Assembly: GCA_036821485.1 (NCBI GenBank)
Contig: DAISJM010000005.1
Span: forward strand, 16,815-80,814
Length of the DNA stretch: 64,000 bases
Reading direction: 5' to 3'
From: Verrucomicrobiota bacterium
Lineage (GTDB): Bacteria > Verrucomicrobiota > Kiritimatiellia > CAIQIC01 > JAGNIJ01
A program made the position numbers and the translations under genes. This document shows, piece after piece, positions 1 to 64,000 of this stretch. Position 1 is the first letter of the stretch. Every line of letters starts with the position of its first letter. Under the pieces are notes generated by a model. That model worked only from the letters and a program-made list of their open reading frames with translations, searched no databases and was not told the DNA's origin.

Positions 1-563
1 CGGGCGTCGGCGGGCAGGGGATTCTGACCATTGCCGGCCTGATCGGCATGGCCGCGCTGGATGCCGGCCTCCACGTGAAGCAGTCGGAAGTTCACGGCAT
101 GGCACAACGGGGTGGGGCGGTGGTGTCCCATCTGCGGCTGGGTTCCGACCCTGTGGCGTCTGACCTGATTCCGGTCGGCGGCGCGCATATCCTGCTCTCG
201 ATGGAGCCGATGGAGATTCTTCGTTACTTTCCGTATGCCCGCAAGGATGCGGCCATCGTAACGAACCGCAACCCGGTGAAGAACATCGTGGCCTATCCGG
301 AGCTTGAAACGATTCTGGCGCGCATCCGCAGCCGGGAACATCACGTCATCGTGGATGGCGAGGGGTTGGCCAAGAAGGCAGGTTCCGTCAAGACGGTGAA
401 TATTGTGCTGTTGGGCGCGTCATCGGGTTTCCTTGTGCTGACACCACGGGAAATCCGCGGGCAGATCGAGAAGTTCTTTGCCCGCAAGGGTGCCGAGATC
501 GTGGAACAGAATCTGAAGGCGTTCGAGCTCGGTCGCGAAGCGGCTGGGATCGCGCAGCCGTAG
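1..563 (+). CDS. Indolepyruvate/2-oxoacid:ferredoxin oxidoreductase, beta/gamma subunit (IorB-like); 5' end truncated by window edge
   Basis: The reading frame runs from base 1 (GVGGQGILTIAGLIGMAALDAGL) and contains the GMAQRGG motif typical of pyruvate/indolepyruvate:ferredoxin oxidoreductase gamma/IorB subunits. The provided ORF 48..563 is the in-window part. Confidence 0.7.
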   Translation, partial: GVGGQGILTIAGLIGMAALDAGLHVKQSEVHGMAQRGGAVVSHLRLGSDPVASDLIPVGGAHILLSMEPMEILRYFPYARKDAAIVTNRNPVKNIVAYPELETILARIRSREHHVIVDGEGLAKKAGSVKTVNIVLLGASSGFLVLTPREIRGQIEKFFARKGAEIVEQNLKAFELGREAAGIAQP

Positions 564-576
564 CGAGGAGGGGATC

Positions 577-1341
577 ATGGATACAGTAAGGGTTATACCG
601 TGCCTCGATATCAAGGACGGCCGCGTGGTCAAGGGTGTTCATTTCGTCGAACTCAAGGATGCGGCCGATCCCGTGGAGGCCGCGCAGGCCTACTCGGCGG
701 GCGGAGCAGACGAGATTGCCTTTCTCGACATCACGGCGACGATCGAAAACCGGCGCACGAAGTTCGACGTGATCAAGCGTGTTGCCGCGGCCATAAAGGT
801 TCCGCTGATTGCCGGGGGCGGCATCACCTGCAGCCTCGACATCGAAGAGGCGATGGCTGCGGGCGCGAGCGCGGTCACCATTTCCAGCGCGGCCTACCGG
901 AATCCGGAAATGATTGAGGAAGCCGCCAAGCGATTTGGCTCCGAGCATATCATCATCGCCATCGACGCGGATGTGAACGAATCCATGCCGTCCCAGCGCG
1001 AGGTATATATCGACGGCGGACGGACGCCCACAGGTGAAGATGCTGTTGAGTTTGCGCGCCGCATGATCGATGTGGGCGCGGGACAGATTCTGCCGACGAG
1101 CAAAGCGGCCGATGGCACCAAGGCCGGCTTTGACCTGCAGTTGACGCGTCAGATTGCGGACGCGACAAAGCGGCCGGTCATTGCCAGCGGTGGCGCGGGC
1201 ACGTTGGAGCATTTTCACCAGGCCGTGGCCGAAGGTCATGCCAAGGCCGTGCTGGCCGCGTCGGTCTTTCACTTCGGCATGTTCACGGTGCGCCAGGTCA
1301 AGGAGTACCTCGCGGCCCGGGGCGTGCCGGTCCGGTTGTGA
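577..1341 (+). CDS. hisF: Imidazole glycerol phosphate synthase cyclase subunit HisF
   Basis: 254 aa. N-terminal RVIPCLDIKDGRVVKG, GGADEI..LDI and a (beta/alpha)8 glycine-rich pattern classic for HisF. A possible RBS gaggagggg precedes the ATG. Confidence 0.9.
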   Translation: MDTVRVIPCLDIKDGRVVKGVHFVELKDAADPVEAAQAYSAGGADEIAFLDITATIENRRTKFDVIKRVAAAIKVPLIAGGGITCSLDIEEAMAAGASAVTISSAAYRNPEMIEEAAKRFGSEHIIIAIDADVNESMPSQREVYIDGGRTPTGEDAVEFARRMIDVGAGQILPTSKAADGTKAGFDLQLTRQIADATKRPVIASGGAGTLEHFHQAVAEGHAKAVLAASVFHFGMFTVRQVKEYLAARGVPVRL

Positions 1342-1529
1342 GGCAGGTCGTCGAAAGCCGAAGAAGAGGTTCCTCTGCCGCGAGAGCGGCATCGGAATGA
1401 CACATCTTGGGCCGCTTGTGTCATGCTGAGCAAAGCGAAGCATCTCCGTTTCGGTAACAAGTCGTTCATGCTTCACTTTGACGCCGGGTCTGTCCACTAT
1501 GGGGTGTGGTTCTTGCGAAAGGGCAACCG

Positions 1530-1964
1530 ATGATTCCTGATCTTCAATCCAGCATCTTGTGTGACGACGTGCGGCAGGAGCGCAACGGCAAGTTCATCCT
1601 GATCGGCTTGTTCGACGTCATCGGCAGTCCCAACTTCCCTCTGGTGTATCCGCGACTATTCATGGTTACGCGCTGGTGCAGCGGCGAAGGCGTATTCAAG
1701 CAGCGGACGCGCATCCTGCGGCCGGATCAGAAGACCGTGCTGGTTGAGGGGAAGGATATCCCGGTTCATCTGCCGGGCACGGAGTCGACGGCAACCAATG
1801 TGGAAGCATTTCTAAATGTGGCCTTCAAAGAAGAGGGTACACACTGGATTGAAGTGCTGCTGGACGGCGATCTGAAGATTCGATTCCCGTTGCGCGTCAA
1901 CCGAGTGAATCCGCCGCCGGGCACGATGCCACCGCCGCAGGATGTGGGCGGACAGGTTTCGTAA
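1530..1964 (+). CDS. Hypothetical protein (conserved-looking, ~144 aa)
   Basis: Clean ORF with gene-like codon usage (start MIPDLQSSILCDDVRQERNGKFILIGLFD). No motif I can assign. The upstream ATG at 1506 is also possible. Confidence 0.5.
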   Translation: MIPDLQSSILCDDVRQERNGKFILIGLFDVIGSPNFPLVYPRLFMVTRWCSGEGVFKQRTRILRPDQKTVLVEGKDIPVHLPGTESTATNVEAFLNVAFKEEGTHWIEVLLDGDLKIRFPLRVNRVNPPPGTMPPPQDVGGQVS

Positions 1965-2018
1965 GCAGACGGATAAGGATACCTTGGTCGACTCTGAGCG
2001 ACGCTACGGCACTTCCGG

Positions 2019-3374
2019 TCAGGATCCTTCCGCGTCGACATCGGTTTCGACGAGCCGGATTGTGCGGGGCTTGGCCAGCTCGCGGAGCATCTTGTCGGAT
2101 TCCCCGAGGTGTGAGCGGATGGCGTCCATCGTCTGCTTGAACTCCTCGGTCGAGGCGACGGCCTTCATGGTCTGTTCCACGGCGCCCTGCACGTGCAGCA
2201 CCTTCTCGATGTCCGCTTCCAGCGCGGCGATCTTGCCGAGCTGATCGGCGAGATTCTGGGATGCGGTGGTCATGCGGTTGATGCTCTCGCTGAGCACGGT
2301 CTGCAACTGGGTGCCCCAGTTTTCGCCCGCCTTGCCGATCTGCGTGACGCTGCCTTCGAGCGCTTCCTTCAGCTTCGTCAGTTCGAGGGATTGCATTTCC
2401 TTCACGCGGCCGGCGAGGGTGCCCATGGCCTTGTCGAGATCGTGCGTATGGGCTTGGAAAGCGGTCCTCATCTTGTCCATGTTCGAGCTGAGACCGCCGG
2501 TCAGGTCGTTCACAACGGCGGAGAGGGCCTTCTCTGCGCTCTTGAGATCCGTGGTGGTCGTGGTAGCGGCGTCCATCCATTTGCCGACCAGTTCCGACTG
2601 GCTCTTGGCGAGCGTCGTCTCCATTTTCTCAACCTGAAGTGCGACATCCTTGACGATGCCCTCGACGGCGCTCTTCATCGCATTGGCTGTCTGTTCCGGC
2701 TGGGGCACGTGATCTTTGAAGGCCTTGTTAATTGCACCGCCCAAGGCCCCGGCCAAGTCAGACGCCGTCATGGCGGTTTGGGAGATGTTGGCGGGCAACC
2801 GGCTCAGGAGCCGGCCCATGAGATACGCGTCGATCCGATCGAGGAGCACTTGCCGTGCGAGTACGGTCAACGCCAACACAATCAGCACGGACCAGGTGAG
2901 CAGTACATCCTCGTACAAGCCCATGGCCGGGATGAGTAAGAGAATAATGAAGGCGACGCCGATGCGGATCGGGGCTTTGGCGGCTGCACTCTGCATGGCG
3001 GCCAGCTCGGCGGTCGTGGAAGCGTCGCCGCCGTTGCACCAGGAAGCCATAAGTTGGTGGACACGCTCGGCCACCAGGTTGCCGCGCTTGATTGAGTCCA
3101 TGCGCTCGCGGACCGCAGCGCGATCCGCCACGTCGAGCGAATCGGGAATAGGGTTGGCGGCCAAGGCCATCGATTCGCCGATCATGGCTACCCATTCGAG
3201 GAAAAGGTAAGCCCAGGCGAGGCCGAGGCAGATGCCGATGATCAAAGCCCGCGGGTCAGCGTCGAGGACGTTGCCCACCATGACGCACCCCAACATGATG
3301 CCGATGACGAGGACATGGATGAAGTTGGGGCCGGGGTGAAACAGGGGTGCGGGGCGATCAGTCTTGGTCGTCAT
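2019..3374 (-). CDS. Membrane protein with 4 predicted TM helices (2+2 separated by a ~60-aa loop) and a ~270-aa C-terminal coiled-coil tail; MotA/ZorA-like topology
   Basis: TM1 FIHVLVIGIMLGCVMVGNVL, TM2 LIIGICLGLAWAYLFLEWVAMIG, loop, TM3 IRIGVAFIILLLIPAMGLY, TM4 LLTWSVLIVLALTVLA. The tail is heptad-like and rich in A/L/K/E/Q/T. No catalytic motif recognised. Confidence 0.6.
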   Translation of the reverse strand: MTTKTDRPAPLFHPGPNFIHVLVIGIMLGCVMVGNVLDADPRALIIGICLGLAWAYLFLEWVAMIGESMALAANPIPDSLDVADRAAVRERMDSIKRGNLVAERVHQLMASWCNGGDASTTAELAAMQSAAAKAPIRIGVAFIILLLIPAMGLYEDVLLTWSVLIVLALTVLARQVLLDRIDAYLMGRLLSRLPANISQTAMTASDLAGALGGAINKAFKDHVPQPEQTANAMKSAVEGIVKDVALQVEKMETTLAKSQSELVGKWMDAATTTTTDLKSAEKALSAVVNDLTGGLSSNMDKMRTAFQAHTHDLDKAMGTLAGRVKEMQSLELTKLKEALEGSVTQIGKAGENWGTQLQTVLSESINRMTTASQNLADQLGKIAALEADIEKVLHVQGAVEQTMKAVASTEEFKQTMDAIRSHLGESDKMLRELAKPRTIRLVETDVDAEGS

Positions 3375-3490
3375 AAAGGGACTCCCTCAGCTCAATACGT
3401 TCGATTGCTCATTCTAGGTAAACCCCTCGGGATTGTCAAAGTTAAGGGCTGTGGCTAAACTGCGCGAAACAGGAAGACCCACGGGCAAGT

Positions 3491-4288
3491 GTGAGCCGGA
3501 TGAGACACCATTTTCCTCCCAAATACATGCAGGGCGCTGCCATAGCCGCAGTGGGGCTGCTGCTGGCGGGCGCGGCGGCAGTTTTTCCAAGGGTTGGAAA
3601 AACAGGGGGTACCTTTTTCCAATCCTTGGAAAAAAGCACAGTTCCGATCACGGCGGGCACCGTTTTGGTGGGCAGCCGGACAGAGGAAGGGTTCCCAGCG
3701 CATCGGGCATGCTTAACACCTTATCGTATAGGTGTTTACGAAGTAACAGCCGACGAATATGCGATGTTTTTGACTGAGCAGGGCAGGAGGGATTGCCTTG
3801 CACCGCAGTTTGAGGTCCGGCGCGGCCGGATCGTGCCGAGGCGTGGGCAGGGGCGGAGGCCGGTGGCGCACGTAAGCCGGGACGAGGCGGTGGAGTACTG
3901 CCGCTGGCTGTCGGCGAAGTCCGGTGTGACGGTGCGGCTGCCGACGGAGGACGAGTGGGAGTGGGCTGCGCGAGGCGGCGTGGTGGGTGCGCGTTATCCG
4001 TGGGGGTGGGGTGCGCCGGAGGGGAAGGCGTCTTTTCGTGCGCGGCGCGTGGCGCGGGTGGGCGGGTTTGAGCCCAATGGTTTTGGGCTGTATGATGTGG
4101 CCGGTAATGTGTTCGAATGGTGCGCTACGTCGAATGGCGAGGCGGTCGTGCGCGGCGGCAGTTGGGCGGAGAGGGATGAGGCGTCGCTGCATGTGTTCCG
4201 GCGCGTGACGTTTCCGCAAGATTATCGCGGTGCGGACGTCGGGTTCCGCATCGTGGCGGAGGCCGCTGCGGCGCAGGGTGATGGCTGA
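3491..4288 (+). CDS. Formylglycine-generating-enzyme (FGE)/sulfatase-modifying-factor domain protein; N-terminal boundary uncertain
   Basis: The FGE-sulfatase domain starts at ~3660 (ITAGTVLVGSRTEEGFPAHRACLTPYRIGVYEVTADEY...GFRIV). The annotated N-terminus has a signal-peptide-like stretch, but 3582-3635 carries two AT-rich palindromes that look regulatory. The true start may therefore lie downstream. Confidence 0.7.
   Translation: MSRMRHHFPPKYMQGAAIAAVGLLLAGAAAVFPRVGKTGGTFFQSLEKSTVPITAGTVLVGSRTEEGFPAHRACLTPYRIGVYEVTADEYAMFLTEQGRRDCLAPQFEVRRGRIVPRRGQGRRPVAHVSRDEAVEYCRWLSAKSGVTVRLPTEDEWEWAARGGVVGARYPWGWGAPEGKASFRARRVARVGGFEPNGFGLYDVAGNVFEWCATSNGEAVVRGGSWAERDEASLHVFRRVTFPQDYRGADVGFRIVAEAAAAQGDG
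3582..3635. promoter_or_regulatory. Two phased copies of the palindrome TTTTTCCAA-N3-TTGGAAAAA (candidate operator array A)
   Basis: TTTTTCCAAGGGTTGGAAAAA (3582-3602) and TTTTTCCAATCCTTGGAAAAA (3614-3635). Centres are ~32 bp apart. The sites are strongly AT-rich in a ~64% GC background. The same motif occurs three times at 46227-46308. Confidence 0.6.
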
Positions 4289-4304
4289 GGCGGGTTGTTG
4301 ATTC

Positions 4305-5225
4305 ATGCGGTACAGACTGAAACATATTTTCGAATACGCAGTGTTGCGCAGCGTCATCGGCCTGGTGACGGTGGTGCCGTATCGCGTTGCGTTGGGACTC
4401 GGCTGGGTCATCGCGTCGATCAGCCGTCCGTTCCTCCGCAAGAAGATGAAGAGGACCGCGACCCGCATCCGATCGGTGCTGGGGCCGGAACCGAGCGACC
4501 GCGAGATCGAACGGATGGTGCGGCGTGCATGGCTCCAGTTGTGCTGGGTGGCGATCGAGGGCATGCGGACGTCGCGGATGACCGCCGATTGGATCCGGAA
4601 GATGGTGGACCTCCGTGACCTCCACATGATTGCCGACAACATGAAGGATGGGCGCGGCGTGATTGTGGCGGTGCCGCATCTGGGCAACTGGGAGTTGGCG
4701 GGCGTGGCGTGCACTCGGATGGGCGTTCGATTGATGACGATTGCCCGTTCCCAGCGGAACCCGTTGACGGATGCGTATCTTGAGCGGATGCGTGAACAAG
4801 CCGGACTTGAGTGCTACGAGAGCAGATCGGCGGCCTTTGTCGGCATCCTGCGTGGTTTGCGCGAGGGCAAGTCGCTGGCGATTCTTCCGGACCTGCGCGG
4901 GAAGGGCGGGGCGTATCGCTGCCGGTATCTTGGCGCGGAGACGGATATCCCGTCGGGCATGGCGCGGTTCGCACGCGAGGCGGGCGTACCGATCATTCCG
5001 GCGTTTACTTACCGCGAGGGCTGGGGCCGATACGTGCTGCGTGGGTTTGACCCGGTCTGGCCGGATACCTCGCTCGACCGGGACGAGGACGGGCGGCGGA
5101 TGACGCAGTACGTCATGGATTGTCTCGATCGCGCGGTGCGCGAGCACCCGGAGCAGTACTTCTGGTTCAACAATCGCTGGGTGCTGGGCAAGGAGACGAC
5201 CGGCGCTAATCCGCCGTCGAAGTGA
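4305..5225 (+). CDS. Lipid A biosynthesis lauroyl/myristoyl acyltransferase (LpxL/HtrB family)
   Basis: 306 aa with an N-terminal membrane anchor. The PHLGNWE motif is the HX4D-type acyltransferase signature of the LpxL/LpxM family. Confidence 0.75.
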   Translation: MRYRLKHIFEYAVLRSVIGLVTVVPYRVALGLGWVIASISRPFLRKKMKRTATRIRSVLGPEPSDREIERMVRRAWLQLCWVAIEGMRTSRMTADWIRKMVDLRDLHMIADNMKDGRGVIVAVPHLGNWELAGVACTRMGVRLMTIARSQRNPLTDAYLERMREQAGLECYESRSAAFVGILRGLREGKSLAILPDLRGKGGAYRCRYLGAETDIPSGMARFAREAGVPIIPAFTYREGWGRYVLRGFDPVWPDTSLDRDEDGRRMTQYVMDCLDRAVREHPEQYFWFNNRWVLGKETTGANPPSK

Positions 5226-6165
5226 CAAGCGTTTCCTCGCGGTGTGCCCTGTGGGTCTGGGCTTTGGCGACGACAAGGAACAGGCAACTGGCGACGAGTA
5301 TGAGTCCGCCGATCCACTGCAGGCTTCCCATCCGTTCGCCGAGCGCTCCGTACGCAAGGATTGCCGTGGCGAACGGAATGAAGAGCAGCGAGCCTTCCGA
5401 CGCGATGGGTCCGAGTGTGTGGATCGCGCGATAAAACAGCACATGACCGAGCGCAATGCCGGCGATGGCCGAGATCCAGATCAACACCCATATGCGCAGT
5501 GACAGGCTGAGCACGGGGTGCCAGTCGCCCACGCCGAACATCAGCGCGATGAGGCCGGGCGCGGCGTAGAGGCTGATAACCCCGAAGCTCACGCGCGGGG
5601 AGTAGCCATGCATAAACTTCCGGACGAGGACGGAGTAGAACCCCCAGCACGACGCCGTGACGATGAGGAGGATCATGCCCGCTGCCGATGTGGATGTGGT
5701 CCCGAGGCCGCCGATGTAGAGGGCGATGAGGCCGGCCGCGGTCCCGCCGAAGCCGACCCAGAACAACGGCCGACGTGCGAGAGGTCGTTCCTCGCGCAGG
5801 AGCGAGAATCCGAGCAGCGTTGTGAAAAGGAACGAACTTCGGCTCACAAAATTGATGACGGTGGCGTCGTTGAAATAGGGGGTGAGGCCGAAGAGCATCT
5901 GGCCGACAAGATGGATGATGGCGGGCGGCAGGGCATCCTTCCAGATGTTGCGTCCCGGTGGTACTTCGTGGACGTGACGCAGCACGTAAGGAAGCCAAAA
6001 GAGCGCGGCAAAGGTGTAACGCAGGCCGTTGACCGTCCACGCATCGAGCCGGTGAGAGAAGAACTTGAGCAGCAGCGGGACGCTGGACCAGAAAAAGATC
6101 GCCGTGGCGAGAGACAGTACGGCTGCGAGTGTGCCATTCCGATTCATGGATGTGCCTGCTGGCAT
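5206..6165 (-). CDS. EamA/DMT-superfamily transporter (10-TM permease)
   Basis: Polytopic hydrophobic protein with two EamA-like halves. The provided ORF extends to 6282, but the likely start is MPAGTSMNRNG (6165) or MNRNG (6147). Confidence 0.75.
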   Translation of the reverse strand: MPAGTSMNRNGTLAAVLSLATAIFFWSSVPLLLKFFSHRLDAWTVNGLRYTFAALFWLPYVLRHVHEVPPGRNIWKDALPPAIIHLVGQMLFGLTPYFNDATVINFVSRSSFLFTTLLGFSLLREERPLARRPLFWVGFGGTAAGLIALYIGGLGTTSTSAAGMILLIVTASCWGFYSVLVRKFMHGYSPRVSFGVISLYAAPGLIALMFGVGDWHPVLSLSLRIWVLIWISAIAGIALGHVLFYRAIHTLGPIASEGSLLFIPFATAILAYGALGERMGSLQWIGGLILVASCLFLVVAKAQTHRAHREETLVTSTAD

Positions 6166-6313
6166 GACGTGGAATCTACGACTGGGTGGGGACGGGGGCG
6201 AGGAAGAAAGTGAATAGAGAGGGGGCCGCCTTTGCAGTCTCGCCAAGGCTCGACTGACTACGGCGTGACAGGGGCTTGCCATCCGAAGCTCAAGCGAAGC
6301 GCGGAGCGAAGGA

Positions 6314-6389
6314 TGGTGGCTGGAGTCGGAATCGAACCGACGACCCAGGGCTTATGAGTCCCTTGCTCTGCCAACTGAGCTATCCAGCC
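6314..6389 (-). tRNA. tRNA-Met (anticodon CAT), elongator type
   Basis: The reverse complement folds as a 76-nt cloverleaf: acceptor GGCTGGA/TCCAGCC, D-arm GCTC-AGTTGGCA-GAGC, anticodon loop CTCATAA (CAT), T-arm GTCGG-TTCGATT-CCGAC, 3' ACCA encoded. G1-C72 is paired, so it is not an initiator. tRNA-Ile2 (lysidine) cannot be excluded. Confidence 0.85.
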
Positions 6390-6511
6390 ATGTTGTGCCG
6401 TGGAGAAACTAGGGAAGAGGGCGGCTTTTGTCAACACGCGCCGCACGGGGTGATACCCGCTTGTGTGGGCCCGCAGGAATTGGTATTTGGGTGCCTGACA
6501 AGGATGTAACG

Positions 6512-8179
6512 ATGCTGACAAATCTCCGCGTAAAGAACCTCGCGCTGGTGGAAAGTATCCGGGTGGAATTCGGGCCGGGCCTGAATGTCATTACCGGCGA
6601 GACCGGTGCGGGCAAGTCCATCCTGATCGGAGCGCTGAGCCTGCTGCTGGGCGACCGGGCCGATCGCGGCATGATTCGCGCGGGCGAGGATGCGTGTGGT
6701 GCGGAAGCAGCTTTTCAGCTCAAAGACTCCGCCGCGGTGGATGAGGTCCTCGAAAAATACGGGATCGATCCGTGTCAGGACGGGCAACTGATCATCCGCC
6801 GCATCATCAAGGCGTCAGGTTCTTCCCAGAGTCTCGTCAACGACAGCCCGATCACGCTGCAGGCGCTCAAGGAGATCGGCCAGTTGCTGGTCGACATGCA
6901 TGGGCCGCACGATCATCAGTCACTGTTGAGTCCCGAGTTTCAGATGGATCTGCTCGACGCGTTTGGTCACTCGTGGGATGAGCGCGCAGCTTACGAGGAG
7001 ACGTTCCGAAAAATCCAGGCCTTGGAAGAGCGGCGCGCCGCGTTGGAAGGCGCCGGTGAGAATGTGGCGGAACAGATCGACCTCTTGAGCTACCGCGTGA
7101 AAGACATCGAAGAAGCGGCGCCGGTGGAGGGCGAGGAGGAGAAGGTTGAGCAGGAGCAGCTGCTCGTGGGTAACGCGCAGCGCGTGTTAGAGCTGGGGCA
7201 GGCCGCTCTGCAGGCTCTCGCCGAGGGTGAGGGATCGGCCTTTGATTCGATGGCCCTTGCACAACGATCGCTCGATGAGCTGGCGCGGCTGATGCCGGAA
7301 GCGGAGGAGTGGAAGACGGAAATCCATTCGTGTGCGTCCCGTTTGCAGGAAGTGTCTGCCACCCTGCACGGTGCGCTGGATCGCGTGGAAGCCGATCCGT
7401 CCCGTCTGGATTGGTTGGATCAGCGGCTGGCGACCTATCAGAGGCTGAAGCGGAAGTATGCGCCGACGGTCGAGGGCGTGCTGAAGATTCTACAGGAATC
7501 GAAGGATCGACTTCGCAATCTGGAGACACGGGGCGAGCAGTTGGCGGAGATTGAAAAGGAGAAGGAAGCCCTGTTGCGGACCTTGCGTACACAAGGCGGG
7601 GCGCTGCGCGCGAAGCGCAGCGGGGCAGCCAATCGGTTAGCGTTGGCGGTGACGCAGGAACTTCGGGCGCTGGGATTCGCGCATGGATCATTCTCGGTTG
7701 AACTGCGCGATGCGGAGCCACATCTCTCGGGCTTGGATGACATCGAATTTGGATTTGCGCCCAACGTAGGCGAACCGATGCGACCGTTGCGCGCCATTGC
7801 CTCGAGCGGAGAAATCTCGCGTGTCATGTTGGCGTCCAAAGCGGTGCTGGCAGGCCATGATCGAATCCCGGTTATGGTGTTCGACGAAATCGATGCCAAC
7901 GTCGGCGGCGAAATGGGCAGTGCGGTGGGGCGGAAGCTTGCAGAAGTGGCGCGCCAGCACCAGGTGATTTGCATTACGCATCTTCCGCAGGTGGCGGTCC
8001 ACGGTGTCTCGCATCTCGCAGTGACCAAGTCCGTCAAAGACAGCCGGACGATGACCGAAGTGAAACAGCTCGACGAACGCGGCCGCGTGGAAGAACTGGC
8101 GCGAATGTTGGGCGGCCGGGATTTGACCAGCGTCACACTCAAGCATGCGCGCGAGATGCTGGATGGCGTGAAGCGCTGA
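6512..8179 (+). CDS. recN: DNA repair protein RecN
   Basis: N-terminus MLTNLRVKNLALVESIRVEFGPGLNVITGETGAGKSIL (Walker A) and long coiled-coil middle. The C-terminus VMVFDEIDANVGGE...ICITHLPQVA carries the SMC-like signature/Walker B. 555 aa from the internal ATG at 6512. Confidence 0.9.
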   Translation: MLTNLRVKNLALVESIRVEFGPGLNVITGETGAGKSILIGALSLLLGDRADRGMIRAGEDACGAEAAFQLKDSAAVDEVLEKYGIDPCQDGQLIIRRIIKASGSSQSLVNDSPITLQALKEIGQLLVDMHGPHDHQSLLSPEFQMDLLDAFGHSWDERAAYEETFRKIQALEERRAALEGAGENVAEQIDLLSYRVKDIEEAAPVEGEEEKVEQEQLLVGNAQRVLELGQAALQALAEGEGSAFDSMALAQRSLDELARLMPEAEEWKTEIHSCASRLQEVSATLHGALDRVEADPSRLDWLDQRLATYQRLKRKYAPTVEGVLKILQESKDRLRNLETRGEQLAEIEKEKEALLRTLRTQGGALRAKRSGAANRLALAVTQELRALGFAHGSFSVELRDAEPHLSGLDDIEFGFAPNVGEPMRPLRAIASSGEISRVMLASKAVLAGHDRIPVMVFDEIDANVGGEMGSAVGRKLAEVARQHQVICITHLPQVAVHGVSHLAVTKSVKDSRTMTEVKQLDERGRVEELARMLGGRDLTSVTLKHAREMLDGVKR

Positions 8180-8187
8180 GTGTTGGC

Positions 8188-11100
8188 TCAATTCTTCTGA
8201 AGTTCCTGCTGGGCGGTATAGCGCAGGCGGACGGCATCATCGCTGGTGAGCTCGCCCGACTTGGCCAGGCTGGGGACGGCGGCATAGACGAAATCGGCCA
8301 ACTGTTCGCGGGTCCAGCCCTTCTTCTCCTGCAGCAGGCGCAGGTATTCGATATCCTGCAGGGCGCGACGCAGGGTCTTCAGCCGGAGCGATGCATAGGG
8401 TTTGTCCTGGTTCGCGGGCATGCCGCAGTAGAACAGCGACTGCGGACTCCCGCGGAGCCAATGTTCGGGAAGACCGATGGTCTCGCGGATGCTCCATCCG
8501 TCCGCGCCTTCGCAGAAGCCGGCGAGAGCCGTGGCTTCGACATCCAGCGGGGTCCGGCCCAGCGGTGCGCCTTCCGTCATCAGCCACAGCGTTTCGTCGG
8601 ATAATTTCTGCCGTTCACGCAGGCGCTGCCACGACAGGGGATCGGTATCGCTCACCGTCAGCAGGGAGAAAACGCCGATGCCGTAGTTGCCGATCAGACT
8701 CCCGTCGGGGACCGTGACGCGGAAGACAAACTTGTTCTTGGGCCATGCCGAGGCATCCGATGCGGCGACCAAGGCATAGGATTCCAAGGCCATGAAGTCG
8801 TCACGGAACAGAGGCTCACCAAGAAACCATGGCGGTGCCTTGCCCTTGTACGCGGTGGTCGGGACGTTGTTCAGCCAGAGATGCGCTGCGGTGGTGGACC
8901 AACCGCGGGATCTCAGATGCTCGCGAAACTTCTGGAGCGACGAACGGAAAGCCCGCCAGTAGTTGTTGTCGAGGCAGCTATAGATGCCCTCGGCAGGTCC
9001 GCTGAACACCTTGCATCCCGAGGGGGTGATGACTTCCTGATCCGTGCAGAGAAATCCGTCGAGCAGTGAGGCCGGCCAATTCTCGAAGAGCGGAAGAATA
9101 AAATGCGAGGCGGGTTCGCTGCCTTGGTCCAGGCCGCTGAATACGGAGCCGTCGATCACCCCTGCGTATCGATCGTCCCACGCCTGCCACGAGGGGATGG
9201 TGAGGTCGACGCCCTTTCCTGCGACGCGCGGGGCGAAAGGTTCCGTTACCTCACCATTCCTCTGATAGGGCAGCACGGCCATGGTGCAGAGGTGCTCGCG
9301 AGCCATGCGGTAGTAGGCCTGTTCAACGGGCAGGGCGTCATCCCTGTTCATCGCATCCTTCTTGTAGAGGAGCGCGAGCGACGGTGGTGCAAGAAGTTCC
9401 GCGGTGAATTCCGGTCTCGGCAGCGTGATGGGCAGGACTTCGAGATTCACATTCAGTTCGCTGGAGGTTCCGTCATCGCGGGTGATCTGGATGGGGCCGC
9501 GATAGACGCCCGGTGCGGTGGACGCGGGTATGTACAATTCAGCCAGCACGGATTGGCACGTTTGATTCGGCAGCCGATTGGGCAGCGCGGAGAGGGTCAT
9601 ACTTCCGGAGAGTGGAAGCAGAAGGTCGGCCGTCCAAATGCCGCCATCCGCCGGTGTGGTGGTGTGCGTATACCACGCCCGGTAGAAACGGAAGCCGACA
9701 CCCGGCATGCCGCTCTTCCCCGCTTGGAGCGGCTGCGCGGAGAATTTGAGCGTGGGGAAATCGGCTCCTTTCTTCACCAGGGAAATGATGAAACTGACGG
9801 TCTCATTTCGCGCAGCGCGAAGCCGAATGGTGCGGGAGGTGCGGTCCCATATATGAGACGAGGTCAGCGGTGCGCGGGCACGCGTTGCGTCGGCGTAGGC
9901 GCCGTTGATTGGGTCCACAGCGGCGGTCTCGTCGATGACCTGGAGACCGAGGGCGTTGGCGGCCACATCGATCGGTGCCGCGTCATACGTGTCGAGCTTG
10001 GCGGTCTCGGGCAGGGAGAGCAACTGGGGCGTGCGCACGGTTACTTCATTGAATGGGCCGGCCTGACCTGCTTCGTCGACGGCGCGAACGAAGAAGATGT
10101 AGGACATGTCGGGCTCAAGCTCATCGACGATCATCTGATCCTTCTGGCCGCCGGGTTGCGGGAACGGGATCAGGTTGCGCGGCATGTCCTGTGCGCGATC
10201 GGCGGTGTTCGGGGCCAGGGCCCAGCGCACGTCGTAACGGAAAGCTTGTCCCTCCTTGCCGTCGTCGCCCGGCGCGGTCCATGTGAGGAGAATGCCCACG
10301 CGGTCTCGCCGACGGAGGGACGGATGCGCATAGGCGCAGAGGTCCGACACATCACCGGGTGGCGCCATATCGATGAGGGCACCCTCGACTTCCAGATAGT
10401 GGCTGTTTTCCGCATCCTCGCGGCTGGCCACGGAGAGGGGTGCGTCGAGCTGCCCCTTGGCGTCCGTGATGGCCACGCCGTAGGCGGCATCGGCGACAAG
10501 AGCTTGGATCACGATGGGGTCGAGCGAGATGGATATCCAACCGTCAGCGTTGGTGGATGTCGAACCGAGTTCGCCGAACGCGGTGATGGAGCCGCCATTT
10601 CCGCGGATGACGTGAGGCAATGACGCGCCGTCTTGTCGCCAGGGCCGGTTGCCATAGTTCGCCCAGCGGAAGGTAGCGCCGGCGGTGGTCATGTCCTGCG
10701 TTGTGCCCTTGCCTTCGTCCCATGGCGTGGGAAGTGTGCTGAAGCCGAGGGCACGGCCCCGCCCGGATTTCACTTTGGCGTTCCACGTTGCGCGGTTGAT
10801 GGTCCATCCGCGGATTCGGCTGATGTCAAATTGGGCCAGCACCATGGAATCGTTGCCCTGCAGGAGCAGTTCCGTGGCGGCGCCGACATTGTGATCTTCG
10901 TTTCGCGAGACGGATGTGTCTGCGACCGGCGTCAGGCGCGCCTGTTTGAGGTGGGCGCGCTCAATATAGCCGGGCGACCAGACCGTGGGCCGTGGCGGTT
11001 TGATGTCCGGTACGGTTGATGTGTCGGGCGCCGGCGATGCGGGAGCCGGTGCAGCCGTCGGGGCTGATGTGGTGGAAACAGGGGTGGCGACCTTGGGTGC

Positions 11101-11373
11101 CGGGGAAGGGGATTGAACAGCCGCAGGGGTTTCTACCCGCTCGGTCCGCCTGACCACCTTGGCACCCGGGGGCAGGTTGGGGTAGAACTCGGCCTCGCTC
11201 TTGGCTCCCTCGCGCGATTTCAGCTGTGCATTGCGGACGCCCTTGTAGAACAGGCCGCCGAGGGCAATGGAGACGATAACGGCTGAGGCGTAGACCAAGC
11301 CGGAAACGAAGTTGAACGGCATCACCGATTTGTGGCGGTGAGGCGTCACATGGCGTTTACGAATTTTCCGCAT
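8188..11373 (-). CDS. Large membrane-anchored exported protein with Pro/Ala/Thr-rich linker and fibronectin-III-like domain (hypothetical, ~1060 aa)
   Basis: Single N-terminal TM (VSGLVYASAVIVSIALGGLF), a PAPKVATPVSTTSAPTAAPAPASPAPD linker, and an fn3-like segment LTWTAPGDDGKEGQAFRYDVRWA. Last gene of the minus-strand cluster after wzm/wzt. Start is M at 11373 (ORF extends to 11448). Confidence 0.6.
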   Translation of the reverse strand: MRKIRKRHVTPHRHKSVMPFNFVSGLVYASAVIVSIALGGLFYKGVRNAQLKSREGAKSEAEFYPNLPPGAKVVRRTERVETPAAVQSPSPAPKVATPVSTTSAPTAAPAPASPAPDTSTVPDIKPPRPTVWSPGYIERAHLKQARLTPVADTSVSRNEDHNVGAATELLLQGNDSMVLAQFDISRIRGWTINRATWNAKVKSGRGRALGFSTLPTPWDEGKGTTQDMTTAGATFRWANYGNRPWRQDGASLPHVIRGNGGSITAFGELGSTSTNADGWISISLDPIVIQALVADAAYGVAITDAKGQLDAPLSVASREDAENSHYLEVEGALIDMAPPGDVSDLCAYAHPSLRRRDRVGILLTWTAPGDDGKEGQAFRYDVRWALAPNTADRAQDMPRNLIPFPQPGGQKDQMIVDELEPDMSYIFFVRAVDEAGQAGPFNEVTVRTPQLLSLPETAKLDTYDAAPIDVAANALGLQVIDETAAVDPINGAYADATRARAPLTSSHIWDRTSRTIRLRAARNETVSFIISLVKKGADFPTLKFSAQPLQAGKSGMPGVGFRFYRAWYTHTTTPADGGIWTADLLLPLSGSMTLSALPNRLPNQTCQSVLAELYIPASTAPGVYRGPIQITRDDGTSSELNVNLEVLPITLPRPEFTAELLAPPSLALLYKKDAMNRDDALPVEQAYYRMAREHLCTMAVLPYQRNGEVTEPFAPRVAGKGVDLTIPSWQAWDDRYAGVIDGSVFSGLDQGSEPASHFILPLFENWPASLLDGFLCTDQEVITPSGCKVFSGPAEGIYSCLDNNYWRAFRSSLQKFREHLRSRGWSTTAAHLWLNNVPTTAYKGKAPPWFLGEPLFRDDFMALESYALVAASDASAWPKNKFVFRVTVPDGSLIGNYGIGVFSLLTVSDTDPLSWQRLRERQKLSDETLWLMTEGAPLGRTPLDVEATALAGFCEGADGWSIRETIGLPEHWLRGSPQSLFYCGMPANQDKPYASLRLKTLRRALQDIEYLRLLQEKKGWTREQLADFVYAAVPSLAKSGELTSDDAVRLRYTAQQELQKN

Positions 11374-11476
11374 CAACCCCTCTCCCGACCCGTGGGGAAC
11401 CAAATGGCCTCCATCCGCAGGATACAACGAAACAGACCGTGGATACAAGGCCGGAGCGCGGGGTCAACGCAGCCTT

Positions 11477-12658
11477 TCAGTGTGCCGCATGGTGATCCCA
11501 TGCGGCGCTGAGCTGGAAAATGCCGATGGCCTGCGTCGGATTCTTTACGGCGAAGGGGTACCAGTCTTCCCGGCGGTGGAATTGCACGGCGTGGTCCCAT
11601 GAGTGGACGGAAAGCGAGAGGAAGAAATTGCCCTGCATGAGGGTCAGTGGATCGATGCGGAGGCGGACCGAACCCTCACCCTCAATGGAGGGGATGCGGT
11701 AGTTGGCAATCTGGGTGTTGGAGCCGAAGACGTAGAACCCATTGCCGGTCTTGATGGAGAACCCGAAAACGGGATTGTCGATTTTCTTGCCGGCGCGGTA
11801 GAAAATCTCTGCGACGAGCGGCTGTCCCGTGGTGAAGGTCGCGGCCTCATGGCCCGCTGCGTCGAGGAGTTTGACGTCGGTGATCTCCACGTCGCGGGTG
11901 CCATACTCCTGCGTGTAGAGATAGCCGCCTTCGCCCATGTAGGCCTTGATATACTTCAGGATCACGTCGGACGGGTTGCCGCGTTCCACGAGCCGGCCGT
12001 GGTGGATCAGAAATGCCTCGTCGCAGAATTCCTCGACGGTTTGCAGCGCGTGGGACACGAAGAGCAGCGTCTTGCCCTTGCGCTGAAATTCACGGATGCG
12101 ATCAAGACACCTGAGCTGGAAGGCGATGTCGCCGACGGCGAGCACCTCGTCGATCAGCAGGATGTCCGGGTTCATTTCGACGGCGACGGCAAAGCCGAGT
12201 CGGACATACATGCCGCTGGAGTAATGCTTCACCGGCATATCGATGAAGTCCTTCAGTCCGGCGAAATCGACGATGTGGTCGAAACGGCGGCGCACGTCCT
12301 CGCGCGCGATGCCGAGGATGGCCGCATTGAGAAAGACGTTTTCGCGACCGGTGAGGTCGGGGTGGAACCCCGCGCCCAGTTCCAGTAGCGAAGAGATGCG
12401 CCCGTCGGTGGTGATGGAGCCCTGCGTGGGCGTGATGGTGCCGGCCACGAGGCCCAGCAGGGAGCTTTTGCCCGAACCGTTGGGGCCGATAACGCCGACG
12501 GTGCGGCCCTTGGGAATGGTGAAATCGACGTCGTGCAGGGCCCAGAACGGCTCTGTCCGTGCGCCGCGAAGTGAGTTCAAAATGGAACCGAACAGCGTGG
12601 GCGGCGCGACGCCCTGCTTCCGGTAGCACTTGCTCACGTTTCTGGCTTCAATAGCGTT
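11477..12658 (-). CDS. wzt: ABC-2 type polysaccharide/O-antigen exporter ATP-binding protein with C-terminal substrate-binding domain (Wzt/TagH-like)
   Basis: Walker A GPNGSGKSSLL, signature YSSGM, Walker B LLIDEVLAVGD, H-loop FVSHA, plus a ~140-aa C-terminal beta-rich extension typical of Wzt. The start MNAIEARNVSKCY lies immediately after the wzm stop. Confidence 0.85.
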   Translation of the reverse strand, partial: NAIEARNVSKCYRKQGVAPPTLFGSILNSLRGARTEPFWALHDVDFTIPKGRTVGVIGPNGSGKSSLLGLVAGTITPTQGSITTDGRISSLLELGAGFHPDLTGRENVFLNAAILGIAREDVRRRFDHIVDFAGLKDFIDMPVKHYSSGMYVRLGFAVAVEMNPDILLIDEVLAVGDIAFQLRCLDRIREFQRKGKTLLFVSHALQTVEEFCDEAFLIHHGRLVERGNPSDVILKYIKAYMGEGGYLYTQEYGTRDVEITDVKLLDAAGHEAATFTTGQPLVAEIFYRAGKKIDNPVFGFSIKTGNGFYVFGSNTQIANYRIPSIEGEGSVRLRIDPLTLMQGNFFLSLSVHSWDHAVQFHRREDWYPFAVKNPTQAIGIFQLSAAWDHHAAH

Positions 12659-12660
12659 CA

Positions 12661-13461
12661 TCAGAGCATATCCGCAAAAAATCTCTGGGCGCGTTCGAAT
12701 ACTGCGCAGGCCACCGCAAACAGAACCAGCGGGATGGCCAGGCCGATGATGCTGGAGACGGTCCACGGAAAAACAGCGCCCGGCAGCGTGATCGCGCGGT
12801 AGGCGGTGATGATGACGGCCATCGGGTTCAGCAAATACAGATCCATGACCCACGGGGCCTTGCCCGCGAAGCGTTCGACAAAGGAAAGATTATACATCAC
12901 CGGGCTGACGAAGAACCATGCGCTGAGAAGTACGCCGACGAGGTGTTGCGTGTCGCGAAAGTAGACGTTGGAGCTGGAGAGCAGCAGGGCGATGGCGAGG
13001 TTGAAGATCGTGTGATAGAGCACGACCACGGGGAGAAGGAGCAGCCACCCGCTCATCGATGCGCCACGCACGTGCAGCAGCACGGCAACGATGACAAACT
13101 GGACGAGGAGCGAGAGAAGAAAATTCACGAGGTTTGCCAGTGTGTTCGCGGTGGGCAGGATGATGCGGGGGAAGAAGACCTTCTTCACCAGGTTCGAGTT
13201 GCCGGTGATGCTGGTCAGGCCGCCGCTGACGGAGAGCGCTGTGAACTGCCACGCAAAGACGCCGATGATGATTTCCTCGGTCGGAACGCCGCGCCCGGCG
13301 AGCAGGCGGAGAAAGAAGACATAGATGATGGCCATCAGGAGCGGGGTCAGAATGCTCCAGAGAAAACCAAGGAGGGAGCCCTTGTAGCGGCTCTTCAACT
13401 CGCGGGAGACGAGATTCGCCAGCAGCTCGCGTCGCCCGGACAATGTGCGAAGAAAACTCAT
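12661..13461 (-). CDS. wzm: ABC-2 type exporter permease (Wzm/TagG/KpsM family)
   Basis: 6-TM ABC-2 permease. Directly upstream of, and translationally coupled to, the Wzt-like ATPase. Confidence 0.8.
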   Translation of the reverse strand: MSFLRTLSGRRELLANLVSRELKSRYKGSLLGFLWSILTPLLMAIIYVFFLRLLAGRGVPTEEIIIGVFAWQFTALSVSGGLTSITGNSNLVKKVFFPRIILPTANTLANLVNFLLSLLVQFVIVAVLLHVRGASMSGWLLLLPVVVLYHTIFNLAIALLLSSSNVYFRDTQHLVGVLLSAWFFVSPVMYNLSFVERFAGKAPWVMDLYLLNPMAVIITAYRAITLPGAVFPWTVSSIIGLAIPLVLFAVACAVFERAQRFFADML

Positions 13462-13506
13462 TGAAACCTTGGCGCGACCCACGGGGTGCTGCGCGCGCTT
13501 TCCTTT

Positions 13507-14010
13507 CTACCGCGATCCGGACTTCTTTTCCAGCGCTTCGAGCACCAACGTGGCCCGGCCGAAGCCCGGCACCTGGTCCTGCGCGCTGATGTTGAGCTCG
13601 GCCAGCCGCCACGGCGGCCTGTTGCCGGACTCCGAGACGCGATCAAGCAATCGGGAAAGATCGGCCAGGCGGATACGATCGATGGTTACTTCCACGCTGC
13701 GCAGGGTCCAGCCTTCGGCTAGGGGACGCGACTCGCGGAGCCGTTGCTGGGTCTCGATGCCGGGGAAGGCGCTGCGGAGAAGGTTGTCCAGCGGCGCGGG
13801 TGTGTGCTGCGGCAGCTTTTCATATAGCTCGATTGCGGCAGTTTCCCGGTCGCAGCCGGCCTGCAGGACGCGCAGTTTTTCCAACGTGTCGATCCGGCTG
13901 CGGATCTGGCGCGCGGATTCCGGTGTAAGGCGCAGCGCCTGCACGGTGATGAGGATTCCGGCGGCGAACATCGCCGCCGACGCCATAAGAAACATGGAGC
14001 GCCGCGTCAC
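13507..14010 (-). CDS. gspM: T2SS protein M / PilO-like bitopic inner-membrane protein
   Basis: 167 aa with N-terminal TM (MFLMASAAMFAAGILITV), a coiled segment and a periplasmic domain. It lies immediately downstream of a GspL-like gene with a 4-bp overlap. Confidence 0.5.
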   Translation of the reverse strand: MTRRSMFLMASAAMFAAGILITVQALRLTPESARQIRSRIDTLEKLRVLQAGCDRETAAIELYEKLPQHTPAPLDNLLRSAFPGIETQQRLRESRPLAEGWTLRSVEVTIDRIRLADLSRLLDRVSESGNRPPWRLAELNISAQDQVPGFGRATLVLEALEKKSGSR

Positions 14011-15464
14011 GATGACGGCCCTCCTGCGGATCGCGCGCCCTTGATGGTGAAATGCACGCGTTCGTCCTCGAGCGCATCCTGCCGTTCGATACTGACGATG
14101 AACCCCGCGTTGCGCAGCGGCGCGGCGAGTCCGGCGCAGCGGTCCCAGTCGGGGGAGCTTCCGCGCAGCGTGGCTACGTCGTCGATCAGCGACAGCGCCT
14201 CGATGTCCATACCCGTGTCGCGCGCGATTTTCAGGATGTCGGACAGCAGGCTGGTGAGGGGTGGTTCAACATTCTGGAGAAAAGGCGTCAGGGTTGGCGC
14301 GCGTTGTTCGATCGCTCGCTGTACGGTCAGGATCTCCTGACCTTTCGGAATTCGCGACGTGCGCGCGAGTTTTGAGGCCAGGCTGCTGATGGATTCCTGC
14401 AGGAGGCCCCGACGCTGCTCCAGGAAAGCGCGCCAGGTCAGTCCCATACCGCAGAGGAGCAAGCCTGCGACAAGGCAGGTTGTGGCGGCCAGCGAGACTT
14501 GGCGTTCCTGCCACAACGCCGCCCGCGGATGCGCGAGGGCGCCCGACCGGAAGTTGCAGGAGAGGGGTGTACTCCGCAGGCTCCGGGCGGCAAGGGCCCG
14601 GGCGAGGAAGAGAGATGGGCGATCGTGTGTCGCAAAGCGAATGCTGCCGGTTCCGCCTAGCGCCGTCTGCAGCGCGGCGATCGCGGTGGATGTGGCGCCG
14701 GGGCCCGTCCATAGCCACAGGACCGGTTGACTGTTGGCGGCGGGTTGCGAGAGCAATACCTGTCGCGCGCGCTGGGCAAATTGGCGGATTCGGTCCGGGT
14801 CGGCTTCCAACTCGGCCCATCCCATTCGGATGGCATGGGAACTGGCGTAATCCAGACCGCGCCCGGTGACCAGTGCTGCATGTTCCGTGCCGAGGCAGGC
14901 CACGATGCGCACGGTGTCCCGCTCGGGAGGAATCTCCTCTGTGCTTTGGCTCCACAGCGCGAGACCTTCGTGGTCCAGCCGGTCCGGCGACACGCCCATG
15001 TCCTCAAGGGCGGCGAGACGTTGCTCGACATCTTCCGTGCGCGCGGCTACGCCGAGGGCGTCCACGGACCCGGCGCTGTTGCGACCTACGCCTACGAACT
15101 CGCACCGGCACGCCTCGATGGGGAAAGGCAACTGGATATCCAGCATGGACGGCAGCACCTTGCGCGCCTTGGTCACGGAGGACAGGGGTGTTTGTATCCA
15201 GCGGGTAAGGCTCTCGTGGACAGGCATGCAGGCCGAGACCAGCGCGTGGCCGGCTTCCGCCTCGGCCCGCACGCGGGCGAGGATGGCGGTGGTCGACGCA
15301 TCGGGCGGACCCGCGTGATCGAGCACCGCTTCTTCCTTCAGCCCGCGTCGTGTCCGCTCGGAGCGAACGACAACCAAGCGGTTGCGCGCGGCGTCGACGC
15401 CATAGCTGATGCTGCATTGCCGGGCTTCAAACATATCCATCTCGCGCTGTGTCAGAAGACCCAC
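14007..15464 (-). CDS. gspL: T2SS protein L-like (PilM-like cytoplasmic actin-fold domain + TM + PilN-like periplasmic domain)
   Basis: Cytoplasmic N-domain ~330 aa, one TM (LAATTCLVAGLLLCGMGLTW), then a periplasmic ~160-aa domain. The architecture matches GspL or a PilM-PilN fusion. Start uncertain (M at 15464 or 15440). Confidence 0.6.
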   Translation of the reverse strand: MGLLTQREMDMFEARQCSISYGVDAARNRLVVVRSERTRRGLKEEAVLDHAGPPDASTTAILARVRAEAEAGHALVSACMPVHESLTRWIQTPLSSVTKARKVLPSMLDIQLPFPIEACRCEFVGVGRNSAGSVDALGVAARTEDVEQRLAALEDMGVSPDRLDHEGLALWSQSTEEIPPERDTVRIVACLGTEHAALVTGRGLDYASSHAIRMGWAELEADPDRIRQFAQRARQVLLSQPAANSQPVLWLWTGPGATSTAIAALQTALGGTGSIRFATHDRPSLFLARALAARSLRSTPLSCNFRSGALAHPRAALWQERQVSLAATTCLVAGLLLCGMGLTWRAFLEQRRGLLQESISSLASKLARTSRIPKGQEILTVQRAIEQRAPTLTPFLQNVEPPLTSLLSDILKIARDTGMDIEALSLIDDVATLRGSSPDWDRCAGLAAPLRNAGFIVSIERQDALEDERVHFTIKGARSAGGPSS

Positions 15465-16762
15465 TGGATCGCGTCCACATCGCCTTGCGCATCGCGCCGG
15501 GCCAGCACGCGAAGGTGCTCGGTTCGGCCCTCGGCATACGCTTGCACGTCGACCACGAATGCGGAACTCTTCACATCAAGATACCTGCCTGCAGTGCGCA
15601 GGAACTGCGGGTCCGCGGAAATCGCGGAGGTTTCCACGGAGCGGATGGGGCCGAGGGCGCGCTGGAAAAGAATGGCCGCCACGAGATCTTCGCGATCGAG
15701 CCCGAGAACGCCAAGAAGGACCTCCTTGCTGGCGGTATTCACGTTGACCGGCAGCGGCCGCGCGCGCGGCAGCGGCACGACGGTAAGGCAGTCCACGAAG
15801 TCGGCGTTGAAGACTTCGAGCGCGCTGTGACGCGGATGCCGTTCAAAAAAGGCGCGTGAGAATCCCCGCACCTGCGCCCACTCACCCCACGAGTAAAGGA
15901 TACGGTTGGCAGGACGGTAGGGCGGCGTCAGCGTTTTGTAGTAGGCGGATTCGCCCGTGCCGTCATCGTCCCCGTCGATCCAGTCCTTGAGGGCTTCGAC
16001 GCGCTCAACGGGGGAGAAGTCGCCGCAGAGCGTCATGATGTCCATCACGATGTCGTCCGCCGTGCGGGTGGAGTTGCCGGTGGTGGTTACGGCGAGATTG
16101 TTGACGTCGAAACAGCGGCTCTCGTCGAGGATGCGCACGCGGGTGGTGATGCCGGAGGGATCCTTGACTTCGCGCGTGATGGCCCACGCCTCATTGGTGT
16201 GGTCCACGACGAGGTCCTCGTCATCGGCGAGCCGTTGGAGGGCGGCGTGTGCGGCGTCCGTGGCCGCATGCTGAAGCTGTGCGGTCAGCACCGAAGCCTG
16301 CCGCTGCCGCAACGCGGCGCGTGCGGCGGTCTGCGCCTGCAGGACGAGTCCGGCGACAAGTCCCAACATGATCAGCACGAGGATCAATACCGCGCCACTT
16401 TCATCGGAAGGGGTTGCCGGATCCGCTTCAACCGTCGCGGGAGTTGCCTCGCCGAACTTCGTATTGAGATAGGGTTGCGGACGGTGCTGGCTGGTGCCTG
16501 TGCCGCGGAATCGCTCCAGGATCAGCCGGAGCACAATGAGGAGGACCCCGACGACAAGGTAGCCGAGGCTGAACGCCGCCATGCGGTGATGATTGGCCGT
16601 GAACACGCGGAGGAAACTCAGCGCGAAGATGATGACGCTGCAGATCAGCGACAGGATGCCCACGACGAGGGACAGCAGCGACACCTTCTTAAAGAAACGT
16701 CGCCGGGCATGGTAAGCGTGGCCCTGTCTCTGCCGGCGTTCTCTGTCTCGGTGCTGCGTCAT
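15452..16762 (-). CDS. gspK: T2SS minor pseudopilin K-like protein (GspK) with an unusual ~110-aa N-terminal extension carrying two extra hydrophobic segments
   Basis: From ~aa 115 there is a hydrophobic pseudopilin-like segment (GAVLILVLIMLGLVAGLVLQAQTAARAALRQRQ), then ...EAWA..., and the GspK helix-hairpin-helix motif PVNVNTASKEVLLGV. The upstream in-frame extension, with two further hydrophobic segments, is atypical. An internal GTG start is possible. Confidence 0.65.
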   Translation of the reverse strand: MTQHRDRERRQRQGHAYHARRRFFKKVSLLSLVVGILSLICSVIIFALSFLRVFTANHHRMAAFSLGYLVVGVLLIVLRLILERFRGTGTSQHRPQPYLNTKFGEATPATVEADPATPSDESGAVLILVLIMLGLVAGLVLQAQTAARAALRQRQASVLTAQLQHAATDAAHAALQRLADDEDLVVDHTNEAWAITREVKDPSGITTRVRILDESRCFDVNNLAVTTTGNSTRTADDIVMDIMTLCGDFSPVERVEALKDWIDGDDDGTGESAYYKTLTPPYRPANRILYSWGEWAQVRGFSRAFFERHPRHSALEVFNADFVDCLTVVPLPRARPLPVNVNTASKEVLLGVLGLDREDLVAAILFQRALGPIRSVETSAISADPQFLRTAGRYLDVKSSAFVVDVQAYAEGRTEHLRVLARRDAQGDVDAIQWVF

Positions 16763-16882
16763 GGGGCCTTACTATGTCGGAAGCCTCCCGGCCGCGCCAC
16801 AAAAAATGGAGGCCCTGTATGACGTCACGGAGCCTGCGCTTGAACTCCGGAAGGCTTTGGAACACAATGCGGCGCGAAAGAA

Positions 16883-18121
16883 ATGACCATGTCACGCATT
16901 GCCTATCTTGTGTTGCCGGCGTTGGCGCTGATGGCGGGGTGCAAAACCACCACGTTGAAAAAGCCTGCGGTGCAGCCTGCTGCCGTGGTTCAGCCATTGC
17001 CTGCCGTCACCACGAATACCCCGGCCGCGGTGACACAGCCTTCACCCAAGGCCGCCCGGCGCCAGGCGGAGCGCGAGGCGGAACAGTATCGCGACGAGGT
17101 CCGTCGGCTGGAGAAAACGGTGGCCGGCCAGCGCGAGACCCAGGAGAAGCTCAACGCCAAGATTCGGGCTGTTCAGCAGCAGATTCAGCAGGCGCAGGAG
17201 GAATTGCAGCGGTTGCAGGGCGGTACGCTCGACTCGGACGTGCGCTTGGCGAGGAACGAGACAGCCCTTCAGAAGCTCAAGGACAATTCCGGCTTGCCGG
17301 AAGGGGCCGCTGGTCGCGAAGCAGCGCTGAAGAAGACGATCGCAGAAGAACAGCGGAAGGTCAGCACGCAGGAGATCCTGCTGGAACAGAAGGAGCGGGA
17401 AATACGCGATCTGCGAGAGGCGATTTCCGCTCGCGACGAGCAGTTGAAGCAGAAGACGCCGGTGGCGGAGCCGCCGTCCGTGGTTACCAATGCGCCCGCG
17501 CTCGCAGTGACGCCGAAACCCACGCCGGTTCCGCCGGCGGTGGTGTCGACCGCCGTACCGCCGCGCGTTGTCGCTGCCCGGTTGGTGACCGATGGACAGC
17601 AACTGGTGAAGGAAGGCAAACTGGCCGCGGCAGAAGATTGCTTCACGCGTGCGCTGGCGCTCAACCCCAAGCTGGATGATGCGCGATTTGGTTTTGCCTC
17701 GTGCCGCTATGCCACGGGAGATGTGGCGGGTGCAAAGAAGGCGCTCGATGAATTGCTGAAGAGGAATAAGAGGCACGGTCCCGCGCTGGGATTGGCCGGG
17801 ATCATCGCCCTCAAGCAAAACGATTTGCGTACGGCGAGGGACCGCTTTGAGCATGCGGTGAAGCGGAGCCCGAAAGATGCGCGGCTGCATACGAATCTGG
17901 CCATTGTCTATGATGGCATGAGGAAGAAGAAAGCAGCGCTGAGGGAATTGCGAAAGGCCGTAGCTCTTGATCCGAACCTGGCGGAGGCGCGGTTCAACCT
18001 CGCCATTCTCCTGGTGTCGGAGAAGCCGCCGAAATTGACCGAGGCCAAGCACCACTACCAGACCGCTCTGCAACTGGGGAGTACGCGTGATGAGAGACTT
18101 GAAAAGATTCTGTACCAGTAA
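16883..18121 (+). CDS. Lipoprotein with coiled-coil region and C-terminal TPR repeats
   Basis: Lipobox LPALALMAGC, a charged coiled-coil (AEREAEQYRDEVRRLEK...), a Pro-rich linker and TPR-like repeats (ALALNPKLDDARFGFA...; AVALDPNLAEARFNLA). Confidence 0.65.
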   Translation: MTMSRIAYLVLPALALMAGCKTTTLKKPAVQPAAVVQPLPAVTTNTPAAVTQPSPKAARRQAEREAEQYRDEVRRLEKTVAGQRETQEKLNAKIRAVQQQIQQAQEELQRLQGGTLDSDVRLARNETALQKLKDNSGLPEGAAGREAALKKTIAEEQRKVSTQEILLEQKEREIRDLREAISARDEQLKQKTPVAEPPSVVTNAPALAVTPKPTPVPPAVVSTAVPPRVVAARLVTDGQQLVKEGKLAAAEDCFTRALALNPKLDDARFGFASCRYATGDVAGAKKALDELLKRNKRHGPALGLAGIIALKQNDLRTARDRFEHAVKRSPKDARLHTNLAIVYDGMRKKKAALRELRKAVALDPNLAEARFNLAILLVSEKPPKLTEAKHHYQTALQLGSTRDERLEKILYQ

Positions 18122-18131
18122 TCAAAACCCG

Positions 18132-19466
18132 ATGAACCTGTGCTCGTGGGTGCTGGCCGCCGCGTTGTGGCTATCGGCGATGTCCGGGGCATGGGCGGAG
18201 GAAGGCGCCGTGCCGCCTTTGCAGGAGGCATCGGATGCCTATGTTGCGCTGGTGCAGGCCGACCAGGCACGGGATCGCAGCGATTGGAAGGCGGCGGCGC
18301 AGGGGTACCGCGAGGCCACCCAGCGTTACACCAAGTTGAACAAGCAATATCCAACATGGGAGCCCGACATCGTTCAGTATCGCGTGGCCTATTGCATGAA
18401 CCAGATCGAGGTGATCGGCCAGAAGACGGGGGTTTCCAATCCGATGCCCGCGACAACAGAGGTGACAGCCGCCCCGGTCGCGGCAGCGGCCACCGCCGCG
18501 ACCAAGGCGCCTGCCGGCGATTCATATCGCGAGCGCTACCTGGCGATGCTCGAAGAGAATCAGTACCTGCGCCAGCGCATGGCCGAATTGCAGGGCGCGG
18601 CGGATGAGGGCGGTGGGGACGCAGAGCTGCCGGCGCAAACCAATGCCGAGGTGATTGCAGATGGGGTTCAGGATGTGCCTGTGGAGCAGGAACTGGCCGA
18701 GGTATTGAAGGAGAACGCGGGGTTGAAGTCGCGCGTGCGTGAACTTGAAGCAAGCGCAGAGGGTGCGTCGGCAACCAATCCGGTCATGGAATCCCTGAAG
18801 GGACAGATGGATGCGGTGCGTCGCGAGAATGTTGAATTGAAGAAGGCGTTGCATGACGCCGTGTCCACGGGCGGGGCTGCTCCGGTGGCCTTGATGCCCG
18901 ATGCCACCGATGAATTCCCCAACCTTATGCGTGCAGCACTGGCGCAGGAGCGGCAGGGCAATTTCCCGGCAGCGCTCCATATCTACGAGCGTGCGGTGGC
19001 GCTGCGTCCGGCGCATGCAGAAGCGGCCCGGGCGAAAGCGCGATGTCTGCTCCAGCAGGATCGTGTCAGCGAGGCGATGGGCGTGTTGCAGGGCGTCCTC
19101 GCCCGAAATCCCGGCGACAACCGGGCGCGCCTGCTGATGGGTATTGCATCATGCAAGGCTGGGCTGTTCAGCGACGCTGCGGAAGTCTTGCGGCCGGTGC
19201 TGCAGACCGATCCATCGAACGCCCGGACGCAGAACGCGATGGGCGCGGCCTATATGGGGCTTGGGGATTTGCAGGCGGCGCGTGTAACGTTGGAGAAGGC
19301 GGTTTCGCTCGATCCCGGCTTGGGCGACGCCCAGCTCAACCTCGCGCAGGTGCTGGCGGTGGGGCCCCAGGCCGATCGCTTGAAGGCCCGGGAACATTAC
19401 GCCAAGGCGATCGAGCTGGGTATGTCGGCGGATCCCGCCCTTCAGCAGATTCTCAACACACCGTGA
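18132..19466 (+). CDS. Secreted coiled-coil/TPR repeat protein (paralogous architecture to preceding gene)
   Basis: Signal peptide MNLCSWVLAAALWLSAMSGAWA, a central coiled-coil and C-terminal TPR repeats (AVALRPAHAEAARAKARC...; AVSLDPGLGDAQLNLAQV). The ORF begins at 18087 and the signal-peptide Met is at 18132. Confidence 0.65.
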   Translation: MNLCSWVLAAALWLSAMSGAWAEEGAVPPLQEASDAYVALVQADQARDRSDWKAAAQGYREATQRYTKLNKQYPTWEPDIVQYRVAYCMNQIEVIGQKTGVSNPMPATTEVTAAPVAAAATAATKAPAGDSYRERYLAMLEENQYLRQRMAELQGAADEGGGDAELPAQTNAEVIADGVQDVPVEQELAEVLKENAGLKSRVRELEASAEGASATNPVMESLKGQMDAVRRENVELKKALHDAVSTGGAAPVALMPDATDEFPNLMRAALAQERQGNFPAALHIYERAVALRPAHAEAARAKARCLLQQDRVSEAMGVLQGVLARNPGDNRARLLMGIASCKAGLFSDAAEVLRPVLQTDPSNARTQNAMGAAYMGLGDLQAARVTLEKAVSLDPGLGDAQLNLAQVLAVGPQADRLKAREHYAKAIELGMSADPALQQILNTP

Positions 19467-19488
19467 AGTAGATCTCGGTGCGGCGCGG

Positions 19489-21207
19489 CTACTGATTCCA
19501 TCTGACCCGATCGGTCAGGAACAACTGGTCCATGTTGCCGAGGGGGAACCCCTGCGTCAGGGGGAAATCGCTCGGGATTCGGCCTTCCTGGATGGGGAAC
19601 CATGTCTTCTCGGGGCCCATGAGGAGCCCGCGAACAAAGGGTTTGTCCCTCGTGATCGTGGTGAAATAGAGGCCGCTGACCTTCTTGTGGAAATCGTTGA
19701 TCTCGTAGAAATCATCCACCGTATCCGGCAGGAGCAGCGAATTCCGGTTGCCGTACCAGGCCGTGGCCCATGGCATATCCGTGCAGATCATCTCCTCCGG
19801 CGTCAGCATCTTGCTCACGTGCATGATGAACGGCGGGAAGTAGGGTGGGTAAGGCATGGGCGCGCGCGGCGGCAACATGGTCAGGATGAGTGGCATGGCG
19901 CCCAGCAACATGAAGAGGGCGGTCAGCGCCAGGTTATATAGACGGACGCGCAGTTGCAGGCGGTCGAGCAGGATGAAGAAGAATGCAAGGCCGTAGACAA
20001 TGATCAGGGGCCAGAACATGTGAAGCAGGCGGATGGTGGATTCACCGAAAGCGCTGGCCACGATGGTGAGCAGTGCCATGGAAAGGGCCATGCCCCAGCG
20101 GAGCACGTGTACCGCGGTTCTCATGAAACGGTAGAAGAACGCGGTGAGGAAGAAGCAGATGAATAATCCGTCGCCGAGCGAGCGGATCGAGCCCTGGTAG
20201 AACTTCGCGATATTCTCCATGGCGCGGCCCTTGACCTCGCCGAGCAGCTTGCCGGGCGTGATGGCCGGGGAGAGGTCCCTCTCGAAGGTCGAGTTGCCGG
20301 GAGTCACGGAGGCATCGAGCGTGGTGTAGGGGGCGAGGCCGAAGGGGCTGCCGCTGACCATGACGTTACGCACAAGCCACGGCGAGGCCAGGACCAGGAA
20401 GACGACCACGAATCCGGTTGCCCATTTCCATCCGTTGCGCGGAAAGAGCAGGCCGATCATCAGCGCGATGCCGGGCACGAGCGTCGCCGCAGCATAACGG
20501 GTCCAGAACGCCATCGCGCACAGCACAACCGATGCGGCGAGCGCCATCATCCACTTCATGGCCGGCGCGTCTTCCTCGCGCAGGAGAACGGCCAGTGTCG
20601 TGGCGTAGAGGGCGGCGGTGGCCAGGAAGGTGACAAAGGAAACACTGAGGCCGGAGATGCTGTCGCTCCAGACGGTGTCGCTCAGGAAAAACATGGTTAC
20701 CGCGAGCAACGCCATGCGCCGGTCGAAGAGGCGACGTGTCATCAGGAAGAGGATGATGCCGGTGAGCAGCGTGAAGAGATGGCACATGGGGATGACCACC
20801 CATTGCTCGGGGGCGAACATGGCGGAGACCTTGTCGCTCACGAACGAGGTGCCTGAGAGTTTGAAGCCGGCGGCCAGCACGGCGGGCCAGAGCGGTGCGT
20901 GCAGAATGTCGGGATGCGCATCAATCTGTGCCTTGTGCTGACTCGAGTTCTTGACCAGGTACCACATGCTGGCCGGGCGGACACACTGGGTGATGAATCG
21001 GCCGTGCGTCATCAGGTTGCGGCCCAGTTGGGCGTTGTCCATCGCCTCGGGATCCTTCAATCCGCGGAACTGCGTCGCGGTGTAGAGGAGCATGACGATC
21101 AGGATGAAGAGGATATAGAGACCGCCCTTGATGAGGCGCAAGCCGATGCCCACGTCCACGTTGTAGACTAGGTTCTGAATCCTGTTCTCAAACGGTTTTG
21201 CGGCCAT
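19489..21207 (-). CDS. Polytopic membrane protein, GT-C fold glycosyltransferase-like (PMT/ArnT-like family 39/83)
   Basis: 572 aa, ~12 TM segments. The early periplasmic-loop motif DNAQLGRNLMTHGRF resembles the GT-C (ArnT/PMT) signature loop. No cytoplasmic catalytic domain. Confidence 0.55.
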   Translation of the reverse strand: MAAKPFENRIQNLVYNVDVGIGLRLIKGGLYILFILIVMLLYTATQFRGLKDPEAMDNAQLGRNLMTHGRFITQCVRPASMWYLVKNSSQHKAQIDAHPDILHAPLWPAVLAAGFKLSGTSFVSDKVSAMFAPEQWVVIPMCHLFTLLTGIILFLMTRRLFDRRMALLAVTMFFLSDTVWSDSISGLSVSFVTFLATAALYATTLAVLLREEDAPAMKWMMALAASVVLCAMAFWTRYAAATLVPGIALMIGLLFPRNGWKWATGFVVVFLVLASPWLVRNVMVSGSPFGLAPYTTLDASVTPGNSTFERDLSPAITPGKLLGEVKGRAMENIAKFYQGSIRSLGDGLFICFFLTAFFYRFMRTAVHVLRWGMALSMALLTIVASAFGESTIRLLHMFWPLIIVYGLAFFFILLDRLQLRVRLYNLALTALFMLLGAMPLILTMLPPRAPMPYPPYFPPFIMHVSKMLTPEEMICTDMPWATAWYGNRNSLLLPDTVDDFYEINDFHKKVSGLYFTTITRDKPFVRGLLMGPEKTWFPIQEGRIPSDFPLTQGFPLGNMDQLFLTDRVRWNQ

Positions 21208-21271
21208 AGCGTCTCCTCAATGATCCGGGCCAAGCGCGCATAGTAACTCGACCGGGCGGGATCGAAAAAGC

Positions 21272-22657
21272 CTAATCTCCGGGCGGTGTGTTGTCCGCAT
21301 CCTTCTCGCGCAGGCCATATTCGTTCAGCTTGCGGTGCAGGGTGCGGCGGCTGATGCCGAGTTGGGCGGCCGCCTTTGTGCGGTTGCCTGCGTGGTGTTT
21401 GAGTGCGTCGGCGATCATGCGTTTCTCGGCGTCCTGCAGGGACAACTCCGCGCCGGCGGTGGCCGCGGGGCGGTGGGGTAGCGCCGCCTTAAGCTGGGCT
21501 GGAATATCACGGACGCTGAGCTTGTCGCCCCGGCAGAGCACGACCATGCGCTCCATCGCGTTGCGGAGTTCGCGGACGTTGCCGGGCCACGGATAGGCGG
21601 CCAGCAGTTCCATGGCCTCGGGCGTGATGCCGGAAATAGCCTTGTTGTTCTCCCTCGCGAGCGTGGTCAGGAACTGCTGCACGAGCAAGGGGACATCGCC
21701 CGGCCGCTCGCGGAGCGGCGGCAGATGGATGACCATGACATAAAGACGGTAAAAGAGGTCTTCGCGGAAACGGCCTTCCTCCACGAGCTTCTTGAGGTCG
21801 CGGTTGGTGGCCGCGATGAGGCGGACGTCGACATCGACCGTGTCTTGCCCGCCGACACGTTCGAATTTCCGTTCCTCGAGCACGCGCAGGATTTTGACCT
21901 GGGTGTTCGGATCGATCTCGCCGATTTCATCGAGGAAGAGGGTGCCGCCGTCGGCGAGTTCAAACCGTCCGCGCCGGCGCTCCGCGGCGCCGGTGAAGGC
22001 GCCCTTCTCGTGTCCGAACAGTTCGCTCTCGAGAAGGTTGTGTGCAAGCGCGGCGCAATGGACGGGCACGAAGGGGCCCCGCGCCTGGGCGCTCATGCGG
22101 TGGATCGCCTGGGCCACCAGTTCCTTGCCGGTGCCGCTCTCGCCCTGGATCAGTACGGTCGCGCGCGAGGGCGCAACCTGGCGGATCGTGTCGAACACTT
22201 CTCTCATGGCCGGCGACTGGCCGATCATGCTTTCCATGCCGAACTTGGCATCGAGCTGTTCATGCAGCCGGCGATTTTCGGTCTCCATCTCGCGTCCGCG
22301 GAGCGCGCGCTGGAGCAGGAGCTCGAGGCGATCGAGGTGGACCGGCTTGGTGAGAAAATCGTAGGCGCCCCGCTTCATCGCCTCGACGGCAGTCTCGATG
22401 TTGCCGTAGGCGGTGAGCAGGATGCAGACAGGGGCGGGGGTGCGGGCGAGCGCCCGCTGCATCAGGGTCAGCCCGTCCATGCCGGGCATGCGGACATCGC
22501 TCAGCATGACGTCCACGTTGTGCTCGCCGAGCAGAGCCATCGCGCTTGTTCCGCTCTCGGCGAGGAGGATGTCGTAGTTGCGGCGGAGTGCGCGGGCGAG
22601 GCCCTCGCGTGTGTTCTTCTCGTCGTCGACAATGAGGATGAGAGGTTTGCGGTTCAT
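21272..22657 (-). CDS. Sigma-54-dependent response regulator (NtrC family: receiver + AAA+ + HTH)
   Basis: Receiver LIVDDE...DVRMPGMDG, AAA+ GESGTGKE, GAFTGA motif, ESELFGHEKGAFTGA, and C-terminal HTH RTKAAAQLGISRRTLHRKL. Confidence 0.9.
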   Translation of the reverse strand: MNRKPLILIVDDEKNTREGLARALRRNYDILLAESGTSAMALLGEHNVDVMLSDVRMPGMDGLTLMQRALARTPAPVCILLTAYGNIETAVEAMKRGAYDFLTKPVHLDRLELLLQRALRGREMETENRRLHEQLDAKFGMESMIGQSPAMREVFDTIRQVAPSRATVLIQGESGTGKELVAQAIHRMSAQARGPFVPVHCAALAHNLLESELFGHEKGAFTGAAERRRGRFELADGGTLFLDEIGEIDPNTQVKILRVLEERKFERVGGQDTVDVDVRLIAATNRDLKKLVEEGRFREDLFYRLYVMVIHLPPLRERPGDVPLLVQQFLTTLARENNKAISGITPEAMELLAAYPWPGNVRELRNAMERMVVLCRGDKLSVRDIPAQLKAALPHRPAATAGAELSLQDAEKRMIADALKHHAGNRTKAAAQLGISRRTLHRKLNEYGLREKDADNTPPGD

Positions 22658-23850
22658 GTGGAGACTCCGGGCGCAGTCTGTCCCGATGGGCGATGTGCCT
22701 TGAGCAGGCGGATGCGCCGCTCATCGCGGGGCAGGTACAGGGTGAACGTTGTGCCGATACGCGGCTCGCTTTGCACTTCGATCTGGCCGCCATGGTCCCG
22801 CACGATACGTTGGACGATCATCAATCCGAGGCCGGACCCCTCGGCCTTGCTTGAGTTGTAGGGTTCGAAGATGTGGCTCAGGTCCTCCGGGGGAATCCCC
22901 GGGCCGGTGTCCTTGAACGACACGGCGACAAACCGGTCCGTGGAGCCCGTCTGGATGCGGAGCAGCCCGCCCTTGGGCATGGCCTGGATCGCGTTGCGGA
23001 TGATGTTGAAGAAGGCCTGCTTGATCTGGGCGATGTCCATCTGGACGGCCGGCACATCGTCGGCCGGCTCCACTTCGACGAGCACGTCGCGGTCGTGGAT
23101 CTCGTGTTTCAGAAATTCGAGCGTATCCCGGAGGACCTGGCCCACGTGTGCCTTTTCGAAATGGGGTTGAGTCGGGCGGATCGCGCGCAGGAATTGCGAG
23201 ATGATGCGGTCGAGTCGCGACACTTCCTTCTTGGCGACCTCCACCAGTTCGCCCAGGTTCTGGCGGTCGCCCTCCGCGAGATGGGCGATATCGCGTTCGA
23301 TGAGCTGCAGATGGATGTTCAGCGAATTGAGCGGATTGCCGATCTCGTGGGCGACGCCCGCGGCAAGAAGCGTCAAGGCGTTGAGCTTTTCGGACTCGAT
23401 CGTCTGGGCCTCCTTCTCGCGTTCGCTGGTGATGTCGCGGAGGATGACGACGGCGCCGCGGCCATCCTGTTCGGCGGCGGCCAGCGGGACGACGTAGAAA
23501 TCCACGAAACGGTGTTCGGGGTAGGAAATCTCGATTTCGCGGCTGACGAGGTGTGCCCATTCCTCTTCGTCGAGCTGGAGGATACTCTCCCAGTCCATGT
23601 CGCGCAGGTAGCGACGGATGGGCTGCCCCTCCACGCCCTCGCGCGGCAGTCCGAGCATGGTGGCGGCGGCGCGGTTGGCATAGACCACGCGGGCCGCTCC
23701 ATCGAGCACGATCAACCCCTCGCGCACCGCGTTGAAAATGGTCTCGAGCAGACCCTTCTCGCGGGCGAGCCGGAGGAAGTGCGTTTGCAGGCTTCCGGGA
23801 TCCAGCTTGTCCAGCCGATCGATCAATTTATCGAGGAAAGCGGTCTTCAT
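22654..23850 (-). CDS. Sensor histidine kinase (PAS + HisKA + HATPase_c; cytoplasmic, NtrB-like)
   Basis: PAS-like N-terminal half, H-box AAGVAHEIGNPL, N-box FFNIIRNAIQAM, and G-boxes DTGPGI and GSGLGL. It overlaps the regulator gene by 4 bp (ATGA), so the two are translationally coupled. Confidence 0.85.
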   Translation of the reverse strand: MKTAFLDKLIDRLDKLDPGSLQTHFLRLAREKGLLETIFNAVREGLIVLDGAARVVYANRAAATMLGLPREGVEGQPIRRYLRDMDWESILQLDEEEWAHLVSREIEISYPEHRFVDFYVVPLAAAEQDGRGAVVILRDITSEREKEAQTIESEKLNALTLLAAGVAHEIGNPLNSLNIHLQLIERDIAHLAEGDRQNLGELVEVAKKEVSRLDRIISQFLRAIRPTQPHFEKAHVGQVLRDTLEFLKHEIHDRDVLVEVEPADDVPAVQMDIAQIKQAFFNIIRNAIQAMPKGGLLRIQTGSTDRFVAVSFKDTGPGIPPEDLSHIFEPYNSSKAEGSGLGLMIVQRIVRDHGGQIEVQSEPRIGTTFTLYLPRDERRIRLLKAHRPSGQTAPGVST

Positions 23851-23949
23851 GAAAACAAGGCAGCCTCAAGCTCGACTGCATATTGTTACATCATGTGAAA
23901 AGCGCAAATCAAAAATCCGGCTGTGCGGGTTCGGACCGCGTTCCGATCT

Positions 23950-23979
23950 TTGACATTCGGGGGCGGCGTATGCTATGTT
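23950..23979 (+). promoter_or_regulatory. Candidate sigma-70 promoter (TTGACA-N18-TATGTT) upstream of the HNH gene
   Basis: TTGACA at 23950-23955 and TATGTT at 23974-23979, in the AT-richer divergent region between the histidine kinase (-) and HNH (+) genes. Confidence 0.45.
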
Positions 23980-24012
23980 CCGCGCCTGTATATTGATGTT
24001 TGAGGGTGTGAG

Positions 24013-24627
24013 ATGTCGGAGTCTGCTGGTCAGCAACTGGTGCTTGTGCTGAACCGCCTGTGGCAGGCCGTCAATGTCTGTACGGCGGAGCGGGCACTCG
24101 CTTTGCTCTACACCGGCCACGCGCAAGTTGTCTACGAGGGCGAGACCGGATTCAACACCTTCTCCTTCCGCGAGTGGTGCGACTTCTCCGAGTCCTATAA
24201 CGACCAGGCCGCCGTCAGCACGATTTCGCTCCGGATCCGGGTGCCCCGCATCATCCTCCTGTTGTTCTTCGACCGTATACCGAACAAGGAGGTCAAGTTC
24301 ACCCGGCACAACGTGTTCGAGCGCGACAAGAACACGTGCCAATACTGCGGCCACAAGTTCGACCGCAAGGATCTCAACATCGACCACGTGGTGCCGCGTC
24401 TGCGTGGCGGGCTGACGACGTGGACCAACGTGGTCTGCAGTTGCGTCGACTGCAACCGCCGCAAGGGCAGCCGCTCCCCGGAGGCCGCGGGCATGCACCT
24501 GATCCGCAAGCCCAAGAAACCCCGGTGGCGTCCGTTCGTTGAAATCCAGTTCCTGAAGACGACGGATCACAGCTGGCGGCACTTCTTGGATTTGGCTTAC
24601 TGGAACGTGGAACTCGGCGACGACTGA
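24013..24627 (+). CDS. HNH endonuclease family protein (widespread ~200-aa family)
   Basis: N-terminal LVLVLNRLWQAVNV...ALALLYTGHAQVV domain followed by HNH zinc-finger nuclease motifs CQYCG...NIDHVVPRLRGGLTTWTNVVCSCVDCNRRKG. Confidence 0.8.
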   Translation: MSESAGQQLVLVLNRLWQAVNVCTAERALALLYTGHAQVVYEGETGFNTFSFREWCDFSESYNDQAAVSTISLRIRVPRIILLLFFDRIPNKEVKFTRHNVFERDKNTCQYCGHKFDRKDLNIDHVVPRLRGGLTTWTNVVCSCVDCNRRKGSRSPEAAGMHLIRKPKKPRWRPFVEIQFLKTTDHSWRHFLDLAYWNVELGDD

Positions 24628-24806
24628 GCCGCCCTTGGTGTCCCTCGTCTTTTCCACCCCGAAACCATGTTGACAGGAGGCCTCTTTTTTTGGTTGAGAG
24701 GGAAGGGGCGGGTCTATAGAGTCGCGCGAATAAATCGGCCGGGCCTCGTGGTGGGCGACGGGCCGCCACCGTGGTGCAGGCATTAAGTAAGATATGGAGG
24801 CGACCG

Positions 24807-25100
24807 ATGGCAGTGGACGATGAAGCTGGTGTGTATGCGATGGGGCAGGGCTGCTCCGTACATGGCGATGAGCACATGAGGGAGTGCAGCATGTGCGGCA
24901 CGGAATTCTGCCGCAAGTGTTTCCCGAAGACCTCTGTTTGTCCTGATTGCGCCGAATCGGATGAGGACGAGGATGAGGACGAGGAAGAAGATTTCGACGA
25001 CGAAGAGGATGAGAAGGACGAAAAGGAAGACAAGGAAGACGCCAGGGAGGACCTTCCGGGTGGCGGGATGATGGATGACGGGGACGACCGGCGTTACTAA
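24807..25100 (+). CDS. Small Cys-rich (zinc-ribbon-like) protein with poly-acidic C-terminal tail
   Basis: CSVHGDEHMRECSMCGTEFCRKCFPKTSVCPDC (four Cys pairs), then ESDEDEDEDEEEDFDDEEDEKDEKEDKED encoded by purine-rich GAN repeats, and its own strong terminator at 25126-25159. The opposite-strand poly-Ser ORF (24374..25033) is judged to be a shadow. Confidence 0.45.
   Translation: MAVDDEAGVYAMGQGCSVHGDEHMRECSMCGTEFCRKCFPKTSVCPDCAESDEDEDEDEEEDFDDEEDEKDEKEDKEDAREDLPGGGMMDDGDDRRY
24958..25050. repeat. Purine-rich GA(N) low-complexity triplet repeat (encodes the D/E tail)
   Basis: gaggacgaggatgaggacgaggaagaagatttcgacgacgaagaggatgagaaggacgaaaaggaagacaaggaagac. Confidence 0.8.
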
Positions 25101-25125
25101 ATTGTCCGGATAGACTTTACGGAGA

Positions 25126-25159
25126 CGGGCCGCGGCACAGCCGCGGCCCGTTTGTTTGT
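25126..25159 (+). terminator. Rho-independent terminator (11-bp GC stem, ACA loop, TTTGTTTGT tail)
   Basis: CGGGCCGCGGC-ACA-GCCGCGGCCCG followed by TTTGTTTGT. It sits between the small acidic protein gene and mutS. Confidence 0.8.
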
Positions 25160-25229
25160 GGGGCCGTGACAACGGACGCCCCTTCCGCTATCCTTTATCA
25201 CTCGCGCAGTCGCGGAGGTTCTGCGAAGC

Positions 25230-27752
25230 ATGTCCGACCAGACGACACCGATGATGGGGCAGTATCGGCGCATCAAGGGCGAGGTTTCCGCCGACACCAT
25301 TCTCTTTTTCCGGCTCGGCGATTTCTACGAAATGTTCTTCGAGGACGCGAAGGAAGCGTCCCAGATTCTCGACATCACGCTCACCAAGCGGCAGGGCGTG
25401 CCGATGTGCGGCGTGCCGTTTCATGCGGCGGAGTCCTACCTCGCCAAGCTCATCCGCGCGGGCCGCAAGGTGGCCATTTGCGACCAGGTCGAAGATCCTT
25501 CCGTGGCGCGCGGGATTGTCCGGCGCGAAATCACGCGGGTGGTTACGCCGGGCACAGTCCTCGAAGATCATGTGCTCGACTCGGGCCGTAACAACTACCT
25601 CGCGGGATTGTTTCTCGCAGGCGACGTGTTTGGTTTGGCCATGCTCGACGTTTCCACCGGCGCGTTCTGGATCGAAGAGAGCCGCGACCCGACGCAGGTG
25701 GCGGACAACCTCGCGCGCTATGCGCCCGCGGAATGCATCGTGCCGGAGGAGCACGAGGAGGATCCGGCCCTTCGCGCGTTGCTGCAGGGCGCGGGTTCGA
25801 GTTTGCTGACTGCGTACGAAGGCTGGACGTTTGAATACGACACGGCGGAAGACCTGCTGAAGCGGCACTTCAGCGTGCATTCGCTTTCCGGGTTTGGATG
25901 CGACGGGCATCGCGCGGGTGTGGGCGCGGCCGGCGCAATTCTGCACTATGTTTCCCACGAGCTGCGTCGCCAGGTCGCGCACGTGCGCCAGCTCAGCGTG
26001 CGGCACCCGGCTGATTACATGCTTCTGGACGATGCGACGATTTCCAATCTCGACCTGGTGGCCTCGCGCGGGACATCAAGAACCGGCAGTCCAACCACGC
26101 TGCTCGGTGTGCTCGACGCGACGAAGACCGCGATGGGCAGCCGCCTGCTGCGCGACTGGATGGTGCGGCCGTTGATGAAGCTCGACGAGATTAACCACCG
26201 GCACGATGCCGTGCAGGCGCTGGGCGAGGATCGCCGTTTGCTGGGCGACCTGCGCGACCGGCTGCTGCAGGTGAAGGATCTCGAGCGGTTGATCGCGCGG
26301 CTGGGCGCGGGCACGGGCAACGCGCGAGATCTGCGCGCGCTGGATCTCTCGCTGGCCGAACTGCCCGGGCTCAAGGAACAGTTTGCCTCGCACCCGGTTG
26401 CCACGTTGTCGTCCCTCGTGACAAAGATCGAGCCGCTACCCGATCTCGTGGCGCTGATTGATCGGGCGATTGTCGATGAGCCGCCGATTGCCGTGAAGGA
26501 CGGCGGGATGATCCGCAAGGGTTATCATGCCGAGTTGGACGAACTGAAGGCGGCGGCGACGGAAGGCCGCCAGTGGCTGGCCGATTTCCAGGCGCGCGAA
26601 CAGGAACGCACCGGCATCAAATCGCTGAAGGTCCGGCACAACAAGGTCTTCGGCTACTACATCGAAATCACCAAGGCCAATCTGGCCGATGCGCCGGCCG
26701 ACTACATTCGCAAGCAGACGTTGGTGAACGCGGAGCGGTTCATCACGCCCGAGTTGAAGGAATACGAGAACAAGATTCTTGGCGCGCAGGAGCGATCGTT
26801 ACAGCTCGAGTTGGAACTTTTCCAGGAGGTCCGCACGGCGGCCGTGGCCGAGACGGCACGCATTCAGCAATCGGCAGCGGCGATCGCCGCGCTGGACGCG
26901 CTCGGCGCGCTGGCCGATCGCGCCCTTGCGCTGAGCTATGTGCGGCCGCGCATGACCGATGCTGGTTTGATCCGCATCCGCGATGGCCGCCATCCGGTCA
27001 TCGAGCAGATGACCGATGCCGAGCGGTTCGTTCCCAACGACACGATTCTGGACAATCTCGACTGCCAGGTGGTCATCATCACCGGTCCGAACATGGCGGG
27101 TAAGTCCACCTATATCCGGCAGGTCGCACTGATCGTGATCATGGCGCAGATGGGTTCTTTCGTGCCCGCGGCCGAGGCGGAGATTGGCGTCGTGGACCGC
27201 GTGTTCACGCGGGTGGGCGCGAGCGACGATCTGGCGCGCGGCCGGAGCACGTTCATGGTGGAAATGCAGGAGACGGCGAACATCCTGAACAACGCGACAT
27301 CGAAGAGCCTGATCGTGCTGGATGAAATCGGGCGCGGCACGAGCACCTTCGACGGCATCAGCATCGCGTGGGCGGTCGCGGAATATCTGCACAACCAACC
27401 GCGTGTGAAGGCGAAGACGCTGTTTGCCACGCACTATCACGAATTGACGGACCTCGCGCTCGCGCTGCCCGGCGTGAAGAACTACAACGTGCTCGTGCGG
27501 GAAAAGAACGACAAGATTGCCTTCCTCCGCAAGATTGTGCCGGGTGCGGCCGACAAGAGTTACGGCATCCAGGTGGCGCGGCTCGCGGGGCTGCCCGCGG
27601 AAGTCATCGACCGCGCGAAGGAGATTCTCGGCAACCTTGAAGAAGGTGAATTTGAAGGCGGCCAGCCGAAGATCGCGAAGCACGAACCGAAGAAGCGGAA
27701 AGAAGATCCCGGCCAGTTGAACCTCTTCGGAGAACCGCCGCCATCCACGTGA
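25230..27752 (+). CDS. mutS: DNA mismatch repair protein MutS
   Basis: 840 aa. N-terminus TPMMGQYRRIKGEVSADTILFFRLGDFYEMFFEDA, Walker A GPNMAGKSTYIRQ, and STFMVEM...DEIGRGTST...ATHYHEL. Confidence 0.95.
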   Translation: MSDQTTPMMGQYRRIKGEVSADTILFFRLGDFYEMFFEDAKEASQILDITLTKRQGVPMCGVPFHAAESYLAKLIRAGRKVAICDQVEDPSVARGIVRREITRVVTPGTVLEDHVLDSGRNNYLAGLFLAGDVFGLAMLDVSTGAFWIEESRDPTQVADNLARYAPAECIVPEEHEEDPALRALLQGAGSSLLTAYEGWTFEYDTAEDLLKRHFSVHSLSGFGCDGHRAGVGAAGAILHYVSHELRRQVAHVRQLSVRHPADYMLLDDATISNLDLVASRGTSRTGSPTTLLGVLDATKTAMGSRLLRDWMVRPLMKLDEINHRHDAVQALGEDRRLLGDLRDRLLQVKDLERLIARLGAGTGNARDLRALDLSLAELPGLKEQFASHPVATLSSLVTKIEPLPDLVALIDRAIVDEPPIAVKDGGMIRKGYHAELDELKAAATEGRQWLADFQAREQERTGIKSLKVRHNKVFGYYIEITKANLADAPADYIRKQTLVNAERFITPELKEYENKILGAQERSLQLELELFQEVRTAAVAETARIQQSAAAIAALDALGALADRALALSYVRPRMTDAGLIRIRDGRHPVIEQMTDAERFVPNDTILDNLDCQVVIITGPNMAGKSTYIRQVALIVIMAQMGSFVPAAEAEIGVVDRVFTRVGASDDLARGRSTFMVEMQETANILNNATSKSLIVLDEIGRGTSTFDGISIAWAVAEYLHNQPRVKAKTLFATHYHELTDLALALPGVKNYNVLVREKNDKIAFLRKIVPGAADKSYGIQVARLAGLPAEVIDRAKEILGNLEEGEFEGGQPKIAKHEPKKRKEDPGQLNLFGEPPPST

Positions 27753-27756
27753 CGGG

Positions 27757-28269
27757 CTATTTCGCCCGCACGCCTGCCATCTTGTAGTTCTTCCCGACGA
27801 GGTAGAGGCGTTTCAGTTTTAGATTCTTGTTCTGGTGCGCGGCGACCACGCGGCCGACGATCAGCGGGCAGTCGCCGGGTTGAGTGATCGTCACGAGTTT
27901 GCATTCGAAATTCGCGACGGCGTCGGCGAGGAGCGGTGCTTTCACCTTCGATGCCTTTTGCAGGGCGAGTCCTGTCGCGGCAATCTTGTCCGTCTTGTGT
28001 CCGTGATGCGTGCCAGCGTGCAGCACCTGCCGTGCCATTCCTTCGTGCGGGAATGCGATTACGAACTCTTCCGTTTTGCGGATGTTCGCATAGGTCAACG
28101 CTTCGTCATCGATGCCGAGGACGAACATCGCCGGATCGAGCGACGCGCGGGTGACCCAGCCGACGGCCATGACGTTGAGCCGTCCGTCGGGGGCGTGCGT
28201 GGTGACGAGTACGACCTGCTCGGGATATTTGCGGGACAGGGCTTGTTCGGTGGTCGATTTCTTCTGCAT
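27757..28269 (-). CDS. Flavin reductase-like (FMN-binding split-barrel) domain protein
   Basis: ~170 aa from the internal Met (MQKKSTTEQALSRKYPEQVVLVTTHAPDGRLNVMAVGW...), a typical flavin reductase/HpaC-like core. The ORF extends to 28455, but that upstream part is low-complexity. Confidence 0.6.
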   Translation of the reverse strand: MQKKSTTEQALSRKYPEQVVLVTTHAPDGRLNVMAVGWVTRASLDPAMFVLGIDDEALTYANIRKTEEFVIAFPHEGMARQVLHAGTHHGHKTDKIAATGLALQKASKVKAPLLADAVANFECKLVTITQPGDCPLIVGRVVAAHQNKNLKLKRLYLVGKNYKMAGVRAK

Positions 28270-28285
28270 GGCGTCCTCCGCTGTT

Positions 28286-29104
28286 TCAGCTTCTCTTCCG
28301 CGCGATCCACGTGTCCTGCAGCATATCGCGGCCCACGCCGCCGGGCAGATGCTCGACCACGTCGAACCGGCTGAGCAGGTGACCGCGGACGTAGGCGGGC
28401 GGGTGGAAGGCGGTGAAGGTTTTGCGGCCCTCACGGCCGGCCGCGCGCGTGGCAAGATCGCCGCGGTCGTAGGCCGCGGCCTCGTCGGTGGTGAGCATCG
28501 ACCGGAAGTGATCGCCGTGCGTGGTGACGATGAGCAGGCCGCCGGGTTTCAGGACGCGGAGGAGTTCGGCGATCCACGCGTCGTGCATCGCGGCGGAGAG
28601 ATGGGTGAAGACCGAGCGCACGAGCATTGCATCGAAGAAGTTATCCTCGAACGGCAGCGGCGGTTCGAGTTCGTTGCGCATGAAGAAGATGCCGTGGAGG
28701 TGTTGCCGGCACCAGTCGATGGTTTCCGGGTTGTAGTCGGTTCCGTAGAGTTCGACCTTGCCGTAGCCGGGCAGGTGGTCGCGCAGGTGGCGGAGAATGC
28801 GGGCGGGTCCGCAGCCCCACTCGCAGAAACGAAGCGACGGAACATCCGCATGCTTACGGATGAGGGCGCCGAAGTAGCGTGCGTGTGCGATGCCGGTGTC
28901 GAAGTAGAGGGGCCAGTTCACGTGGTGGTAGGCGTCGTAGGCGAGTTCGGCCGGCGGCGGCGTGAAGTCCGGATGCGCGGCGAGAAAATCCCGGTTGGCG
29001 CGCGCATGGCGGAGAACTTCAAACGTCAGCAGGGCGCGATCCAGGATCGGGCCGAGGCCGATGCGCCGCAGCGCGAGGCCGAGTTGTTCCTTCGCACGGC
29101 TCAT
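28286..29104 (-). CDS. Class I SAM-dependent methyltransferase
   Basis: Motif I LRFCEWGCGPARILRHL and post-I acidic YGTDYNPE. Rossmann-like methyltransferase fold pattern. Confidence 0.7.
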   Translation of the reverse strand: MSRAKEQLGLALRRIGLGPILDRALLTFEVLRHARANRDFLAAHPDFTPPPAELAYDAYHHVNWPLYFDTGIAHARYFGALIRKHADVPSLRFCEWGCGPARILRHLRDHLPGYGKVELYGTDYNPETIDWCRQHLHGIFFMRNELEPPLPFEDNFFDAMLVRSVFTHLSAAMHDAWIAELLRVLKPGGLLIVTTHGDHFRSMLTTDEAAAYDRGDLATRAAGREGRKTFTAFHPPAYVRGHLLSRFDVVEHLPGGVGRDMLQDTWIARKRS

Positions 29105-30702
29105 GGAGTGGTCTCCTTCGACTCGCTGTGCGGCACGCGATAGATGCGGATGGCGGGGCCGGCGCGCAATGGCGTTGCCGTGAATTCAGCGGCAAGTGGA
29201 GCGTGGCTGAACAGCCACTGGTAGACGGCGACTTCCCTGGGGTACCGTTCAGGTTCGGCGAAATAGCGGATAAACATCCGTTCGTTGGCGATGATGTAGT
29301 CGTAGTTGAGGTATTGCGCGGGCTGCTCGAGCCATTGCGGCGCGAGGGCATAGTAGCCGTCCGCCACGTAAGGTTCGTCCTGGAAGGTGACGGACTCACC
29401 TTCCTGAAAGAATCGCGAGCCGGGTGGAACGTTGCGGAGCACCCATTCGAGCGCAGCCGTGCGCGTGCCCGGGTGTGCGTACTGGATGCTTTCGCGGAGG
29501 GTGCGGGCGAAGCCGTGGGTGGATACGAGAAGCGCCAGCAGCGTGAGCGCCAGTGCAGGATGGGGCAGCAGGTTTGGCCAACGCTCGCGGCACCAGCGGA
29601 CGATGACGACCATGGCCCATGCGGCGAAGAGGAAGAGAAGGGGGAGTGCGGGAATGATCCATCGATCCCAATGCAGGTGCGGCAGGCAGATGGCGACCAT
29701 GAAGAGGCCGGCGTTTGCGGCGAGGATCAGGCTGCCGGGCTGCCGTTGACGAAGGACGAAGAGCAGGCCGGGCGCCATGAGCAGGATGGCGGCCCAGGAA
29801 ATGTGATGCGGCAGGAGCGTGCCGAAATACCAGAGCAGGTTGCCCGCCGGGGTCAGGCCGTCGGCCCCGAGGTGTGTGTGCCGCGACTCGCGTGCGAGGT
29901 TCTTCAGCGTGACGTCGTAGCGGATGATGGCGTAGGGGCTGGTGAGGGCGAATCCGATGAACGCGATCAATCCGAGCGCGGCAGACCAACCGATCCAGCG
30001 GAGTACGCGGCGTGACGAGGCGGGGTAGTTTCGCGCTGCGGCCATTTCGGCCAGTGGCAGGACGGGCAACATTGCCGCCATGAAATACCGCGACGACAGG
30101 GCGAGGCCGGCGGCAAGGCCCGCGAGGATGCGGTTCTGCATCGACGGCTTCTCGATATGGCGAAGACAAAACCACAGGCAGAGCAGGCCGAAGAACGTCG
30201 CGGCCAAATCGGTGCGGATGATGGAAGCGTAGGCGTAGACGAAGGGGGTGGTGGCGAATAACCACGCGCCGATGAGGGCGGTGGCGTTGTCGAAGGCGCG
30301 GCGGCCGACCAGCCAGAGCATGAGGATGCAGCCGAGCATGTAGATGATGTTTACGACCCGGCCGGCGAGATAGAAGGGCCACGCCTTGCGCTCGAACGTG
30401 CTGCGGCCGCGGGGCGGGGCTTCGAGGACGCCCCAGGATGGAGCGACCTTGTGCATGACGGCGTACAGCCCGGCGAGCGGATAGATGATGGTCGAGCCGG
30501 GGTGGCCGAACCAGTGAGGGTTGAGGGACCCCGTCTGTGCCATGCGAATGGCCTTGCAGGCAAATTCCGCCTCGTCCACTTCTGCCGCGAACGGGAGATC
30601 CTTTCGCAATCCGGTGATCAGCAACACGGCGGCCACGGTCAGGATCAGCAGGAGGAGAAGCCTGCTGGTGCGTCCGGGGCCATCTGGTAGTGCTGTTTCC
30701 AT
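29101..30702 (-). CDS. GT-C glycosyltransferase, ArnT/PMT-like (family 39/83) polytopic membrane protein
   Basis: ~533 aa from METALPDGPG (30702), with multiple TMs and an ArnT-like N-terminal loop. Overlaps the downstream methyltransferase by 4 bp. The ORF extends to 30954. Confidence 0.65.
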   Translation of the reverse strand: METALPDGPGRTSRLLLLLILTVAAVLLITGLRKDLPFAAEVDEAEFACKAIRMAQTGSLNPHWFGHPGSTIIYPLAGLYAVMHKVAPSWGVLEAPPRGRSTFERKAWPFYLAGRVVNIIYMLGCILMLWLVGRRAFDNATALIGAWLFATTPFVYAYASIIRTDLAATFFGLLCLWFCLRHIEKPSMQNRILAGLAAGLALSSRYFMAAMLPVLPLAEMAAARNYPASSRRVLRWIGWSAALGLIAFIGFALTSPYAIIRYDVTLKNLARESRHTHLGADGLTPAGNLLWYFGTLLPHHISWAAILLMAPGLLFVLRQRQPGSLILAANAGLFMVAICLPHLHWDRWIIPALPLLFLFAAWAMVVIVRWCRERWPNLLPHPALALTLLALLVSTHGFARTLRESIQYAHPGTRTAALEWVLRNVPPGSRFFQEGESVTFQDEPYVADGYYALAPQWLEQPAQYLNYDYIIANERMFIRYFAEPERYPREVAVYQWLFSHAPLAAEFTATPLRAGPAIRIYRVPHSESKETTP

Positions 30703-30861
30703 ATCGGGAACCTGGGCCGCAAGTGTGGCGTGAGGCCGGGGCAAGCGCAAGGGTTTTGCGGCGCGGGCTCGCCGGAAAATGCTGTCCTCGGCGCGCCGGG
30801 TGACGTAACATCCAACGGCCATACGGCAGAGACGTGCGCCGGAAAAAGGTGGAGCGTTGTC

Positions 30862-32238
30862 ATGAGAAAAGAGCGCGATTCGCTGGGTGAAAAAGAGGTC
30901 CCCGACGAGGCTTGGTACGGCGTTCATACCGTCCGCTCGCTGGAGAATTTTCATGTCATGGGCGAGCGTGTGCCGCTGGAAATCGTCTACGGCATGGTCA
31001 AGCTGAAGTGGGCTTGCGCCAAGACCAACCGGACGCTGGGCCTCCTGTCCCCCGAGAAAGCCGAAGCCATCTCCAAGGCCTGTCGTCGAATTCTTGCCGG
31101 CGGGTTTGAATCACAATTCGCGATCGACGTCTTCCAGGCCGGTTCGGGTACGTCGTCCAACATGAACGTCAACGAAGTCGTTGCCAATGTCGCGTGCGAG
31201 GAACTGGGCGCAGCACGCGGTGACCGGAAGGCGATCCATCCGAACGACGACGTGAACATGGGGCAGTCGACGAACAATGTATTTCCCTCCGCGATCAAGA
31301 TTGCCGGGGTGGAACTGAGCGGCAAATTGCTGGCCGCGGCGCGCAAGCTGCGCGCGGAGCTTCGCAAGAAGGAAGGTGAGTTCGCCGACGTCATCAAGAG
31401 CGGCCGGACGCACCTGCAGGATGCAGTGCCGATCACGCTGGGACAGGAATTTGGGGCCTATGCGCGCGCGATCGAAAAAGACATCAAGCGGGTCGAGGCC
31501 GCCAAGCTCAAACTGCATGAACTGGGCGCGGGCGGCAATGCGATTGGCACGGGCGTCAACACGAAGAAGGAGTTCCGCCCTGTCATCATCCGCGAGCTGA
31601 GTCTGATCACCAACGAGACCTACGAGGGCGCGGAGAACGGGATCGAGATCACGCAGTTCCTCACGGATGTGGCCGAGATGTCGAGCGCGGTGAAACTGCT
31701 GGCGCTGGACTTGCAGAAGATATGCAACGATCTGCGGCTGCTGGCGTCGGGGCCGAACACGGGTCTGCGGGAAATCGATCTGCCCGCGGTTGAGCCGGGT
31801 TCATCGATCATGCCGGGCAAGATCAACCCGAGCATCTGCGAAGCGGCCAATATGGCCTGCATGGCGGTGATGGGGTATGACCACGCATTGGTGTTGGCCT
31901 GCGGCGCAGGGCAGTTGGAACTCAACACGCACATGCCGCTGATCGGCTACAACCTGGTGAAGGCGATGCAGATCATGGCGCGGGCGTGCGACATGCTGGC
32001 TGAGAAATGTGTCGCCGGAATCGTGGCCCATCGCGAGACGTGCACGAAGTACTTCGAGACCAGCGCGGGACTCGCGACCGTGCTGAACCCGAAGCTCGGC
32101 TATGACCGTGTCGCGGAGTTGGTCAAGGAATCGCTGGCCACGAAGAAGACACTGCGGCAGCTTGTGCTTGAGAAACAAATCCTGAGCGTGGAAGCGCTCA
32201 ACGAGCTGCTCAAGAAATCGACCGGGCCGAATCTGTAG
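30862..32238 (+). CDS. aspA: Aspartate ammonia-lyase / class II fumarase family (AspA-like)
   Basis: Fumarate-lyase signature GSSIMPGKINPS. An aspartase-like N-terminus RKERDSLGEKEVPDEAWYGVHTVRSLENF and TNNVFPSA favour aspartase over FumC. 458 aa from the Met at 30862. Confidence 0.8.
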   Translation: MRKERDSLGEKEVPDEAWYGVHTVRSLENFHVMGERVPLEIVYGMVKLKWACAKTNRTLGLLSPEKAEAISKACRRILAGGFESQFAIDVFQAGSGTSSNMNVNEVVANVACEELGAARGDRKAIHPNDDVNMGQSTNNVFPSAIKIAGVELSGKLLAAARKLRAELRKKEGEFADVIKSGRTHLQDAVPITLGQEFGAYARAIEKDIKRVEAAKLKLHELGAGGNAIGTGVNTKKEFRPVIIRELSLITNETYEGAENGIEITQFLTDVAEMSSAVKLLALDLQKICNDLRLLASGPNTGLREIDLPAVEPGSSIMPGKINPSICEAANMACMAVMGYDHALVLACGAGQLELNTHMPLIGYNLVKAMQIMARACDMLAEKCVAGIVAHRETCTKYFETSAGLATVLNPKLGYDRVAELVKESLATKKTLRQLVLEKQILSVEALNELLKKSTGPNL

Positions 32239-32240
32239 GA

Positions 32241-32259
32241 CCGGGGTCATCGCCCCCGG
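32241..32259. terminator. GC hairpin between convergent aspA and OMP genes (candidate bidirectional terminator, no U-tract)
   Basis: CCGGGG-tcatcgc-CCCCGG. Confidence 0.4.
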
Positions 32260-32281
32260 CTACAGAACAAGGTGATGCGGC

Positions 32282-32803
32282 TTAGTAGAAATACCGCATG
32301 CCGACTTCGAGCTTGATGTTCGTCTTGCTCGTGTTGGCGTCGTCTTCCGGATAGATGTCCTTGGTCGCGCGCTCGACCACCAGTGCGGTCGAAACAGCCA
32401 GCGATTCGGTGATGAAGTACTTCGCGCCGCCCTGAATGCCAAGTACGCCGGCGGTTTCGTCGTTGTCCTCTGCCGTATTGTGGAAATCAATGCTGACCAG
32501 GTCGAGCGATGCGCCGACGAAGGGCATCAGTTCGATGCCGAGGTCGAAGTTGTATTCCGCGAAACCGCCCAACGAGTAGGCTGTGTGGGCATCGTCATCC
32601 TCCAGACCAACGCGCCAGCCGGTTTCCAGGTAATCGACAAAGAAGTAGCCGTAGCCGAAGTTGAGGTCGATGAGCGTGTCATTGGCGGTCTCAAGGTCCA
32701 GCATGCCCGTGACGAACACTTCGGCGGTGTCCGCGGGGAGCATGGAGGCATAGGAACCGGCGGCGCAGAGGGCAACAAGGGCGATGACCAGCAGCTTCTT
32801 CAT
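32282..32803 (-). CDS. Small outer-membrane beta-barrel protein (OmpW/OmpA-like 8-strand barrel)
   Basis: Signal peptide MKKLLVIALVALCAAGSYA, alternating amphipathic beta-strands, and the C-terminal aromatic OMP signature ...LEVGMRYFY. Confidence 0.65.
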   Translation of the reverse strand: MKKLLVIALVALCAAGSYASMLPADTAEVFVTGMLDLETANDTLIDLNFGYGYFFVDYLETGWRVGLEDDDAHTAYSLGGFAEYNFDLGIELMPFVGASLDLVSIDFHNTAEDNDETAGVLGIQGGAKYFITESLAVSTALVVERATKDIYPEDDANTSKTNIKLEVGMRYFY

Positions 32804-32906
32804 CAGAATCTCCTTTTATGAAATCGATGCCTGACGTGGCCTTGAAATTACTACGATCCAGCCGGGGCTGCAACAAGGGTTTTAGCCGTTGGTCGTGCGG
32901 GGACGG

Positions 32907-33884
32907 TCAGGCCATGGGGGTGTGCAGCGAGCGGTTCCCGAGGATGTCCTCGCGGAGCAGGCGGCTGAGTTCACGGAACGCGGGGCCGGGCTTGCCGCTG
33001 CCGACGGAGCGGCCGTCGAATTCGATCACGGCAGTAACGTCCGGCGTGGTGCCGAAGATGAGAACCTCGGCGGCGGCATCCACGGCGGCCCGCGGGATAT
33101 CCTCGTGCGCGACGCGACGAATGAGGCCGCCGGGCGGCAGGGCGCGTGCAAGATCAAGCACGCGTATCATGGTGGTGCCGGCGAGAATACGTTCCAGCTT
33201 TGGAACAAGCAGCGCGCCGTCGCGCGTCACGATGCCGGCGTTCTCGGTGGGGCCCTCGGCGAGATGGCCGTTCTCATCAAAGGACACCACGAAATCGACG
33301 CCGGCGTCGACGGCCTCTTTCTTCATGAGGACATTGAAGAGATAGTTGACGCTCTTGATCCGGGCGAATGGGGCGGCCTTCACCGGCAGGGCGCTGGCCC
33401 GGACGCGCGCGCCTTCCGGATGTGCCTCCATGAATGGCTTCTTGTATCCGGAAACCACAACGTAGAAGGCGGGCTTCGGGCATTCGTACGGGCTCACGCC
33501 GAGGCTGCCGGGGCCGCGTGAGAGCAGGATGCGAATTAGCGCGTCGGGCTGGCCGGCGGCGCGCGTGGTTTCGACGATGACGTTTGTCATCTCTTGCATC
33601 GTGGCGGGCATCGCAATGTGCAGGCCCTTGGCCGAGGAGCAGAGCCGGTCGAGATGGGCGCGGAGATTGTAGATGTTGCCTGCGACGCATTTGGCGGTTT
33701 CGAATACAGCGTCGCCGCGATGGACCATGTGATCATCCACCGGCACCAGCATCAGTGCGGGATCGGTGACAACCGCTCCGAAGACGCTCGAATACATGGC
33801 GAGGTAGTGTTGCTGGTAGGGCTGACGGTTCTTCCGCGCCCAGTCTGCAAACCCGTCGAGATCAAGTTGTGGCAAGGAGGACAT
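32907..33884 (-). CDS. Class IV aminotransferase (branched-chain/D-amino-acid aminotransferase or ADC lyase family)
   Basis: 325 aa from MSSLPQLDLDGF. Fold-type IV PLP pattern (…RGDAVFET…, …ENGHLAEGPTENAGIV…, …ILAGTTMIRVL…). The provided ORF to 34556 has a low-complexity Arg-rich N-terminal extension that I reject. Confidence 0.75.
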   Translation of the reverse strand: MSSLPQLDLDGFADWARKNRQPYQQHYLAMYSSVFGAVVTDPALMLVPVDDHMVHRGDAVFETAKCVAGNIYNLRAHLDRLCSSAKGLHIAMPATMQEMTNVIVETTRAAGQPDALIRILLSRGPGSLGVSPYECPKPAFYVVVSGYKKPFMEAHPEGARVRASALPVKAAPFARIKSVNYLFNVLMKKEAVDAGVDFVVSFDENGHLAEGPTENAGIVTRDGALLVPKLERILAGTTMIRVLDLARALPPGGLIRRVAHEDIPRAAVDAAAEVLIFGTTPDVTAVIEFDGRSVGSGKPGPAFRELSRLLREDILGNRSLHTPMA

Positions 33885-33905
33885 TTCGGGTAATCTAACG
33901 GCCGC

Positions 33906-34619
33906 ATGCACTCCGAGATCAAGCCAATAAGGGACCCGGCGCACGAAGCGTTCATGCGCCACGTCATTCCGTTCGCCGTCTGGCTCCTGCTGATGGCGGG
34001 TCTCGGTGCGCCCGCCGGCTGGAAGTATGCCGTGCGGGTTGTGGTGGCCTTGGGGGCCTTGCTGGTGCTGAGGCCGTTCCGCGATTATACGCCGCCGCGC
34101 ATCAAGAATCTCCCGCTGGCGCTGGTGGCCGGCGTGGCGGTTTTTGCCATATGGGTGGTTCCGGAGATGGGCGGCGCGGGACCTTGGGCGGCGCTGAGCG
34201 ACTTCTACCTCAAGTACGCGGTGCTTCCGTTCGGGCGTATTCCTGCCGTGCCGACCCCGCCGCCGTATGCGCCTGAAGTGTGCGGCTGGCCGTTGGCGCT
34301 CGTCCGGCTGGCCGGCTCGGCGTTCGTGATTGCGGTGATCGAGGAGTTCTTCTGGCGGGGGTTGATCTACCGGCGGCTGACGGCGCGTGATTTCCTCGCG
34401 GTGGATCCCGGCGTCTTTCATGCGGGCGCGTTCCTGGCCACGATGCTCTGTTTCGGGTTTGAGCACGACCGTTGGCTGGCGGGCGCGCTGGCCGGCGCGG
34501 TTTACGGATGGATATATCTTCGTACCCGCGACATCTGGGCGGCGTGCTTGGCCCACGTGGTGACGAACCTGTTGCTGGGACTCTACGTGCTGGCGGTGGG
34601 CGCGTACGCGTTCTGGTGA
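33906..34619 (+). CDS. CPBP family intramembrane metalloprotease (CAAX protease / Abi family)
   Basis: Motif 1 EEFFWRG, motif 2 FGFEH, motif 3 HVVTNLL, within a multi-TM protein. Confidence 0.8.
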   Translation: MHSEIKPIRDPAHEAFMRHVIPFAVWLLLMAGLGAPAGWKYAVRVVVALGALLVLRPFRDYTPPRIKNLPLALVAGVAVFAIWVVPEMGGAGPWAALSDFYLKYAVLPFGRIPAVPTPPPYAPEVCGWPLALVRLAGSAFVIAVIEEFFWRGLIYRRLTARDFLAVDPGVFHAGAFLATMLCFGFEHDRWLAGALAGAVYGWIYLRTRDIWAACLAHVVTNLLLGLYVLAVGAYAFW

Positions 34620-35591
34620 TCAGATCCGGCCGACCACTTCGTCGAGCACATCTTCCAACGTGACCAGGCCGACGACCTCTGTCTTGCCGTCGGCCACCAA
34701 CACCATCGGCTGCCGCGTCACACGCATCCGCGGGAGCACGTGGTCCACCGGCGTTTCGATGGAGACGAGCTGCGGCGGCCGCATGTAGTCGCTGGCCTTC
34801 TTGGTCTCGTGGTCGGGGTCGGACAGAATGCTGAAGATATAGATGATGCCCGCGATCTTGCCGGTGCCGCGGTCGAATACGGGGAACCGGTTGAATTCCT
34901 TCGCGCGGGCGAGATCGAGAACCTCGGATGCGGGCTGGTCCGCGAACACGGATGTGATGTTGGCGCGCGGTACCATGATCTCGCCGCACGTCGTGGTCTT
35001 CAGTTCCATGACGTTGTTGATCATGCGCCGTTCGTCGAGGGTCAGTACGCCCGAGCGCTCGCCTTCCTCGGCGAGGTGAACCAGTTCCTCGCGCGTGACG
35101 AACGGCTGGGTCTTGCCCTTCTCCTGTGCCGGGGTGGGGACGACGACCTTGGACACGGCGATGAATGCGGTGCTGAGCGGATAGAGTACGCGCGAGACGG
35201 CGAGGAGGAGCGGGGCCAGCGGCAGGGTTCGCCGCGCGGGAAACGCCTGGAACCAGGCCTTGGGCAGGTATTCGCCGACGATCAGCAGAACCACGGTGAA
35301 TAGTATGGCGGCGATGGTGGTGCCAGCCGCACCACCGAGCCGATAGCCCATGCTCGCGGCCACAATGGACGACGAGATGGCACAGAGATTGTTGCCCACC
35401 AGCGTTGTGCCGAGGAGCAGGTCGGGCTTGAGCAGGAACATCTCGACGATTTTCGCACCGCGAACGTTGTGACGCACGAGGTGGCGCAGGCGCAGCCGGT
35501 TGACCGAAATCACGCCGGTCTCCATGCCGGCGAAAAAGACACAGCCGGCCATGCAGAAGGTGAGGATGAAGAGACCCAGGAAGAAGCTCAT
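34620..35591 (-). CDS. CNNM/CorC/HlyC-family membrane protein (DUF21 + CBS pair)
   Basis: DUF21 TM domain followed by a CBS pair. Start MSFFLGLFILTF (35591). It overlaps the upstream paralog by 4 bp. Confidence 0.8.
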   Translation of the reverse strand: MSFFLGLFILTFCMAGCVFFAGMETGVISVNRLRLRHLVRHNVRGAKIVEMFLLKPDLLLGTTLVGNNLCAISSSIVAASMGYRLGGAAGTTIAAILFTVVLLIVGEYLPKAWFQAFPARRTLPLAPLLLAVSRVLYPLSTAFIAVSKVVVPTPAQEKGKTQPFVTREELVHLAEEGERSGVLTLDERRMINNVMELKTTTCGEIMVPRANITSVFADQPASEVLDLARAKEFNRFPVFDRGTGKIAGIIYIFSILSDPDHETKKASDYMRPPQLVSIETPVDHVLPRMRVTRQPMVLVADGKTEVVGLVTLEDVLDEVVGRI

Positions 35592-36826
35592 GCCGGTTCC
35601 TCCTCGAGTTTCTCTATCATCACCAGCGTCACGCGCCGCTTGAGCATCTGCATAACCGTGGCGCGGCAACCCTGCGCTTCGACCACATCGTCGCGTTCGG
35701 GCAGATGCCCGATCTGCGCCGCGATCCAGCCGGCGAGCCGGTCGACATCTTCCGACTCGAGATTGAGCCCCAGTTTGCGGTTCAGGTCGGCGAGGCTGAT
35801 TTCCGCGTCGACCAGCCAGCGATTTGGCCCGGCGGCCTGGAACAGTGCGCGGGGCTTGCTCAGCTCGTTGTAAATCTCGCCGCTGATCTCCTCGAGAATA
35901 TCGCCGCGGGTCATGACGCCGGCGATACCGCCGTATTCATCCACGACCACGGCGATACGTCGGCGCTCGGCCTGCAGTTGCGGCAGCAGGCGCCCGAGAT
36001 CGACCGTTTCCGGGACGAAGTAAGGGGGCATCTTCGCCACCTCGAGCCGGTGTTGGGGATCGAGCAGGAACTTGCGGACGTCCACGAACCCTTCCACTTC
36101 GTCGAGTTGATTGCGGTAGAGAAGGAGGTAATTCACCTGCGACTTGCGCGCGATGTCGACCCATGTCGCCGGGTCGGATGAGAGATCGATGCCGACGAGG
36201 TCCACGCGGGGCGTCATCACGTCGCTCGCGCGGAGATCGTCGAGGCGGATGATGGACTTGATCATCGCCAGCTCGTCGCCGTTGAGAATGCCCTCTTCGG
36301 CGCTGATATCGACGACCGTCTCGAATTCCTCTGCGCTCAGGGTGCGGCCGTGCGGCCGGAAATAGTGTTCGAACTGGCGGGTGATCCTATCGAGTACGAT
36401 GCGCAGTGGGGTGACGGCCACAGTGAGGATCTCCACGGCGCGGTAGTAGTGTGCGGCAAGATTGCAGGCGAGAAACATACCGATGCGTTTGGGGCCGATC
36501 TCGCCGAAGATGATGATGAGGATGGTCATGGCCGGGATGGCGATCGATTCGCCGTGCGACTGGAAGTAGTACTCGGCGATGCGATACCCGACCGAGGAGG
36601 CGGCCACGTTGACGATGGTGTTACCGATTAGGATGGAGGACAGCAGGCGCGTCGGGTTGGACAGGATGGCGTGGATATGAGTGCCGGCGGCGGGTTTGGT
36701 CTGACCGATGCGGCGAATTTGGAGCGGATTAAGCGAAAAGAAGGCCGTTTCGGCGCTCGAGCAGAACGCCGAGCACACCAGCAATACGACCAGAACTGCG
36801 AAAAGCGCCAATACGTACACCGTCAA
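35588..36826 (-). CDS. CNNM/CorC/HlyC-family membrane protein (DUF21 + CBS pair + CorC_HlyC)
   Basis: 412 aa with the same architecture plus a C-terminal transporter-associated domain. Tandem paralog of the downstream gene. Confidence 0.8.
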   Translation of the reverse strand: MTVYVLALFAVLVVLLVCSAFCSSAETAFFSLNPLQIRRIGQTKPAAGTHIHAILSNPTRLLSSILIGNTIVNVAASSVGYRIAEYYFQSHGESIAIPAMTILIIIFGEIGPKRIGMFLACNLAAHYYRAVEILTVAVTPLRIVLDRITRQFEHYFRPHGRTLSAEEFETVVDISAEEGILNGDELAMIKSIIRLDDLRASDVMTPRVDLVGIDLSSDPATWVDIARKSQVNYLLLYRNQLDEVEGFVDVRKFLLDPQHRLEVAKMPPYFVPETVDLGRLLPQLQAERRRIAVVVDEYGGIAGVMTRGDILEEISGEIYNELSKPRALFQAAGPNRWLVDAEISLADLNRKLGLNLESEDVDRLAGWIAAQIGHLPERDDVVEAQGCRATVMQMLKRRVTLVMIEKLEEEPA

Positions 36827-36857
36827 ACCCCGTTCTCGATGGAAAACCGTCTCAAAC

Positions 36858-36885
36858 TTGAGTGAGTACCAGTAAACTATATAAT
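36858..36885 (+). promoter_or_regulatory. Candidate sigma-70 promoter (TTGAGT-N16-TATAAT) upstream of the yjbQ-like gene
   Basis: AT-rich stretch cttgagtgagtaccagtaaactatataat. It ends only ~9 nt before the ATG at 36895, so the transcript would be near-leaderless. Low confidence. Confidence 0.3.
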
Positions 36886-36894
36886 ACGCAGCCC

Positions 36895-37278
36895 ATGAAG
36901 CCTATTTCTATCCGGACGCGTCAGCACACGGAATTCGTCAATATCACGGCCCAGGTGCGGGAGGCTGCCGTGGCCCTGGGTCTGAAGGACGGGGCCGTCA
37001 CCGTGTTCGTGCCGCACACCACGGCGGGAGTCACCATCAACGAGAATGCGGACCCCGATGTCGTTTCCGATATGATCGCCGCACTGGAACGCATGGTGCC
37101 GTGGGAGGCGGGATACGCGCACGGCGAGGGGAACGCGGCGGCCCACGTGAAGGCCAGTCTTATGGGTTCCTCGGTCCGGGTGCTCGTCGAGGACGGCGCG
37201 CTCCAGCTCGGCACCTGGCAGGGCATCTACTTTTGCGAGTTCGACGGTCCCCGCCAGCGCCAGGTCTGGATCTCCTGA
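36895..37278 (+). CDS. YjbQ/UPF0047 family protein (secondary thiamine-phosphate synthase-like)
   Basis: ~127 aa. Sequence MKPISIRTRQHTEFVNITAQV...VFVPHTTAGVTINENADPDV...GHVKASLMGSSV characteristic of YjbQ. Confidence 0.75.
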   Translation: MKPISIRTRQHTEFVNITAQVREAAVALGLKDGAVTVFVPHTTAGVTINENADPDVVSDMIAALERMVPWEAGYAHGEGNAAAHVKASLMGSSVRVLVEDGALQLGTWQGIYFCEFDGPRQRQVWIS

Positions 37279-37354
37279 CCGCCCGCCTCATTGGCTTGCG
37301 ATGGGGTGTGTGCTGCAGTAACATGCGACAACTGATTTGGGTCCCGAGGTATTC

Positions 37355-39394
37355 ATGCACAGAAGTTTTTGGGCTGCGTTGGTGTTGGCTGCGTTGGTGA
37401 TCGGACTTCCGTTCGGTTGCGGCGGCCGCCCCGGCGAGCGCGACTTTCGTAATGGCGTCAAGGAGATCGATCGCGGCAACTATGTCCGCGGTATCACGCT
37501 GCTCGAAAAATCCATCACCAAGCGGCCCGGCAGCGACGACAACGCCATTGCCTACAATCTTCTCGGCGTCGCCTGTTGGAAGTTGGGCCAGGTTCAGCGC
37601 GCGACTGAAGCGTTTGAGTACAGCCGCCGGCTGAGTCCGACATTGTTCGAACCCACCTACAATCTGGCCTCGCTGCTGTTCGAGGGCGGCGACCTCGCCC
37701 GCGCGGCGACGCTGTTGGAAGAGGCGGCTGTGCTTGATACGCAGGACCCGCGCGCGCTGGAACTTCTCGGGAAGATTCACATGGACAAGGGCGAGTGGCA
37801 GGAGGCGCGTCGCGTGCTCTTCGGTGCGTACGCGCGCAGCCCGCAATCGCCCCGCGTGCTGACCGCGCTCGGCGTCATCGAAAGCAGAACCGGCGGCGCG
37901 GACAAGGCGATCTTCTATCTCATGCAGGCGTTGGAGAAGAAGCCGAGCTACGCGCCCGCGATTTTCAACCTGGCGGTTCTCTATCAGCGGGAACTGAAGG
38001 ATAACGAACAGGCGATCGCCTACTATCGTCGCTTTCTCGAATCGCCCGGCATCGATGCCGCGCATGTCGAGCAGGCGATGCAGGGACTCGAAGAGCTTGG
38101 CGCCGGTCAGCCCAAGCCGCCGCCCGCTCCGGAGCCGGTTGTTGCACCGCCTGTCGCTCAGCCGGTGGTGACGCCGCCGCCCGCGCCAGCGGCTGTCCCG
38201 CAGCCGGTTGCGGCACCCGTTCCCCCGCCTGCTGCCGAGCCCGCTACGCGCACCGCGGAAACCATCTTGAAGGAAGCGGCAGACGAAGCGTCGAAAGGGA
38301 AAGCGCAGTCGGCGTTGAACCTGTGTTTTGAAGCTGCGGCTCGCGCAGAGCGATCAAAGGACACGGCGCTGCAGGAGAAGGCGCTTCGCGAGGCCGTGCG
38401 TTTGTGCTTCGACCAAACGCGCGCGCATTACGCGCTCGGTCGGTTTCTTCTTGGGCAGAACGATGCGGAAGGGGCCGCGAAAGCCTACAAACAGGCCTTG
38501 GTGCTCGATCCAAAGTTCGCCATGGCCTATAGCGGCCTGGCCGAGGCGGCCGTGAAGACGGGCGAATTGGACACGGCGCTTGCGGCGATCAAGCAGGCCA
38601 CGCAGCTTGAGCCGAACAATCCGGATGTCTGGTGGACGCAGGCCGCCCTCTACGATCAGTTCAAACTTTCCGAGAAAGCCGTGCAGGCTTACCGCGATTT
38701 CGAAAAGCGCTTTCCGGGCGACGCGCGCGTGCTGAAGGCGGGTGAACGGATCAAGACCCTGGAACCGCCGCTGGCGCCTGCACCGGTTGTCACTCCGCCG
38801 CGTGCTGCGCCGACTCCCCGTGCCGCGGCGCCTGCGCCGATTCCGCCGGTGACGCCTCTGGCCGTGCCGGCGCGCGCTGCAGCGCCCGCATCAGGCCGGA
38901 CGCTGACCATCCGCAAGCCGCTCTTCCGCAATACGCATGCGGCGGTCCAGGCTTACAATCGCGGCGTGATTTATCAACAGCAGCAGGATTGGGACCGAGC
39001 GATCTACTACTACACACGTGCGGTGGAAAACGACGATACGTTCGCGACAGCGTTCTTCAACCTCGGGGCCGTCTACTGGAGCCGCGGCGAGTTGGACCTG
39101 GCACGCGATGCGTATGCGCATGCGGTGGAACTCCGGCCGGACATGGTCTCGGCGCGATACAATCTCGCCCTGGTGTTGCGTGAGCGGAAGGATCGTGCCG
39201 GTGCGATGGAGCAATTCAATGCCCTGCTGAAACTGAAGCCCGACTACGCGCCTGCACACTACGCGCTGGGCATGATGTATGCCGAGGATACGGGAACGCT
39301 CGCGCAAGCGAAGCGACACTACCAGGAATTCCTCAAACTGGCGCCGACGGATCCCTCCGCGCCGACCGTCAAGGGCTGGCTCGATACGCACTGA
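37355..39394 (+). CDS. Large TPR-repeat lipoprotein with Pro-rich linkers
   Basis: Lipobox-like LVIGLPFGCGG, more than 10 TPR-like repeats, and Pro/Ala/Val-rich spacers (PPPAPEPVVAPPVAQPVVTPPPAPAAVP...). ORF from 37337. Confidence 0.6.
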   Translation: MHRSFWAALVLAALVIGLPFGCGGRPGERDFRNGVKEIDRGNYVRGITLLEKSITKRPGSDDNAIAYNLLGVACWKLGQVQRATEAFEYSRRLSPTLFEPTYNLASLLFEGGDLARAATLLEEAAVLDTQDPRALELLGKIHMDKGEWQEARRVLFGAYARSPQSPRVLTALGVIESRTGGADKAIFYLMQALEKKPSYAPAIFNLAVLYQRELKDNEQAIAYYRRFLESPGIDAAHVEQAMQGLEELGAGQPKPPPAPEPVVAPPVAQPVVTPPPAPAAVPQPVAAPVPPPAAEPATRTAETILKEAADEASKGKAQSALNLCFEAAARAERSKDTALQEKALREAVRLCFDQTRAHYALGRFLLGQNDAEGAAKAYKQALVLDPKFAMAYSGLAEAAVKTGELDTALAAIKQATQLEPNNPDVWWTQAALYDQFKLSEKAVQAYRDFEKRFPGDARVLKAGERIKTLEPPLAPAPVVTPPRAAPTPRAAAPAPIPPVTPLAVPARAAAPASGRTLTIRKPLFRNTHAAVQAYNRGVIYQQQQDWDRAIYYYTRAVENDDTFATAFFNLGAVYWSRGELDLARDAYAHAVELRPDMVSARYNLALVLRERKDRAGAMEQFNALLKLKPDYAPAHYALGMMYAEDTGTLAQAKRHYQEFLKLAPTDPSAPTVKGWLDTH

Positions 39395-39455
39395 GCCCGG
39401 ACATCGCACGAGCAGAAATGGCGATGGGGTGGATGGCTGCGGAGATTCCTCGTCA

Positions 39456-39474
39456 CCCCGATGCGGCATCGGGG
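39456..39474. terminator. GC hairpin between convergent TPR gene and dnaE (candidate bidirectional terminator, no U-tract)
   Basis: CCCCGAT-gcggc-ATCGGGG. Confidence 0.35.
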
Positions 39475-39506
39475 CTTCTCGGAATGACAGATCGTAGGCT
39501 CAACTG

Positions 39507-42500
39507 TCAGCCCGACTGGGTTCGGCGCGCGGCCCATTGTTTTCCGTTGCGGCCGCTGTTGGGTTTGCGGCAAGGGCGCTTGCAGACACCGATGTAGACG
39601 CTGTCCTCACCGATGGCGTGTTCGATCTCGCGCACAAACTTCTCGGTGGCCGCGGCCTTGTACTGGCGGTTGGTTTCGACGAAGACTTTCTCGCCGGTTG
39701 GAAATTCCAGGCAGATATGCACGGCCGTCTCGCCCGGATGGCGGCCGAGAATCTCCTTCACCTTCAGCAGCTTGCCGTCGTCGAGGCCCGCGGCGGGCAG
39801 ATGGACGCTGATGCGCTCGGTGAAATAGCGGTGTACTTCCTTGAGGGGGTAAACCTCGTAAGCCTTGATGCGGACGCCCTGTTCCTCCTTCGAGACTTCG
39901 CCGCAGACCATGACCGGCGCGGCCTCCTGCAGGTAGACGCCGAACTCGCGGTAGGTGTCGGGAAAGGCCACGACTTCGACGGAGCCGTTGAGATGTTCCA
40001 GTCTGAACACGCCGAAGGGCTCCTGCTTGGCCTTGGTGAACCGCTTCTGGAGTTGCGTGGCAAGTCCACCGACGCGCGTCACCGTGCCGGGCTCAAGTGT
40101 CTCCAGATGCTTTGCCTCGACCAGGCTGAATTTCGTCAGCGCCCATTCGTGCGCCGTCAGCGGGTGGCCGGAGATGTAGAAGCCGAGCAGTTCGCGCTCG
40201 GCCGCCAGCATATCGCTCTCGGGCCACGGGTCACCCGGCGGCAACTCGTCGGGGGATGCCGAACCGGCGGTGGTGCCCAGCATATCGAAGAGAGAAGTCT
40301 GTCCGGACTGTTGATCGCGATGCTGTTCGGCCGCGCGGTTGATGGCGAAGTCGAGCCCGGCAGAGAGGCGGCCGCGTGACATGCCGGTAAAGTCAAAGGC
40401 CCCGCACTTGATCAGGCTTTCCAGCGTCTTGCGATTCACGAGTTGGGAATCGATGCGCAGGCAAAAATCCACAAGACCCAGGAAAGGTCCGCGGGCCTCA
40501 CGTTCGCGGATGATAGCCTCCACGGCGCCGACGCCCACGTTCTTGATGCCGGCCATGCCGTAGCGGATGCCGTTGCCGACGGGTTTGAAACGAACATCGC
40601 TGTCGTTGACGTTGGGCGGCAGTACCTCGATGCCCATCTCCTGCGCTTCGGCCACGAGCACGGGGAGCTTGTCCGTGTTGCCGATTTCGCTGGAGAGCAG
40701 GGCGGACACGAACTCGACGGGGTAGTGGGCCTTGAGATAGGCGGTCTGCCACGACACGACCGCGTAGGCGGCGCTGTGCGACTTGTTGAAGCCATAGCCC
40801 GCAAACTTCTCGATGTTGTCGAAAATCTTTTCGGCGATGCGCGCCGGAATCTTGTTGGTCTTGGCGCAGCCCTGCACGAACTTGTCGCGCATCGACGCCA
40901 TTTCCTTCGGGTCCTTTTTGCCCATCGCGCGGCGGAGAACATCGCCCTGACCGAGGCTGAATCCCGCGAGCACGTTGGCCGCCTGCTGGACCTGCTCCTG
41001 GTAGAGCATGACGCCGTGCGTTTCCTTGAGGATGGGTTCGAGGAGCGGGTGATCGTACGCGAGTTTGACCTTGCCGTGCTTGCGGTTGACGTAATCGTCG
41101 AGCATCTTCATCGGGCCCGGCCGGAAGAGCGCGATCATGGCGATCAGGTCCTCGAACCGCGTCAAACCGATGCGGCGGAGGAGGTCCCTCATGCCCTTAC
41201 TTTCCACCTGGAACACGCCGACGGTATCGCCGCGGTTGAGCAGCTCGAATGTCGCGGCGTCGTCCATCGGCAGGGCCGCCATGTCCAATTTGACGTTCTT
41301 ACAGCGGGCGATGTGTTCGACGGCTTCCTGGATGACCGTGAGCGTTTTCAGGCCGAGGAAGTCCATCTTGAGCAGGCCGATGAGGCCGAGAGGCTTCATC
41401 TCAAGTTGGGTGATGGTCTGGCCGTCTTTATCGCGCGTGAGCGGGACGATATCGATCAGCGGCCGTTCGCCGATCACGACGCCGGCGGCATGGGTGCCCT
41501 GGTTGCGCGGCAGGCCCTCGAGCACCGTCGCATATTTCATGATCCGCCGCGCGTTCGGATCTTTCTCCACGGCTTCGCTGAACTCGGGATTTGCCTTGAG
41601 CGCCTTCTCCAGCGTCATGTTCGGGTCTTCCGGGATCATCTTGGCGAGGCGGTCGCACTCGCTGAGCGGAATTTCGAGGGCCCGCCCGATGTCGCGGATC
41701 ACGGTCTTGGCGCCGAGCGTGCCGAAGGTGATGATCTGGGCCACGTTGTCGCGGCCATACTTCTGCCGGACATATTCGATCACCTCGCCGCGCCGGACCT
41801 GGCAGAAATCGATATCGAAATCCGGCGGGGATACGCGCTCGGGATTCAGGAATCGCTCAAAGATGAGGTTGTAGCGGAGCGGGTCGATGCCGGTGATGCC
41901 GAGGGCGTAGGCGACGATGCTGCCGGCGCCGGAACCGCGCCCGGGGCCGACCGGAATGTTCTGTTCATGGGCGAAGCGGATGAAATCCCAGACCACCAGG
42001 AAATAGTTGATGAACCCGGTCTTCTCGATGACGTCCATTTCGAAGAGGAAGCGGTCGCGGATACGCCGTTCCTCGTCGTTGGCGGGCTTCTCGATGTTGG
42101 TCACGCCGTAGCGTTGCTTCAGCCCGTCGATGGCCAACTGGGTCAGGTACTGCTTTTCATGAAGATTGCCCGGGATGTCGAATTTCGGGAAGTGCAAATC
42201 CTTGTCCAGCCGCAGGTCGACATTGCAGCGCGCGGCGATGGCCACGGTGTTCTCGATGGCCCCGGGGTAGTCGCCGAACAGTTCCTGCATCTCCGCGCCG
42301 CTCTTCATATAGAACTGGTCGGAGGAATACTTCATGCGGTTTGGATCGGTCATCACGGTCTGCGTCTGGAGGCAGAGGAGGACCTCATGCGCCTCGGCGT
42401 GCTCCTTCTTAAGGTAATGCACGTCGTTGGTGGCGATGAGGGGCAGGCCGGTCCGCTTGGCCACTTCGAGCACGCCGCGATTCACGATCCGCTGCTCGGG

Positions 42501-43049
42501 AATGCCGTGGTCCTGCACCTCGAGGAAGAAGTTGTTCTTACCGAAAATCTCGCTGTACTCGTTGGCCACGCGCACCGCGCCGTCCAAATCGTTGGCCAGA
42601 CAGAGGCTGGCCACTTCGCCCTTCAAACAGCTCGACAGGGCGATCAGTCCCTTGGAATGCTTGCGTAGCAACTCCTTGTCAACACGAGGCTTATAATAGA
42701 ATCCTTCGAGGGATGCGAGGGAGATGAGGCGGATGAGATTGCTATAGCCCGCATCGTTTTCCGCGAGCAGCACGAGGTGGTGCATGGGGGTCCGGCCCGT
42801 GGCGGATTTCCGTTCCAGCATGCTGCCGGCCGTGACGTAGGTTTCGCAGCCCAGCACGGGCTTGATGCCGCTGCTCTTGGCCTTCTTGTAGAAATCGACT
42901 ACGCCATAGAGCGTGCCGTGGTCGGTGATGGCCACGGAATTCATGCCCAGTTCGTGCGCCGTCTCCATCACGCGATCGATCTGGCAGGCGCCATCGAGCA
43001 GGCTGTATTCCGTATGGAAATGAAGATGTACGAACGGTACGTTTTTCAC
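39507..43049 (-). CDS. dnaE: DNA polymerase III alpha subunit DnaE
   Basis: 1180 aa. PHP N-terminus VHLHFHTEYSLLDGA, and polymerase core motifs GPGRGSGAGS and FERFLNPERVSPPDFDIDF. Confidence 0.95.
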   Translation of the reverse strand: MKNVPFVHLHFHTEYSLLDGACQIDRVMETAHELGMNSVAITDHGTLYGVVDFYKKAKSSGIKPVLGCETYVTAGSMLERKSATGRTPMHHLVLLAENDAGYSNLIRLISLASLEGFYYKPRVDKELLRKHSKGLIALSSCLKGEVASLCLANDLDGAVRVANEYSEIFGKNNFFLEVQDHGIPEQRIVNRGVLEVAKRTGLPLIATNDVHYLKKEHAEAHEVLLCLQTQTVMTDPNRMKYSSDQFYMKSGAEMQELFGDYPGAIENTVAIAARCNVDLRLDKDLHFPKFDIPGNLHEKQYLTQLAIDGLKQRYGVTNIEKPANDEERRIRDRFLFEMDVIEKTGFINYFLVVWDFIRFAHEQNIPVGPGRGSGAGSIVAYALGITGIDPLRYNLIFERFLNPERVSPPDFDIDFCQVRRGEVIEYVRQKYGRDNVAQIITFGTLGAKTVIRDIGRALEIPLSECDRLAKMIPEDPNMTLEKALKANPEFSEAVEKDPNARRIMKYATVLEGLPRNQGTHAAGVVIGERPLIDIVPLTRDKDGQTITQLEMKPLGLIGLLKMDFLGLKTLTVIQEAVEHIARCKNVKLDMAALPMDDAATFELLNRGDTVGVFQVESKGMRDLLRRIGLTRFEDLIAMIALFRPGPMKMLDDYVNRKHGKVKLAYDHPLLEPILKETHGVMLYQEQVQQAANVLAGFSLGQGDVLRRAMGKKDPKEMASMRDKFVQGCAKTNKIPARIAEKIFDNIEKFAGYGFNKSHSAAYAVVSWQTAYLKAHYPVEFVSALLSSEIGNTDKLPVLVAEAQEMGIEVLPPNVNDSDVRFKPVGNGIRYGMAGIKNVGVGAVEAIIREREARGPFLGLVDFCLRIDSQLVNRKTLESLIKCGAFDFTGMSRGRLSAGLDFAINRAAEQHRDQQSGQTSLFDMLGTTAGSASPDELPPGDPWPESDMLAAERELLGFYISGHPLTAHEWALTKFSLVEAKHLETLEPGTVTRVGGLATQLQKRFTKAKQEPFGVFRLEHLNGSVEVVAFPDTYREFGVYLQEAAPVMVCGEVSKEEQGVRIKAYEVYPLKEVHRYFTERISVHLPAAGLDDGKLLKVKEILGRHPGETAVHICLEFPTGEKVFVETNRQYKAAATEKFVREIEHAIGEDSVYIGVCKRPCRKPNSGRNGKQWAARRTQSG

Positions 43050-43256
43050 GAATAAATCCGGAGCCGGGTCCCTGAAACCATTGTACGCTCTGATGTCGAG
43101 TTATACCGCATCTCGACGTCAAAGCAACCCCAAGTCCGCGCGCAGCCGGGCCATTCTCTCCAAGCACTTGATGTGGCGGCGCTTCGGAGCGAAGAAAAGC
43201 CGGGGCATCGGACGCCCCCTGTTTCCAGCCTTTTCGGACGCCGGCCAACTTTGCTA

Positions 43257-43285
43257 TTGACCTTTCACGCGCTGGGGGCGATATT
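43257..43285 (+). promoter_or_regulatory. Candidate sigma-70 promoter (TTGACC-N17-GATATT) upstream of fusA
   Basis: Lies in the 277-bp divergent region between dnaE and fusA, ~50 nt upstream of the ATG, with an RBS-like gaggtgg. Confidence 0.4.
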
Positions 43286-43338
43286 CCCGCCCCTTTTGAA
43301 CGGCTTCAGGTGCCGTTCGTTATCGGGTGAGGTGGATC

Positions 43339-45426
43339 ATGGCTAGACAGATACCTATTTCGAGGATCAGGAACATCGGCATCATGGCGCATATCGATGC
43401 CGGCAAGACCACGGTCAGCGAGCGCATCCTCTTTTACACGGGGAAAACGCACAAGCTGGGCGAGGTCCATGAGGGCGCCACGCAGCTCGACTGGATGCCC
43501 CAGGAGCGCGAGCGCGGTATCACCATTACGTCGGCCGCCACGACCACCACCTGGAAGGATCACCAGATTACGCTGATCGACACCCCAGGGCACGTGGACT
43601 TCACGGTCGAAGTCGAACGCAGTCTGCGCGTGCTCGATGGCGCCATCGCACTCTTCTGCGCGGTCGGCGGCGTCGAACCCCAGTCCGAGAAGGTCTGGCA
43701 CCAGAGCGAGAAGTACAATGTGCCCAAGATCGCCTTTATCAACAAGATGGACCGTACCGGCGCCGACTTCTTCGGCGTGCTGGGGGAGATTCAGAATGAA
43801 CTGGGCGCCAACGCCGTGCCCGTCGTTGTTCCCATCGGCAAGGAAGAGAATTTCTGCGGCATCATCGACCTCGTTATGATGAAAGCCGTGTTCTACGATG
43901 AAGACTCCCAGGGCACCCGTTTCCGCGAGGAAGAAATCCCCGCGGACAAGATGGAAAAGGCGCGGAAGTGGCGTGCCAACCTCGTGGAAAAGTGCGCCGA
44001 ACAGGACGATTCGTTGATCGAGAAGTTTCTCGAAACGGGCGATCTAACCCAGGAGGAGATCATCGGCATCCTGCGCAAGGCGACCATGGCGCGCCGCGTG
44101 GTTCCCGTTTATTGCGGTTCCGCGTTCAAGAACAAGGGTATCCAGCGCCTGCTCGACGGCGTGCTCCGTTGCCTGCCGGCGCCCAACGAGATTCCGCCCA
44201 TCATTTGCGCCAAGGAGCAGGAAGCCAACATCCGCGAGCCGACCGATGACTCGCCGTTCTCCGCCGTGGCGTTCAAGATCATGGCCGACAAGCACATGGG
44301 CAAGTTGACGTACTGCCGCATCTACTCCGGCACCCTCTCGCAGGGCGACACCGTCTACAACAGCACGCGCGACAAGACCCAGCGCATTGGCCGCATCCTC
44401 CGCATGCATGCGAATCGACAGGAGCCGATCGAGAAGGCGTTCTGCGGCGACATTGTCGCCATCGTTGGCCTGAGCGACACCAAGACCGGTGACACGATTT
44501 GCCACGAAGATCATCCGATCCACCTGGAAGCCATCGAGTTCCCGGCACCTGTTGTGTCCATCAGCATCTCGCCGGAGAGCACCGCCGACAACGAGCGGCT
44601 GGGCGAGGCCCTGCACCGGCTGGCCGACGAGGATCCGACGTTCACGGTTTCTTTCGACAAGGAAACCAACGAGACGATCATCTCCGGCATGGGCGAACTC
44701 CACCTGGAAATCATCGTGGACCGGCTCAAGCGCGAGTTCAACGTCTCCGCCAAGGTGGGCCGGCCGGAAGTTGCGTACCGCGAAACCACCACCGTGGCGA
44801 CCGAAGGTCAGGGCAAGTACGTCAAGCAGTCCGGCGGTCACGGCCAATACGGCGACGTTTGGCTGCGGCTTGAACCATTGGATGCCGGTGGCGGCTACGA
44901 GTTCGTCGACGATATCGTCGGCGGCAGCATCCCGCAGAACTTCATTCCGGCCGTCCAGAAGGGCGTCGTCAAGGCCATGGCCCACGGCCCGTTCGCGGGG
45001 TACCCCGTGGTGGACCTGCGCGTCACGCTGTTCGACGGTTCGTACCACGACGTCGATTCGAGCGACATCGCCTTCCAGGAAGCGGCGCGTATCGCGTTCA
45101 AGAATCTGTTCCTCAAGGGCCAGCCGGAATTGATCGAGCCCATCATGTCGATCGAAGTGGTCACGCCCGAGGAGTTCATGGGTCCGGCCACCAGCTCGAT
45201 CTGTCAGCGCCGCGGTCGCATCGAATCGATGGAGCGCAAGGGCGAGCTGCAGATCATCCACGGCATGGTGCCGCTGGCGGAAATGTTCGGCTACTCCAAC
45301 GCGCTCCGGACCCTGACGCAGGGCCGCGCCAACTTCAGCATGCACTTCGAACACTACGAAGCCGTGCCGGATGCTCTCGCGACGACGATTGTCGAAAAGC
45401 GCCGCCTCGAGAAGAAAGTTCGCTGA
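43339..45426 (+). CDS. fusA: Elongation factor G (EF-G)
   Basis: [22 protein letters not shown] and NKMDR GTPase motifs. Full five-domain length of 695 aa from the Met at 43339. Confidence 0.95.
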
Positions 45427-45530
45427 TCATCCGCGTGTTCCGCGGTTACTGACGGCTGTCTGTGGCGTCAAAACGCCGCAGATGCACTTTCTTCTTGCGC
45501 GGGGGGGCGGTGAGGGATAGACATAGGGTC

Positions 45531-46208
45531 ATGAGCGCGGACATTGCTTATCCTACTTCCAGCGGCCCCCGAAAAATCAACATCCTGGTTTTGTGCATTC
45601 ATCCCGAGTTGGGTGAGGCCTTTTTGCAGAGCGTGTGCACCGGCGCGTCTGGGACCAGTGGCGAAACGGTGGTCGAAAACCGCCCGATCCAGATGGAAGT
45701 GCTCGCGGGCGACCCCCGCCTCACGCCCACCTGGGACGAGAGCCTGAAGAAAGCCGATGCGATTGCGCTCCTCGTCCGCTTTCTCGATGTCATCTCGCTC
45801 GACAAGATCCGCGCCATTTACCGCCGGCTCCCCAGCGAGCGGACTTCCCCGATGTCTGTCGTCCTCTTCCGCGAGGAAGGGGAAATCGATTTCAAGATGA
45901 GCTGCCCCGCGTGCGGCCAGAAGCTGTGGGTGCGCGATACGGACATCGGCAAACGCGGCCGTTGCCCGAACTGCAAGAAGGCCTTCAAGCTTCCGTCGCA
46001 GGCCGGCCATCTCAAGTCTCAGCTCATGCTGCCCGACGCCGTGCCCGCGCTGACCGTCGTGCGCGGCAAGCCGGCCACCTGCCGCGGCGCCCTCGCGAGC
46101 CTTCTGGCCTACCTCAGCGGCACCATCGTGCCGGGGGCCGAGAAGCTCGACCAGGAAACGCTCAAGAAGACCACCGTCCGCGTCCAGATTCAGGACACGG
46201 AGAGCTGA
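45531..46208 (+). CDS. Hypothetical protein: N-terminal alpha/beta (pseudo-receiver/pseudo-GTPase-like) domain + MJ0042-type zinc ribbon
   Basis: Alternating beta-strand/helix pattern (KINILVLC..., ADAIALLVRF..., MSVVLFREEG) with no P-loop or phospho-acceptor Asp pair. Zinc ribbon CPACGQKLWVRDTDIGKRGRCPNCKKAFKLP. Start chosen at MSADIAY (ORF from 45462). Confidence 0.45.
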   Translation: MSADIAYPTSSGPRKINILVLCIHPELGEAFLQSVCTGASGTSGETVVENRPIQMEVLAGDPRLTPTWDESLKKADAIALLVRFLDVISLDKIRAIYRRLPSERTSPMSVVLFREEGEIDFKMSCPACGQKLWVRDTDIGKRGRCPNCKKAFKLPSQAGHLKSQLMLPDAVPALTVVRGKPATCRGALASLLAYLSGTIVPGAEKLDQETLKKTTVRVQIQDTES

Positions 46209-46226
46209 TCGGGCGGTTCGACACCT

Positions 46227-46308
46227 GTTTTTCCAAGCATTGGAAAAAGTGTCGCCATTTTTTCCAACCCTTGGAAATTTTGCCCCCGGTTTTTCCAAGG
46301 ATTGGAAA
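46227..46308. promoter_or_regulatory. Three phased copies of palindrome TTTTTCCAA-N3-TTGGAAAAA (candidate operator array B) immediately upstream of the thioesterase gene
   Basis: TTTTTCCAAGCATTGGAAAAA (46227-46247), TTTTTTCCAACCCTTGGAAATTTT (46257-46280) and TTTTTCCAAGGATTGGAAAA (46289-46308). Centres are 31 bp apart. The array ends 21 bp before the ATG at 46330. Confidence 0.65.
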
Positions 46309-46329
46309 AGTTGTTGAGAGGTCCCGATC

Positions 46330-46833
46330 ATGACACACGCAACGCGAAAACTTACCGGTAAACTTCCCTGGACCCGCTCCTGCTTCGTCTGCGGCGAGAG
46401 CAATCCGCACGGCCTCCACTCCCGGTCGCGTATTGAGGACGGCCGCGTGATGCTGGATTACACGACCCGCGAGTCGGACCGCGGCTATCGCCACATCATG
46501 CACGGCGGCATCGCCGTGACGTTGCTGGACGAGGTGATGACCTGGGCCGCGATCTCCGCCACGGGCCGCGTCTGTGTCGCCGCGGAGCTCGGCGCCCGCC
46601 TCAAGCAGCCGATCCGCGTACCGGAACAACTTCGCGTCGAAGGGTGGACGACCCGGGTAACGTCCAGATTGATCATGACGGAAGGCCGCATCATCGGCCC
46701 CGACGGTGCGGAACGCCTTACGGCCACGGGCAAATATGTGCCGATGCCGGAGGATCAGTTGGAGCTGACCGAGAAGGACTTCGTGCTTTCGGGCGACACG
46801 ATTCCGCCCAAAGAAATCATGGGCGGGCACTGA
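46330..46833 (+). CDS. PaaI/YbgC-type hotdog-fold acyl-CoA thioesterase
   Basis: 167 aa. Sequence ...SCFVCGESNPHGLH...HIMHGGIAVTLLDEVMTWA... typical of the PaaI thioesterase family. Confidence 0.7.
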   Translation: MTHATRKLTGKLPWTRSCFVCGESNPHGLHSRSRIEDGRVMLDYTTRESDRGYRHIMHGGIAVTLLDEVMTWAAISATGRVCVAAELGARLKQPIRVPEQLRVEGWTTRVTSRLIMTEGRIIGPDGAERLTATGKYVPMPEDQLELTEKDFVLSGDTIPPKEIMGGH

Positions 46834-46904
46834 CGTTTTGGTAGGGCGAGGCGTCCCTGCCGAGCCGGAAAGCGAAACGGATCACCGCGGAGGGTTCGCC
46901 CTAC

Positions 46905-47741
46905 CTACTTCTTCTTTATCGGTGGCGGTTGGCGGCCGAGTTTGGCAAGGACGGCTTTCATGTCTTCCCAGACGAACTTCTTGCCCGCCGAATTTCTCAA
47001 CAGGTAGGCCGGGTGATAGGTCGGCATTACGTCGATGCCCTGATGGGTCATCCACTGGCCGCGCAGCCGCGTGATGCCCGTCTCGACGTTCAGCAGGCCG
47101 CGTACTGCGGTTGCCCCGAGCGCGACAATAACCTTCGGCTGAAGCAGCGCAATCTGTTCCGTGAGATAGGGCATGCACGCCTGCATTTCATCCGGCGTGG
47201 GCGTCCGGTTTTCCGGCGGGCGGCATTTCACGATGTTGCCGATGAAGACCTGCTCGCGCGTGAGGCCCATGGCTTCGATGATTTTCGTCAGGAGCTGGCC
47301 TGCGCGGCCGACAAAGGCCAGGCCCTGCGCATCTTCATCTGCTCCCGGGCCTTCGCCGATGAACATGATCTCGGGCGTGGGTGTGCCCTGGCCCGGCACG
47401 GTGTTCGTCCGGGTCTTGTGCAGGCGGCATTTCTCGCACGCGGCGACGCGGCCGGCGATCTTCTTCAGACCGGCGGTGACATCGCTCGCGGGCAGCCGGG
47501 GGGTGTCCTCTGCGGGTGCAGGAGCGGGCGCGGAAGCGGGTTGAGCAAAGAGCGATTCCTGTGGCTGCGCCTGCGAGCGCGGCGGAACCATGCCCAGCTC
47601 CTTGAGGTTCGTGGCGGACACCTCGACCTGTGTCACGCCTTCGTCCTTGAGGTGTTGAAGGTAGTCACCGAGTTGACCGATCACGCGGCCAAGTTGTTCG
47701 CGCGGTGTATTGCTGGAGGCTTCAGTCGTCATCACGGCCAT
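46905..47741 (-). CDS. Uracil-DNA glycosylase family 4 (UdgA-type, 4Fe-4S) with N-terminal extension
   Basis: The C-terminal 190 aa carry [51 protein letters not shown]...HPAYLLRN, the family-4 UDG signature. The N-terminal ~90 aa are Pro/Ala-rich. Confidence 0.85.
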
Positions 47742-48675
47742 TTTGCATGGATGTCTTCAGTGCGGCCAGCAGGTTTTTCATATCGTCCGGCATTGGCGAG
47801 ACGAATTCCAGGTCTTTGCCGGTACGCGGGTGCTGGAACGCGAGGCGTTCGGCGTGGAGCATCTGGCGCTCGGCGGGGGCCGGAAGTTTGGTTTGGCGCG
47901 CGCGGCCGTACTGGCGATCGCCGACGACGGGGTGGCCGATGTGGGCGAGATGGACGCGAATCTGATGGGTACGTCCCGTCTCGATGCGCACGCGAAGAAA
48001 GGAAACATCGGCAAATGTGGCGACAGTTTCGTAGTTGGTCACCGCCGGTTTGCCAGAGTGCGGGCTGGCGCTCATTTTTTTGCGGTTGTGAGGGTTGCGG
48101 CCGACGAGCGTTTCAATCCGGCCCGTGGGTGGGCGCGGCCGGCCCCAGACGAGAGCGACGTATTCCTTCCGCACGCTGCGGCCTTTGAACTGTGCGGCGA
48201 GATTCATCATCGCCTGTTCATTCTTCGCGACGACGAGCGTGCCGCTCGTATCAAGGTCGAGCCGGTGAACGATGCCGGGCCGAAGTTCGCCGCCGATGCC
48301 CTTCAGGTCGGTGCAGTGGTGGAGCAGGGCGTTGACGAGAGTGCCCGAGTCGTGGCCGGGCGCGGGATGCACGACGAGGCCGGGCGGTTTGTTGATGACG
48401 ATGAGGTCGGCGTCCTCGTAGAGGATGTTCAGCGGGATGGCTTCGGGCGCGACTTCCACGGAGACGGGCGGGGGGATGTGGATGTCGATGACGTCACCCT
48501 CGCGGATTTCCTGGCTGGGTTTGCGGACCTGCGCGTTGACGGTGACGAGGCCGGCCTTGATCAGTTCCTGCCAGCGGGCGCGGGAATGTTCGGGAAACTG
48601 GCTGCTGAGCCATGCGTCCAGACGCGAGGGCGGACCCGGCATGCGGAGGGATTGGTGGGTACCGCCTGATTCCAT
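47722..48675 (-). CDS. rluD: 23S rRNA pseudouridine synthase, RluD/RluA family
   Basis: S4-like N-terminus (RLDAWLSSQFPEHSRARWQELIKAGLVTVNA) and catalytic HRLDLDTSG motif. It overlaps the downstream UDG gene by 20 bp. Start may be at 48642. Confidence 0.85.
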   Translation of the reverse strand: MESGGTHQSLRMPGPPSRLDAWLSSQFPEHSRARWQELIKAGLVTVNAQVRKPSQEIREGDVIDIHIPPPVSVEVAPEAIPLNILYEDADLIVINKPPGLVVHPAPGHDSGTLVNALLHHCTDLKGIGGELRPGIVHRLDLDTSGTLVVAKNEQAMMNLAAQFKGRSVRKEYVALVWGRPRPPTGRIETLVGRNPHNRKKMSASPHSGKPAVTNYETVATFADVSFLRVRIETGRTHQIRVHLAHIGHPVVGDRQYGRARQTKLPAPAERQMLHAERLAFQHPRTGKDLEFVSPMPDDMKNLLAALKTSMQNGRDDD

Positions 48676-48690
48676 CGGGTTGTTGCTCCG

Positions 48691-49431
48691 TTACGGGTTG
48701 GGTGCTTTTCTCCGTCGCAGCACAAGCCAGAGGATCACGCCAGTGATGAAAAGCACGACGCTGACTTCCTGTGCGATATCGAGGCCGGACCAGCGCATGC
48801 GCTGATCGCCGCGAAGATACTCGAGCAGGAATCGGCCGACGGGATACGTCATGAGATAGGTGGCGAGCACCATGCCGTTGGTCTTGCGGCGACGGTAGAT
48901 GCGGAGCAGGAGCAGGTAGACGCCGATGTTGAGGGCGGCCTCGATCAGTTGCACGGGGTAGCGGTAGTCATCGGCGTTGAAGATGGCCCACCGGCAAGTG
49001 GTGGCGAGGCCGTAGCAGCAGCCGTTCATGAAGCAGCCGAGTCGACCGAGCGCATGGCCGAGGGGCAGGGCGCTGACGGCGAGGTCGGCGATGGAGAGGA
49101 GGGGGAGCTTGCGCAGGCGGGCGAAAAGGATGATGCCCAGCGCGGCGCCGATGAATCCGCCGTAATAGATCAGGCCGCCGCGGTCGATACGGAGGATTTC
49201 CAGCGGGGCATCGCGGAAATAGTCGAGATTGGCCAGAATATAGGCCACGCGGGCGCCGAGAATGCCGGACAGCATGACCCAGAAGCCCAGTTCGGAACCA
49301 AAGCCCTCAGGGCGTTTCTCTCGGCGGGCGATGAAGGTCCAGTGCGTGACGGCGGCGAGAAAGCCGAGGGCCACGAAAACGCCGTACCAATAAATGGGTC
49401 GGCTGCCGATGTAGAAACATACGGGGTCCAT
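48691..49431 (-). CDS. lgt: Prolipoprotein diacylglyceryl transferase Lgt
   Basis: 246 aa, 7 TMs. Lgt signature GHALGRLGCFMNGCCYG and conserved Y/R positions. Confidence 0.85.
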   Translation of the reverse strand: MDPVCFYIGSRPIYWYGVFVALGFLAAVTHWTFIARREKRPEGFGSELGFWVMLSGILGARVAYILANLDYFRDAPLEILRIDRGGLIYYGGFIGAALGIILFARLRKLPLLSIADLAVSALPLGHALGRLGCFMNGCCYGLATTCRWAIFNADDYRYPVQLIEAALNIGVYLLLLRIYRRRKTNGMVLATYLMTYPVGRFLLEYLRGDQRMRWSGLDIAQEVSVVLFITGVILWLVLRRRKAPNP

Positions 49432-49561
49432 GGGGGGGACTTATACCAGACAGGGGTGGGGATGGACAACCGCGCGGGTGATGGATTGCTGTGCGCCGTG
49501 ATTCGGCGTTGAACAATGGCTTCTGCGTTGCTACGCTCTCGGTGGTTATAAGGGGATTACC

Positions 49562-52036
49562 GTGGCAGAGCACGAGGCCATCGACGTCATAGCCGATCAG
49601 GTAGAGAAAATCGCCTGTCGCAAGTGCGGTCGTCACCTCGACGTCTCCAAGCTGCCGATGTTCTCCAAGGTCGAGTGTCCCGACTGCAAAACCCAGCAAA
49701 CCGTTCCCGCGCGTCTCGGCCAATTTCTGCTTCTTGAAGTGCTCGGCGCGGGCGGCATGGGCGCTGTGTACCAGGCACTCGATCAATCGCTGGGCCGCTA
49801 TGTGGCCATCAAGGTGATGCGGCGCGCGATGGGCGAGGATCCGGCGTTCGTCGAGAATTTCATGCGCGAAGCGCGCGCAGCGGCGGCATTGAATCATCGC
49901 AACGTGGTGCAGATCTATTCCTGCGGGCAGGAAAAGGGTCAGCCGTACATCGTGATGGAACTCGTTTCCGGTGGCCGGCTTGACGAGATGATTGCCCAGG
50001 GCAATCCGATCGAGGAAGTGCGCGCCCTGGAAATCGGCATCGATGTGACGGAAGGTCTGAAGGCGGCCAATGACGTGGGGCTGATCCACGGCGACGTGAA
50101 GCCGGCCAACATTCTTTTCGACAAGAACGGCATTGCGAAGGTGGCAGACTTTGGCCTGGCGCGGTTCGTCGCATGGCAGCAGGACCGCGGGGAGGTATGG
50201 GGCACGCCGTATTACATCGCGCCGGAAAAGGCGCGCGGCCAGAAGGTCGATCATCGGTCCGATATCTACAGCCTCGGGGCGACGCTGTATCACGCTCTCG
50301 GCGCGAAGCCGCCGTTTGACGGCAAGACCGCGACGGATGTGGTGCTGGCGCGTTTGAAGAATCCGGCCATCGGTCTCCGCGTGATTCGTCCCTCGCTTCA
50401 GCCGGAGACGGCCGATGTGATCGCGCGCACGTTGGAATCAGATCCCTTCATGCGCTATCCGACGTACTCATCACTGCTGGCGGATCTTCGCGAAGCGCTT
50501 CGCGTGGCGAAGCAGGAGCAGCGCTCTGTCCACACGAAGGTGAAGAAATCGCCGACGGGTCCAGTGGTGGCCATCGTGCTGATGCTGCTGGCGGCACTGG
50601 CGATTGTCATCGGCAGTCTGCAGTGGACCAGCGGGCGGAAGGAAAAGGCGAAGGAAAAGGCTGGCGAGACGGTTGCGCCCGCCGTGACCAACGCACAGGA
50701 AGCAGCCCAGGTGACCACGGGCGAGCAGGAAAACGTGCAGGCCCAGGCCCAGAAGGTGGCGGCCATTGTTCAGCCCTTCACGCCGGCGCATGAGCAGGCG
50801 CTCAACGAAGCCGTGGCGCAGTTGGTCCGCGGAAATCCCACGGCGATGCGCGATCAATTGCAGGATTTGTACGACAAATCGTCAGCGATCGGTATGGGGC
50901 GGTTCTGGATCCGTCTTTTCCAGGCGGTGGCGTGCTGGGCGGGGCAGCGCGATCAGGATGCCGTGATCTATCTTCAGGAGGTGCGCAACGCGTTGTTCGA
51001 GTCGCCGGATCCGTCGCGGCCGCATCCCGGCAACATGCCGCAGACGCTGGCCAAGCTGATGCTCAAGCAGGTGGATGAGGGGGCCGTATCCTTCGAGGCG
51101 GCGCGCCGACCGCCTTGGTATGGGGATTTCGCCGAGTTCTACCTTGGGCTGGATTTCCTGCGCGAGGGCAACGTGAAACGGGCCAAGGATTTCTTCAGCT
51201 CCTATCTCTCCAAGCAGGGCAAGGATCCGACATGGCCCTACAGCTTCCAGCCCATTGCAAAAATGTGTGTGGAACAGATTGATGAGTTCGCACAGGTCCA
51301 GGACAAGGCAGCCCAACTCATTGCCAACAAGCAGGCCGCGAAGGCCCGCGCGTTGCTCGAGGAGTTCCGGTTCAAATCGAGCGCGCTGATGTTCCCCTTG
51401 GCGGAATTGGCGCTTACGCGCGTCAAGGCCGCCGAGTCGAAGGAATTGGAAGAGCAGCGCCGGGCGGATCGGATTGCCCACCGCGAATTGGTGCAGGTGG
51501 ACTTGGATCGCATCGAGGAGGTTCGCACCGCAAACCTCCCGTTTGTGGCGCAGAAAGATTTCCGGAAAGCCAGCGCGGCGCTGTCCAAGGTGTTGTCTGA
51601 ACTGAAGACCAGCGAGGGTCAGCAGACCTACATGGGCCTTCGGGAGATGTACGACCGGATGGATGGATTGAAGCGTTTTCTGATCACGCGGATTTCAGCG
51701 TCTCCCTATCGCGGCGGGGCAAGGACGGAGTTGGGTGGTGACGCCGTCGGCGCCGACTTAAATGGCATTCGCGTGGCGCTGGGCTCGCATGGCGAGATGG
51801 TTCTGCCGTGGCCGGAAATCAGCCCCCGCTTGCTGGCGCAACTGTTCGGTTATTATGTCACCGACACGTCGTTGTCGGATGCGGACCGGGCAGACGAGAA
51901 TCTCTCCATGGCCGTCTTCTGCTACGAGACGACGGCCTTCCGTGCGGCCGCCCAGTACGCGGAACAGGCGGTCAAGCTGGACCCTGCCATCAAGGTCAAA
52001 GTTCGCCGGCTGATGCCGAGCCTCCTGCCGGACTGA
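49562..52036 (+). CDS. Membrane-anchored Hanks-type Ser/Thr protein kinase with N-terminal zinc ribbon and large extracytoplasmic C-terminal domain
   Basis: Zinc ribbon CRKCGRHLDV...CPDCKTQ. Kinase motifs GAGGMGAVY, AIKVM, HGDVKPANILF, DFG and APE. TM VVAIVLMLLAALAIVIGSL. The ~460-aa C-terminal domain is helical/TPR-like. Confidence 0.85.
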   Translation: MAEHEAIDVIADQVEKIACRKCGRHLDVSKLPMFSKVECPDCKTQQTVPARLGQFLLLEVLGAGGMGAVYQALDQSLGRYVAIKVMRRAMGEDPAFVENFMREARAAAALNHRNVVQIYSCGQEKGQPYIVMELVSGGRLDEMIAQGNPIEEVRALEIGIDVTEGLKAANDVGLIHGDVKPANILFDKNGIAKVADFGLARFVAWQQDRGEVWGTPYYIAPEKARGQKVDHRSDIYSLGATLYHALGAKPPFDGKTATDVVLARLKNPAIGLRVIRPSLQPETADVIARTLESDPFMRYPTYSSLLADLREALRVAKQEQRSVHTKVKKSPTGPVVAIVLMLLAALAIVIGSLQWTSGRKEKAKEKAGETVAPAVTNAQEAAQVTTGEQENVQAQAQKVAAIVQPFTPAHEQALNEAVAQLVRGNPTAMRDQLQDLYDKSSAIGMGRFWIRLFQAVACWAGQRDQDAVIYLQEVRNALFESPDPSRPHPGNMPQTLAKLMLKQVDEGAVSFEAARRPPWYGDFAEFYLGLDFLREGNVKRAKDFFSSYLSKQGKDPTWPYSFQPIAKMCVEQIDEFAQVQDKAAQLIANKQAAKARALLEEFRFKSSALMFPLAELALTRVKAAESKELEEQRRADRIAHRELVQVDLDRIEEVRTANLPFVAQKDFRKASAALSKVLSELKTSEGQQTYMGLREMYDRMDGLKRFLITRISASPYRGGARTELGGDAVGADLNGIRVALGSHGEMVLPWPEISPRLLAQLFGYYVTDTSLSDADRADENLSMAVFCYETTAFRAAAQYAEQAVKLDPAIKVKVRRLMPSLLPD

Positions 52037-52049
52037 AGCCCCTCTTTCC

Positions 52050-52778
52050 CTACGCCTTCCGACCGGGATAGCCCTTCGGCACGTTGATCTGTTCCACGGG
52101 CAGCTTGCGCAGGCACATGAACCAGTCGAGACACTCGTAGTCCTTGCCCGCGTTGTCGACACGATCCTTGGCGGTGCCGCAGGAGCCGGGCGGAGGGATG
52201 ATGACCGGGTCACCGGGTTCCCAGTCGGCCGGCGTGGCGCATTGCTGCGCATCCGAGGTCTGCATGGCAATGAGCAGCCGGAGCACTTCGTGGAAATTAC
52301 GACCATTGGACAGCGGGTAGTAGACGAGCGCCCGAATCTTGCTCTTCGGATCGATGAAGAAGACGGCGCGCACGGCCTTGGTATCGGCTGCCGCGGGTTG
52401 GAGCATGCCGTATGCGCGGGCGACGTCCATCTTGAGATCCGCGATGACGGGGAAGGTCACCTCCATGTTCGACATGCCCTTGTACGTGATCTTCTCCTTG
52501 ATCGTGCGGAGCCAGGCGATATGGCTGTAGGTACTGTCGATGGAGAGACCGACAAGTTTGCAGTTCAGCGCCTCGAACTCCGGCATGAGCTTGGCGAATG
52601 TCATGAACTCTGTCGTACAGACAGGCGTGAAGTCCGCCGGGTGGCTGAAGAGAATCACCCACTTGCCTTTGTAATCGGCAGGAAAGTTGATGATGCCCTG
52701 CGTGGTTTCCGCAGTGAACGACGGGGCGTCCTCGCCGATCAGGGGAATGCGCGTTGATGGTGTTTGTACCGTATCCAT
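52050..52778 (-). CDS. Peroxiredoxin (1-Cys Prx / Prx6-like subfamily) with C-terminal extension
   Basis: Peroxidatic-Cys motif FTPVCTTE within a thioredoxin fold, plus a ~40-aa Cys-containing C-terminal extension. Confidence 0.85.
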   Translation of the reverse strand: MDTVQTPSTRIPLIGEDAPSFTAETTQGIINFPADYKGKWVILFSHPADFTPVCTTEFMTFAKLMPEFEALNCKLVGLSIDSTYSHIAWLRTIKEKITYKGMSNMEVTFPVIADLKMDVARAYGMLQPAAADTKAVRAVFFIDPKSKIRALVYYPLSNGRNFHEVLRLLIAMQTSDAQQCATPADWEPGDPVIIPPPGSCGTAKDRVDNAGKDYECLDWFMCLRKLPVEQINVPKGYPGRKA

Positions 52779-52869
52779 TTTATCTCCTCCTTGTGGCGGC
52801 AGCCGAACGCCGCCATGCGTTCAATAGACACCATCCCCGGTGTTTTGCAAGGGGGCGACGGAAGGAAAT

Positions 52870-53607
52870 CTAGCGGGCAGGATTGGAGCTGATGACGCGT
52901 TCGTCGTACGTGGCAAACACGCCCTGGCCGGGTTGGACCACGAGAAACTCGGAATCGCTCCAGGGTCCGTCGATGAGCCGTTGGATGAGCCCCATATCGC
53001 CACGGATCTTCTGGAACGGCCAGTGGTGCTCGTCGGCCTCCTGGGTGGCCATGCGCTCAAAGCGATCGTCAGGCTCCGCGCCGGTTTCGATGTAGACCAG
53101 GCTGGAGCAGCGATGCGCGGCCGGCCCGAGCAGGTCAAGAATCTGCCGGGCGTTGTCTGCGCCGTAACGCGCTGCGAGTTCTTCATAACGGCGGTCGAAA
53201 CCGAGTCTCATGGCGGCGGTTTCTTTCCCCGCGGCCGGCCGGTGCTCGAGCCAGCCACTCGTCCGGTAGATGGCGCCACGGTGCGCGTCGTAGAAATCCT
53301 GGCAGCCAGCGGCGTTGCCGAAGAAGATCGAGATGCAGTCGTGTGCGCGGGGAACGACCAGCGGTATTTCACGCGCCTGAAGTCCGGCGACGCTGTTACC
53401 GCACAGGCCGTAGCCGAGCACGACGCTGTCATGCCTGGATGCATCCGCCCCATCGATGATGTTCTGAATCTTGCCGCGCAGGACCGAACGTTCCTCGTCG
53501 TGGAGGCTCATGGGCAGAAACTCGAGATCGATTTGGTTGTGCGAGCGGGCTGCGGCGGCCTGCATCTCGCGGGTCAGGACTTCGCAACTGATGACCTTAA
53601 GCCTCAT
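52870..53607 (-). CDS. DUF1638-like protein (family usually adjacent to MtaC-type corrinoid proteins)
   Basis: 245 aa. Assignment is by overall similarity to DUF1638 and by its position immediately downstream of a B12-binding protein. No catalytic motif known. Confidence 0.5.
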   Translation of the reverse strand: MRLKVISCEVLTREMQAAAARSHNQIDLEFLPMSLHDEERSVLRGKIQNIIDGADASRHDSVVLGYGLCGNSVAGLQAREIPLVVPRAHDCISIFFGNAAGCQDFYDAHRGAIYRTSGWLEHRPAAGKETAAMRLGFDRRYEELAARYGADNARQILDLLGPAAHRCSSLVYIETGAEPDDRFERMATQEADEHHWPFQKIRGDMGLIQRLIDGPWSDSEFLVVQPGQGVFATYDERVISSNPAR

Positions 53608-53616
53608 GGGGGTTCC

Positions 53617-54252
53617 TCATGCCTTATCGTTCACGGACGGCATCAGTGTGTCAAGCAGGCGCACCGCCTCGAATGCGTCGGCGCCGTAGGTTGCACCGGA
53701 GCTGCGCGCAAAATCGGCCGTGACGGCCGCTCCGCCGACGAGGACGATAAGTTCGGGGCGGCCGGCGAAGTGGTACACCAGCTCGCGCAGGTTCTTCATC
53801 CCATTGGTCATCAACGCGCTGCACAGTACGGCCCGGCAGCCGCCGCGGACGGCCTCTTCATATTGCTCGATGGTGCAATCGTCGCCGAGGTCCTGCACGT
53901 CGTAACCCGCGGCGCGGAGCACGAGGGCGACGATGTTCTTGCCGATGGTGTGATGCTCGCCGCGGACGGTGCCGATGCACACGCGGGGCCTGGAGCGGCT
54001 GTGAGGGGTGGTCATCGAGGGTTCGAGAATCGCCAGTCCGGCCTGCATGGCCCGCGCGCCGACAAGCAGGTCGGGCACACCGAGTTCTTTCCGGGAAAAC
54101 CGGGAGCCCAGTTCATACATGGCAGGAATCATGGTCTCGTTCAGCAGAAGCTTGGGGTCGGCGCCGGTCGCCAGGGCGTCGTGCGCGGCGGCCTCCGTGG
54201 CGCTGCGGTCTCCAACAAGTATGGCCTCGTACAGCTTGTCCTGTCTTGGCAT
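53617..54252 (-). CDS. Corrinoid (cobalamin)-binding protein, MtaC/MtbC-like (B12-binding_2 helical cap + Rossmann B12-binding domain)
   Basis: Helical cap (LYEAILVGD...LLVGARAMQAGLAIL) then RVCIGTVRGEHHTIGKNIVALVLRAAGYDV (an ExHxxG variant of DxHxxG), ...LCSALMT..., ...LIVLVGGAAVT. Start M at 54252 (ORF extends to 54339). Confidence 0.7.
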   Translation of the reverse strand: MPRQDKLYEAILVGDRSATEAAAHDALATGADPKLLLNETMIPAMYELGSRFSRKELGVPDLLVGARAMQAGLAILEPSMTTPHSRSRPRVCIGTVRGEHHTIGKNIVALVLRAAGYDVQDLGDDCTIEQYEEAVRGGCRAVLCSALMTNGMKNLRELVYHFAGRPELIVLVGGAAVTADFARSSGATYGADAFEAVRLLDTLMPSVNDKA

Positions 54253-54283
54253 GCCAACTCCCCCTTGCTTGTCGCCGGGCCCG

Positions 54284-56737
54284 TCAGATGAAAAGCGTTG
54301 TTCCCGACTGATCGGCCTCGGAAAGAAACGAAGCCACACCGCCCAGATCGATGCCGTCGATGAGCTCTTCCCGGTGGAGGCCCATCACATCCATGGACAT
54401 CGTGCAGGCGACGAGTTTCACGCCTGCCTTGCGCGCGGATTCGATGAGCGACGGCAGGCTGTCGACCTGCTTCTGTTTCATCACGTGCTTCATCATCATC
54501 GTGCCGAGTCCGAGCATGTTCATCTTGGAAAGTTTCAGGGCGGCCGCTCCGCGCGGCATCATCATGCCGAACATGCGATCGAGCAGCGGTTTGTTCGTTG
54601 GCGAGGGGTTGCTCTTGCGCAAAGCGTTCAAGCCCCAGAAGGTGAAGAACATGGTGACTGCGCTGCCCATGGCGGCGGCGCCATTGGCGATAACGAATGC
54701 GGCAAGAACCTTATCGAGGTCGCCGGAGAACACGACCATGGACTTCTTGGTCGGGCCGGTGGAGGCAGTTGAGGCGCCGGTCGGGCATGGGCTGCCCTTG
54801 CGGATGTGCGCCTCAACGCGCGAGCCGTTTTGGCGAATGTCGATGAGCGTGTGGCCGTTGCTGAGACACCATGCCGGCGCATCGGTCAGGAAGCCGGGAT
54901 CGCTGGCGCACACGGAGAGTTCGTCGCCCACGTTCATGCCCTGGACGGCTTCCTTCAGGCGCATGATGGGGCCGGGGCATTGCAGGCCGCAGCAATCGAG
55001 TTCCACGGTGCGGCCGGTTGGCGCGGCGGTCTCGGCCATCTTCTCCTCGGCGTAAGCGAGGAACGGCGGGCTCTGGGTCTGGCTGCAGACGGCGCCGCCG
55101 TGATACGAGCAGAACGTGGAGGAGCCGCCCGCGAGGGTGAGGACTTGTCCAAACCCACGCTGGAGAAGCAGTCGGTAGGCGAGGTAGCTGCGGAACCCGA
55201 CTTTGCAGTAGACGAAGAGGGGACGATCCTTGGGCAGTTCCGCGACGCGCTGGCGCAGCTCACCCAGCGGAATGTTGATGGCGCCTGGAATGTGCCAGAT
55301 GTCGAATTCCACTTTGCCGCGGACGTCGATCAGCACGCCCCCCTCCGTCTTGGCGGGGTAATCCTCGGCGTACCAGAAGCGGATATCGCCGCGCAGAAGA
55401 TTAGCGGCGATGAAGCCGGACATGTTGACCGGATCCTTGGCCGAGCCGTAGGGCGGTGCATAGGCGAGTTCAAGATTTTCCAGATCGTATACGGTCAGCT
55501 TCGCGCGAAGAGCCGTGGCGAATACATCCAGGCGCTTGTCCACGCCGTCGAAGCCGACGACCTGGGCTCCGAGCAGACGGCCTGTGTCGGGGGCGAAGAG
55601 GACCTTGATGTGCAGTGGTGCCGTGCCGGGGTAGTAGCCGGCATGGCCGGACGGATGCAGGTAGACCTTGTGATAAGGTATCTTCAGCTTCAGCAGTTGC
55701 TTTTCTGACGCGCCGGTGCCGCCCGCCGTCATCGTGAAGACTTTCACGATGGCCGTGCCCTGCGTGGACGAGTAGGTGGTCTTACGTCCGCAGATGTTTT
55801 CCGCCGCGATGCGTCCTTGACGGTTGGCCGGACCGGCCAACGGGATGACCCATGAGTCCGGCAGGACTTCGTGCGAGACTTCGACCACGTCACCTGCGGC
55901 GTAGATGTGCGGGTCCGAGGTCCGCATATGTTCGTCCACGCGGACGCCGCCACGTGGTCCAAGTTCCAGGCCTGCTGCGCGGGCGAGGGTGGTTTCCGGG
56001 CGGACGCCTGCAGCAAGGATCACAAAGTCGGCCGTGACCACCTCAAGGTTCTTCAACTCCACGGCGACTTTCCCGCCCGTTGCATCGCGAAACGCAGCGG
56101 CGGCGGTCCCGAGATGAAACCGTATGCCGTGCTGTTCCATGTGGGTCTGAAGGTCGCGGACCATCTCGCGGTCCAGCGGGGGCATGATCTGGTCGAGCAT
56201 CTCGACGAGGTCGACGGTCAGGCCCCGCTCCCTCAGGCTCTCTGCCATCTCAACCCCGATGTAGCCACCGCCGATCACGACCGCACTCTTGGCGCTGCCA
56301 TCGACCATGGCTTTGATTTGGTCCATGTCTTCGATATTGCGCAGGACACATACGCGGGGATGGTTGATGCCGGGCAGGTCGGGCTTCAACGGGATGGCAC
56401 CCGGACAGAACACAAGCTTGTCGTATGTCTCATCATACTCGCGGCCGGAAGCGAGTTCGCGAATGCGCACGCGTTGGGCCTTGCGGTCGATGGAGAGCAC
56501 CTCGTGACCGGTACGGACATCGAGATTCAGCGAGGCCTTGAGGCTTTCCGGTGTCTGGAGGAGAAGCTGCTCGCGGTTCTTGATGTCGCCGCCGATATGG
56601 TAGGGCAGGCCACAGTTGGCAAAGGAGACGTAGTTGCTCTTCTCGAGCATGATGATCTCCGCGCGTTCGTCCAACCGCCGCGCCCTTGCCGCTGCCGATG
56701 CGCCGCCTGCCACTCCGCCAATGACCACGATCTTCAT
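54284..56737 (-). CDS. Four-domain sulfur-trafficking oxidoreductase: CoA-disulfide/persulfide reductase (FAD/NAD(P)H) + rhodanese + TusA + DsrE/DsrF-like
   Basis: 817 aa. FAD motif KIVVIGGVAGGASAA, CoADR Cys in SFANCGLPY, NAD site VVIGGGYIGVEMA. Rhodanese (...LFVYCKVGFRS...). TusA CPxP motif CCGLQCPGPIMRLKEA. C-terminal DsrE-like (VVFSGDLDKVLAAFVIANGAA...KLVACTMSMDVMG). Confidence 0.8.
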   Translation of the reverse strand: MKIVVIGGVAGGASAAARARRLDERAEIIMLEKSNYVSFANCGLPYHIGGDIKNREQLLLQTPESLKASLNLDVRTGHEVLSIDRKAQRVRIRELASGREYDETYDKLVFCPGAIPLKPDLPGINHPRVCVLRNIEDMDQIKAMVDGSAKSAVVIGGGYIGVEMAESLRERGLTVDLVEMLDQIMPPLDREMVRDLQTHMEQHGIRFHLGTAAAAFRDATGGKVAVELKNLEVVTADFVILAAGVRPETTLARAAGLELGPRGGVRVDEHMRTSDPHIYAAGDVVEVSHEVLPDSWVIPLAGPANRQGRIAAENICGRKTTYSSTQGTAIVKVFTMTAGGTGASEKQLLKLKIPYHKVYLHPSGHAGYYPGTAPLHIKVLFAPDTGRLLGAQVVGFDGVDKRLDVFATALRAKLTVYDLENLELAYAPPYGSAKDPVNMSGFIAANLLRGDIRFWYAEDYPAKTEGGVLIDVRGKVEFDIWHIPGAINIPLGELRQRVAELPKDRPLFVYCKVGFRSYLAYRLLLQRGFGQVLTLAGGSSTFCSYHGGAVCSQTQSPPFLAYAEEKMAETAAPTGRTVELDCCGLQCPGPIMRLKEAVQGMNVGDELSVCASDPGFLTDAPAWCLSNGHTLIDIRQNGSRVEAHIRKGSPCPTGASTASTGPTKKSMVVFSGDLDKVLAAFVIANGAAAMGSAVTMFFTFWGLNALRKSNPSPTNKPLLDRMFGMMMPRGAAALKLSKMNMLGLGTMMMKHVMKQKQVDSLPSLIESARKAGVKLVACTMSMDVMGLHREELIDGIDLGGVASFLSEADQSGTTLFI

Positions 56738-56868
56738 GTAACCATCCTTGGTAAAATGATGCCCCGCCGATGTGGCAAGACCCCGCCAGAATACTCCCCT
56801 GAAGATGCCTCAACAAACGCGTTTTTCAATGGGCGGTGGCCGAATGTCGGACGGCGAGAATCCAAACC

Positions 56869-59800
56869 TTAGGGGAAAGTGACGCGTGAACGGTAGTAGG
56901 ACGATGCGGGCTGGTTGCTGACGGAGATGGTGATGACGGAGTTGTCGCCCGCCAGGTTGGTGCGGAAGAGGGTCCAGTCGCCCAGGCTGATGTTGGTCCG
57001 CCAATAGATGTTGTAGAGACGGTTGGAGACCGAGCCGAACTGGAGCACGGCCGCGGTATTGGAGCGGCCGGCCTCGATGGCAAAGAAGGACAGACCGTTG
57101 GTCGGTATGGTGCCGGCGACGTATTCGGCGTAGTTGTTGAAGCCGTCGTTGTCCGGATCGGCGTCGGATGTGGCATTCGTGGCTCCGCTGAAGTAGGCCG
57201 ATTCCCACGTGTCCGGCAACCCGTCGCCGTCCAAATCGCCACTGCAGGCGGTGATGAACTGCCCGGCGTTGAGGGCGCCCATGGACATATCGTTGGTGGG
57301 TCCGGCCCAGACAAACTGGGCATACGATGAGCCCGTGCCACGCAGTTGAAGCGACTTGTTTGTTTCGTTGCCGGTTTCCATTACGCCGAGGTCGACGGCG
57401 GTCATGCCTGCGGCGGGGCCATTGGTCGCGGTCATCACGCCCTCATAACTGAGGAACTGGACGACCTGTCCGCTGTGCACGAGCGCGACGGCATCGGACG
57501 GCCCGTTCTGGAGACCAGCCATCGCAAACCAGAGGGCGCCGTAGCCGCATCCCTCGTCGTCGATGGTGCCGGAGATGGCATTGCTGGCGTAGTAGGCCCC
57601 GTTACCGCCGTTGTAGGCGAGGAGGTAGTAGGCGCCCAAGTCGGTTCCTGCGGGGCCGGCGACTTCGACACCTTCGTTGGAGTCGGTGCTGGCATTGTCG
57701 TAGTGGATCTCGTTAATCCAGACCGATGATGTGACGGCGGAATTCACGGTGATCACGATCTCTTCCCAATCGACGCCGTCATCGCCGACGGCCCAGAAGA
57801 GGCTGGTATAGGCGCCGAGGGGCGAGGCGTTGGCCCACGTGAACGTTCCGGCGCCGTTGGTGGTGCCGAACGTGGAGCCGGCCGGGGCGTTGCTGACGGA
57901 AAGGGTGATGGGTTCGCCGTCGATATCCGTGGCGGTGACCGAGAACTGCAGCGTGTTGTTCAGGATGACGGAGCGGTTGCCGATGGCTTGTAGGACCGGC
58001 GGATTCGTGGCTGTGTCGAGGACGCGGAGGACGACGGCCTCGCTGTCCGCGCCGTCCTTATCCGCCGCGTAGAACAGGGAGGTGTAAATGCCGACGGGGG
58101 CGGCGTTGGACCAGGTGAACGTGCCATTGGTGCCGGTGGCGGAGAACTGTGCACCCGCGGGCAGATTGCTGGCGGTCAGGGTCACCGTATCGCCGTCGTG
58201 TTCGGTGGCGGTCACCGTGAAGGTCAGGAGATTGCTCAGGGCCACGTCGCGGTTGCCAATGAGGAATAGGAACGGCGGCTGGTCGGTGGTTCCGCCGCAG
58301 GGATAAATCCACTGCGATGCGTTCAGCGTGTCGCGCGATGCAACATTCGTGGCGGCGCTCCAGACAAACTGCACGTAGCTGGTGCCGACGCCGGACAGTT
58401 GCAGCGAGTTGCCGACGGGCGTCGTGGTGGTTTCCGCGACGTTCAGTTTCTCCGCCGTTACGCCTGCAGCAGGGCCGTTGGATGCGATGACGGTCGCGCC
58501 ATAGCTGACAAACTGAACGAGATTGCTGCCCAGTTCAACCAGGGCGACGCCGTCCGGCCCGTTTTGGAGGCCGGTCATGGGTACCCACACTGCGCCATAG
58601 CCGCATCCCTCGTCGTCGATCGTGCCGGCGAGTGCATTACTCATGTATTGCAGACCGTCGGCGCCGTTGTAGGCGATCAACGAGAAGAGGCTGAGGTCCG
58701 TGCCGGCGGTACCCGCGACTTCGACGCCTTCGTTGGTGTCGGTGCTGGTGTTGTCGTAGTGGAGTTCGTTGATCCAGATGGAGCCGTTGAGCAACACGCG
58801 GAGGATGGCGGGCTGGGACACCGCGCCATCATTGTCCACCGCGTAGAAGCGTGCGGTATAGACGCCGACAGGCGTAGCGTTGGTCCATGTGAACGTGCCG
58901 CTGGCCCCGGACGAGTTGAACGAGGCACCGGCTGGAGCATTGCTCATGCTGAGCGTGATGGCATCGCCATCGGCATCGGTGGCGGTCACGGGGAACGTCA
59001 GCGTGCCGCCGGCTTTCACGTACGCGGTGCCAAAGGGCGCCATCACAGGCAGGTTGGTTGGCGCCATGACGTAGAAGCGGACTATTTCGGAATCCACACC
59101 GTGTATGTCGGAGGCGTAGAAGCGGGACGTGTAGACCCCGACAGGCGTCGGATTGGCCCAGGTGAACGTGCCGTTGCCGTTGGTGGAGGTGAAGGTTGAT
59201 CCGGCGGGTGCATTGCTGATCGTGAGGGTGATCGGATCGCCCTCTGCATCGGTCGCCGTGACGTCGAAAGTCAGCAGATGAGATTCGATCACGGACTTGT
59301 TGCCGATCGTCTGGAGCACAGGCGGTTCGGTCCCCGTCAGGACGCTGATGCGGATGATTTCCCAATCCGTGCCGTCCTTGTCTGCCGCGTAGACGGTACA
59401 GGTGTAGACGCCGACGGGGGTGGGGGTGGTCCAAGTGAATGTGCCGGTGCCGTTGGTAGTGCCGAATGTGGAGCCTGCGGGTGCGTTGCTGATACTGAGC
59501 GTGATGGCGTCGCTGTCGACGTCCCATGCCGCGACCGAGAAGCTGAGCAGATTGCTTTGCACCACGGATTTGTCGCCGATGGCCGACAACACGGGCGGCT
59601 GGTTGGAGCCCTCGCCGCACGGGAAGACGACTTGGCGGCTATTCATAGAACCGCGTGATGGGGCATTGGTCGGGCCGCCCCATGCGAACTGCGTGTAGTT
59701 GGTGCCGACGCCCGTCAGTTGCAGGGAGCGATCCACTTCGGTGCCGGCCTCGGCAACGCCGATGTCCGTGGACGAGAGTTCGATCGCAGGGCCGTCGATG

Positions 59801-62325
59801 GCCACGACGGGGCCTTCATAACTCAGGAACTGCACAACACCGGTTGGATCCTGGACGAGGGCAATCGCATCCGGTCCGTTTTGAAGTCCCTCGATAGGGA
59901 ACCAGACCGCGCCGAATCCGCAGCCTTCGTCATCGATCGTGCCCGAAAGCGAGTTGCTGATGTAGACCGTTCCGTCGCCTCCGTTGTAGGCGTAGATGGA
60001 GTAGAGGCTGAGGTCGACACCGGCGGCGCCCGCGATTTCGACGCCCTCGTTGGTGTCGGTGCTGGCGTTGTCGTAGTGGATTTCGTTGATCCATATCTGA
60101 CCGTCGACCAGCACGCGGATGAGCATGGTTTCGCTCTCGATGCCATCGGTATCAGCGGCATAGAAACTGGTGGTGAAGACGCCGACGGGGCTGGCGTTGG
60201 TCCAAACAAAAGAGCCGTATTCGTTGGTCGAGTTGAACGTGGCGCCCGCAGGCAGGTTGCTGGCGGTCAACGTCACCGTATCGCCGTCTGTCGGTGTGGC
60301 AAAGACATCGAATTGCAGCGTGTTGTGGTCGAAGACATTCCGGGTGCCGATGTGCTGGAGCGCCGGCGGGGTCTTTCCGAGGCTGAAGGCCTTCATGATG
60401 GCCATATGGTCGGCGTTCACGGCGGCGGAGTCGTTGGTCAGGATGGGCGCAGGCGGGTTGGTCCAGAGGCGGCTGTCGAAAACGATGCCGTTCACGAAGT
60501 TGCTGCCGCCCACCACGACCGTGGTGTGGTTCGAGTTCAGCGAAGGGCCTGGCAAGACATAATCGAACGGCTTGGTGCGGGTGGAATTGGAGTCCGTGTC
60601 GCCATATTGATCCGCCGGCTTGCGGCTGTCGGAAACAATGTTGGTGAGGACCAGAACGGCTGGATCGGTCCGTGTATTCACGTTGAGGTCGCCGCAGATG
60701 ACGACGTAATCGTTGGAGGGCCAGCCCGCCGCGGCGACGTAGTTGGTGATATAGGATGCTTCCTCAGCGCGGTCGGCATCGGTACCGCTGGCGTAAAGAT
60801 GGACGCAGACCACGTGCAGGTCGCGGTCGCCGGGGATGTCAATGGTCGCCCAGGCAAAATCCCGCGTCGAAACGATGGGGTCTGCCCATTCGCCCGAGGC
60901 CTTGATCGGCCACCGGCTGATAATGCCGTTGGGGATCGGGAAGTAGTTCGTGGCCTGCGGTTCGATGTAGTACGAGAAGTTGGTGCCGAAATTGACGTCC
61001 ACGAAATTGCGGAAACTCACGTTCGTGATGTTCCATTCCTGGATGCCGACGATGTCCGGCTTCAGGCCGCGCATGATCCGGGTCCCGGGGTCGTAGTACT
61101 TCGAGTCGGCGCCCGTCACCAGGTTGGCCGACATGATTGTAATCGCATCGTTGTCGCGGAGATAGCCGGTGAACTGCGAGGGCGAGCCGGCTTTCGCGGC
61201 GACGAAATTCGTGAGTGTAAGGATGACGGATTCGATCGGTTCGGTCAGGCTGTCGTTGACGACATGGATGGTGGCGATGAGTTGTGTAGGCCCGGTGGCG
61301 GTGAAAACGAGTGTCGTGGGTGACACCGTGTAGTCGCCGTTGGTGCCCCACGTGGCCGTGCCGGCCGCGGTGACCTCGACCGTGGCGCTCGCCGCGCGCG
61401 AGATGACGACGGATACGGCTTGCGTGATGACGTCTTCGCCGAAAGTCAGTTCGGACAGCAGGAAGCGAATCTGGGGCGGGTCAAGAACGCTGATGACGAC
61501 CGCCTGCCATGACGCGCCATCCTTGTCGGCGGCATAGACGAGGCTGGTATAGACGCCGATGGGCATGGCGTTGGTCCATGCAAACGTTCCGCTGCCGTTC
61601 GTGGAACTGAAGGTCGAGCCAGCCGGCGCGTTGCTGACCGACAGGGTGATGGCATCGCCGTCTGTGGGGGTGGCGGACACGCTGAACTGAAGGCTATTGC
61701 TGACGGTCACTGATTGATTGGGGATGGCCAGAAGCACGGGGGGCACATTCGAGGCCGCGCCGATCGAATCATAATACAACTCGACAAATTCGTAGGAGAA
61801 ACTGCTGCTGTCGGAGTACTCGTTGATGACCAACCCTCCCGTGCCGTCGCCCGCGCCACCGGAGCCGGGCGCGCCTGCTGAACTTGCGGTGACGTACCAG
61901 CTTGTGCTTGAGCCGGCGGGGTAGGTGGCCTTCTTCCGTTGCACGGAACGATTGACCGGATCGATCGTGGACGGTGTCATGGCGTCGATATTCGTGCCGC
62001 CCGCATCGTGCAGCGAGAAACGCTCGGCGCCGTCGATCTTCGGGAACGTGTTCGCGGCGTTGAGGTAGACGACGTTGGTGCTCAGTGTCACGCCCCAGGC
62101 GGATTCAAACGAAGCCTTTGTCGCATTGCGTCCGATGACGACATAACCGCCGGGGTTCACGATGGTGCTGGCGGGGATGGTGTAGGTTCGGACCGAGTTG
62201 GTCTGGCGGACGACATAGCCACCGATATCCAGGCCCTGCGCGCCTGCAGCAGAAAGGAGAAGACAGACCAACGTCGTCCATCCTCTCCATGAAGTTCTCA
62301 ACCCCGGTCGATACATCTTGAACAA
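56869..62325 (-). CDS. Giant secreted ExeM/NucH-like extracellular nuclease: signal peptide, multiple lamin-tail domains (LTD), multiple Ig-like (He_PIG/cadherin-like) repeats, endonuclease/exonuclease/phosphatase (EEP) domain, C-terminal Ca-binding DxDxDG region
   Basis: Signal peptide WTTLVCLLLSAAGAQG. LTD-like units (IWINEIHYDNASTDTNEGVEIAG..., SIWINELHYDNTSTDTNEGVEVAG..., SVWINEIHYDNASTDSNEGVEVAG...). Repeated Ig-like units (...ITLT.SN.PAGSTF..TNG.GTFTW....PVGVYT...YA.D.DG). EEP domain (ITIMSANL...DIVGIQEW...LHVVCVHL...VICGDLNV). C-terminal GDLDGDGLPDTWE...DADPDNDGFNNYAEY. Confidence 0.75.
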   Translation of the reverse strand: MFKMYRPGLRTSWRGWTTLVCLLLSAAGAQGLDIGGYVVRQTNSVRTYTIPASTIVNPGGYVVIGRNATKASFESAWGVTLSTNVVYLNAANTFPKIDGAERFSLHDAGGTNIDAMTPSTIDPVNRSVQRKKATYPAGSSTSWYVTASSAGAPGSGGAGDGTGGLVINEYSDSSSFSYEFVELYYDSIGAASNVPPVLLAIPNQSVTVSNSLQFSVSATPTDGDAITLSVSNAPAGSTFSSTNGSGTFAWTNAMPIGVYTSLVYAADKDGASWQAVVISVLDPPQIRFLLSELTFGEDVITQAVSVVISRAASATVEVTAAGTATWGTNGDYTVSPTTLVFTATGPTQLIATIHVVNDSLTEPIESVILTLTNFVAAKAGSPSQFTGYLRDNDAITIMSANLVTGADSKYYDPGTRIMRGLKPDIVGIQEWNITNVSFRNFVDVNFGTNFSYYIEPQATNYFPIPNGIISRWPIKASGEWADPIVSTRDFAWATIDIPGDRDLHVVCVHLYASGTDADRAEEASYITNYVAAAGWPSNDYVVICGDLNVNTRTDPAVLVLTNIVSDSRKPADQYGDTDSNSTRTKPFDYVLPGPSLNSNHTTVVVGGSNFVNGIVFDSRLWTNPPAPILTNDSAAVNADHMAIMKAFSLGKTPPALQHIGTRNVFDHNTLQFDVFATPTDGDTVTLTASNLPAGATFNSTNEYGSFVWTNASPVGVFTTSFYAADTDGIESETMLIRVLVDGQIWINEIHYDNASTDTNEGVEIAGAAGVDLSLYSIYAYNGGDGTVYISNSLSGTIDDEGCGFGAVWFPIEGLQNGPDAIALVQDPTGVVQFLSYEGPVVAIDGPAIELSSTDIGVAEAGTEVDRSLQLTGVGTNYTQFAWGGPTNAPSRGSMNSRQVVFPCGEGSNQPPVLSAIGDKSVVQSNLLSFSVAAWDVDSDAITLSISNAPAGSTFGTTNGTGTFTWTTPTPVGVYTCTVYAADKDGTDWEIIRISVLTGTEPPVLQTIGNKSVIESHLLTFDVTATDAEGDPITLTISNAPAGSTFTSTNGNGTFTWANPTPVGVYTSRFYASDIHGVDSEIVRFYVMAPTNLPVMAPFGTAYVKAGGTLTFPVTATDADGDAITLSMSNAPAGASFNSSGASGTFTWTNATPVGVYTARFYAVDNDGAVSQPAILRVLLNGSIWINELHYDNTSTDTNEGVEVAGTAGTDLSLFSLIAYNGADGLQYMSNALAGTIDDEGCGYGAVWVPMTGLQNGPDGVALVELGSNLVQFVSYGATVIASNGPAAGVTAEKLNVAETTTTPVGNSLQLSGVGTSYVQFVWSAATNVASRDTLNASQWIYPCGGTTDQPPFLFLIGNRDVALSNLLTFTVTATEHDGDTVTLTASNLPAGAQFSATGTNGTFTWSNAAPVGIYTSLFYAADKDGADSEAVVLRVLDTATNPPVLQAIGNRSVILNNTLQFSVTATDIDGEPITLSVSNAPAGSTFGTTNGAGTFTWANASPLGAYTSLFWAVGDDGVDWEEIVITVNSAVTSSVWINEIHYDNASTDSNEGVEVAGPAGTDLGAYYLLAYNGGNGAYYASNAISGTIDDEGCGYGALWFAMAGLQNGPSDAVALVHSGQVVQFLSYEGVMTATNGPAAGMTAVDLGVMETGNETNKSLQLRGTGSSYAQFVWAGPTNDMSMGALNAGQFITACSGDLDGDGLPDTWESAYFSGATNATSDADPDNDGFNNYAEYVAGTIPTNGLSFFAIEAGRSNTAAVLQFGSVSNRLYNIYWRTNISLGDWTLFRTNLAGDNSVITISVSNQPASSYYRSRVTFP
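57300..61700. repeat. Diverged intragenic tandem repeats (Ig-like/LTD-encoding units) inside the giant nuclease gene
   Basis: Recurrent DNA blocks such as ccaggtgaacgtgcc(a/g)ttg..gccggtggc..gaa appear at ~57836, 58119, 58890, 59161, 59431 and 61571. They correspond to the protein repeats GTFTWTN(A)xPxGVYT. Confidence 0.7.
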
Positions 62326-62394
62326 CCGATACTTCTTGAGGAATAACGCCTAACCTACACCCGGGGTTCCTGCGTGTTAAACTGCCGGTCTTCG

Positions 62395-62625
62395 TCAGTT
62401 ATTCCACGGACAGGTCCCGGAGGGACACGCCGCTGTCCCGCAGGATCCCGATGCGCACGGCGATGTCCCCGCAACGGGAGCGGTCCCCGCTGCAAACGAT
62501 GAGAACTGTTTCACCGGCGCCCCTGCGCCGCACTTCGGACATTTCTTTGCGCCGTCCGAGGCTTTCAGGACGAGCTTCTCGAAGGCGTGCCCACATTTCT
62601 TGCACTGGTATTCGTAAATCGGCAT
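62395..62625 (-). CDS. FmdB-family zinc-ribbon protein (CxxC_CxxC_SSSS putative regulatory protein)
   Basis: Diagnostic N-terminus [16 protein letters not shown]...KCPKCG followed by a Gly/Ser/Cys-rich tail. Confidence 0.8.
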
Positions 62626-62637
62626 GGCACAAAATCC

Positions 62638-62874
62638 CTAGTTCGATTTTCCGCCGCAGCACCCTTCGGTGGATTTCAGTCCGAGCTTCTTCAGCAGCAT
62701 CGCTGCGGGGCAGAACCCCGTAAACGCCGATTGGATCAGGTTGAAACCCACAAAGGCTGTGAACAGGAGCCAGTAGGGGTTCACCCACACACCCAGCGCC
62801 AAACTTGCCAGCACGAAGACCCCGGCCACTACGCGCACACCATTATCTACGGTCATGATCCACCTCCATTGCAT
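62638..62874 (-). CDS. DUF2892 (YgaP C-terminal-like) small inner-membrane protein
   Basis: Two TM helices with the conserved ...FTGFCPAAMLLKKLGL motif of DUF2892, the membrane module found in rhodanese-YgaP proteins. Start may be the internal Met (MTVDNG). Confidence 0.6.
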   Translation of the reverse strand: MQWRWIMTVDNGVRVVAGVFVLASLALGVWVNPYWLLFTAFVGFNLIQSAFTGFCPAAMLLKKLGLKSTEGCCGGKSN

Positions 62875-62878
62875 CAGC

Positions 62879-63049
62879 TTACTTGCCCGAGGCGATGAGG
62901 AAGCCCATCAGGCCCCAGATCACCATGGCGATATAGGGATTGCCGGTCAACGGGCACGCGCCCGTCCGGCAGCCGACAAAGCGGTACATCAGCAGGCCGA
63001 CCCCCGCGCCTGCCACACCGCCGATAATTGATCTCAACAGCATGCTCAT
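62879..63049 (-). CDS. Small (56-aa) two-TM membrane protein with CxxxxC motif (not in supplied ORF track; below 60-aa cutoff)
   Basis: Reverse-strand translation MSMLLRSIIGGVAGAGVGLLMYRFVGCRTGACPLTGNPYIAMVIWGLMGFLIASGK. It sits tightly between the DUF2892 and PII-like genes in the same orientation. The VGCxxGxCP motif resembles small proteins seen next to DUF2892 genes. Confidence 0.4.
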   Translation of the reverse strand: MSMLLRSIIGGVAGAGVGLLMYRFVGCRTGACPLTGNPYIAMVIWGLMGFLIASGK

Positions 63050-63087
63050 TTTACACCTCTCTCAACATACTCCGGCCGTCAGGTTCT

Positions 63088-63378
63088 TCAAATGGACGAC
63101 TCGACCGGCATGACGAAGGCCTTCAAGCCTTCGCTGGGATATAGCTTCGACTGGAACTCCTTCAGGGCGGCCATCAGTTCCGCTGTCTTGTTCTTCTCCA
63201 CCACGGTAAAGATCAGCGTGGACGCACCCGGCCATGTATGGGTTCCCATGTGGCGGCCCGTGGCGCCCGCGCCAAGGACCTGCGGCAGTTCCGTGTACGC
63301 GTGCACCTTGTGCCGGTCGATCAACGTGCGCACTTCCTCCTGCCGCGCTTCCGGACAGATAATCATGACCATGTTCAT
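63088..63378 (-). CDS. PII-like (DUF3240-like) small protein commonly found next to RND heavy-metal efflux pumps
   Basis: ~96 aa from MNMVMIICPEARQEEVRTLIDRHKVHAYTELPQVLG..., a ferredoxin-like beta-alpha-beta pattern. Immediately downstream of an RND pump gene. The ORF extends to 63504. Confidence 0.5.
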   Translation of the reverse strand: MNMVMIICPEARQEEVRTLIDRHKVHAYTELPQVLGAGATGRHMGTHTWPGASTLIFTVVEKNKTAELMAALKEFQSKLYPSEGLKAFVMPVESSI

Positions 63379-63392
63379 GGATGTCTCCTTTC

Positions 63393-64000
63393 TCAGGCTT
63401 CCGCCGTATTGGGCGCAGTCTTCCCATAGATCAGCGCATAGACCACCGGTATGACCACCAGCGTAAAGACGGTCGATACAAACAAGCCGAAGATGATCGA
63501 CCACGCCAGCCCGCTGAAGATGGGATCAAACGTGATCGGCCACGCGCCGAGCATGGTCGTCCCCGCTGTCAGGAAGATCGGGCGCAGGCGCACCGCGCCC
63601 GCTTCGATGATCGCCTCGCGCAGTGACTGACCTCGCGCCGTCGCGCTTCGGATGAAGTCGATCAGGATGATCGCGTTTCGCTGGACGATACCGCCCAGGG
63701 CGATCATGCCGATCATCGCCGTCGCGGTGAAGAACACGGGATTGCTGAATCCGCCGACCGGGTGGTTGCTGATCAGGTTGATCAGCCAGAAGCCGGGCAT
63801 GATGCCGATCATCGTCAGCGGGATGGACATCATGATGACCAGCGGCAGCAGGTACGAACCCGTCTCGTAAACCAACAGCACGTAGATGGCCATCAGCGCT
63901 GCGGAGAACGCGATGCCCAAGTCGCGGAACACATCCACGGTGATCTTCCATTCACCCTCGCCGCCCCAGTCGGCTCGCAGGCCTTCGGGCAGAGGGTGCT
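63393..64000 (-). CDS. RND-family efflux transporter (AcrB/CzcA-like), C-terminal part only; continues beyond window end
   Basis: TM10-12 region of RND permeases (...MSIPLTMIGIMPGFWL..., ...AIILIDFI...REAIIEAGAVRLRPIFLTAGTTMLGA...). Two nested frames are given in the ORF track; the 63393..63938 frame carries the RND-like sequence. Confidence 0.75.
   Translation of the reverse strand, partial: HPLPEGLRADWGGEGEWKITVDVFRDLGIAFSAALMAIYVLLVYETGSYLLPLVIMMSIPLTMIGIMPGFWLINLISNHPVGGFSNPVFFTATAMIGMIALGGIVQRNAIILIDFIRSATARGQSLREAIIEAGAVRLRPIFLTAGTTMLGAWPITFDPIFSGLAWSIIFGLFVSTVFTLVVIPVVYALIYGKTAPNTAEA

Follow-up and report, generated by a model that had tools for sequence, protein, structure and literature searches.

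In Phaeobacter inhibens and Ruegeria pomeroyi, which use a split methionine synthase (MtgBCDE), a B12-binding protein gene is followed by a DUF1638 gene (PMC5764234, PMC12478193). The subunits that bind homocysteine and pterin, as well as a RamA-like protein, work with this pair from other loci, and mutation of DUF1638 causes methionine auxotrophy (PMC5764234, PMC12478193). Separately, the biochemistry of the persulfide reductases CoAPR and Npsr has been described (PMC9405070, PMC7969121, PMC6026696). Here we investigate a locus in a 64-kb stretch of Verrucomicrobiota DNA (the window), in which a predicted reductase of the latter kind, fused to further sulfur-carrier domains, precedes a corrinoid protein and a DUF1638 protein. 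Our preferred explanation, held with slightly less than even confidence, is that a clade-specific thiol/persulfide-stress operon recruited a diverged corrinoid-carrier/DUF1638 pair, which probably serves methyltransferases encoded elsewhere. We know of no described reactive-sulfur operon that includes a corrinoid protein with DUF1638, and our literature searches turned up just four papers naming DUF1638; the presence of the pair in a thiol-gene cluster offers a new handle on DUF1638 function.

Layout of the gene block and its neighbours

Open reading frames for the fusion, the corrinoid protein and DUF1638 were verified, all on the minus strand (Table 1), and Pfam confirmed every domain assigned to them in the preliminary description (Pyr_redox_2, Rhodanese, TusA, DrsE_2, B12-binding_2, B12-binding and DUF1638). 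The fusion and B12 genes are separated by 31 bp, not 32 bp as described there, and alignment with related loci (L005, L006 and L090) places a Shine-Dalgarno sequence, GGGGGAG, inside this spacer. Because the spacer is too short for a terminator, co-transcription of the fusion and B12 genes is likely. In the window, 9 nt separate the B12 and DUF1638 genes; in L094 these two overlap at the B12 stop codon and the DUF1638 start (TTG), and in L096 the DUF1638 and peroxiredoxin genes overlap by 4 nt. We infer that all three genes are co-transcribed. No promoter-like sites were found in 51900-57100, and a terminator-like hairpin (56781-56761) lies 3' of the LTD gene. Values of dN/dS range from 0.09 to 0.28 over the three genes (0.09-0.15 for the fusion, 0.19-0.28 for the corrinoid protein), showing that they are under purifying selection.

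Table 1. Features of the locus, with positions in the window
Feature	Position	Strand	Description
DUF6132-like small membrane protein	62879..63049	-	56 aa, GCRTGACP motif; first gene of conserved cluster
YgaP-like TM protein (DUF2892 type)	62638..62874	-	78 aa, C-terminal CCGG; Pfam PF11127 50.1 bits
FmdB-type zinc ribbon, Cys-rich tail	62395..62625	-	76 aa; Pfam Zn_ribbon_8 57.9 bits
LTD/He_PIG/Exo_endo_phos surface protein	56869..62325	-	1818 aa; Pfam families
CoADR-rhodanese-TusA-DsrE2 fusion (predicted reductase)	54284..56737	-	817 aa; Pfam, TIGR03385, PDB matches
Fusion/B12 spacer	54253..54283	-	31 nt, Shine-Dalgarno, alignment with L005, L006, L090
Corrinoid (cobalamin-binding) protein "B12sub"	53617..54252	-	211 aa from internal ATG; Pfam
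DUF1638 protein, accessory factor of corrinoid proteins	52870..53607	-	245 aa; Pfam DUF1638 106.9 bits
1-Cys peroxiredoxin, last co-oriented gene	52050..52778	-	242 aa; Pfam AhpC-TSA + 1-cysPrx_C
Ser/Thr protein kinase, convergent with cluster	49562..52036	+	824 aa; Pfam Pkinase

The fusion had been called the only co-oriented partner of the pair. This does not hold: the peroxiredoxin gene 3' of DUF1638 is also on the minus strand, as are the DUF6132, YgaP-like TM and Zn_ribbon_8 genes upstream of the intervening LTD gene, and these three are members of the same cluster in relatives. The peroxiredoxin matches NCBIfam PRK13189 at 323 bits (cut-off 211), and the 91-nt spacer before it might contain a separate promoter; a homologue with 78% identity lies 3' of DUF1638 in L096, and none is present in L005. 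The DUF6132-like protein scores 20.7 bits against Pfam DUF6132, slightly under the cut-off. Its homologue in L094, which adjoins ArsR and thioredoxin genes, scores 23.1 bits, and an HMM from that copy matches the window gene at 76 bits. The YgaP-like TM gene is also called in L001 and is present in the L121 cluster variant. A zinc-ribbon homologue directly precedes the fusion in L094, and another directly precedes the B12 gene in L099. The LTD gene, which sits between the zinc ribbon and the fusion in the window, is present in L090 and missing from this position in L094; it probably does not contribute to the function of the cluster.

Properties of the three proteins

Over its residues 2-542, the fusion gives end-to-end alignments of 488-562 bits with the PDB entries 3nta (Npsr, 562 bits), 3icr (CoADR-RHD) and 8a56 (CoAPR), and residues 664-817 match the DsrE structure 3pnx. 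Pfam matches are to Pyr_redox_2 (218 bits), Pyr_redox_dim, Rhodanese (62.8), TusA (69.5) and DrsE_2 (198.8); the TIGR03385 score of 477 bits lies under the CoADR equivalog cut-off of 579. The catalytic cysteines are intact (C42 in SFANCGLPY, C511, C583/C587 in CCGLQCPGP, and C778). By homology, the fusion is predicted to be a CoADR-RHD/Npsr/CoAPR-type enzyme that uses NAD(P)H and FAD to reduce persulfide or polysulfide. It is highly conserved and its 815-aa architecture is common, with more than 100 full-length homologues (65-74% identity), and we found no characterised member.

The distribution of the fusion bears on the suggestion that it acts as a thiol-reactive substitute for MtaA. It is widespread in Kiritimatiellia and Lentisphaerota, often standing alone, with no B12 neighbour in L092, L093 or L179. 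In the related genome GCA_964610105.1, the fusion and DUF1638 are unlinked, on separate contigs, and two cluster variants (the P0281 context and L099) hold thioredoxin-(Zn-ribbon)-B12-DUF1638 without the fusion. Outside the clade, a CoADR-like gene lies within 10 kb of DUF1638 at 1 of 80 loci, approximately the chance expectation. The fusion is therefore not an obligatory partner of the pair, and neither a specific partnership nor replacement of MtaA is supported.

The corrinoid protein matches Pfam B12-binding_2 (63.7 bits) and B12-binding (69.4 bits). Its top NCBIfam models, MtgC_2 (128.7 bits, cut-off 370) and TIGR02370 (122.6 bits, cut-off 215.3), both score under cut-off, and its top PDB matches are MttC (7xcn_M), the Moorella protein 1y80, MetH and MtaC. 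An HMM of its own subfamily scores 350 bits, versus 169 bits for an HMM of methyltransferase-cluster carriers, to which it is ~40% identical. In the tree the subfamily is monophyletic, and its sister clade adjoins RACo or URO-D genes. The lower-ligand motif is GTVRGEHHTIGKN where the canonical sequence is GTVKGDLHDIGKN. Across the subfamily the residue beside the cobalt-ligating His is polar (GDRHD, GDQHD, GEHHT; ExHH/DRH versus DLH in methyltransferase-cluster carriers), whereas it is hydrophobic in canonical carriers, which fits a changed function. The protein thus belongs to a diverged subfamily of corrinoid proteins.

In DUF1638 the residues C8, H36, C69 and H89-D90-C91 are invariant; the three Cys and two His among them sit in loops at the C-terminal edge of the beta-sheet. 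Among 80 DUF1638 loci of other phyla, searched to 10 kb, URO-D was present at 49, homocysteine methyltransferase at 26, a B12 protein at 26 and RACo at 24; 24 of the 80 were orphans. Together with the sister clade of the B12 subfamily, these neighbourhoods point to an origin of the pair in methyltransferase systems. Since B12-DUF1638-RACo also occurs without any methyltransferase (L023, L054 and L085), carrier modules unlinked from methyltransferases are normal.

Pfam scans of the other ORFs and custom HMMs run on all stop-to-stop ORFs detected no MT1/MT2 gene (URO-D, S-methyl_trans, Pterin_bind, MTTB or MtaB) and no RamA/RACo/DUF4445 activase in the 64-kb window. Nor was a methyltransferase or RACo found within 7-10 kb in any of the eight contexts of the B12 subfamily. 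The earlier statement that the cluster lacks a cognate methyltransferase is thus accurate for the window and these neighbourhoods. It does not extend to the genome. The homologous Phaeobacter/Ruegeria pair works with methyltransferase subunits at other loci (PMC5764234, PMC12478193).

Conservation and possible roles of the cluster

The fusion-B12-DUF1638 block is repeated in L005, L090/L091, L094/L095 and L096 with different flanks, and is kept in Kiritimatiellia/Verrucomicrobiota contigs down to ~55% B12 identity. The order is ArsR-DUF6132-Trx-Zn-ribbon-fusion-B12-DUF1638 in L094/L095 and fusion-B12-DUF1638-Prx in L096, and an ArsR-family regulator leads the cluster in both L094 and the P0281 context. 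Reconstructed from relatives, the full cluster is ArsR - DUF6132 - thioredoxin or YgaP-TM - Zn-ribbon - fusion - corrinoid protein - DUF1638 - (1-Cys Prx). Chance juxtaposition of the three genes would have refuted the preliminary description, but their adjacency is conserved through rearrangements and is not due to chance. The persulfide/thiol-handling theme of that description is reinforced by the ArsR, thioredoxin, DUF6132, YgaP-like TM, Zn-ribbon and peroxiredoxin genes. Between the window and L094, the B12 proteins share 55% identity and the DUF1638 proteins 41%, against 71% for the kinases and 74% for the fusions; the pair has thus changed more rapidly than the genes around it. The cluster is restricted to one Kiritimatiellia clade, as a narrowly distributed, uncharacterised variant. 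Every conserved context belongs to the same bacterial class, and all may go back to one ancestral arrangement, which makes synteny weak support for any one functional relation.

A new thiol-linked cobalamin function with no classical MT1/MT2 is a serious candidate, though we consider it unlikely; the corrinoid protein and DUF1638 would then take a direct part in sulfur chemistry alongside thioredoxin, the fusion and peroxiredoxin. Protein-bound cobalamin could scavenge, oxidise or methylate sulfide, persulfide or thiols, or imported corrinoids could undergo thiol-dependent processing or loading, with Co-S chemistry at the DUF1638 Cys/His site. Such a function is consistent with a monophyletic subfamily that is never beside a methyltransferase or RACo in its contexts, with the altered position beside the His ligand, with the retained Cys and His of DUF1638, and with the fast, parallel divergence of the two proteins. 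It also fits the tiny spacers or overlapping genes and the repeated occurrence of thioredoxin, Zn-ribbon or fusion 5' and peroxiredoxin 3' of the pair, across content variants and rearranged flanks. However, the fusion, thioredoxin and peroxiredoxin are each missing from some variant, subfamily members in L097 and L098 have neither DUF1638 nor redox neighbours, and an association limited to one clade could simply have been inherited. The cap and Rossmann architecture of methyl carriers is complete in this protein, their (D/E)xHxxG...SxL...GG motif is retained, and its best scores are to MtgC, MttC and MetH. Furthermore, in established cobalamin chemistry neither NAD(P)H nor thiols are strong enough reductants for Co(II)/Co(I) unless coupled to ATP or SAM.

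Inheritance could be the whole explanation if a B12-DUF1638 cassette landed once, in an ancestor of the clade, at a variable site between a housekeeping persulfide-reductase gene and the convergent kinase gene, and stayed there, with co-transcription incidental. The variable slot 3' of the fusion, which holds a CBM20-esterase in L092, B12-DUF1638 in L005 and B12-DUF1638-Prx in the window, is in keeping with this, as are the usually solitary fusion, its separation from DUF1638 in GCA_964610105.1 and the chance-level CoADR-like neighbours in other phyla. We nevertheless find it improbable: the block persists with both flanks changed (L094 versus the window), thioredoxin and Zn-ribbon remain directly 5' of the pair where the fusion is lost, peroxiredoxin and DUF1638 overlap in L096, and the neighbours are repeatedly of one class, thiol redox, which is unexpected for a neutral insertion. 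Across lineages, no syntenic neighbour of the B12 gene is as persistent as the convergent kinase, which adjoins the cluster in L005, L094, L096 and L098, even though L098 lacks DUF1638 and all redox genes, and adjoins the fusion in L092. This, together with a CarH-type two-domain architecture and weak matches to NCBIfam CarH (52.5 bits) and PDB 5c8a (40.8 bits), could point to a cobalamin redox or light sensor (AerR/CarH-like) feeding ArsR or the kinase. Such a role is highly improbable. Methyl-carrier corrinoid proteins score far better (128.7 and 108.7 bits), and the Wx9EH motif that defines CarH was not found in the cap region on inspection of the translation. The B12 protein is also paired with DUF1638, which elsewhere is a member of methyltransferase clusters, convergent genes are not co-transcribed, and L092 has the kinase without any B12 gene.

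If the pair was instead recruited by a thiol/persulfide-stress operon, as we prefer, the three genes would form the 3' half of a cluster against thiol, persulfide and peroxide stress. The fusion would act as an NAD(P)H-dependent CoA-persulfide/polysulfide reductase, as Npsr and CoAPR homology suggests, with its rhodanese, TusA and DsrE2 domains handing sulfane sulfur to the C42/CoA site for release as H2S. The corrinoid protein and DUF1638 would be a co-diverged offshoot of a methyl carrier and its maintenance or loading factor, ancestrally of the type found in split B12-dependent methyltransferases (split methionine synthase/MtgBCDE), that left the methyltransferase/RACo neighbourhood and is now co-transcribed with thiol-redox enzymes in this clade. 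Given that no methyltransferase or RACo lies near the subfamily in the eight contexts and the window, we assume partners in trans; the pair most likely still carries methyl groups for methyltransferases elsewhere in the genome, probably of methionine-synthase type. Co(I)/Co(II) corrinoids and the DUF1638 Cys/His site would be sensitive to oxidants and sulfide, and this, not a methyltransferase activity of the fusion, would explain the co-expression with redox genes. Weighing against this reading are the lack of methyltransferase or RACo genes nearby, the rapid divergence of the pair and the polar residue beside the His ligand.

Comparison with known systems

The corrinoid protein shares its two-domain architecture and (D/E)xHxxG...SxL...GG motif with the MtaC/MtbC/MttC/MtgC carriers. 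Unlike in those systems, no MT1, MT2 or RACo is in reach in any of the eight subfamily contexts and, unlike methylotrophic carriers, it neighbours ArsR, thioredoxin, persulfide reductase and peroxiredoxin. The nearest counterpart is the split methionine synthase of P. inhibens and R. pomeroyi, which has the same pair (a B12-cap and B12-binding protein, then a co-oriented DUF1638) and whose MtgC_2 family is the top NCBIfam match here. There too the methyltransferase subunits and the RamA-like DUF4445 activase lie away from the carrier locus, a precedent for a carrier locus without a methyltransferase. In contrast, the pair described here is inside an operon of thiol-redox genes with no homocysteine-, pterin- or RamA-type gene in 64 kb, and its corrinoid protein forms a separate, faster-evolving subfamily (128.7 bits versus the MtgC cut-off of 370).

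Reactive-sulfur detoxification operons, which have CstR or ArsR-family BigR/SqrR-type sensors, resemble the cluster in the ArsR lead gene of L094 and the P0281 context, and in the rhodanese, TusA, DsrE, CoA-persulfide-reductase type enzyme, thioredoxin and YgaP-like membrane domain. They differ in that persulfide dioxygenase, SQR and TauE were not observed, and in the window no regulator gene lies beside the cluster. The fusion itself is like the CoADR-RHD/Npsr/CoAPR enzymes of Shewanella loihica (3nta), B. anthracis (3icr) and E. faecalis (8a56) in its single redox Cys, C42 of SFxxCG, and CoAPR C42/C508 correspond to C42 and rhodanese C511 of the fusion (PMC9405070, PMC7969121). Unlike these enzymes, it carries two extra sulfur carriers, TusA (CCGLQCPGP) and DsrE2 (C778).

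Gene order in the window cluster

The preliminary description had set three minus-strand ORFs side by side, encoding a persulfide reductase fusion (CoADR-rhodanese-TusA-DsrE2; the fusion), a corrinoid protein (the B12 protein) and a DUF1638 protein. All three are present exactly as described, and the B12-binding, DUF1638 and fusion domain assignments hold under Pfam searches. The window, part of a Kiritimatiellia MAG, has a GC content of 62%. Its proteins are identical to NCBI HPF98962-HPF98985, and its contig of 264,751 bp, which occurs in anaerobic-digester samples, is also present in several ENA, JGI and Logan assemblies.

Features of the window, in order of position
Feature	Position	Strand	Description
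tRNA gene	6317-6389	-	Rfam RF00005, 66.5 bits
Ser/Thr kinase	49562-52036	+	824 aa; converges on peroxiredoxin gene
1-Cys peroxiredoxin	52050-52778	-	PRK13189, 323 bits against a cut-off of 211
Shadow ORF	52840-54291	+	483 aa; rejected as a real gene
DUF1638 protein	52870-53607	-	245 aa; DUF1638
B12 protein	53617-54252	-	211 aa; B12-binding_2, B12-binding
Fusion	54284-56737	-	817 aa; Pyr_redox_2, Pyr_redox_dim, Rhodanese, TusA, DrsE_2
RF02819 match	56550-56718	+	V_AS7 (Vibrio antisense RNA AS7), 98.6 bits, above gathering score
LTD protein gene	56869-62325	-	1818 aa; between Zn-ribbon gene and fusion
Zn_ribbon_8	62395-62625	-	upstream cluster member
YgaP-like_TM	62638-62874	-	upstream cluster member
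DUF6132-like	62879-63049	-	upstream cluster member

Only 31 nt separate the fusion and B12 genes, a spacer that carries a GGGGGAG ribosome-binding site and has no space for a terminator, and 9 nt separate the B12 and DUF1638 genes. The peroxiredoxin gene starts 91 nt past DUF1638 on the same strand. The convergent kinase begins with a Zn-ribbon and ends in a large domain that matches no Pfam family. A promoter scan of 51900-57100 returned no sigma-70-like site, and terminator-like hairpins in this interval were no commoner than in shuffled sequence. The upstream DUF6132-like, YgaP-like_TM and Zn_ribbon_8 genes are the same cluster members as in relatives. The LTD product encoded between them and the fusion is secreted, with repeated LTD and He_PIG/Ig-like modules and one Exo_endo_phos domain. 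Its gene occupies the Zn-ribbon/fusion junction in the window lineage and in a related locus, L090, and not in another, L094, as would be expected of a gene inserted into the cluster in one lineage (L-numbers, and the P0281 context, denote related loci fetched for comparison).

Shadow ORFs are typical of GC-rich DNA, and the plus-strand ORF lying over the B12 and DUF1638 genes was rejected as one of these; its GC3 is 0.68, against about 0.8 in real genes. Neither the window nor any of eight related loci gave a cobalamin or SAM riboswitch. Across the whole window, the RNA-family matches are restricted to the tRNA and RF02819, and the latter recurs above its gathering score in L090 (6020-6188, minus strand, 94.1 bits). 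Since this model appears to capture conserved pyridine-nucleotide-disulfide oxidoreductase coding sequence, we take the match, which is antisense to the conserved 5' FAD-binding coding part of the fusion gene, for a probable artefact.

Recurrence of the cluster and the place of the fusion

A search with DUF1638 found two close relatives only (84% and 77% identity), after which identity fell to 51%. The fusion-B12-DUF1638 order is kept in L005/L006 and L090/L091, spaced as in the window. The peroxiredoxin gene is missing after DUF1638 in the 77% relative (L005/L006), and its position is not covered in L090/L091, whose contigs end inside or just past DUF1638. The B12 protein search reached more distant clusters. 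In L094/L095 from Verrucomicrobia bacterium A1 (GCA_017973875.1), the series is ArsR, DUF6132, thioredoxin (Trx; WCGPC), Zn_ribbon_8, fusion, B12 and DUF1638, with a convergent kinase gene beyond it; here the B12 proteins are 55-58%, and the fusion 74%, identical to those of the window, and in L094 DUF1638 begins at a TTG codon that shares bases with the stop codon of the B12 gene. In L096 the order is fusion C-terminus, B12, DUF1638 and peroxiredoxin, the last two genes overlapping by 4 nt, and again a convergent kinase follows.

The preliminary description had named two refuting outcomes, failure of the B12-binding or DUF1638 domain assignments and lack of synteny in related genomes. Neither occurred: the domains hold, and fusion-B12-DUF1638 recurs in L005, L090, L094/L095 and L096. 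Upstream, the flank consists of P-II and AcrB genes in the window versus VIT1 and bactofilin genes in L094; past the kinase, the window has LGT and RluD genes where L094 has others unrelated to them. With flanks that change in this way from lineage to lineage, the block has outlived rearrangement on both sides. Chance juxtaposition was rejected, because the block recurs in L094/L095 and L096 amid different flanks. The kinase gene is the most persistent neighbour of the locus (window, L005, L092, L094, L096 and L098), and still adjoins the B12 gene in L098 and the fusion gene in L092, where the other genes are gone.

Reduced forms of the cluster were also found. The P0281 context (ArsR - small protein - Trx - B12 - DUF1638) and L099 (Trx - Zn-ribbon - B12 - DUF1638) have no fusion. 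In L121, opposite-strand AhpD-like and LamG genes separate the DUF6132-like, YgaP-TM and Zn-ribbon genes from the B12 gene, and DUF1638 is absent. The B12 gene stands alone beside the kinase in L098 and alone in L097. It should also be noted that the B12 gene of L099, a 1.9-kb metagenome contig, has an in-frame TAG at 1074-1076, a codon for H, E or D in homologues; the cause may be recoding, loss of function as a pseudogene or a mistake in sequencing.

By sequence, the fusion matches persulfide reductases of solved structure: over the full length of residues 2-542 it can be aligned with Npsr (3nta, 562 bits), B. anthracis CoADR-RHD (3icr) and E. faecalis CoAPR (8a56), and over residues 664-817 with the DsrE protein 3pnx. 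Pfam matches are Pyr_redox_2 (218 bits), the dimerisation domain Pyr_redox_dim (48 bits) and Rhodanese (62.8 bits, residues 467-542), the first two being those of a class I pyridine-nucleotide-disulfide oxidoreductase. The single active-site Cys motif SFxxCG is present, with C42 within SFANCGLPY, and the rhodanese Cys is C511 in FVYCKVGFRS. These correspond to C42 and C508 of CoAPR, the two cysteines needed for its catalysis (PMC9405070). The sulfur-carrier cysteines are kept as well (TusA motif CCGLQCPGP; DsrE2 C778). Scores fall under the CoA-disulfide reductase equivalog cut-offs (TIGR03385, 477.3 versus 578.8; NF007123, 381 versus 458). In the 77% relative L005, a break into 669 and 93 aa was rejected as a sign of a split or decaying fusion: it is an N run at a scaffold gap, and the gene is continuous in L006, from the same species.

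This 815-aa architecture is strongly conserved, with over 100 full-length homologues (65-74% identity) across Kiritimatiellia, Lentisphaerota and Verrucomicrobia. In L092, CBM20-esterase and kinase genes converge on the fusion gene (74%) from downstream, with LGT and RluD beyond them; this is the window backbone minus B12 and DUF1638. The fusions of L093 and L179 (72%) have other neighbours, without B12 or DUF1638. In GCA_964610105.1 the fusion (L179) is unlinked from DUF1638 (L081), which is flanked by an ATP-cone/PRK gene and an aldo/keto reductase gene. The preliminary description had offered, among its candidates, a thiol-reactive module standing in for MtaA, with the fusion as the only co-oriented partner of the B12-DUF1638 pair. 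Our data do not support the fusion as an MtaA substitute or as a dedicated partner: it is dispensable inside the cluster (P0281 context, L099), ordinary and widespread outside it, and has no methyltransferase feature.

The carrier/DUF1638 pair and its relatives

The preliminary description had found no methyltransferase near the pair, and this observation extends to the full 64 kb. Pfam scans of the remaining ORFs detected no URO-D, S-methyl_trans, Pterin_bind, MTTB, MtaB or RACo/DUF4445 gene in the window; neither did HMM scans of every stop-to-stop ORF, and stand-alone homocysteine-binding (PF02574) and pterin-binding (PF00809) subunits are absent within it. No methyltransferase gene lies within 7-10 kb in L005, L090, L094, L096-L099, L121 or the P0281 context. 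RACo was likewise found neither in the window nor in any related Kiritimatiellia locus of the B12 subfamily (7-10 kb).

The B12 protein has a cap (PF02607, 63.7 bits, residues 4-77) followed by a Rossmann domain (PF02310, 69.4 bits, residues 90-197). The base-off/His-on motif DxHxxG...SxL...GG is kept in the window as ExHxxG (GEHHTIG), SAL (CSALMT) and GG (LVGGAAV); the window clade has E in place of D, which other subfamily members keep. The lower-ligand motif reads GTVRGEHHTIGKN where the canonical form is GTVKGDLHDIGKN, with the SxL and GG elements retained. At the position just before the His that ligates cobalt, the whole subfamily has a polar residue (R, Q or H) and canonical carriers have Leu or Val. 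Scores against curated models are all under cut-off (MtgC_2, 128.7/370; TIGR02370, 122.6/215.3; MtbC, 99.4/350; MtaC, 85.8/420). Relatives in the PDB are MttC (7xcn_M), 1y80, MetH and MtaC. By sequence, methyl-carrier corrinoid proteins are the nearest relatives of the B12 protein.

All fetched loci together gave 99 B12 proteins, and a neighbour-joining tree of these places the window protein with its counterparts from L005, L090, L094, L096, L097, L098, L099, L104 and L121, whose contexts are all free of methyltransferase and RACo genes. Carriers beside RACo, URO-D or Pterin_bind make up the sister clade. Subfamily members score more than 100 bits higher with a subfamily HMM than with a methyltransferase-cluster HMM, and the DUF1638 proteins paired with them sit on long basal branches, apart from the methyltransferase-associated DUF1638 clade. 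Comparison of the window with L094 gives identities of 71% for the kinase, 74% for the fusion, 55% for the B12 protein and 41% for DUF1638; thus, the pair evolves faster than its neighbours. Despite this, the B12 and DUF1638 genes are under purifying selection (dN/dS 0.19-0.28 and 0.11-0.23, respectively; fusion, 0.09-0.15). We reject the idea that they are decaying passengers because of these values (0.11-0.28).

DUF1638 (PF07796, 106.9 bits versus a cut-off of 27) has no PDB relative by sequence. Its invariant residues are C8, H36/D37, C69 and H89-D90-C91, of which C8, H36, C69 and H89-D90-C91 are conserved in 21 sequences and L094. They map to loops after beta-strands 1-4 of a predicted model, which would be the usual place of active or metal sites in such folds. 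In Phaeobacter inhibens, a DUF1638 gene directly downstream of a B12-cap/B12-binding gene accompanies a three-part split methionine synthase, and its mutant is a methionine auxotroph; the distribution of DUF1638 mirrors that of the RamA-like DUF4445 activase, with no mechanism proposed by the authors (PMC5764234). Ruegeria pomeroyi uses one carrier, MtgC, for methionine synthesis and glycine-betaine demethylation, with the pterin-binding, homocysteine-binding and RamA genes at other loci (PMC12478193). DUF1638 is genetically needed for both processes in abundant marine bacteria, its mechanism being unassigned (PMC5764234, PMC12478193).

For comparison, we took 80 DUF1638 loci from Planctomycetota, Acidobacteriota, Chloroflexota and Chthonomonadales (43-50% identity); neighbours within 10 kb were clustered, the clusters named by Pfam, and occurrences counted by HMMs. 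URO-D is a neighbour in 49 of the 80 loci, homocysteine S-methyltransferase in 26, Fer2-RACo in 24, a B12 protein in 26 and Pterin_bind in six. Any methyltransferase is found at 51/80, B12-DUF1638-RACo without a methyltransferase at 3/80, and an orphan DUF1638 with none of these neighbours at 24/80. These counts indicate that the pair derives from corrinoid methyltransferase systems. A CoADR-like neighbour occurs once (L038), which is about chance expectation, and therefore the link between fusion and DUF1638 is not general; the fusions of L092, L093 and L179, without B12 or DUF1638, agree with its rejection.

Several of the fetched loci show further arrangements. L038 (Planctomycetales; 5040-7627 and 9262-15101) has a divergent ArsR-rhodanese-CoADR-RHD unit 1.6 kb from a canonical B12-DUF1638-URO-D...RACo operon, a second and independent case in which a DUF1638 cluster lies close to a gene of persulfide-reductase type; L027 (653-5604) is grouped with this locus. 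L008 (6781-9760) and L010 (1416-4386) read ArsR (HTH_5) - SAM-dependent methyltransferase - DUF1638 - URO-D with no nearby B12 protein, an absence that for L008 covers the upstream side only, as the contig stops 138 bp past URO-D. L013 (2842-16649) and L048 (1299-16685), both Chthonomonadales, gather 8-9 URO-D paralogues around one DUF1638, one homocysteine methyltransferase and one RACo, and resemble islands of corrinoid methyltransferases for several substrates. In L142, L147-L152, L154, L156 and L167, one ORF of about 590 aa joins a B12-binding region to URO-D (approximately 8850-10630 in 20-kb loci), giving a fused corrinoid/methyltransferase of MtsB/MtsA-like type. A homocysteine methyltransferase lies on the opposite strand in all of these except L147, whose contig begins inside the ORF and lacks upstream sequence.

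Possible roles and comparison with known systems

The theme of thiol and persulfide handling raised in the preliminary description is stronger with the whole cluster in view. Neither building block is new in kind: corrinoid carriers with DUF1638 are known, and so are persulfide reductases of CoAPR/Npsr type that bear sulfur-carrier domains. The novelty lies in a monophyletic carrier/DUF1638 subfamily that has swapped a methyltransferase/RACo neighbourhood for an ArsR-Trx-persulfide-reductase-Prx operon.

We lean, with a little less than even confidence, towards a clade-specific thiol/persulfide-stress operon that recruited a diverged carrier/DUF1638 pair still serving methyltransferases encoded elsewhere. 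Co-expression of the pair with redox genes would then reflect the redox sensitivity of the cofactor. Counted for methyltransferases in trans are the unlinked subunits in Phaeobacter and Ruegeria, the B12-DUF1638-RACo modules without a methyltransferase and the 24 orphan DUF1638 loci. The detachment of the pair from methyltransferases and a RamA-type activase, with its thioredoxin/persulfide-reductase/peroxiredoxin setting, points to thiol- or redox-dependent cobalamin maintenance as a candidate function. A truly new thiol-linked cobalamin function is a serious contender that we nevertheless consider unlikely. A specific form of it, which we rate marginally lower, is that this monophyletic, fast-evolving pair in an ArsR-controlled thiol/persulfide-stress operon would use cobalamin to act on sulfur species or thiols, or would process and load corrinoids in a thiol-dependent way via the DUF1638 Cys/His site, with no MT1/MT2 or RamA-type activase.

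Neutral hitch-hiking of the pair in a variable slot seems improbable to us. We regard a sensor role for the B12 protein as very unlikely; the CarH model scores far lower for it than methyl-carrier models.

The cluster is limited to a single clade and may prove to be a case of co-regulation only, yet it offers a concrete, testable lead on DUF1638 function and a compact set of presumably co-transcribed genes for expression work. Should the pair's specific thiol or sulfur chemistry be true, a B12 carrier protein would have a use not described before, and DUF1638 would gain its first biochemical assignment; if the pair acts on sulfur species, this would be a new B12-carrier role in anaerobes of sulfide-rich habitats. 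If neither this nor thiol- or redox-dependent cofactor maintenance holds, the data still show methyltransferase-free carrier loci to be normal for the family, and the CoADR-Rhd-TusA-DsrE2 fusion to be an ordinary, widespread stand-alone enzyme.

Compared with the MtaC, MtbC, MttC and MtgC carriers, the B12 protein has the same cap and Rossmann layout and the same His motif, with no MT1 or MT2 gene in its cluster. The split methionine synthase and MtgBCDE systems share with the window the order of a corrinoid gene followed by a co-oriented DUF1638 gene (P. inhibens PGA1_c13350/c13340), the two being 9 nt apart in the window.
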